This document shows positions 1 through 34,116 of a DNA stretch of 34,116 bases, one piece after another. The translations under genes were made by a program, and so were the position numbers. How positions within the stretch are numbered: position 1 is the first letter of the stretch; each line of letters opens with the position of its first letter. The notes under the pieces are model-generated. The model was not told where the DNA came from. It saw only the letters and a list, made by a program, of their open reading frames with translations, and did not search any database. Source of the stretch: Emiliania huxleyi CCMP1516 (taxonomy: Eukaryota); NCBI RefSeq assembly GCF_000372725.1, contig NW_005201191.1, positions 293,882-327,997 of the forward strand. Reading direction: 5' to 3'.

Positions 1-1551
1 CTCGAGCTCGCCTACAGGGAGGTTCCAGGAAAGGTCCAGGAGAGGTCCAGGAGAGGTTGGCGAAGCGGAACTCGAGCTCGCCTACAGGGAGGTTCCAGGA
101 AAGGTCCAGGAAAGGTCCAGGAGAGGTTGGCGAAGCGGAACTCGAGCTCGCCTACAGGGAGGTTCCAGGAAAGGTCCAGGAAAGGTCCAGGAGAGGTTGG
201 CGAAGCGGAACTCGAGCTCGCCTACAGGGAGGTTCCAGGAAAGGTCCAGGAGAGGTCCAGGAGAGGTTGGCGAAGCGGAACTCGAGCTCGCCTACAGGGA
301 GGTTCCAGGAAAGGTCCAGGAGAGGTCCAGGAGAGGTTGGCGAAGCGGAACTCGAGCTCGCCTACAGGGAGGTTCCAGGAAAGGTCCAGGAGAGGTCCAG
401 GAGAGGTTGGCGAAGCGGAACTCGAGCTCGCCTACAGGGAGGTTCCAGGAAAGGTCCAGGAGAGGTCCCGGAGAGGTTGGCGAAGCGGAACTCGAGCTCG
501 CCTACAGGGAGGTTCCAGGAAAGGTCCAGGAGAGGTCCCGGAGAGGTTGGCGAAGCGGAACTCGAGCTCGCCTACAGGGAGGTTCCAGGAAAGGTCCAGG
601 AGAGGTCCAGGAGAGGTTGGCGAAGCGGAACTCGAGCTCGCCTACAGGGAGGTTCCAGGAAAGGTCCAGGAGAGGTCCCGGAGAGGTTGGCGAAGCGGAA
701 CTCGAGCTCGCCTACAGGGAGGTTCCAGGAAAGGTCCAGGAGAGGTCCCGGAGAGGTTGGCGAAGCGGAACTCGAGCTCGCCTACAGGGAGGTTCCAGGA
801 AAGGTCCAGGAGAGGTCCAGGAGAGGTTGGCGAAGCGGAACTCGAGCTCGCCTACAGGGAGGTTCCAGGAAAGGTCCAGGAGAGGTCCCGGAGAGGTTGG
901 CGAAGCGGAACTCGAGCTCGCCTACAGGGAGGTTCCAGGAAAGGTCCAGGAGAGGTCCCGGAGAGGTTGGCGAAGCGGAACTCGAGCTCGCCTACAGGGA
1001 GGTTCCAGGAAAGGTCCAGGAGAGGTCCCGGAGAGGTTGGCGAAGCGGAACTCGAGCTCGCCTACAGGGAGGTTCCAGGAAAGGTCCAGGAGAGGTCCAG
1101 GAGAGGTTGGCGAAGCGGAACTCGAGCTCGCCTACAGGGAGGTTCCAGGAAAGGTCCAGGAGAGGTCCCGGAGAGGTTGGCGAAGCGGAACTCGAGCTCG
1201 CCTACAGGGAGGTTCCAGGAAAGGTCCAGGAGAGGTCCCGGAGAGGTTGGCGAAGCGGAACTCGAGCTCGCCTACAGGGAGGTTCCAGGAAAGGTCCAGG
1301 AAAGGTCCAGGAGAGGTTGGCGAAGCGGAACTCGAGCTCGCCTACAGGGAGGTTCCAGGAAAGGTCCAGGAGAGGTCCAGGAGAGGTTGGCGAAGCGGAA
1401 CTCGAGCTCGCCTACAGGGAGGTTCCAGGAAAGGTCCAGGAGAGGTCCCGGAGAGGTTGGCGAAGCGGAACTCGAGCTCGCCTACAGGGAGGTTCCAGGA
1501 AAGGTCCAGGAGAGGTCCCGGAGAGGTTGGCGAAGCGGTACTCGAGCTCGC
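1..1551. repeat. 70-bp tandem array (~22 copies), intronic; each unit carries a 3' splice site plus a copy of the next exon start
   Basis: The unit CTCGAGCTCGCCTACAGGGAGGTTCCAGGAAAGGTCCAGGAGAGGTCC(A/C)GGAGAGGTTGGCGAAGCGGAA recurs every 70 nt. The minus strand reads ...CCCTGTAG|GCGAGCTCGAGTTCCGCTTCGCC in each unit. Confidence 0.97.
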
Positions 1552-3925
1552 AATGCGCGTCCGGCGTGTCGAGCTCGAGCTCGACGACGGCGGCGGCGCC
1601 TATTCACAGCATACGGTGTGAAGAGACGCTGTTCACAGCTCGACGGCCAGCTCGACGACCGCGGCGGCGCCGGGCCGCTCGTGCGGCGGCGGGCCGAGGC
1701 AGGCGGCGGCGGAGCCCGAGAGGAGGAAGGGCGGGCGGGAGCCAACCTGCAGGCTCGTCAGCGCGATCGAGGAGAGCGTGCGTGGCAGCGGTAGCGTCGC
1801 GAGCGAGCGCTCGATCGACGCGGTCAGCGTCTCGTGGAGGTACGGACCTACCAGAAAGGTCCAGGAAAGGTCCAGGAAAGGTCCAGGAAGGGTCCAGGAA
1901 AGCGTCTCGTGGAGGTACGGACCCCACGTCGCCGTCCAGCCCGCCGCCAGCAGCACATTCAGCCAGCCGAGGCTCTCGGCCGGCGCGCCGGGCCGCAGCT
2001 GCAGGCTCGCCATCGCTCGCGTCTCTGCAATCTGGAGGAGCTCTCGCCTGCCAGAAGGTTCCAGGAGAGGTTCCAGGAGCGGTCCAGGAGAGGTCCAGGA
2101 AATGTCTCTGCACTCTGGAGGAGCTCTCGCCTGCCAGAAGGTTCCAGGAGCGGTCCAGGAGAGGTCCAGGAAAGGTCTCTGCACTCTGGAGGAGCTCTCG
2201 CCTGTGGGCGAGCTCGACGGCGCGCAAGTACGCGAGGCACGCGGCGCCTGCTCACAGCAGGCGGTGTGAAGAGACGCTGTTCACAGCTCGACGGCGCGCA
2301 AGTACGCGAGGCACGCGGCGCCTGCTCACAGCAGGCGGTGTGAAGAGACGCTGTTCACAGCTCGACGGCGCGCAAGTACGCGAGGCACGCGGCGCCTGCT
2401 TACAGCAGGCGGTGTGAAGAGACGCTGTTCACAGCTCGACGGCGCGCAAGTACGCGAGGCACGCGGCGCCTGCTCACAGCAGGCGGTGTGAAGAGACGCT
2501 GTTCACAGCTCGACGGCGCGCAAGTACGCGAGGCACGCGGCGCCTGCTCACAGCAGGCGGTGTGAAGAGACGCTGTTCACAGCTCGACGGCGCGCAAGTA
2601 CGCGAGGCACGCGGCGCCTGCTCACAGCAGGCGGTGTGAAGAGACGCTGTTCACAGCTCGACGGCGCGCAAGTACGCGAGGCACGCGGCGCCTGCTCACA
2701 GCAGGCGGTGTGAAGAGACGCTGTTCACAGCTCGACGGCGCGCAAGCACGCGAGGCACGCGGCGCCGCAGAGAGCAGCGCACGCGAGGCCGACCGGGCCT
2801 GCGGTTGCGCAAACCGGCGGCGTGAGCCCGGCCCCACCCGCCACGCTGCCGCGTCTCGCGGCGGGGCGGCGGGGCGGCGGGGCGGCGGTGGTGAGGGTGT
2901 GAGGGACTGACTCACTGGCTGCTGAGACTGCAAGAGGAGAGAGGAGGGAGGAGGAGTGGGAGGAGGAGAGAGGAGGAGGAGGAGTGGGAAGAGGAGAGAG
3001 GAGGGAGGAGGAGTGGGATGAGGAGAGAGGAGGGAGGAGGAGTGGGAAGAGGAGAGAGGAGGGAGGAGGAGTGGAATGGGGCTGCGCCTGCTGCCGCGAG
3101 ACGGGCGCACGCCGCGAGGCAGAGGAGGGCGAGGGCGGCGTGTGGCGTGGAGCGGGGGCCCACCAGCCGCTCCACGCTGCCGCCGCCCTCCGGCATCGCG
3201 CCTCCGCCCGCGGCAGCCGCCGGCTCCCGCCCCGCCGCCGCCGCCGCAGCCCAGCGCGCAGCCTCTGCCCCGGAGGCGTCGCCGGCAGCGGCAGCCGGCG
3301 AGGAGGCGTGCGGGCCTTCGTGCGGTGGCGGCGTGGCGCGCCCGCCCGCCTCGGCGGAGAGCGCGGCCAGGTAGCGCCAGTCGCTCCCGGACGAGTCCTC
3401 GTTGACGTCGAAGCGCACTCGCTTCCGCAGCGCTCCCACCCCCGACTGCACTACGTCCACGGCGTCGGGCATGATGCCGAGCGCCTCGCCGGCGATGCGC
3501 TCCGTCGTGTCGCCCAGCATCGTGAAGCCGTCCCCCGCCGACTTGACCGCGCCCGACACCACCTTCATCGGCCGAGACAGGAGCCGCCGCGTCGCACCGC
3601 CCGCATCGCCGTCGCGCAGCTCGCCCCTGCCGTCACCGACCGCCGCCGCGTCGCCCGCCACGGCGTTGCCGACCGTCTCGATGCCGGAGCCCAGAAAGCG
3701 CACGAAGGAGCCGGCGAGGCGGAAGGTGCCGCCGACTCCTAGGGAGACGATGTCTCCAGCACCCTTGAGCACGCCCCCTGTGCCCTGCAGCCCTCGCTCG
3801 ACGAGCACCCAGCCACCGCTCTCGCGCGGTGCCGCCGGCATCTGCGCGGCGCTCCACTGACCACCGCCGTCAGCGAGCGCTGCTGCTGCCAGCAGAGCCG
3901 GCCAAAGCTTGCGAGCTGCCATCAT
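1..3925 (-). CDS. SMP-domain (synaptotagmin-like/tricalbin-type) lipid-transfer membrane protein, 3'-partial; exons 3925-3088, 2798-2766, 2247-2202, 2047-1923, 1847-1671, 1599-1552, continuing at or beyond position 11
   Basis: Hand-spliced at GC/GT-AG sites with all phases consistent. The product has a signal-like N-terminus (MMAARKLWPALLAAAALA), a hydrophobic hairpin (AALALLCLAACARLAAAGPVGLACAALCGAACLAYL) and then AESLGWLNVLLAAGWTATWGPYLHETLTASIERSLATLPLPRTLSSIALTSLQVGSRPPFLL. This matches the SMP-domain pattern E-x-x-x-W-L-N...W...P...i.l..l.lG..PP. Confidence 0.75.
2211..2765. repeat. 74-bp tandem array (7 full copies plus a partial); forms intron 2765-2248 of the SMP gene
   Basis: AGCTCGACGG starts at 2211, 2285, 2359 and so on. 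The inferred intron length is 518 = 7 x 74. Confidence 0.95.
2931..3075. repeat. GA-rich low-complexity repeat inside intron 1 of the SMP gene
   Basis: GAGGAGAGAGGAGGGAGGAGGAGTGG-type units repeated about 5 times. Confidence 0.85.
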
Positions 3926-4231
3926 CTTGCCTGCCGTCCACCGCCAGGAGCGCGGAAAAAAGAATTTTTCCGTACAAAACAAGAACCGAAACGAACAAGG
4001 AAAAGAAATCGTGGGGCGGGGGGGGGGGCTGTGACCTCAAAGGGTGTGTGTGTGTGGCAAACAAGAAAGAATTTTGGGTGCCCCCCCGGCAAGAATGTGG
4101 CACACCACAAAGAATTCTCCCCGGAAAAGAAATTGTGCGGCCTCTGTATTTGGTGGCGCCCAGAGGAAAGAAAAGAATTTCAACCCTAAGAATTTAAGAA
4201 ATGAGACACCCCTGGCGGCTCTCTGGCAGGC

Positions 4232-5170
4232 ATGGCTCCAGGCGCTCCGGCCGCCGCAGTCGTCGCCGAGGCTGAGCCGGACGACGTGGCGATGCTCGAC
4301 GGCAACACGATCGAGGTTATGTGGCAGCAGACCCGCAAGCGCGTCATCAAGATGCACAAGCGTGTGGGCACGGTGCGCTACCGGCCAAAGCAGCAGCGAA
4401 ATCGGCCCGATAATGTCTATCTGGTCGAGTTTGAGAGGCGGCGCGGTACGCCCCGCACGGCCAAAGGGCCGCGGCTCCGAAAGACGAGCTGGCCGAAGCT
4501 TCGCGGGCGGAAGTATGTCGTGCTGCGCTCGCCATTGAAGAGGCCTGCGGGTGCGAGGTGGACGCCTGAGGAGATCGAGGCTGTGCGAGTGAGGATCGAG
4601 GCGGGAGAGGTGCATGAGAGCGTCGCGCGGGGCATTGGGCGCTCTCGTGATAGCGTCGCTTCATGTTGGAAGCGCTTCCTGCCGGGCTATGCGCCGCAGT
4701 CGACTAGAGACGGGCCGCGGGTGAAGAGCGGTGTCACTGTTGAGTTGGTCGAGAGCGCGATGCTCACGCTGCCCGAGAACGAAGGCACGACGGTTGAGGT
4801 TTTTGAGGCGGTCAAGCGGCAGGCGGCGATGAAGGGCGTCGCGCTGAACCTCGAGACTGCACCTGGTCAACGTGTGGTGTCGCGCGCGGAGCGAGGCGTC
4901 ACCATCATTCTCACCCATCGAACATACTGCCCTCAATTCTCCGCCACCGGGGAGAAGCGCCTGTCGAACGTGCAGACAGACAGGGGCGCCAAGAGGTCGC
5001 AGAAATCTGCTGTCTACAAGTACTTGCCGCCGGTCGTCACCGCCGAGCGAGAGCCGGGCCTTCCGAGCACGAAGCGCGTCAGGGCTCACACGCCCAACGT
5101 CGGCGGCCCCAAGAAGTCGGCGCGCAAGACGAAGGAGCTTCTGGCTGGCGGCGACCGACGGCACGGATGA
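4232..5170 (+). CDS. Intronless basic nuclear-type protein with a Myb/SANT-like helix-turn-helix (312 aa)
   Basis: ATG-started ORF between AT-richer flanks. RWTPEEIEAVRVRIEAGEVHESVARGIGRSRDSVASCWKR fits the Myb/SANT W-T-x-E-E...A..lGRS..sV..W pattern. The protein has Lys/Arg-rich NLS-like stretches. Confidence 0.7.
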   Translation: MAPGAPAAAVVAEAEPDDVAMLDGNTIEVMWQQTRKRVIKMHKRVGTVRYRPKQQRNRPDNVYLVEFERRRGTPRTAKGPRLRKTSWPKLRGRKYVVLRSPLKRPAGARWTPEEIEAVRVRIEAGEVHESVARGIGRSRDSVASCWKRFLPGYAPQSTRDGPRVKSGVTVELVESAMLTLPENEGTTVEVFEAVKRQAAMKGVALNLETAPGQRVVSRAERGVTIILTHRTYCPQFSATGEKRLSNVQTDRGAKRSQKSAVYKYLPPVVTAEREPGLPSTKRVRAHTPNVGGPKKSARKTKELLAGGDRRHG

Positions 5171-5916
5171 TGGGGTGGCGGCCTGAACCATTGCCAGCGC
5201 CGCGTTGGCGACGGTGCGTACGTTGTACGTTGAGCAACTGTGTACTGTGTGCGAGACTGTGTCTGTGTACTAGTACCTCCCGTCTAAGACGTAAGAGGCT
5301 AAAAAATTAAAGAATTCTCCGCGACAAGAATTTCCACGTACTCGAGTAGACACTGGGCACGGGACTGGCGCGCACTGGCACTTAACACAAAGAAAATAGA
5401 AATTCTCATCGGGCCGGTTTACGGGCCTAGGGCTAGTTCCATCGACCCAAGAGACCTCTCGCGGGGCGAGAGTACATCTTCGCATGTCGAGGGTCGCGCC
5501 GCCGATGCCTGCCTCGTACCGCGACGGTCCGCGTATGTGTGCATGCCTCCTGACCGCCACGGTCACGGCCGCTGCGCTCCGGACAGGTTCGTTCGACGCG
5601 CTCGACCGTGATCTGGCTCGGCGGCCGCCGCTTTCTTTGAAACAGACCGCGCCGGCCACGCACCCTTGTTCCCGTAGGCCAACTCGAACAGGTTTGCCGC
5701 CTTCCATGCTCGATATGCAGCAGTAGCTTAGTTGACCCTGCTCGAAGGTGCCGCCCTGCTCTAAGCTAAGGCCGCCCTGCTCTCGGCATTGCTTTGTTGA
5801 CTGATAGCACTGTCTGATCCAACCAGAAAGAGCCATCGAAGAGCCGTCGAGCTACATGAGACCCAAGCAAGTCGTCGTGATGTACCAGAAAACGAAACTA
5901 GCGCCAAAATTGAGAT

Positions 5917-6005
5917 AAGGTAGGTAAGGTAAACTTCTCCACACACACGAGGTGGTGGGGCAAGGGGGGGCAACCCTCGCGTCTCCACGTCTAACGACAG
6001 GAGCC
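5917..6005 (-). mobile_element. Short (~89 bp) SINE-like or truncated retroposon with a (TTACC)n tail and a target-site duplication
   Basis: Flanked by AAATTGAGAT at 5907-5916 and 6006-6015. The minus-strand 3' end is GTTTACCTTACCTACCTT. Similar copies occur at 23771-23865 and 29137-29192. Confidence 0.7.
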
Positions 6006-7283
6006 AAATTGAGATCTCAGGATCGACATTAATTTCTCGCGCCTACTTTCGCTGCTTGAGACTCGCCAAATAGATCCTGCGTCTATGACCGTGTGCAACG
6101 TCAAGTCGTGAACCGCGACAAGACCATCGCGCCAAGCGCGACTCTGTTGCTTTATGCGGCAGCATTCACCGTGACTCTTGCCGTGGCTGGTGAGTGACCG
6201 CGGTTGCTTACGCAGTACTACGCCGTGAACTGAGCTTCACCAGCCGTTTCTCTTCCTTCCAAGTTTCCTTCCCTTGCCTTCTCTGAGATTGAGAAATTTG
6301 ACCGTTGACCGTTGCACACACCTCAGCTCTCGAAACTTACAATGTGCCACGCAATGCCCCGCGGCCCGCGTGCGGTGATATGCCATGAATTGTGGGAAGA
6401 GCGAACTCGAACACACGGGTGTCTCGGGTGGGGGGGGGCGGATGGCGCAAACTGTGGCACAGCCCGCGTTACAAAACCTTGATTCGACCATGACGGCGGC
6501 ACACAGCAGGTGGCGCGGTGTGCCGCCGTCTACTCGGCGGGATCGCAGCTGCCTCTGCGCGTCCTGGAGATGTACCAAATCGTCGCCGCCGGAGACGACT
6601 CGACGCCGCTGAGATCGGAGATCAAGCTCTGACAGGTCGCACGTCGCTCCTTTGACGCCGACGTGACTCACCCGTGCAGATCACATCAGGACACGGTCTC
6701 GAAACGCTCGGTACGACGCCTGCGACCCGTCTCGGGTCAGGTGGCACGACGCTCATCGCGCCTGCCAGCGCTGCCGTGCAGGCTGCCACGACGAGGTCGA
6801 GCACGCTTCTATAAGCTCGCCCAGCCTTCCTTTCCATCCCATTAGGCAGCCTGGAAACGGTGGCGGTCAGAGGCAAAGCCTACGAGGGGTGGTGGAACCA
6901 CATGTCACGGCTACCGCGCCGGCTCGACCCCACGATAGCCTCCGGAGGCTGACTTTGAGGCACAATCATCGGACGACGTCGGCGAGTTGAGTCGCGCTCG
7001 CGGTAGCCAGATGACCTCTCATACTAGTAGTATCGGCCATGGCCGCAGGAAGCGCGGGGGATTCCGCTGGGAGCAACACGGAGGACGGAGCGCTCCGTTG
7101 GACGCGTATTTCGTGGCAGGGAAACAGGTGGGTCCTCAGATGCGGGCACGGGCATCATCCAGCCCGGCATGGGCATCATCTAGGCTCTTCTGAGCCGACC
7201 ACGTCCCAATGCGTGCAAATACGCACATAGCACATCAGAGGCACACCTCTCGCGCTGACCCATCATGCGCCGGTGCTCCAGAA

Positions 7284-10200
7284 CTAAGCAGAGCCACCGC
7301 GCCCAGCGCCCCGCCCGCCCCGCCCGCCCCGTCCACGCCCCCCTCTCCCCCCTCGCCTACCGACCGCCGCCGTGGCGCCCACGGGCTGAGCCTGGGGCAC
7401 GGTGCGCGAGGGCGGCTGGTAGACAAACGTCGCCTGCGCCGCCACCAGCCGCCCAATTGCGGCGATGGGCAGCGCCGGCTGGCGGCAGGCCGGGCACTTG
7501 CTGTCGCGCTCCAGCACGCGCGGCGCACATGTTTCGCAGTACAGAGCGTGGCCGCACGCGAAGCGGACCGAGCGCGGCGCGTCGTAGCAGAGGTCGCACA
7601 GGCGCTCCTCGGCCCCAGCCGTCTCCTCCACCTCCCCCGCCGCCTCGACCAGCGCCTCCAGCCGCGGCAGCGCCTCTGCGAGCGGCATCCGCTTCTTCTT
7701 CCGCTCGTATGCCAGCCCGACCACGAGCCGCACCAGCTCCTCGGCCTGCGCCGCCGACCAGCCCGCATCGGCAGCCGCGATGCCCTCCTTCGCGGTGTCG
7801 GGCTCCTCCAATGCATCATCGCACGCGTTGAGCAAGCCGACGGCGCCGCGGCCGGTCAGGCTGACGAGCAGCGTGATGCCGAGCGCGAAGCCGTCAGTGA
7901 GCTGCGAAGCCTGGTTGTCGTGCATGATGATCGAGTCCATGTAGCCGGGCTTGCCAAAGATACGCTGCGTCGACAGGTGCGACACCAGTCCATTGCTGCC
8001 GGCCGTCGCCTCTGCCGCGCGCGCGAGGCCCACGTCGGCGAGGTAGCCGTTGCCGCGCTCGTCGAGCAGGATGTTGCCCGCCGAGACGTCGCGGTGCAGG
8101 ATCATCGGAGAGCGCGTGTGCAAGTAATGCAGCGCGCTCGCGGCGTCGCGCAGCACGCGGAGCCGTGCGGCGGAGGAGAGCGGCGGAGGCGGCGTCTCGA
8201 AGCCGAGCATGCGGAGCCGCTGCAGCGCGGCTGGAGTGCGGTAGAGGCGGTCCTCGAGGCTGCCGCCGCGGCAGAGGGGGTAGACGAGGCACGCTCTCGC
8301 CGGTGCTAGGCAGACGCCCAGGAGAGGGAGGAGGGACGGGTGGCACGCCGCGCTGAGCGTGCGCACCTCGCTCTGCAGCTCGGCGAGGCCTTGGGCGCCG
8401 ACACCGACAAGCGCCGTCTTGACGGCGAACCCGTAAGCGACGCGAGGGAGAGACGGCAGCGCGTCGCAGCGGTAGACCCGCCCAAAACCTCCCTCGCCCA
8501 CCTTTCGCGCCTCGGCAAAGCCGTCGGTCGCCGCGATGAGCTCGTCGAGAGGGACGGCGGCGGGCGGCGCGGCGGCGGCGGCGAGGGCGGCGACACTCGC
8601 CGCAGCCGACGCTGCTGCCGCTGCCGCCGCCGCTGCCACCGCCTCCGCTGCCGCCGCCTCTTGAGCCTCCGCCGCCGCCACGGCCGCCACCGCCGCCTCT
8701 ACAGCCGCCGCCTCCGCCGCCGCCTCCGCCGCCTCGGCCGCCGCTTCCGCCGCCGCCGCTGCCTCCGCCTCCGCCCTCATCCTCGCCTCCTCCCTCTCCC
8801 TTGCCGCCTCCTCCCTCGCCCTCGCCTCTGCCTCCTCCCTTGCGCGCGACGCCGCCTCCGCCTCCTCCGCCGCCCGCGCCTCCGCAGCTGCCTCAGCCGC
8901 CCGCGCCTCGTCCGCCGCCCGCGCCTCCTCCGCCGCCTGCCTCGCCGCCGCCTTCTCCTCCTTCTGCCGCTGCCGCTTCAGCGCCCTCGCCTCACGGGTC
9001 CTTCGCTCCGCCATATCATCGCGCAACTGCCGCGCCGCCCGCAACGCCTCCGAACCGTTGGCGGCGTCGACGTTCGCGTTGATCGCCGCCCTGAGCGCCT
9101 CGAGACCGGCGTCGCCTCGGCCGCACGCCTCAACCGCCTCGCGCAGCGCCGCCTCGGCAGCATCGCGCGCCTCCGCCGCCTCCGCAGCCGCTGCCGCCTC
9201 GCGTGCGGCCTCCGCGGCCTGTTCGGCTGACTCTGCGACCGCCGTCTCCCGCTCTGCCTCTGCTGCGGTCGACGAGTGCTCCTCGAGGGCGCGCACGCAC
9301 TCGGCGTGGCCCATCTCCTTGGCCCATTGAAGCGCCGTCTTGCCATACGCCGCCGTGTCTGCGCCCGCCCGCAGCAAGCGGCGCACGACGGCGGAGTGGC
9401 CGGACATGGAGGCGTACATCAGTGCGGTTAAGCCGACGCTGTCCTGCAGGTCGATCTCCGCGCCGTGCCGCAGCAACAGGTCGACCACCCGCTCGTGGCC
9501 CTGGAGGGCGGCGCACATCAGCGCGGTGCCGCTGTCGCTGCTCTGCAGGTTCACCTCTGCGCCGCGCCGTATCAGCAATTCGACCACACGCTCGTGGCCG
9601 CTGCTGGCGGCGCACATCAGCGCGGTGAGGCCGACGCTGTTCTGCAGGTTGACTTCAGCGCCGTGCCGTATCAGCAAGTCGACCACCCGCTCGTGGCCTT
9701 GGCCGGCGGCGAATATCAGCGCGGTGCCACCGGAGCTGCTCTGCAGGTTGATCTCGGCGCCGCGCTGCAGCAGCAGCTCGACCACCCGCTCGTGGCCGTT
9801 GGTGGCGGCGCCCATCAGCGCGGTGTTGCCGTTGCTGTTCTGCTGGTTGATCTCCGCGCCGCGCCGTATCAGCAACTCGACCACCCGCTCGTGGCCGTGG
9901 TTGGCGGCGCCCATCAGCAGCGTGAGGCCACTCACCTCGATTCCTTCGTACGTCGCGTTGACCCGCCCGCCGGCGTCGAGCCACGCCAGCACCGCCTCCT
10001 CCTCGCCTCGCTCAACCGCTTGCACAACCGCTTCGGAGACTGCCGCGGCACCGCTCGACGCCTGCTCCGCCGCCACCGCTGGAGATGGCGTCTTCGCGAC
10101 TCTGGATCCAGCCGAGCCGCCGGAGGAAGCGCCGCCTGCGCCTGCGCCGCCGGCTGCCGCCGCCGTGGGCCGTCCCGCCACGACCGACTCCTTGACGTGC

Positions 10201-12302
10201 TGCCTGAAGGCCTCGACGCACTCGGCGTGGCCCTTCTCCTTGGCCCACTGCAGCGCCGTCATGCCGCTCGGGGTGCGCGCCGCGGTGTCTGCGCCCGCCC
10301 GCAGCAAGCGCCGCACGACGGCGGGGTGGTTGAAGAGGGCGGCGAGCATCAGCGCGGTGCTGCCGTCGCTCGTCTGCAGGTTGACATCAGCGCCGTGCTG
10401 CAGCAACAGGTCGACCACCCGCTCGTGGCCGCTGTAGGCGGCGAGCATCAGTGCGGTGTAGCCGCCGCTGTCTTGCAGGTTGACCTCAGCGCCGCGCCGT
10501 ATCAGCAAGTCGACCACCCGCTCGTGGCCGTAGAAGGCGGCATCAATAAGCGCGGTGGCGCCATCGCTGCACTGGTGGTTGATCTCCGCGCCGTGCTGCA
10601 GCAGCAACTCGACCACCCACTCGTGGCCATAGTGGGCGGCGCCCATCAGCAGCGTGAGGCCGCTCACATCATCTCTCTCGTACGTCGCGTCGGCCCGCCC
10701 GCCGCTGTCGAGCCACGCCAGCACCGCCTCCTCCTCGCCATGCTCAGCCGCTGCCGCGACCGCATCGGGGGCTGCCGCGGCACCGCTCGACGCCTGCTCC
10801 GCCGCCACCGCTGGAGATAGCGGATTCGCGACTCTCGATCCAGCCGAGGAAGCGCCGCCGGAGGAAGCGCCGCCGGAGGAAGCGCCGCCTGCGCCCGCGC
10901 CGCCGGCTGCCGCCGCCGTGGGCCGTCCCGCCACGACCGACTCCTTGACGTGCTGCCTGAAGGCCTCGACGCACTCGGCGTAGCCCTTCTCCTTGGCAAC
11001 CTGCAGCGCCGTCATGCCGCTCGGGGTGCGCGCCGCCGTGTCTGCGCCCGCCCGCAGCAAGCGCCGCACGACGGCGGGGTGGTTGAAGAGGGCGGCGTCC
11101 ATCAGCGCGGTGTAGCCGTCGCTGTCCATCAGGTTGACCTTAGCGCCGTGCCGCAGCAGCAGCTCGACCAGCCGCTCGTGGCCGTAGCGGGCGGCGCCCA
11201 TCAGTAGCGTGAGGCCGCTCGCCCCACTTCCCTCGTACGTCGCGTCGGCCCGCCCGCCGCCCTCGAGCCACGCCAGCACCGCCTCCTCGTCGCCTCGCCC
11301 AACCGCTGCCACGACCGCATCGGGGGCTGCCGCGACACCGCTCGACGCCTGCTCCGCCGCCACCGCTGGAGATAGCGTCTTCGCGACTCTCGATCCAGCC
11401 GAGGAAGCGCCGCCGGAGGAAGCGCCGCCTGCGCCTTCAGAGCCGGCTGCCGCCGCAATGGGCCGTCCCGCCACGACCGCCTCCTTGACGTGCTGCCTGA
11501 AGGCCTCGACGCACTCGACGTGGCCCTTCTCCTTGGCCCAATGCAGCGCCGTCCTGCCGTTCGCACTGCGCGCCGCCGTGTCTGCGCCCGCCCGCAGCAA
11601 GCGCCGCACGACAGCGGGGCGGTTGAGGCTGGCGGCGCACATCAGGGCGGTGAAGCCGTCGCTGTCCTGCAACTTGATCTCCGCGCCGTGCCGTATCAGC
11701 AAATCGACCACCCGCTCGTGGCCTTGGTGGGCGGCGCACATCAGCGCGGTGAAGCCCGAGCGGCTCTGCAGGTTGAGCTCCGCGCCACGCCGAATCAGCA
11801 AGTCGACCACACGCTCCTGGCCGTTGAGGGCGGCGCCCATGAGCGCGGTGCCGCCATTGCTGCTCTGCAGGTTGATCTCGGCGCCGCGCTGCAGCAGCAG
11901 CTCGATCACCCGCTCGTGGCCGTGGAGGGCGGCGCTCCTCAGCAGCGTCATGCCGCTCACGCCGCCTCTCTCGTACGTCGCGTCGACCCGCCCGCCACTG
12001 TCAAGCCACGCCAGCACCGCCTCCTCGTCGCCTCGCTCAGACGCTGCCACGACCGCATCGGGGGCTGCCACGACACCGCTCGACGCCTGCTCCGCCGCCG
12101 CCACTGGTCGCAACCTCTCCGGCCGCACCCGCACGCTCTCGCCGCTTCCCTCGAGCGCCACCACGTACCGGTCGCCCTCAAAGCTCCGCGCCACGCCCCG
12201 CTTCCCGTTTAGCTCGGGACGGGAAGAGAGCCCGCCAAGCTCGACGCGCTGCCCAAGCAGCGGCGCGTCGGTAGGCGACGTGCCACACATCGACTCAGGC
12301 AT
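7284..12302 (-). CDS. Intronless multidomain protein: small N-terminal beta-rich module, four ankyrin-repeat blocks, Ala/Glu-rich coiled coil, IRAK/Pelle-like Ser/Thr kinase, C3HC4 RING, RGG tail (~1672 aa)
   Basis: First ATG at 12302. Ankyrin consensus G.TALM.AA..GHE.VV.LL...GA.IN is repeated many times. Kinase motifs: VPLDELIAATDGF..RKVGEGGFGRVY, FAVK, HRDVSAGNILL, ADVGLAR, GKPGYMD, TDGFALG. RING: CDLC...CGHALYCETC...CPAC. Confidence 0.9.
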   Translation of the reverse strand: MPESMCGTSPTDAPLLGQRVELGGLSSRPELNGKRGVARSFEGDRYVVALEGSGESVRVRPERLRPVAAAEQASSGVVAAPDAVVAASERGDEEAVLAWLDSGGRVDATYERGGVSGMTLLRSAALHGHERVIELLLQRGAEINLQSSNGGTALMGAALNGQERVVDLLIRRGAELNLQSRSGFTALMCAAHQGHERVVDLLIRHGAEIKLQDSDGFTALMCAASLNRPAVVRRLLRAGADTAARSANGRTALHWAKEKGHVECVEAFRQHVKEAVVAGRPIAAAAGSEGAGGASSGGASSAGSRVAKTLSPAVAAEQASSGVAAAPDAVVAAVGRGDEEAVLAWLEGGGRADATYEGSGASGLTLLMGAARYGHERLVELLLRHGAKVNLMDSDGYTALMDAALFNHPAVVRRLLRAGADTAARTPSGMTALQVAKEKGYAECVEAFRQHVKESVVAGRPTAAAAGGAGAGGASSGGASSGGASSAGSRVANPLSPAVAAEQASSGAAAAPDAVAAAAEHGEEEAVLAWLDSGGRADATYERDDVSGLTLLMGAAHYGHEWVVELLLQHGAEINHQCSDGATALIDAAFYGHERVVDLLIRRGAEVNLQDSGGYTALMLAAYSGHERVVDLLLQHGADVNLQTSDGSTALMLAALFNHPAVVRRLLRAGADTAARTPSGMTALQWAKEKGHAECVEAFRQHVKESVVAGRPTAAAAGGAGAGGASSGGSAGSRVAKTPSPAVAAEQASSGAAAVSEAVVQAVERGEEEAVLAWLDAGGRVNATYEGIEVSGLTLLMGAANHGHERVVELLIRRGAEINQQNSNGNTALMGAATNGHERVVELLLQRGAEINLQSSSGGTALIFAAGQGHERVVDLLIRHGAEVNLQNSVGLTALMCAASSGHERVVELLIRRGAEVNLQSSDSGTALMCAALQGHERVVDLLLRHGAEIDLQDSVGLTALMYASMSGHSAVVRRLLRAGADTAAYGKTALQWAKEMGHAECVRALEEHSSTAAEAERETAVAESAEQAAEAAREAAAAAEAAEARDAAEAALREAVEACGRGDAGLEALRAAINANVDAANGSEALRAARQLRDDMAERRTREARALKRQRQKEEKAAARQAAEEARAADEARAAEAAAEARAAEEAEAASRAREEAEARAREEAAREREEARMRAEAEAAAAAEAAAEAAEAAAEAAAVEAAVAAVAAAEAQEAAAAEAVAAAAAAAAASAAASVAALAAAAAPPAAVPLDELIAATDGFAEARKVGEGGFGRVYRCDALPSLPRVAYGFAVKTALVGVGAQGLAELQSEVRTLSAACHPSLLPLLGVCLAPARACLVYPLCRGGSLEDRLYRTPAALQRLRMLGFETPPPPLSSAARLRVLRDAASALHYLHTRSPMILHRDVSAGNILLDERGNGYLADVGLARAAEATAGSNGLVSHLSTQRIFGKPGYMDSIIMHDNQASQLTDGFALGITLLVSLTGRGAVGLLNACDDALEEPDTAKEGIAAADAGWSAAQAEELVRLVVGLAYERKKKRMPLAEALPRLEALVEAAGEVEETAGAEERLCDLCYDAPRSVRFACGHALYCETCAPRVLERDSKCPACRQPALPIAAIGRLVAAQATFVYQPPSRTVPQAQPVGATAAVGRRGGRGGRGRGGRGGRGAGRGGSA

Positions 12303-13886
12303 TTCGGCCTGCTGGCGCGCCGATAGAAGTGTGAAGATATTCTTTGGATACAAGCCTCTCTCAGAGAGAGAGAGAGAGAGAGACACCTACTGCCGCGGTC
12401 TTCCGCGGGGGGAGCTGCGTCGACGGGTGCGGGACCGCGGCGCAGCCAGTGCCGCGGCGAGGCCTCCGGCTGTTTGCGGCGGGCGGCTTGCTGCTCGCTG
12501 CATGTGGCGAAAAACTCGTCTCGCCACACGCCAAGGGCTTATGCTCTGGCGAGACGTGAGGCGCATGCGCCCAGGAGGGGAGGGGGCATGTGTAACGACA
12601 CTGCTAGAGATGCCTTTCGGGGCCCAGAGATAAAACTTCTGTGATGCCATGCGTGACCTAGTAGTGTCCCCAGCTATGGGCGTGTCCACGTTGGAGCCAG
12701 GTGTGGTGTGGGCGCGAGAATAGCTCCGCCGTTCATGGAGGCAACCGATGCGAGTCGACTGGTGTGTGTCGTCGTGGTTTCGTATCAAGAATTCTCTCTC
12801 TAAGCCTCTCTCACAGCACACTCTTGACGACACACTCCCAGGCGCCCGCCGATGAAGCTGGGAGGATGTATGGAGGAATGGTAATGACCTCTCCGGATTG
12901 GTTGAGCCCCGGCATCGACGGCGGGAAGAGGGAGGATCCCCGCCCCTATCCCTCAGTTTAATCCCCGACAGATCACGACCCCCTCGGAGGGGGCCGGGCG
13001 AGGCGTACCCCGAGGGCCCCGCTCTTTCCCAGCAGCGGCGCGCGCGCGCACACACAAAGACGTTGCCCCCTCACACCCCGCACCGCACATCACACACCCC
13101 TCGTGGCCGTTCTTCAGTCTGCGGCCAGGGCGCGCTGCACCGGGCCAACCTGCGGCCGTCGCTACGAGCGGCGGGGCTCACCGCGGGGCAGCGCGCCGAC
13201 GACGTCGAATGCGCCGCCGTGGCATCGCGGCGCCGACGACCAGGCTCAGAGGATGACCCCGGGTAAGCGTTCCCGTGCCTCGACAACTGCCGCTGGTAGG
13301 CGCGCCGCGCCGAACCATGGCGGGCGCGCCGCGGCCGCGCGCAACCTTCGTCACAATGCCAACCGCGCGCGGCCGTCGACCGGCAAGCACACGCCTCGAC
13401 TCGGACGCGGTGTTCAAAGGGCAAGGGAGAGGGGCTGGCTCCTAGCCCGAGAGGGGAGCTTCCGAGACCCACTACATGACCACGCACGCATCATCCCGCG
13501 GCCTGGCGGTCGGCGGGATTGCAATCAGTCTTCGCGTGCCGCCTGTCGTTCGCTCGGGCGCTTTGGGCGTCGGGGTGGCGAGCAGGGGACGCGGCTCTGA
13601 GCGCCCAGCGACGCGTGCCGGATGGAGTCCGGCCGCGGGTGACTAGGGAACTTCGCTCAGGATGTGTGGCAGTCAGTTTGGCTGAGTGTCCTGTCTTGTG
13701 GTTCTGTGTGTCGCTCCTGTGTGACCGTCATCGCCCGTCTAGCGTCCACCCATACCGCGTTGGTGTCCCAGTCGTTGGTCGGACTGTGTTTCGCCTTCCC
13801 ATCAATCAATCAAGCACACTGGCACGACAAGGGCGCGGACTGGCGCGGACTGGCACACACTCACACCGGCTCACCACCGGAGCCGC

Positions 13887-14190
13887 CTAAGCGACTCCGT
13901 TAAGAACGGCAATGCACTCCGCACCATGCACAATGCCGCTCTCCCCGCACGCTAGCTCGTTCACCGTCTGCCACGCCACGGCGGTGGGGAGGACGACAGA
14001 CAAGCGCTGCATCTGCAGCCCGTGCCAGTTCTTGGTGGTCCATGTGACCTCATCGAGGTGCTGAGCGTGCGAAAGTTTGTTGCTCAGCTGGTTCGCCGCC
14101 TCCCTCAGGGTGCTGCGAACCTCCTTTCCAAAGCCTCCGAAAGCCTCAAAATCAAACAAACGTAGATCGCAATCCTGCTCCCTGAAGTGT
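13887..14190 (-). pseudogene. Degenerate C-terminal fragment of an RLE-type non-LTR retrotransposon ORF
   Basis: FDFEAFGGFGKEVRSTLREAA...QMQRLSVVL..AVAW resembles the E-x-x-G-G-x-G...Q-R-L-S-V-x-L tail after the restriction-like endonuclease of R2/CRE-type elements. There is no ATG start and there is an upstream stop. Confidence 0.55.
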
Positions 14191-14232
14191 GAAGAATTCT
14201 ACATAAGATATAAGCCCACCGCTCTTTTACTC

Positions 14233-14300
14233 GTTTATTCACGAGGCGACCCCAGGGAACCTGGGCGTCTAGGTTTCCTAGGGGCGTGCTGTGAATAAAC
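14233..14300. mobile_element. 68-bp imperfect palindrome (MITE-like hairpin)
   Basis: Perfect 10-bp terminal inverted repeat GTTTATTCAC...GTGAATAAAC. The inner arms CCCC-AGGGAACCT / AGGTTTCCT-A-GGGG also pair. Confidence 0.6.
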
Positions 14301-15786
14301 AGCGAAGAAGACGCCTGATATAAGCCCTCTCACAGCAGACTGGCTCGGACTGGCGCTACAAATGGCACAGCAGGCAGGCGACGGCCCCTTACGGGTCGTC
14401 AAAGAGGCCGGCGTGTGAAGAACAGTCGCGCGGACTGGACACCAGCGCGGTAGGGTGGACGCGAGACAGATGTGATGACGACAAGCTCGAGCGACACACA
14501 GACACAAACGAGCTCACAAGACACAGCCAGAGATCGCACGCCGTGGCATATGACTTGGGGGTAGGCGTGCGACCGCAGCGCGCCCGCCGTAAGCTCGACG
14601 GGGCGCGCGTGCCAGCTAGAAGTTTGCCAGTTGAAGCAAGCTCTCTGCTGAACAAGCTCCTCGGAGGAGAAAGACATGAGCTCGGAGGAGCGCATCGCAG
14701 TGCTCAAGGCTGGCATGGCGGCATTCGGCCTTGACGACGACTTCAACACTCCAGAGCTGAGGGCCACGATGAGCGAAATCTTCGAATCTGTGGCGAGCGG
14801 CGGCTGCCACGATTCAATTCTTAACTTCGGCCGCGAAGCAGTCCAAAAGCAGCGTGCGCGTGAGCAACTGAGAGCCGAGCGAGCAGCCGCGCCGGAGCGC
14901 CCGCCCGCCCCACCGCACAAGGCGGCCGCGCCCATTCCCCGGCCCCCTGTCGAGGTGCCGGGCCGCGGGCCGGGGCGCTGTCAATGATTCCTCCGATGTG
15001 GGAATGTTTTTTGTTAGATTATAAAGGGGAAGGACCCTCAGTTGACCAGGGGTTGTGCGCCGGGCCCTCCCCTGCTCGCGGTCGGCTCCAGCCAGTAGAC
15101 AAGTATTGTCATCAACAGAGTAGAAGGATCTGACCTCGGGGCCGATGTGACCAAGCGCTGGTAGCGTGGTTTAACCTCACACCCATGGTCTCACAGTGTG
15201 CCGGCAGTCGCCGAGCACTGTCGCTCACACAAGCCGCAGCACAAGTGACTGAGCAGTCTGAGGGCCAGTGTGCAGTGAGGGCGAGCCCATCGCTGTCACA
15301 GCTGTGGCAGCCGCACAGTAGGCTGTGCCATCTGTGCAGAGCATGCGAGCAGCAGAGGAGCTGCTCTCCAGGCTTCAGGCGCAAAGAGCTGCATGCCACC
15401 GAAGGCGCTGTCGAGGTTCGCCGAGCGCGGCGAAATCCGGCGGGACACGGGAGGGGACACCGTCACCGACGAGGACGTGCGACGAGTGCGTTGGACTTTT
15501 CACTCCGGACAAAGACGGCTACACGCACACGAGCCGCGGTCGTGTAGCCGTCTTGGCGGCGAGGCGCGGGACCGTCTGTGGCGAGTGTGGGTCGCGTCCC
15601 CGGATTTCCTCAACTCACGGTCCTTCACCCGTACGTCAGCACATATTGGCGAGAATTTGGCCACTCGTTCCCGCATAGCACCCTAGCAGCTAGTGAGATC
15701 ATGCCCGCGGCGCGGTAATTGTCTCAAGTCATTTTCTCTTGCTACCCACCACGACCACAGCTCTGGGCCACCTTGCACCCCAAGTT

Positions 15787-16185
15787 TCATTTGTCCTTGC
15801 TCCCCGCCACGGCCGCGGCGGCGGGCTGGTGCGTGGCAGCGAGGTAGGCAAAAGTGAGGCCGACCGAGCCATGGATGCTAGCCCCTCCCAAGTCCGCCCC
15901 CGACGGCGCGGCGGCCAGCATCCAGATGGAGGACAAATGAAAGCACGAACAGAAGGCGAGGAGCAGCTTCGCGTTCGATGCATGCGGGTCAGCGACAAGG
16001 ACGGCTCCGACTAACGCGACGAGCAGCAGCAGGATGCCGACGCATCGCATGTTATGCGGGTGGTTGCGAGCGACATCTGAATGCAGGGGGACGCCCTCGA
16101 AGACTCCGGGGCGCGCGCAGGCGACTATGCCGCCGATGCCCTCCATGAGGATGTGCAGGACGACCATTCCGTAAAACAGCTTCAT
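15787..16185 (-). CDS. Small integral membrane protein, about 4 TM helices (132 aa), unknown function
   Basis: ATG at 16185 (MKLFYGMVVLHILMEGIGG...). Four hydrophobic stretches, several with embedded His/Glu. Confidence 0.7.
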   Translation of the reverse strand: MKLFYGMVVLHILMEGIGGIVACARPGVFEGVPLHSDVARNHPHNMRCVGILLLLVALVGAVLVADPHASNAKLLLAFCSCFHLSSIWMLAAAPSGADLGGASIHGSVGLTFAYLAATHQPAAAAVAGSKDK

Positions 16186-16956
16186 GGTCGGGGTCTGGCG
16201 GACGGAGCGGGCGAGTGAGATAGGTGGCCCGCAAGCGACGCGCTGCAGCGTGAGGGCGAGGCGCGAGCGCGACAGGGCGAGAGCGCGCGCGGCGCAGGCA
16301 GGCACAAGTGCAGGGGCCAGCCCACCTGTGTGTCCGCCACGGCGTCTCGTACAAAAAAGACAAGCAGGAGGGACCGCGGGGGAATCTCGAGGTTCTCGAG
16401 GTGGATATCCTTTGGCCGCGTTGGGTAGCGTCTCGTACAGAAGAAGTATTTGCCAAGGTCCCCATTCATGGATGTGAGGCTACCGACTGCACTCCAAGTG
16501 CTCCAAGAGGCCTCACTCATTCAAACAACTCAAAACAACAAATATTGCTAAAAATCGAACAACTCTAACACTCACACGTAATTTGGGGCCTGGATGCACT
16601 CTGTTCGAAGTCGTCTGTGACCAGAAGTCGAGAGTCGTCACGGTTGTTGAGAGTCCTTCGGCTAGAGTACAGTACATATGTATATAAAGAGTGCAGTACA
16701 GTCATGGCGCGGTGTTAAGAATTTAAACAAAAGAACTCTCTCGGTGTTAAGAAAACAGGAAATCTGAGTATCCTATTTCTTAGAATAAAATATTGAGAGA
16801 ACTAGAACACTGGTACGCCCCGCGTAAAATGGTGCCAGAGTAAGTCCTTAGGATACGGTGGAGCGGGGTGTGAAGTATGACTCTGTGAACGAGTTGATCA
16901 TGACCCTACTGTGTGAATTCGCGGAGCGAAGAAAATTGTATACATTTTTGGAGCTT

Positions 16957-17062
16957 GGAATACGGCGTATACCGTATTCCATGGAATACGTGGAATACGG
17001 GTGGAATACGGCAGAATACAGGCCTCTGGGAGGTCATTTGGAATACGTGGAAAACGTATTCA
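16957..17062. repeat. Cluster of GGAATACG motifs in direct and inverted orientation
   Basis: GGAATACGG-CGTATA-CCGTATTCC palindrome followed by several GGAATACG copies. Confidence 0.7.
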
Positions 17063-17730
17063 GACAGTAGGATCATGACCGGTTGGCTTCCCGAGGTCGG
17101 GAAGATGCGGTAATGTCGGCAAGCATGCCGGTCGGTCGTGCGTTAGGAGCGAGATCGGTCGTTGCGACCTCGGAGGGCGCGAAGGCCTCGGAGGCCGTTT
17201 GAGGGGGCGGAGGGCGCTTCGGGCTTCGGCGCGAAGGCGACAGGCGAGGTCGGCACGCGCGACTGAGCGGTCGTTTACTGACCGCACTCCAAGTGCTCCA
17301 AGGTCGGTGAGGACCGTACGGGTGCGAGAGGGGGCGGGAGGGGACCGGTCGCGCGTTACACGCAGGGGGAGGTCGAGATCGAGCCGAGATGGGGTCGAGG
17401 TGGGAGTCGAGGTCGGGTCGAGCTCCGAGGTCGGGTCGAGATTTGGATGAGGTCCGGATCAAGTCTTCTGGTGTGTGGAACTTTTGATGAAATTTGATGA
17501 AAGTGGGAAGTTTCCGGGAAGTCCAGACTACACTCATGAAAATCGTTAATATGATGCGGCGTCTTTTTCTTCTTTTTTGAGAGCGCCTTCGTTGTTAATA
17601 ATAATAAGGAGAAGGAGGAGAAGGAGGAGACCAGACTATTCTTCTTTCGTGTGCTGTGAGAGGCTTGTGGTTAAGAATTCTTCTTTCGTTTTCGGAGAAT
17701 TCTTTCGAACATGAGGGCGCACTTGCACAC

Positions 17731-19080
17731 ATGAGAGGCGCCATCGGCCCAACCCAGCTCGCCGACCTGGCTCGGGGCGACCTGGCCTCGCTGCGCGCCC
17801 TCCTCTCCGGGCGGCGGACGCGCGGCACGTCGCTCGCGGCCCAGCTCGACGAGCGGCACGACACCGACAAGCAGGACACGCTGCTCACCTGGGCCGCTCG
17901 TCACGGGCAGGCCGAGGCGGCGCGGCTGCTGCTCGAGGGCGGCGCGAGCGTCGGGGTGACGACTGGCGGCGGCGGCGCTTCAGCGCTGTACATCGCGTGC
18001 CAGGAGGGCCAGCTTGAGTGCGTCCGGCTGCTCCTCGAGGCTGGCGCGGCGGTCAACCAAGCCGAGGGGCAAGGCGCCACGCCGCTGTTCGCCGCGTGCC
18101 AGGAAGGCCACGTCCAGTGCGCCCGGCTGCTTCTTGAGGCTGGCGCAGCGGTGAACCAAGCCGACGGTGATGGCTTCACGCCGCTGTACGTTGCGTGCCA
18201 GGAGGGCCAGCTCGAGTGCGCCCAGCTGCTGCGCGACGCTGGCGCTAACATCAACCAGGCCGATGAGGAAGGTACCACGCCGCTGTACATCGCGTGCCAG
18301 CACGGCCACCTCGAGTGCGTTCGGCTTCTTCTCGAGGCGGGCGCAGCGGTAAGCCAAGCCCTGAATGGCGGCGCCACGCCGCTGTACATCGCGTGCCGCT
18401 TTGGCCATCTCGAGGTCGCCAAGCTTCTTCTCGAGGCGGGCGCAGCGGTAAGCCAAGCCCTGAATGGCGGCGCCACGCCGCTGTACATCGCGTGCCGCTT
18501 TGGCCATCTCGAGGTCGCCAAGCTTCTTCTCGAGGCGGGCGCGGCGATCGACCAAGCCCGCAACGACGGCTCCACGCCGCTGCTCATAGCATGCTTCAAG
18601 GGCCACCTCGAGGTCGCCAAGCTCCTCTCCTCCTACGGCGCCTCCCGCGCCGCTACGCCCTTCGGCACGCCCGAGGAGGCCGCAACCGAAGATGGCCACG
18701 CCGACCTCGCCGCCTGGCTGGTCGCCAGCCGCGGCTGGACGCCGCTCGCGCACCTTGAGACCCTCACCGCCACCCGCGCCACCTCCCTCCTGCGCGGCGG
18801 CGCAAGCTTGCACGAGGGCGAGCCGACGCCGCTGCAGCGCGCCGCGGGCGGCGCGGGCGAGGCGGCGGCGCTGATCCGGCGGGCGGCGGCGCCGTGGTCG
18901 CCGGCAAGCCACTCGCTCTTCCCCGCGGCGGCCCGCGCGCGGGCGGCGCTCCTCGTCCGCTCGATCTACGAGATCCACGAGCGGTACCACCTCGACTCGG
19001 CTGGAGCCACGAACGGCATCGCGGCGCTCGACTTTGGCCACTGCGTCTTGGGCTTCGCCATCGCGCGCGAGACGCAGTAG
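17731..19080 (+). CDS. Intronless ankyrin-repeat protein (~8 repeats) with a C-terminal domain of unknown function (449 aa)
   Basis: First ATG in the ORF is at 17731. G.TPLYIAC..GHLE...LLLEAGA.V repeats. Exact 99-bp duplication at 18325-18522. Confidence 0.9.
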   Translation: MRGAIGPTQLADLARGDLASLRALLSGRRTRGTSLAAQLDERHDTDKQDTLLTWAARHGQAEAARLLLEGGASVGVTTGGGGASALYIACQEGQLECVRLLLEAGAAVNQAEGQGATPLFAACQEGHVQCARLLLEAGAAVNQADGDGFTPLYVACQEGQLECAQLLRDAGANINQADEEGTTPLYIACQHGHLECVRLLLEAGAAVSQALNGGATPLYIACRFGHLEVAKLLLEAGAAVSQALNGGATPLYIACRFGHLEVAKLLLEAGAAIDQARNDGSTPLLIACFKGHLEVAKLLSSYGASRAATPFGTPEEAATEDGHADLAAWLVASRGWTPLAHLETLTATRATSLLRGGASLHEGEPTPLQRAAGGAGEAAALIRRAAAPWSPASHSLFPAAARARAALLVRSIYEIHERYHLDSAGATNGIAALDFGHCVLGFAIARETQ

Positions 19081-19313
19081 CTGAGGCATGGCGTGCGCCC
19101 GTGTTGCCGCAGGTGGCGGCGCGCGAGGCGACATAAAGAGCCCTGATCGCGGCCAGTGCTTCGGTGCGTGAGTGTGCCGCACGATGCTCTGCGGTGTATC
19201 GACTCTCTTGTATCCTCCCTTGTCCTCGGATTTTCCACGCGATCGTCGATGTACACGCGAACAGAGACACGTTGGCAACAAGAAAAAACAAATGCTCCAG
19301 CTTGTCGCACAAG

Positions 19314-21715
19314 TCACAAGTTCACAGACACCTCGAGCAGGGCCGGGTGGTTGGTCCAGAGCCCCCAGCCGTCTGGGAACGGCCTCGTCGGCGCGGCCGC
19401 GTTGTACGCGTCAAAGTCGTCCGCGAGGGCCCTCAGCTCGCGCTGGAAGTCGGCATAGCTCGCGCGCAGCCCCTCCTCCCCCGCCACACCGCCAAACAGG
19501 TGCGACCAGTCATCTTCGGAGCCGGGCGCGGCGAGCAGCTTTGGCATCGGCATGAAGGTGAAGGAGGTGAGGATGGCCTGTGTGATGGCCGACTGCTTGT
19601 TGCCGCGCGCCTCGCCCACCGGCCAGCGCCACGCACAGAAGCGGACGTCCTTCGCGTACACGGCGAGGTGGCCCGCCTGCTCGTGCCCCGCGGTCACACG
19701 GTCACACACCGTCGCGATGAGGCAGGTGCAGAGCTCCGCCAGCTGCGGAGGCGGCAGGCCGCGCACGGCGACCACCTCGTGCGTCCCGCCCGCGCTGCCC
19801 GCCCCCGGCTGAGCGACGAGCGGCGCCGTGGTGGAGAGCGAGCGCAGCAGCCCCTCCGCAAAGCCGGTCATCTCCGCGTCGGCGGCGAGGCTTGCGGCGG
19901 TCGGGTACACGGCCCGGAGCGAGGCCTCAACGTACCCCTTGAAGACGCGGTACAGCCGCCCCGCCTGTTTGGGGTGGGGGGAGGGGGGGGGGTAGAGGCG
20001 GGCCGGGAGCATCGGTGACAGCAGAGGCAGGGACGGCTCAGGCGGAAACGCTGTCGGAAAGCCTGCCGCTCGTGCCTCGGAAGTGTCTCGGAAGTGTCTC
20101 GGAAGTGTCTAGGAAAAGGCTGTCGGACGCGCCTGCCGCTCGTACGGCGTGTCGACGCCGCCGGCGCGTCGCGCCTCGAGGTAGCGCTCGCGGTCGACGA
20201 TGTGCATGAGCCGCTCGAAGGGCGACGCGCCGGAGAGCTCGGCCGCGGCGCCGCCTGGCTGCATCGCCGCGGCGCACACGAGGGACGGCGCTGCGTCCCA
20301 CGCGAGCTGGAGGCCCTCGCCGGTGAAGGCGAGAGTGCGTGACACCATCGAGCGCTCGGCGACGAGGAGGTCGTGCGCACGGTCGTTGACGGTGATGGTC
20401 TGGTGCAGGAAGGGCGTGAGGAGCCGCCGAAGCGGGTGCGAGGCGGACAGCGTCTCGCGAAGAGCCACGGCCGCGGCCGTCGAGAGGTCGAGGTGGAGCT
20501 CGAAGAGGTGGTCGACAACCTGCTCAATGTCCACGCGGTGCAGGAGACCCCCCCTCGTCGGTGTGTTTCCCCCCCCCCCCCCCTCCCTCCCTCCTACATC
20601 GAGGGCAGACGGGGTAGACTGGGTGGACCGGCGGGCAACTGTGGTAGACGAGTCGACCGCAGTCTACCGCAGTGGACGGTGCAAGGACGCCAGTCTACCG
20701 GCAGATCCGCGGGACCGCCGCGAGGAGCCGCACGAGCCAGCTCAAGGAGGAGGTCGGCCGCCATCAGGTCTTCGATGATGGCGCAGTGCATATCGCACCA
20801 CATCTCGGTCACCCGTCGGCGCTACCTGGGCGGGCCTCGGCTGGGTCTCGGCTAGGCTACGTCGCGGCGCCGTCACGAGCGTGAAGACGGAGGAGCGCAC
20901 GCAGAACTTCGCGTACTCCCACGCCGCGGGGTCGCCGTCCGGGTAGAAGGTGCGCGTCGTCAGCTGGCGCGCCTCGAAGCCGCGCGCGGCGCCGCTCGGC
21001 CCGACGCGTCCCGCGGCGCTGCCGGCGGGCTCGCACCGCTCGATGCGTAGCACGCGCCAGGATTCGTCAAAGTACGCGTCTGCGCCTATACTGGTCGACG
21101 ACTCGGCGTTGACGTCATGCGTTGAGCAGCGCCGCATCATCGGCGCACGTCTAGGAAGTGTCTAGGAAGTGTCTAGGAAGTGTCTAGGAAGTGTCTCCGC
21201 GCCGTAGCTGGCGTAGCCCGGCCGCACCGGCAGCGCGGCGAGCGCGTTCGTCCGGACAGCGAACACGCGCCGCCCGCCCTCCTCGAGCGCCTCCACCCTG
21301 TGCGCGCCCATGCCGTGCCGGCAGAAGCGCGTGAGCGCCTCGTCCGAGAGCTTGTCGCCCCACTCCGGCGCGTGCGGCGGCGAGTGCGGCGGGTAGACGT
21401 CGCCGACGTGCGTCGCGACGTACGCCTCGGGGTCCTCGCCTAGGAAGTGTCTAGGAAGTGTCTAGGAAGTGTCTAGGAAGGACGTACGCCTCGGGGTCCT
21501 CGCCTACAGGAAGGTTCTTGGAAAGGTCCAGGCAAGGTTCCAGGAAAGGAAGGTGCGCCTCGGGGTCCTCGCCGGGCGCAAAGGGCGAGAAGTCGTCCGT
21601 GATCGGCAAGAGGTGCAGGTAGGCGTTACTCAGCTGCGTCGCCCGCAGAGCGAGCAGCGGCTCGGGGAACTCGTCCTCGTCGATGGGCGGCACGCGCACG
21701 CGGGGGGCCCCTCGC
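19314..21715 (-). other. Lipoxygenase catalytic domain (C-terminal part of the fusion)
   Basis: WEYAKFCVRSS...VVDHLFELHL (two His ligands), LRETLSASHPLRRLLTPF..TITVNDRA..LL, DAEM..F, VTAGHEQAG (third His), MPKL, FQRELRAL, and a C-terminal LEVSVNL* (carboxylate ligand position). Confidence 0.9.
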
Positions 21716-24700
21716 CTGTTGGGAGGGGTGGGGAGGGGTGAAGAGGGGTGGGGAGGGGTGGGGAGGGGTGGGGAGGGATGAAGAGGAATGGGGAGGTGTG
21801 GGGAGGTGTGGGGAGGTGCGGGGAGGTGCGGGGAGGTGTGGGGAGGGGTGGCGAGGAATGGGGAGGGATGGGGAGGTGTGGGGAGGGATGGCGAGGAATG
21901 GGGAGGGGTGGGGAGAGGTGGGGAGAGGTGGGGAGAGGTGGGGAGAGATAGGCCCCTCGCCAGGAGTGCATCGGCCGGCGGAGCAAGCCGCGCCGCCGCC
22001 GCAGCTTCGCGGCCTGCATGCTCTGCGCGGTGGGCCGGCGGCGGGCGGCGTGCAGCGCCTGCGATTCGACGACCAGCTCGAGGTCAGAGAGATGTCTAGG
22101 AGGTGTCTAGGAGGTGTCTAGGAGGTGTCGAGGAGGTGTCTAGGAGGTGTCTAGGAGGTCCAGGAGGTGTCTAGGAGGTGTCCAGGAGGTGGTCTAGGAG
22201 GTGTCTAGGAGGTGTCTAGGAGGTGTCTAGGAGGTGGTCTAGGAGGTGTCTAGGAGGTGTCCAGGAGGTGTCCAGGAGGTGTCCAGGAGGTGTCTAGGAG
22301 GTGTCTAGGAGGTGTCTAGGAGGTGTCTAGGAGGTGTCTAGGAGGTGTCCAGGAGGTGTCCAGGAGGTGTTTACGAGGTGGTCTAGGAGGTGTCTAGGAG
22401 GTGTCTAGGAGGTGTCTAGGAGGTGTCTAGGAGGTGTCTAGGAGGTGTCCAGGAGGCGTCTAGGAGGTGTCCAGGAGGTGTCCAGGAGGTGTCCAGGAGG
22501 TGTCCAGGAGGTGTCCAGGAGGTGTCCATGAGGTGTCTAGGAGGTGTCTAGGAGGTGTCCAGGAGGTGTCCAGGAGGTGTCCAGGAGGTGTCTAGGAGGT
22601 GTCTAGGAGGTGTCCAGGAGGTGTCTAGGAGGTGTCCAGGAGGTGTCTAGGAGGTGTCCAGGAGGTGTCTAGGAGGTGTCTAGGAGGTGTCCAGGAGGTG
22701 TCTAGGAGGTGTCCAGGAGGTGTCTAGGAGGTGTCCAGGAGGTGTCCAGGAGGTGGTCTAGGAGGTTGCGCCCGCCACTCGAGCAGGAGGATCTTCTCGA
22801 ACAGGTCGTTGTGCGACAGCCCCATCGCGCTTGTGAGCACGAGGATCGCGAGCACCAGAGGCAGCAGCAGCTGCAGCGCGCCTGCGGCACACGCCACGGC
22901 CTCGTCGTGGACATGCCAAGGAGCACCAGAGGCAGCCGAAGCGCGCCGGCGGCGAGGAGGAGGAGGCCGTTGGCTCCGACCAGCGCGGGCACCAGCAGCA
23001 GCAGAAAGAGCGCCAGCGCACGCGCCCCCCAAACGCCGCATCGTGGGCAAGACGTGATCGGAGGGGCGGTGTCGTCCGTCGACGCGGGCGGGGCATGAGC
23101 TACCAAGGGCATGCCCGACTCCCACCTACACACGCAGCGTCGACCGGTGTGGACATGTGCATGTGCATGTGCATGTTGTGCATGTCATGTGCATGTGTGT
23201 GGGGGTGCTCCAGGGGCACACACGGATGCTCGCCTTGAGAAGAGCGGCCAGCACACGGGCCTCTCCGCGGGCCGCGCGAGCTGCCTGGAGGTGCGGAGAG
23301 GTGGGGAGGAGTGGGGAGGAGTGGGGAGAGGTGGGGAGGTGTGGGGAGGAGTGGGGAGAAGTGGGGAGGTGTGGGGAGGAGTGGGGAGAGGTGGGGAGGT
23401 GTGGGGAGGAGTGGGGAGAAGTGGGGAGGTGTGGGGAGGAGTGGGGAGAAGTGGCGAGATGTGGGGAGATGTGGGGAGATGTGGGGGAGATGTGTGTGTG
23501 TGGGGGGGGGAGATGGAGAAGTGTGGAGAAGTGGGGAGGAGTGGGGAGGAGTGGGGAGATGTGGGGAGATGTGGGGAGATGTGGGGAGAGGTGGGGAGAG
23601 GTGCGCCAGCTCCACGCCGAGGCCAGCTCGAGCGCCACGAGAGGCATCACCTCCTTGGCCACCCGCTCGCCCCCGCAGCGGTGGTTCTCGACCCAGTCGC
23701 CCGCCCCGAAGGGCGTGAAGCCCTCCAGCGAGCCATCCCCTCCGGACACGGTGGCGGCCTGAGGCGAGGGAAGGTAAGGCAGGGTACACCTCTCCACACA
23801 CACCAAGGTGGCGGGGCAAGGGGCCAGGGCAGCCCTCGCGACTCCGCGTCTGGACGACAGGAGCCCCGCACGGCAGTCAATGTGCAAGGCCCGGTGCGCG
23901 TGGGTGAGCGGGTGTGTGAGGTGGGCGACCTCCCAGCGGCCCGGCCAGAACACGTCGGGCCTCTCGTGCCGGCTGCCGCGGCACGTGGCGTACAGGAACG
24001 CCGCCAGGAAGTCGCCCCTTGGGATGGCGACGCGATCGCCGCCGCCGCCGCCGTCCGCCGCCGCCGCTCGCGCTCCCTCGGAGGCGAAGGCCGACGCGGG
24101 GATGTCGACGGTGGCCGCACCGAAGACGAACTGCGGGGAGAGAGGGGGAGGTGTGGGGGAGGTGTGGGGGAGATGTGGGGGAGGTGTGGGGGAGGTGTGG
24201 GGGAGGTGTGGGGGAGGTGTGGGGGAGGTGTGGGGGAGGTGTGGGGGAGGTGTGGGGGAGGTGTGAGCGCGGCGCCGGAGTGGCCACCTGCACGCCGTTG
24301 AAGTAGCGCAGCGTCTCGTGTGCAAGTGCGCGGGCGGCCGCCCCTGGCGCACCGCCGTGCTCCTGCGGGCGAGGCACGCCGAGAGAGGTGGGGGGAGAGA
24401 TGTGCGAGAGATGGGCGAGAGATGTGGGAGAGATACGGGGAGAGGTGGGGAGAGATGGGGAGAGGTGGGGAGAGGTGGGGAGAGCGTGGGGAGAGGTGGG
24501 GAGAGGTGGGGAGAGATACGGGGAGAGGTGGGGAGAGATGGGGAGAGACGGGGAGAGGTGGGGAGAGGTGGGGAGAGATGGGAGAGGTGGGAGANNNNNN
24601 NNNNNNNNNNNNNNNNNNNNNNNNNNNNNNNNNNNNNNNNNNNNNNNNNNNNNNNNNNNNNNNNNNNNNNNNNNNNNNNNNNNNNNNNNNNNNNAAGTTT

Positions 24701-27700
24701 AAAAGATGCCCGAGGCCGGGGTCGTAGGCGTATGCGGAGGAATCCAGAAGCTTTGAAAAATTAGAAAGAAGGAGGCCCCCAGACTATTTGTGGGGGGGGA
24801 TGGGGAGCGTTCGGAGAGGTGGGGAGAGGTGGGGAGGGGTGGGGAGAGGTGGGGAGGGATGGGGAGAGGTCATCGTGGGGGAGGCCGCATCCAAAGGTGC
24901 GCACCCTCCGTTGAAGAGGTGGTACCAGGAAGTGTCTAGGAGTCTAGGAAGTGTCTAGGAGGTGTCTAGGAGGTGTCTAGGAAGTGTCTAGGAGGTGTCT
25001 AGGAAGTGTCTAGGAGGTGTCTAGGAGGTGTCTAGGAAGTGTCTAGGAAGTGTCTAGGAAGTGTCTAGGAGGTGTCTAGGAAGTGTCTAGGAAGCGCGCG
25101 CCCTCCGTTGAAGACGTGGTACAGGTCGGCCAGCAGTGCCGTGTCGGGGAGGCGCGTGGGGCCGAGCTCACGCAGGTACGACGCCAGCAGCGAGGTCGGC
25201 TCGCCCTCCTCCACGGTGTCCGCCCCCGCCGCCCGCGCGTGGCTGAGCGCCCGCGCCATGAAGCCGAAGATCCGCTCGTGCCCGAGCCGTGCCGCGCCGC
25301 CCGCCGCGCCAAAGCGCAGCGATCGCGCGATGTCGTCGAACGTGGAGAAGTTTGCGTCGAGCGCGCGGCCCAACTGCACGGCCTCGCCGCGGCAGACCGG
25401 GAGGCCGAAGAAGGCCTCGCAGGTCAGATGCGCGACCAGCGTGAAGGCCTCCTCAGCGAGGGCCACCGGCTCGCCGCCTCGCACGCGCTCCGCCACGCCC
25501 CGCAGCTCGCGCCGCACCACCGCCCGAACCGCGTCGAGGACGAGCCCGGGCCGCATCGCTGCGTGGAAGACCTGCTTGCGCGCCCGGTGCTCGGCGCCGT
25601 CGAGGGGGGGGAGGCCGTACTCGACCGCCGCGAGCGCAGCCCCACGGCCGCCCGCGGGGCAGCAGCCGCCGCGCGTCGAGGCGGGCGGAGGCGGGTCCTT
25701 GGCGGTCCCCCAGACAGTCTGGACGAGGCCGAGGGGCGTGAGAGGCCACTTTGTGGGGTCGCGCTCGCAGTAGGCGCCGTCGTAGAAGACTGCCAGCCCC
25801 TCGTGCCCCCAGACGCCCCAGACGCCGGTCGGCGAGACGGCCGCGTACCGCCGCGACGGCATGCTCCGGGCGACGGCGAGCTGCGCGGCGGCATTGTCGA
25901 AGGGGAAGGAGAGGAGGGAGGCGCGGTGCGGCGGCGGGGGCGCAGCCGAGCCAGACACCAGCCGGCGCAGCGTCGTCAGCGTCTCGCGCGCGCGGTGTGC
26001 GGCGTGGCCGCCTCGCGCCAGGACGAGGCCGAGGAGGAGGAGCAAGGGAGGCAGCAGCAACAGTCCGGCGACCAGCGCAGGGGCGGCAAGCAAAGCGCCT
26101 CCGAGGACCGCCAGCGCCCGCCTCCAGAGGCGTGGCGTCGCATCGCCGCTCTCCCACGCCGCTCGAAGCGGGCAGAGCTCGGGCGGCGCCCCGCCAAACG
26201 CGGCATCGGCCGGTGGGGGCGCCGGGACGCCTGGAGGAAGCGGCCGGGGCCACGCCGGAAGCAGCGCCGAGTAGAGTCCGGGCAGTCCCTCGTACTCGTA
26301 CCGCTTGTCCGAGTTGTGCACGAGCTGGTAGAGCCAGCGCTGCGCCGCCGCGCCGCCGGCGCCGCCCACCCTCGCGTCGTCCGTCAGCATCGTGTGCCGG
26401 AAGAGGAGCCTGGGGGGGATCTGGGGGAGATCTGGGGGAGATCTGGGGGAGATCTGGGGGAGATCTGGGGGAGATCTGGGGGAGAGATGTGTGGTGGAAG
26501 AGGAGCCTGCGATCGCCCAGCAGCGAGCGGCACGCCTCGCCGCGCAGCCGCACCTCGCCCGCGAACCGGATGGGACGTGTCAGGGAAGTGTCGTGGACAT
26601 GTCCAGGACAGGTGTGCTGCAGCCGCACCTCGCCCGCGAACCGGAGGGCCGACGGGTCGAGGCCGGGCACGAGAAAGACGCGGTACAGCACGCGAGCCGC
26701 CGACTCGGCGGCGGCGCCTCGCAGCGCGGCTCGCAGCGCGTCGAGCGACTCCGCGCCGTCTGCCAGGTGCCGCGCGACGCGCGCGGCGAGCAGCGGGTTC
26801 GGCTGCAGCACGAGGGCGAACGGGAAGGCTGCCTCGCCCGCGGGGCTGCCGTCCTGCGCGTGGCTGGCGAGGTCGGACAGGCCCGTCACGCCGAAGAGAG
26901 CGCCCGCTGCGCCGGCGGGGCAGCCGGGGATGGGCGGCTTGTCGAGCAGCGCGTTGCGGAGCGCCCAGATGAAGCGGCTCCCCGTGAGGCCGGCACGCAC
27001 GTCGACGAGGCCCGCCTGCGGAGGTGTGGGGAGGCGTGGGGGGATGTGGCGAGATCGCGAGGATGGTTGACGAGTCGGCGAGCCACCTGCCGCCAGTCCT
27101 TGGTGCCGCTCCGACCCACACTGGCGCCCGACGACGGCACAGGGATGTGCGTGCAGAGCGGCAGCTCGAGCAAGTTGGCGCTCGCCTGCGCCTCGAGGAT
27201 GTTGTGCAGCGCGACGAAGTTGGCGGACGCCACGCCATCGCGAAAGCACTTGACCGCCGCGCCGGCGACGCGCGCGCCCGGCTCCGGAGCCACTGCCCAC
27301 GAGAGCCGGACCAAGGCTTCGTCGCTGCCCGAAGAGAAGATGCCCGAGTACTGCTCGCCGACCCACGGCTCCCACTCGAGCGACGCCCGCACGCAGACGC
27401 CTTGCCGGTGGACGCCTGATGAATCGTTCACTACTGTTAATGAGGTATTAATCAAGGTCTCGCCGCGCCCTGCCGGTGGACGCCTTTGTAGTGGCCGCGG
27501 GGCGAGAGGTCCGCCCGGAGGCGAAGGGCCGTCTCCACCGGCATCGCAATGATGCGGAGCGCCTGGCCGACAAAGCCTGGCCGCGGGTCGCTCGACTGGT
27601 CGGCAGTCAGGCCCTTCCACAGTCTGCACGCCTTCTCGATGCGACTCTGCGCCTCCGGAAGGAGCTCTTGCCGCGAGGCGTACGGAAAGGGACGGCGGAG

Positions 27701-28054
27701 GAGAAGCCGCCAGACACCGTCGAGCACCACGGCAGGTCCGTTGACTGCAGGGAGGACTGGCCAGCGCCAGAGCGAGAGTCCAACCAGCGGGTAGTTGAAA
27801 AGAGCAACCGCAACGCCCTCGAGAAGGCCGTAGACCACAAAGAGAGGGATGAGCGCGCTTATCGGGAGGACAGCGATGACAATCGCCAGCCAAGCGAGCA
27901 GGCCGAACGGCGAAGCCGACGCGCACTCAGACTGCAGCTCTGAATCATCCTCGGCGATGAGAGAGGAGGCCCGACGCGCCCGAGCGATGTACTTCTGCGT
28001 CGGACGTGCGACTGCGGGTCTTGAGTTCGGCAATAGCTGGCTTTGAGCGGTCAT
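19314..28054 (-). CDS. Trifunctional fusion: catalase-related heme domain + CYP152/CYP74-like cytochrome P450 + lipoxygenase (~1,750 aa). Exons 28054-27484, 27415-27087, 27015-26629, 26553-26507, 26409-~25102, [gap], 24362-24288, 24130-23930, 23758-23607, 23284-23234, 23125-22947, 22881-22772, 22058-21961, 21715-21573, 21439-21203, 21085-20871, 20519-20133, 19964-19314
   Basis: Hand-spliced at GC/GT-AG sites. Phases are consistent and there is no stop codon at either inter-domain junction. Family motifs for all three domains appear in order. The exon(s) around the N gap are unresolved. Confidence 0.78.
22093..22764. repeat. Intronic 11-bp minisatellite (TGTC(T/C)AGGAGG)n
   Basis: About 60 tandem units. 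Related arrays at 20078-20115, 21149-21195, 21441-21480 and 24927-25093. Confidence 0.95.
23291..23600. repeat. Intronic G-rich 10-bp minisatellite (GTGGGGAGAG-like)
   Basis: Tandem 10-mers. Similar arrays at 21721-21950, 24140-24265, 24385-24594 and 26411-26490. Confidence 0.9.
23771..23865 (-). mobile_element. Diverged copy of the (TTACC)-tailed short element, inside intron 23929-23759
   Basis: Aligns by eye with 5917-6005 across its length (CTCCACACACAC..GGTGG.GGGGCAAGGGG...CCCTCGCG.CTCC.CGTCT..ACGACAGGAGCC). Confidence 0.65.
24595..24694. other. Assembly gap (100 N) inside the P450 domain
   Basis: Run of N. The flanking 24695-24945 looks like low-quality contig-end sequence. Confidence 0.99.
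26390..27500 (-). other. Catalase-related (mini-catalase fold) domain (N-terminal part of the fusion)
   Basis: KGVHRQGVCVRA (distal His), YSGIF..G...LVRLS, GAAVKCF and ANFVAL occur in the order expected for the catalase beta-barrel. A proximal Tyr could not be assigned with confidence. Confidence 0.72.
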
Positions 28055-28290
28055 CGGTCCTGCCGATCACGAATGCTCGAGTGGCCGGCAAGGTCGTCGG
28101 GTGCTCATCACGTTAATTTCTTTTTGAGCTTAGCCTTCGATGTTATGAAACAAACGCAAGGATTTCTTTTTTGTATGTTGAGCCACAAGACCCGCGAGCC
28201 ACAGCTGTTTTAATAAAATCAACTCGGGGGCACGGAAAGCCTTGCCCGCCAAAAGAATTCACGGCCGCGGCCCCCGATCGATCAATCAGG

Positions 28291-29115
28291 ATGCTCTACA
28301 CGACGCTGCTCTACGGCTTCGCTCCAATGAGGCCGAACGCCTGCAGGAGGCTGAGCAGTCAGCCGTCGACTGCGGTGCGGCCTTTGGCGAGCGTGGTCAT
28401 CCCATCGCGATGGCAGCGCGTGCACGACTGCGAGCGGCCGGCAAAGTACCGGGAGGTGCTTACGGAAGAGGACTGCGCGATATACGAGCTCGAGCTAGCC
28501 GCCGGCCGCACGCCCGCCTCTGTCGTCGACGGCGTGCTCGAGCGGCGCCGCCGGTGGGTGCGGCTCAACAGGCCGCGCTGGCGCCGCAAGTACTCCGAAA
28601 TCGTGCGCGGGATCAGAGACATGGACGACCTGCGCGAGGTGTGCGCCGCCGCCGCTGCGCGCAACCGCTCCGTCGTCGCGCTGAGCATCTACTCGCAGCC
28701 CGAGCGATCGAACCTGCGCGTCGCCGCCAAGTTCCGGCGGCTCGCCCTCAAGTACCAGCGCGACGCCGCGTGCTGCGAGGCGGAGGCGAGGAGCGCGCTC
28801 GCCCTGGCGCTGGGCGCGGAGGCGCCCTCGGTGACACTCTTTGACGCCGAGCGCGTCACCCGCGTCGCAAGCTGCCCGTCCTGGCCGGCCGCCTTCAAAC
28901 GGCTCGAGGCGAGGCTGCTCGGATGCGTGGCGGCGATGCAGAAGCGGCGCGCCTTCCTGCGACGGCTCGTGGACAAGCGGCCCAACCTCGTCCGGCTCGC
29001 CGCCTCGCTGGGCGACCCGACCGCCGCGCCGCAGCACGAGGACGCGCCGGCGACATCGTCCACCTCGGGCGGACTCGTGCGGAGGGACCCGCCCAAGATT
29101 CAGCTGTTGGGGTAG
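28291..29115 (+). CDS. Thioredoxin-fold protein lacking CxxC, with a possible organelle-targeting N-terminus (274 aa)
   Basis: First ATG at 28291. IRDMDDLREVC...VVALSIYSQPERSNLRVAAKFRRLALKY...LALALGAEAPSVTLFD follows thioredoxin topology, including the cis-Pro region, but has ERSN in place of CxxC. Confidence 0.55.
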   Translation: MLYTTLLYGFAPMRPNACRRLSSQPSTAVRPLASVVIPSRWQRVHDCERPAKYREVLTEEDCAIYELELAAGRTPASVVDGVLERRRRWVRLNRPRWRRKYSEIVRGIRDMDDLREVCAAAAARNRSVVALSIYSQPERSNLRVAAKFRRLALKYQRDAACCEAEARSALALALGAEAPSVTLFDAERVTRVASCPSWPAAFKRLEARLLGCVAAMQKRRAFLRRLVDKRPNLVRLAASLGDPTAAPQHEDAPATSSTSGGLVRRDPPKIQLLG

Positions 29116-29136
29116 GGGGCGCTGGGTGCGGCGAGG

Positions 29137-29192
29137 GGTAAGGTAAGGTAAGGTAAACGTCTCCACACACACAAAGTGGTGGGGCAAGGGGG
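29137..29192 (-). mobile_element. 3' end of the (TTACC)-tailed element, with a longer tail
   Basis: GGTAAGGTAAGGTAAGGTAAACGTCTCCACACACACAAAGTGGTGGGGCAAGGGGG matches the copies at 5917 and 23771. Confidence 0.65.
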
Positions 29193-29832
29193 TACGACCG
29201 CCTCGCAGCACCAGCAGCCAGTAGCACTCTGCGAGACGAGCAAATCTGGGGGTACCCAATACCCAAACTCCGGGCCGGTGTGCGGGGAGCGGACCTTAAC
29301 GACCGCCCAGAAGCTTTCTGAGCGAACCAATCGGGCCAGGATCATCAGCATATGTCCCCTCCACAACATCGTGGGCGTTTGAGCGGGGTATTTGAGGAGC
29401 ACCGCCACTCTGAAGTTCGGCCGGGTGGTCTGCAGAACCCCCCCCTCGGAGCAGGGGAAACCCAAAGCGCAGAGCCAACCCTCGGAGACCCGTGTTTACT
29501 TTACGGCCCAGTTTCCCTGCGAACGCGCACCCCCCAGCGCCCAGGGCTAGGGCTCTCTTGCCCGCAACCCGATGCCGAGCATCCCCGTCCGCGGCCCGCT
29601 GGGTGTGCTTCTTAGGATCTTAGCTCCCCGGCCCTGGATGTGAGGTTACTGACTGCACTCCAAGTGCTCCAAGATTGGCGTCGAACCACCAGCCCGACGC
29701 GCACCACAGTTAGATGTTTGCGGGCTCGTCGTCGCGACCTTCACCCGGCAGGGCTTCTGCGCGCTCCTCGCTCAGCGGGTCGCCGCAGCCAATGGAGGCG
29801 CCGGCCTGGTCCAATCGCTGGTCGCGCGCGCA

Positions 29833-32800
29833 TTTTTCTTTTTTTTTTTGAGAGCGCCTTCGTTGTTAATAGTACAAACCCAATGGTCCTCTGCGAGCGG
29901 TCCTTCGTTGCAGTCGCACACACGCACACGCCGCGCCGCACCGCGCGCCCGCCCACCGCCCCGCCCAGGCGGGAAAGAGATGAGGAGATGGGACAGCGAA
30001 GGGGGAAGCACAAGCACGTATGGGAGGGTTCAGTAATGCGCCACGCTGCCCGGCGTCTCTCACTTTCCGGGACAGCCCCGCCCTTGTGAGGCAGGAAAGT
30101 GACGGCTACCCCGTACGCCCTGGTGCTGCTACCCCGACGCCGACCGCCCATTCTCCCCTCCTCGTTCCCCCCTCGAATGCTCCGGACCCCGACAAGCCGC
30201 CCGACGTTGGGCCTCCGCCCCGCACGCTCCCGCCCCTCTGCCCCTCACACACACCCAGGCCCGACATGCACATACAAGACAAACCCGGCGTCCTGCTCTC
30301 AAAAGAAAAGAAAAAATGGGAAGGAGGAGACCAGCGGGGGAGACTCCCCGCCTATGCAACACCCCAGAGAGGGGCTGCCATCGCCGAAGCTGTGCCTAAG
30401 CATAACTCCCAAACCCGCAGCGGCCCGGGGGGCCTTGGGGGCAGCCTGCCGGACCGCTGTTGCACGGGGCCAAGCACCAGGAGATGAGAGTAGTTGATGG
30501 ATCGGGCTGTCGACCGTGCCTCCCCTCTATACGTCAGAGTGAGACCTACGCCGCGCCGGGTAAGGAGCGCGCCCGGTCCTCGACGGAGCCGCGCGCCCCA
30601 AACGACCCAGGCGGCGAGTAGTCGTCCTCGAACCTTCGACTCGTAGTCGCCCGTGGTTAGCGCCCCTCCCCCCTCGCCCGTCCCTATTCATACTGCTCCC
30701 GAGGCGCCCGCGGCATCTCGCCGCCCATCTTCGGCCACGCGTTGTAGTCGAAGATGGCGGCGTTGCGCCTCGCGACGATGGCCGAGTGCACTTGCAGGAA
30801 GCGTTTGCGCTCGCTACTGACCCGCCATCGTTCGCTGTCGGAGGACGCCTTAGCGGCCTTGATGTCGAAGTTGGTGTTGAACCACGTCGCCGCCTCGTGC
30901 CCGATGCCGCCACGCGTGCTCGCCGCCCATGTCATAAAGTCGCAGTTTTTGGCGTCGCACGCCGCTGCCTTGGCCTTCCGCTTCGTCGCCTCGGCGTAGT
31001 CGGTGGCTAGGCGCTTGCCGCTCGCCAGCGGGCGCAGCTTGTCATGGTGCACCGCGGTGACGCACGTGCCGTCGTACACCACGGCGCGCGCCGACTCTGC
31101 ATAGTTGCCGAAGACGCCGTCGCCCCGCTGGTACGGGTTGGTGTCCGGATCGTGTGCCCGCGTCGGGTCCCTGCAGCCGAGCCTCACCTCCATGACCTTT
31201 GCCGAGGCGCCGAAGGCGCGGGCGACGTTCGTGACGTGGGTGTTGAGGGATGTGTGCCCCGTGGCCAGCCAGCCGCCGTAGTTGCACCCATCCCAGTGCG
31301 TGCCGTTGAGGTGCTCGAAGAGCGACAGCGTGCGCGGCACTCGCGCGTCGCCGATGTCGCACGGGACGCATCCCGTTAGCCTTGTGCGGTGGTAGATGCA
31401 CACCGAGTTAGGGCCCACGCCGACGCAGCGCGTGGCGAGGGTGATGGCGCCCTTGGGGTGGTTGAGGTAGCCCTGCGCCTCGTGGAGCCACGCCTTGTCG
31501 CTCAGCTCGACGTCCTTGTGGACGACGTCGATGCCGAGCACCGCGCCCGCCCCGAGTTGCTTCGTCGAGCGGAAGTGCGCTCGCGTCGCCGGGTGCACCT
31601 TCGGGTCGTTGACGATGGCGTCGAACATGTCTTGCTGCAGGGCGTTGTTGGCGACGTGCTGGAAGTGGCGCCCCGAGACCTGTTCGATCCCCTTGTAGTC
31701 GACGGAGCCGTCGTCCGCGACGATCTTGTTGCGGAGGGACCTCCAGTCGTCGGCGTCACTGTCCGGGCCGCTCGCGAAGCCCGCCGAATTGCTCACAAGC
31801 TCTTCGATGAACGCAATTGCCTCCGCTAGCATTGGCACGCCGGACGTGGCCCACTCGTTCGGGGGCGGCACCAATGGGGACACGTCCTCGAGCCGCCGCA
31901 GCAGATAGAGGACGTCGAGCACGCGCCCGGTCGAAGCGGCCGGCGCGATGAGTCGTGGGTGCGCCCAGCCGAAGCCGCCATTCCGCTGCGAGAGGTGCAT
32001 CGCCTCCTCGCACCGCCGCTCCGTCGGGCCGGCGGGGTTGGCGTCGTGCTGCACGTCGCGGATCTCAGAGGGGCTGGTGGCGGTGAGCGTGCGGAAGAGC
32101 TGCGCTTGCGTCTCGCCAGCGTACTCGAGCGGCTCGCGCGTGACCGAGGGCTCGCAACCACGGGCGACGTGGTTGAGCGCGGTTGACGCCTTGAGGGTGA
32201 AGCGTCCGAGGAGCTCGGCCGTCTGCCGCCCGAGCGCCGGCGTGAGCTTCTCGAGCACCCTCAGCTTGATCTCGTGCGCCCGCACCTTGTCCATGGCGAT
32301 GCCGGTGCGCGCTGCCGCTTCGTAGCCCACGCCGACGCCGTTGACTCGGAGCGCGTCGCGCAACACCGTCGGCCACTTGCGCTTTCCCTCGTGCATCTGC
32401 GACGGGAAGAGCTTGATGAAGCGCGCTACGTCAAGCTCCGTGTCCTGCCACTTCCGCGACTGCAGGATCTTGAACTTGCGCGCGTTCGCGGAGAGGTTGA
32501 GCTCTCGCTCCGAGAGCTTGACGTAGGCGGTGCACCACTCCGCCGCCCGTTCGATGTCGGCGGCCTCGCGGACGACGGTCGGCGCGTGGGCGTCGTCGGC
32601 GATGCACTTCGGCACAACCTCCGGGTACCTCTCCTTGAGCGGTTTAAGGACGAGGAAGCAGACGGCGATGCAGAAGCTCAGCATGGAGAAGAGGCCGCCT
32701 TGCGTGAAGCCGAGGCGGACGGCGAAGCGGTCCAGGCTGCCGTCGACGACTGTCAGCACCTCGCCGTGGTGGGTCCGCAGGAAGGCGAGGTCGTCGAGCG

Positions 32801-34116
32801 CTGCCTCTGCCGCCCGGACCACCTCGTCTGCGTCCTTGATGGCGAGCCGCGCCCGCGTCGCGTCGTCGAGCTGCTTGACCCACTCGATCAGCTTCAGGGT
32901 CGCTCGCGCCGACGAGTCGAGCAGGCTCGTCGAGTAGGCGTTGGAGTAGTCGAGGGCGATGATGATGGCGCGGCTTTCGAGCGCAGGTGAGTCGCAGTAC
33001 AGCTGCAGTGCCGTGGCGACGCCCTCGCCGCCGCTGGGCAGGCCGACGGCCATCTGACCGAAGCAGAGGAGCACGGGGCCGATGGTCTTCGCCGCCCAGC
33101 TCGCGCGCGCGCGCCACGCCTCCTTGAAGAGGGCCTCGCCCATGCCGATGGGTCGCGTGCCGGCGAGCATCGACGGCGTCCCGTCATCGAGGCGTTTGAG
33201 CAGCTGGGTCGAGAGCACCGTCGCCGCGATGCGTGTGATGCAGTCGGGGATGGCAAAGCGCTCGATCGCCTCGAACAGCACGACGAAGCCGCCCTCGAGC
33301 TCCTCAAAGAAGGGCTTGAGGTGCTCGGTGCGTAGGCCCGTGCCTGCGGGCTGCTTCTTGTAGCGCGCCGCCGCGAGGCGGGGCCGCCACTTCTCGGCGA
33401 GCTCCTTGACTCGCGCCTCGTCCCGGAGGTCCTCCCCGAGGCGGTGCATCGCGTCCTCCGGCTGGTTCATCCCGCGCTCCGCCCGCCAGCGGAGCAACGT
33501 GGCGCGTTCTGCCGACGACACGTCGGCGCAGAGGAGCAGGCGCAGCTGGGCGTACGCCAGGTCGCCGGGCGGGACGGACGGGACGTCCATCATCCGCGAC
33601 ATGGCCTGTCTGAGCCGTCGCTTGCGCGCCGCGTCTTGGATGAACTCGACCAGCTCCTCGCTCCGCTCCCTCTCCGACTTGCCTTGCTGCTTCGCGTGCG
33701 ACGCCATCGTCGGCAGCTTGTCCTCCCACTTGTGCGCGTTCCACAGCGACTCGAACTCGCCTGCGAAGAATCGGCACGCCCGCTCTTGTAGTGCCGCTTC
33801 CGGGGTGACGCCTGTCGGCGGCTTCGCGAGGAGCCAGCGCGGCATCGAGAGCAACAGGAGCCAGCGTTCCGGGCGGGCCAGGCCGCGACCGCGCGCCCCG
33901 GTGAGGGCGTCGATCACTGCCTGCATGACGGGTTGCACAGCTTGCGCGTCCCTCACGCCGAGGGAGTCCAGCGAGTTGCCACGCGTGGAAAGCAGCGCCA
34001 GGGAGTCGGGCGGCACCTGGTCTCGCAGGAAAGCGAGGGCGGTGGCGACCGGTGTCGACACGTCCCCGTCGTCCGTGCCGTCGCCCGTCGGGGCGCTGTC
34101 GCGGGCGAGGCGCGTG
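29833..34116 (-). mobile_element. RLE-type non-LTR retrotransposon including a putative ~850-nt 3' UTR ending in poly(A)
   Basis: Uninterrupted RT/RLE ORF. The minus strand reads TATTAACAACGAAGGCGCTCTC-A11GAAAAA at 29871-29833. The 3' boundary is inferred. Confidence 0.6.
30684..34115 (-). CDS. Reverse transcriptase + Cys/His motif + restriction-like endonuclease polyprotein of a non-LTR retrotransposon (CRE-like), 5'-partial
   Basis: The frame is open to the window edge. RT motifs: RPIGMGE, QMAVGLPSGGE, ALDYSNAY, GFTQGG, CIADD, LSANARK, NGGFG. C-terminal HWDGC, RGDG...VYDGTCV...EATKR...STRGGIG fit an RLE-type end. Confidence 0.9.
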   Translation of the reverse strand, partial: TRLARDSAPTGDGTDDGDVSTPVATALAFLRDQVPPDSLALLSTRGNSLDSLGVRDAQAVQPVMQAVIDALTGARGRGLARPERWLLLLSMPRWLLAKPPTGVTPEAALQERACRFFAGEFESLWNAHKWEDKLPTMASHAKQQGKSERERSEELVEFIQDAARKRRLRQAMSRMMDVPSVPPGDLAYAQLRLLLCADVSSAERATLLRWRAERGMNQPEDAMHRLGEDLRDEARVKELAEKWRPRLAAARYKKQPAGTGLRTEHLKPFFEELEGGFVVLFEAIERFAIPDCITRIAATVLSTQLLKRLDDGTPSMLAGTRPIGMGEALFKEAWRARASWAAKTIGPVLLCFGQMAVGLPSGGEGVATALQLYCDSPALESRAIIIALDYSNAYSTSLLDSSARATLKLIEWVKQLDDATRARLAIKDADEVVRAAEAALDDLAFLRTHHGEVLTVVDGSLDRFAVRLGFTQGGLFSMLSFCIAVCFLVLKPLKERYPEVVPKCIADDAHAPTVVREAADIERAAEWCTAYVKLSERELNLSANARKFKILQSRKWQDTELDVARFIKLFPSQMHEGKRKWPTVLRDALRVNGVGVGYEAAARTGIAMDKVRAHEIKLRVLEKLTPALGRQTAELLGRFTLKASTALNHVARGCEPSVTREPLEYAGETQAQLFRTLTATSPSEIRDVQHDANPAGPTERRCEEAMHLSQRNGGFGWAHPRLIAPAASTGRVLDVLYLLRRLEDVSPLVPPPNEWATSGVPMLAEAIAFIEELVSNSAGFASGPDSDADDWRSLRNKIVADDGSVDYKGIEQVSGRHFQHVANNALQQDMFDAIVNDPKVHPATRAHFRSTKQLGAGAVLGIDVVHKDVELSDKAWLHEAQGYLNHPKGAITLATRCVGVGPNSVCIYHRTRLTGCVPCDIGDARVPRTLSLFEHLNGTHWDGCNYGGWLATGHTSLNTHVTNVARAFGASAKVMEVRLGCRDPTRAHDPDTNPYQRGDGVFGNYAESARAVVYDGTCVTAVHHDKLRPLASGKRLATDYAEATKRKAKAAACDAKNCDFMTWAASTRGGIGHEAATWFNTNFDIKAAKASSDSERWRVSSERKRFLQVHSAIVARRNAAIFDYNAWPKMGGEMPRAPREQYE

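Follow-up and report, generated by a model that had tools for sequence, protein, structure and literature searches.

A spliced Emiliania huxleyi gene that encodes a predicted catalase fold, a P450 and a lipoxygenase in one reading frame

Results

Structure of the gene

The gene considered here lies on the minus strand of a 34,116-nucleotide stretch of the Emiliania huxleyi CCMP1516 genome (contig NW_005201191.1; the whole stretch is called the window below). It is a single spliced gene, with its start ATG at 28054 and its stop TGA at 19314, and the exons join in phase and free of stops in the splice model to give one reading frame across three enzyme domains. The encoded order is a hydrophobic segment, a predicted catalase-fold domain, a second hydrophobic segment, a P450, a third hydrophobic segment and a lipoxygenase (LOX). 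An earlier note made from the DNA letters had claimed phase-consistent splicing with no stop down to 19314; this is borne out, and the junctions that it quoted are correct in the splice model. The features are as follows.

19314..28054, minus strand: entire gene, about 1,747 amino acids from 18 exons, of which 17 are visible and one lies in the gap
27484..28054, minus strand: exon 1, Met1, hydrophobic segment (residues 44-87), start of the catalase fold; database proteins P0001, P0003, P0010, P0011, P0016
27087..27415, minus strand: exon 2, Val192-His193 (predicted distal His), Arg227/Ser229, Lys246, Asn256, His280
26629..27015, minus strand: exon 3, catalase-fold barrel
26507..26553, minus strand: exon 4, from the splice model and near-identical database proteins
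25102..26409, minus strand: exon 5, end of the catalase fold (His450, candidate Tyr491), hydrophobic segment (residues 543-579), P450 to the I-helix F-N879-G-G
24595..24694, no strand: assembly gap (N-run), conceals one P450 exon of 34 residues in five database proteins
24288..24362, minus strand: exon 7, P450 K-helix E931-T-L-R
23930..24130, minus strand: exon 8, P450
23607..23758, minus strand: exon 9, haem loop of the P450 (H-R-C-G-G-E with Cys1035), which aligns with that of CYP152
23234..23284, minus strand: exon 10, P450 C-terminus
22947..23125, minus strand: exon 11, end of the P450, linker, start of a hydrophobic segment (residues 1104-1158)
22772..22881, minus strand: exon 12, end of the hydrophobic segment, start of the LOX region
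21961..22058, minus strand: exon 13, LOX
21573..21715, minus strand: exon 14, LOX
21203..21439, minus strand: exon 15, LOX
20871..21085, minus strand: exon 16, LOX; P0003 and P0016 both read through the next intron (20870-20520)
20133..20519, minus strand: exon 17, LOX with Ala1450 and two predicted ligands of the iron, His1406 and His1411
19314..19964, minus strand: exon 18, LOX His1625, Gln1627, C-terminal Leu1747, stop

The 15 visible introns all have AG at the 3' end, with GC (11 cases) or GT (four cases) at the 5' end; tandem-repeat introns are also present. The linker between the catalase fold and the P450 is contained whole within exon 5. The exon hidden by the gap can be read from the five database proteins as 34 residues between FNGG and EHGG, and a tblastn search of the window finds no match for them (lowest E 0.48). 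The gap flank at 24783-24695 was considered as an exon and rejected, since it has an in-frame stop and 49% GC and is absent from the database proteins.

Intron-free database proteins that are 97-99% identical to the model, one of them the ORF of an MMETSP transcript, span both linkers and the gap. Of the 17 exon junctions, 16 are each crossed by one or more of nine near-identical database proteins, the final two being supported by P0013 alone; at the remaining junction, between exons 8 and 9, P0003 is spliced but carries an additional residue. P0003, the MMETSP ORF, extends from Met1 as far as residue 1402 of the model with both linkers included, P0013 runs from residue 430 to the final residue, and no single database protein covers the full model (1-1747). 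Ten sequencing runs presumed, without a record to that effect, to be RNA contain 0.55-0.60 of the sequence words and were left out of the evidence. The earlier claim that the catalase-P450 and P450-LOX pairs belong to one polypeptide holds up, as P0003, P0013 and P0016 cross both linkers in one frame.

The domain order is conserved in a second species, about 43-48% identical, where the C-terminal half of the catalase fold, the P450 and the LOX lie in one unbroken frame. The same order, which the earlier note had proposed looking for elsewhere, is present in five of the six members of this second cluster, with the catalase C-half only, and three of these are on contigs of 9.6-10.7 kb; the catalase-P450 join is found in P0027 too. 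None of the second-species ORFs contains the half of the catalase fold that carries the distal His. The LOX of the second species differs in having Ile at the position of Ala1450, and its third hydrophobic stretch is missing. The predicted P450-LOX structure of the second species (pLDDT 42 from 7 sequences) is too poor to judge.

The lipoxygenase and P450 domains

Of the Pfam searches proposed by the earlier note, the one for the LOX succeeds (26.0-26.2 bits with PF00305, cut-off 23.6), and PF00067 matches P0002 with E 4.2e-8. The catalase-fold domain has no Pfam match. P0002 scores 20.4 with PF00305, under the cut-off; the P450 goes undetected by Pfam in P0001, P0003 and P0013, and the LOX exon is the sole Pfam match among 15 exon pieces searched separately. 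The LOX sequence is a divergent one, with a best PDB E of about 1e-8, and Pfam detects no PLAT domain in it. Its predicted metal ligands are His1406, His1411, His1625 and the C-terminal Leu1747, with the histidines conserved in P0002, P0022 and P0023 and the H-x4-H motif aligned to ALOX12. At the fifth-ligand site, where Asn, His or Ser is expected four residues after the third His, there is Gly; the loop is shortened, and when the third His is aligned with that of porcine 12-LOX, a deletion of two residues brings Gln1627 into register, a position that holds His in P0022.

The P450 is recognized by PDB sequence search and by Atlas (score 0.97; PF00067 in 29 of 30 matches), and it has both the haem loop HRCGGE (Cys1035) and the K-helix ExxR (ETLR). 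Its best PDB match is the CYP152 enzyme 6fyj (E 6e-8 to 5e-14), and CYP152 matches cover most of the domain, haem loop included. The earlier note had called this P450 peroxide-type, and the I-helix agrees, the acid-alcohol pair being missing both here (N-G-G-Y-A) and in the second species (N-G-C-Y-A). The stretch F-N-G-G-Y-A aligns with I-L-R-P-I-V-A of 6fyj, and the Asn thus occupies, in both species, the site of the CYP152 Arg, which according to PMC11842817 holds the substrate carboxylate. An axial Asn is described for plant AOS, PGIS and fungal LDS/EAS in PMC13049297, which also describes it as dispensable in several enzymes, and the nearest stand-alone P450, P0104, has Ile at this site. 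P0002 has 57 PDB matches at E of 1 or less; none is a CYP74 chain, and CYP152 ranks first. By sequence, then, the P450 appears closest to CYP152, rather than to the CYP74 or Ppo type. The NCBIfam CypC model NF053744 gives 22-38 bits against a cut-off of 600, and a RiPP P450 model matches about as weakly, so that any assignment to a P450 family is provisional. No relatives turn up when metagenomes are scanned with P0002 and P0104 as queries, or viral sequences with A3.

The N-terminal domain

The N-terminal domain is predicted to have a catalase fold, a call made from structure prediction and fold search only. With the domain modeled at pLDDT 88, a search of 48,161 chains gives Z of 5 or more for six chains, all of them catalase-fold (Z 8.9-10.3), and the next fold is at 4.6. 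The top match is 3e4w (Z 10.3, rmsd 4.4, 196 aligned), with the coral catalase-related allene oxide synthase (cAOS) 1u5u tied with the catalases (Z 9.7, rmsd 5.2, 200 aligned). Foldseek alone lists nothing at E 0.001 or better, and the rows it lists are all catalase-fold; in Atlas a cluster at rank 16 (score 0.93) has PF00199 in 37% of its members. By sequence the domain matches nothing in the PDB: a search with P0010 returns nothing relevant, and a profile of 104 family sequences finds no PDB chain at E up to 10.

This domain is, as judged from its sequence, a member of a large family that has no Pfam or NCBIfam name (at least 100 sequences), in which Ile-His or Val-His stands in place of Thr-His, and not a coral-type allene oxide synthase. 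The distal His193 and Asn256 are present as in cAOS and cHPL, the distal site being assigned by motif and not by residue-level superposition, and both this protein and the family at large retain the distal His, Arg, Ser and Asn (His in 98, Arg in 102 and Asn in 98 of 103 aligned sequences). The residue before the distal His is Val here and Ile in P0026 and P0031; over the 135 family rows with the His it is Ile in 108, Val in 13 and Thr in 6. In coral cAOS, Thr66 precedes the distal His67 (T66-H67; PMC5617202). The claim of the earlier note, that one LOX is fused to two classes of hydroperoxide-converting haemoprotein, stands in part: structure prediction and fold search favor the catalase fold, and the P450 and LOX are present, but the identification of the N-terminal domain as a known cAOS or cHPL is not borne out, given the Val for Thr66, the lack of a PDB sequence match and a proximal Tyr (the equivalent of cAOS Y353) that is not conserved family-wide.

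Among nine stand-alone bacterial relatives, two adjoin a fatty-acid dioxygenase gene and seven have no dioxygenase neighbour. At locus L007, the family member adjoins a gene that already carries its own cAOS-type domain, which suggests a different job for the family member; hhalign of the family against this cAOS-type half gives a probability of 0.14%. In a FastTree phylogeny, with weak deep support and most rows without taxon labels, the four fused or fragment rows group together, far from the bacterial loci.

Discussion

Comparison with known systems

The earlier note knew of no described three-domain case, and we find no description of a catalase-fold/P450/LOX fusion in the literature searched. 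The coral and cyanobacterial catalase-related AOS/HPL-LOX fusions (Plexaura homomalla cAOS-8R-LOX, PDB 3dy5/1u5u) likewise begin with a catalase fold and end with a LOX within one polypeptide, and share the distal His and Asn (fold Z 8.9-9.7). In contrast to these, the E. huxleyi protein has a whole P450 and hydrophobic stretches in between, its catalase-fold domain belongs to another family (no sequence match, Val-His, and a candidate proximal Tyr only), and its LOX is divergent and without a PLAT domain by Pfam. The fungal dioxygenase-P450 fusions (PpoA, linoleate diol synthase, DOX-AOS, DOX-EAS) likewise combine a fatty-acid dioxygenase with a reductase-free hydroperoxide-using P450, as is predicted here, and have an Asn in the I-helix region; the E. 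huxleyi dioxygenase, however, is a non-haem LOX that follows the P450 in the chain, the P450 is related to CYP152, and a third domain is added. The CYP152 peroxygenases (CYP152A1, OleT, PDB 6fyj) are the best P450 match, with a similar haem loop and likewise no acid-alcohol pair, but the E. huxleyi P450 has Asn for the carboxylate-binding Arg, scores far under the family cut-off, and is fused and eukaryotic. The CYP74-clan P450s (plant AOS/HPL/DES/EAS, brown-algal CYP5164) have the chemistry proposed here and share the F-N I-helix motif (F-N321 of plant AOS in PMC13049297), whereas they are known as separate proteins and the E. huxleyi P450 matches CYP152 first.

Proposed function

We favor, at a probability of roughly 55%, a single, probably membrane-anchored chain in which the LOX would oxygenate a polyunsaturated fatty acid to a hydroperoxide, which the adjacent P450 would likely turn into an oxylipin with no need of a reductase. 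The products would likely be signal or defence molecules, made without partner enzymes. We infer the LOX activity from the three His, the C-terminal residue and the Gln in the fifth-ligand loop. A role of the P450 as hydroperoxide isomerase or lyase is suggested by the retained haem Cys and ExxR, the missing acid-alcohol pair, the Asn where CYP152 has Arg and the lack of a reductase domain, and the three hydrophobic stretches make membrane anchoring likely. The N-terminal domain would be a second peroxide-reacting site that most likely handles a side stream, either excess hydroperoxide or the P450 product, and not a classical allene oxide synthase; this is the weakest step of the proposal. A bolder version, which we put forward tentatively and with more doubt than confidence, is a complete three-step oxylipin pathway on one membrane-bound chain of a bloom-forming alga, with two types of catalyst not described before. 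One would be a P450 of CYP152 descent, adapted to fatty-acid hydroperoxides by the change of Arg to Asn; the other would be the first member of the unnamed catalase-fold family to be given a functional place, and would bind haem without the standard Thr-His and Tyr and carry out a novel hydroperoxide reaction.

Could the N-terminal domain instead form products itself, as an allene oxide synthase or hydroperoxide lyase, with a single LOX supplying two haem converters in parallel or in sequence? The tied fold match to 1u5u is consistent with this, and its aligned range, which stops about 7 residues short of cAOS Tyr353, extrapolates to about Tyr491, a candidate ligand with an E-G-x3-4-Y motif in all three fused sequences that cover this region. 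Catalase-LOX fusions are also the pattern described in PMC5793058 and PMC11719350. The Val-His here, the rarity of Thr in the family, the lack of a sequence match to cAOS and the L007 neighbour all argue against it, and we regard it as unlikely.

A different division of labor would have a CYP152/OleT-like P450 use peroxide, either H2O2 or the LOX hydroperoxide, to oxidise a second fatty acid by hydroxylation or decarboxylation, while the catalase-fold domain buffers peroxide. True catalases have Val before the distal His, and here too a hydrophobic residue precedes it; the CYP152 enzymes, moreover, are the best sequence matches. The replacement of the carboxylate-holding Arg (PMC11842817) by Asn in both species and the low CypC scores make this improbable.

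About equally improbable is that the N-terminal domain is a haem-less lipid-binding or scaffold module, or that the gene mostly yields intron-retained short forms, so that the working enzyme is the P450-LOX pair or less. Besides the unconserved proximal Tyr, 13 of 128 family members end no more than 12 residues past the last conserved His. Retained-intron forms are common among the database proteins: none of the five long ones from the E. huxleyi cluster is fully spliced, and two of the three that reach the end of exon 16 run into the next intron, without the LOX iron His. The distal residues are, however, kept family-wide, the frame is unbroken in the second species, and read-through of introns is widespread in E. 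huxleyi (PMC4028052 counts it for 478 of 535), so that retention here need not be regulated. An assembly artefact that joins two loci over the 100-N gap, whose 49% GC flank matches no exon, is very improbable, because the gap sits within the P450 and not between domains, five database proteins bridge it and the second species has the same domain order.

Significance

The microalgal enzymes that convert LOX hydroperoxides are, for diatoms, described as largely unidentified in PMC10864609. The gene with its favored LOX-to-P450 reading is a directly expressible candidate for this conversion, and it suggests a route outside CYP74 and coral cAOS. Automated gene callers would split such a gene because of its GC-AG introns, tandem-repeat introns and assembly gap, and this may explain why it has been missed so far. 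It also provides the first functional lead for the unnamed catalase-fold family.

Gene structure and transcript support

The fusion gene lies among several other ORFs, which are given here with their window positions.

19314-28054, minus strand: fusion gene, 18 exons
7284-12302, minus strand: intron-free ORF of 1,672 codons with many ankyrin repeats, a protein kinase domain and a RING finger (Pfam)
17731-19080, plus strand: ORF of 449 codons with ankyrin repeats, convergent with the 3' end of the fusion gene and separated from its stop by about 230 bases
28291-29115, plus strand: ORF of 274 codons, divergent from the fusion gene start, no Pfam match
30684-33926, minus strand: ORF of 1,080 codons, no Pfam, NCBIfam or PDB match, which by eye we take to resemble a non-LTR retroelement reverse transcriptase/endonuclease
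4232-5170, plus strand: ORF of 312 codons, no Pfam match

To model the gene, the minus strand is translated from 28054 to 19314 in three frames, and the 17 visible exons give 880 stop-free residues ahead of a 100-N gap (24595-24694) and 832 after it. Each of the 15 visible introns has an AG acceptor, with a GC donor in 11 and a GT donor in 4; GC donors are the majority in E. huxleyi (56% of 241 curated junctions, PMC4028052). Many of the introns are filled with 10-11-base tandem repeats. In several (e.g., 27483-27416, 26628-26554, 21572-21440) a near copy of the adjoining exon at the start or end of the intron gives rise to cryptic splice sites, and at one such intron the database protein P0013 has 23 extra residues.

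Support for the model comes from the cluster of near-identical database proteins around P0001 (37 members, 15 listed, 9 of these used in the junction test). P0003, an MMETSP transcript ORF, and P0016 align with residues 1-1402 of the model, Met1 included, and P0013 with residues 430-1747; the earlier note's proposal of one continuous spliced frame without a stop is thus borne out. At least one of the nine tested members crosses 16 of the 17 junctions; P0003 also splices the 17th, with one additional residue. The earlier note had also considered that the gap flanks might come from different loci. Five database proteins bridge the gap with an identical stretch of 34 residues (P0001 differs at one), so the gap hides one P450 exon and not a join of two loci.

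No perfectly spliced full-length form is present among the cluster proteins compared with the model. P0003 and P0016 continue into the intron that follows exon 16 and end ahead of the LOX iron ligands, intron 8 is retained in frame in P0011, P0013 and P0016, and P0001 and P0011 end early. Intron retention is frequent in this species, with reads through 478 of 535 introns (PMC4028052).

Exon 5, used as a query against longer proteins, matches two of 7,988 candidates, P0001 (98% identical) and P0002 (44%), the latter from a second species. All six members of the P0002 cluster have P450 and LOX motifs in a single frame, and five also have the C-terminal half of the first domain; their ORFs all begin downstream of its distal-His region. 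Three of them come from contigs of 9.6-10.7 kb, which exceeds the expected mRNA length and makes intron-free DNA probable. In fragments that are 58-71% identical and may come from different organisms, the N-terminal half of the first domain is covered (P0026, P0031, P0177-P0179) and the join of first domain and P450 is spanned (P0027). The LOX part, searched against proteins of 769-2449 residues, gives three matches from 7,986 candidates; one is P0002 and the other two are LOXs with N-terminal hydrophobic stretches and no P450 match. We conclude that the fusion gene is a real, expressed and conserved three-domain gene.

The first domain

By sequence, the first domain (about 135-495) has no match in Pfam, NCBIfam or PDB. 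A full HMMER scan with P0001 gives 352 proteins at E <= 0.001, and among the 150 matches listed most correspond to the first domain and stand alone, at about 300-450 residues; none of 39 such relatives scanned has a catalase Pfam match. The structure predicted from 104 sequences (pLDDT 88) was compared with 48,161 representative chains. Six reach Z >= 5 and all six are catalase-fold (3e4w, 10.3; coral cAOS 1u5u, 9.7; two catalases, 9.7 and 9.6; chanoclavine synthase, 9.5; 3dy5, 8.9), the next scoring 4.6. His193, Arg227, Lys246, Asn256 and His450 are conserved in 97-102 of 103 family alignment rows.

Coral cAOS is characterized by T66-H67, N137 and Y353 (PMC5617202). Where it has Thr before the His, the first domain has Val (Thr in 6 of 135 family rows), and the alignment shows no conserved Tyr across the C-termini of the family. 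The three fused sequences extending over the tail have an E-G-x3-4-Y motif in common, near the Y353 position as extrapolated from the range ends of the 1u5u alignment. The earlier note had proposed a catalase-related hydroperoxide converter. On the predicted model its catalase-like fold stands; because of the Val and the lack of a family-wide Tyr, membership of cAOS/cHPL does not, and the domain is placed outside that group.

The family (L001-L008 ORFs; P0032-P0175) is large and has no Pfam or NCBIfam name. Bacterial members stop just past a conserved F-x-His motif; many others end in Cys-Pro-Phe/Leu, and in the fused proteins Cys-Pro-Leu follows the domain.

Scanning bacterial and archaeal genomes with a six-sequence family alignment gives nine loci, from which 70 ORFs were scanned. 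At L007 the relative and a cAOS-LOX fusion (3dy5, E 2.7e-110) are arranged tail to tail, and at L006 it adjoins an alpha-dioxygenase-like gene (4kvj, E 7e-117); a dioxygenase-type neighbour is absent at the other seven. Such neighbours tie part of the family to pathways of fatty-acid hydroperoxides, but in the family tree the bacterial relatives are distant from the fused group. L007 (5914-9252) is from a Halioglobus MAG, and its cAOS-LOX fusion, cut at the N-terminus by an N gap, apparently has Gly at the coral cAOS proximal Tyr position. In L006 (3475-9866, a cyanobacterial MAG), a possible oxylipin cluster, the relative lies between the alpha-dioxygenase-like gene and genes for an old-yellow-enzyme-type reductase and a RoxA-like cytochrome c.

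The P450 and lipoxygenase domains

The top PDB match of the P450 domain (about 604-1085) is the CYP152 peroxygenase 6fyj, covering most of the domain, and Atlas assigns it to P450 clusters, mostly bacterial (score 0.97). In NCBIfam a RiPP P450 model and CYP152 score about equally, each falling far short of its cut-off. The domain keeps ExxR and the haem Cys. The I-helix reads F-N-G-G-Y-A, versus I-L-R-P-I-V-A in 6fyj, and in this alignment lacks the acid-alcohol pair. In CYP152 an Arg acts with the substrate carboxylate (PMC11842817), whereas the fusion P450 has Asn at that position; the nearest stand-alone P450, P0104, has Ile. An Asn lies near the haem iron in plant AOS, prostacyclin synthase and fungal diol and epoxyalcohol synthases, and is dispensable in several such enzymes (PMC13049297). 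Since there is no reductase domain and a LOX adjoins, the simplest reading from sequence is a hydroperoxide converter, which would act on the product of the neighbouring LOX; the Ile of P0104 and the NCBIfam scores weaken this reading.

The C-terminal lipoxygenase domain (about 1160-1747) of the earlier note is supported by sequence. It narrowly passes the PF00305 cut-off, its closest PDB matches are animal LOXs (E about 1e-8), and the predicted iron ligands His1406, His1411, His1625 and the C-terminal Leu are all there. Gly occupies the usual fifth-ligand position; in the alignment to porcine 12-LOX a two-residue deletion puts Gln1627 in register with that ligand, where P0022 has His. Ala1450 (Ile in the second species) aligns with the Ala of ALOX12 at the S/R stereo-control site. 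P0022 and P0023 belong to the same divergent subfamily but stand alone; both have hydrophobic stretches at the N-terminus, and their ligand loop is shortened to H-x-(Q/H)-x-G.

The fusion protein has hydrophobic stretches at 44-87, 543-579 and 1104-1158; in the second species the middle one is kept and the last is missing. As hairpins, the three would hold all three domains on one membrane face.

Relation to known fusions

Two-domain fusions are known as cAOS-LOX and cHPL-LOX in corals (PMC5793058), catalase-LOX and catalase-dioxygenase in cyanobacteria (PMC11719350), and dioxygenase-P450 in fungi (PMC13049297, PMC10813956). Our literature search, with most subscription journals outside its reach, found no fusion of a lipoxygenase with a P450, CYP152 included, none of LOX, P450 and a catalase-like domain, and no paper that treats CYP152 together with CYP74 and hydroperoxides; no such fusion is described in the accessible parts of PMC10864609, and those of PMC8511707 and PMC5712309 hold nothing on this gene. 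Lipoxygenase genes of E. huxleyi, not necessarily this one, are induced by UV or early viral infection (PMC11126961, PMC12489294). The fusion gene extends the known logic of fusing a dioxygenase to a converter; neither its pairing nor the family of its first domain was found in the literature searched.
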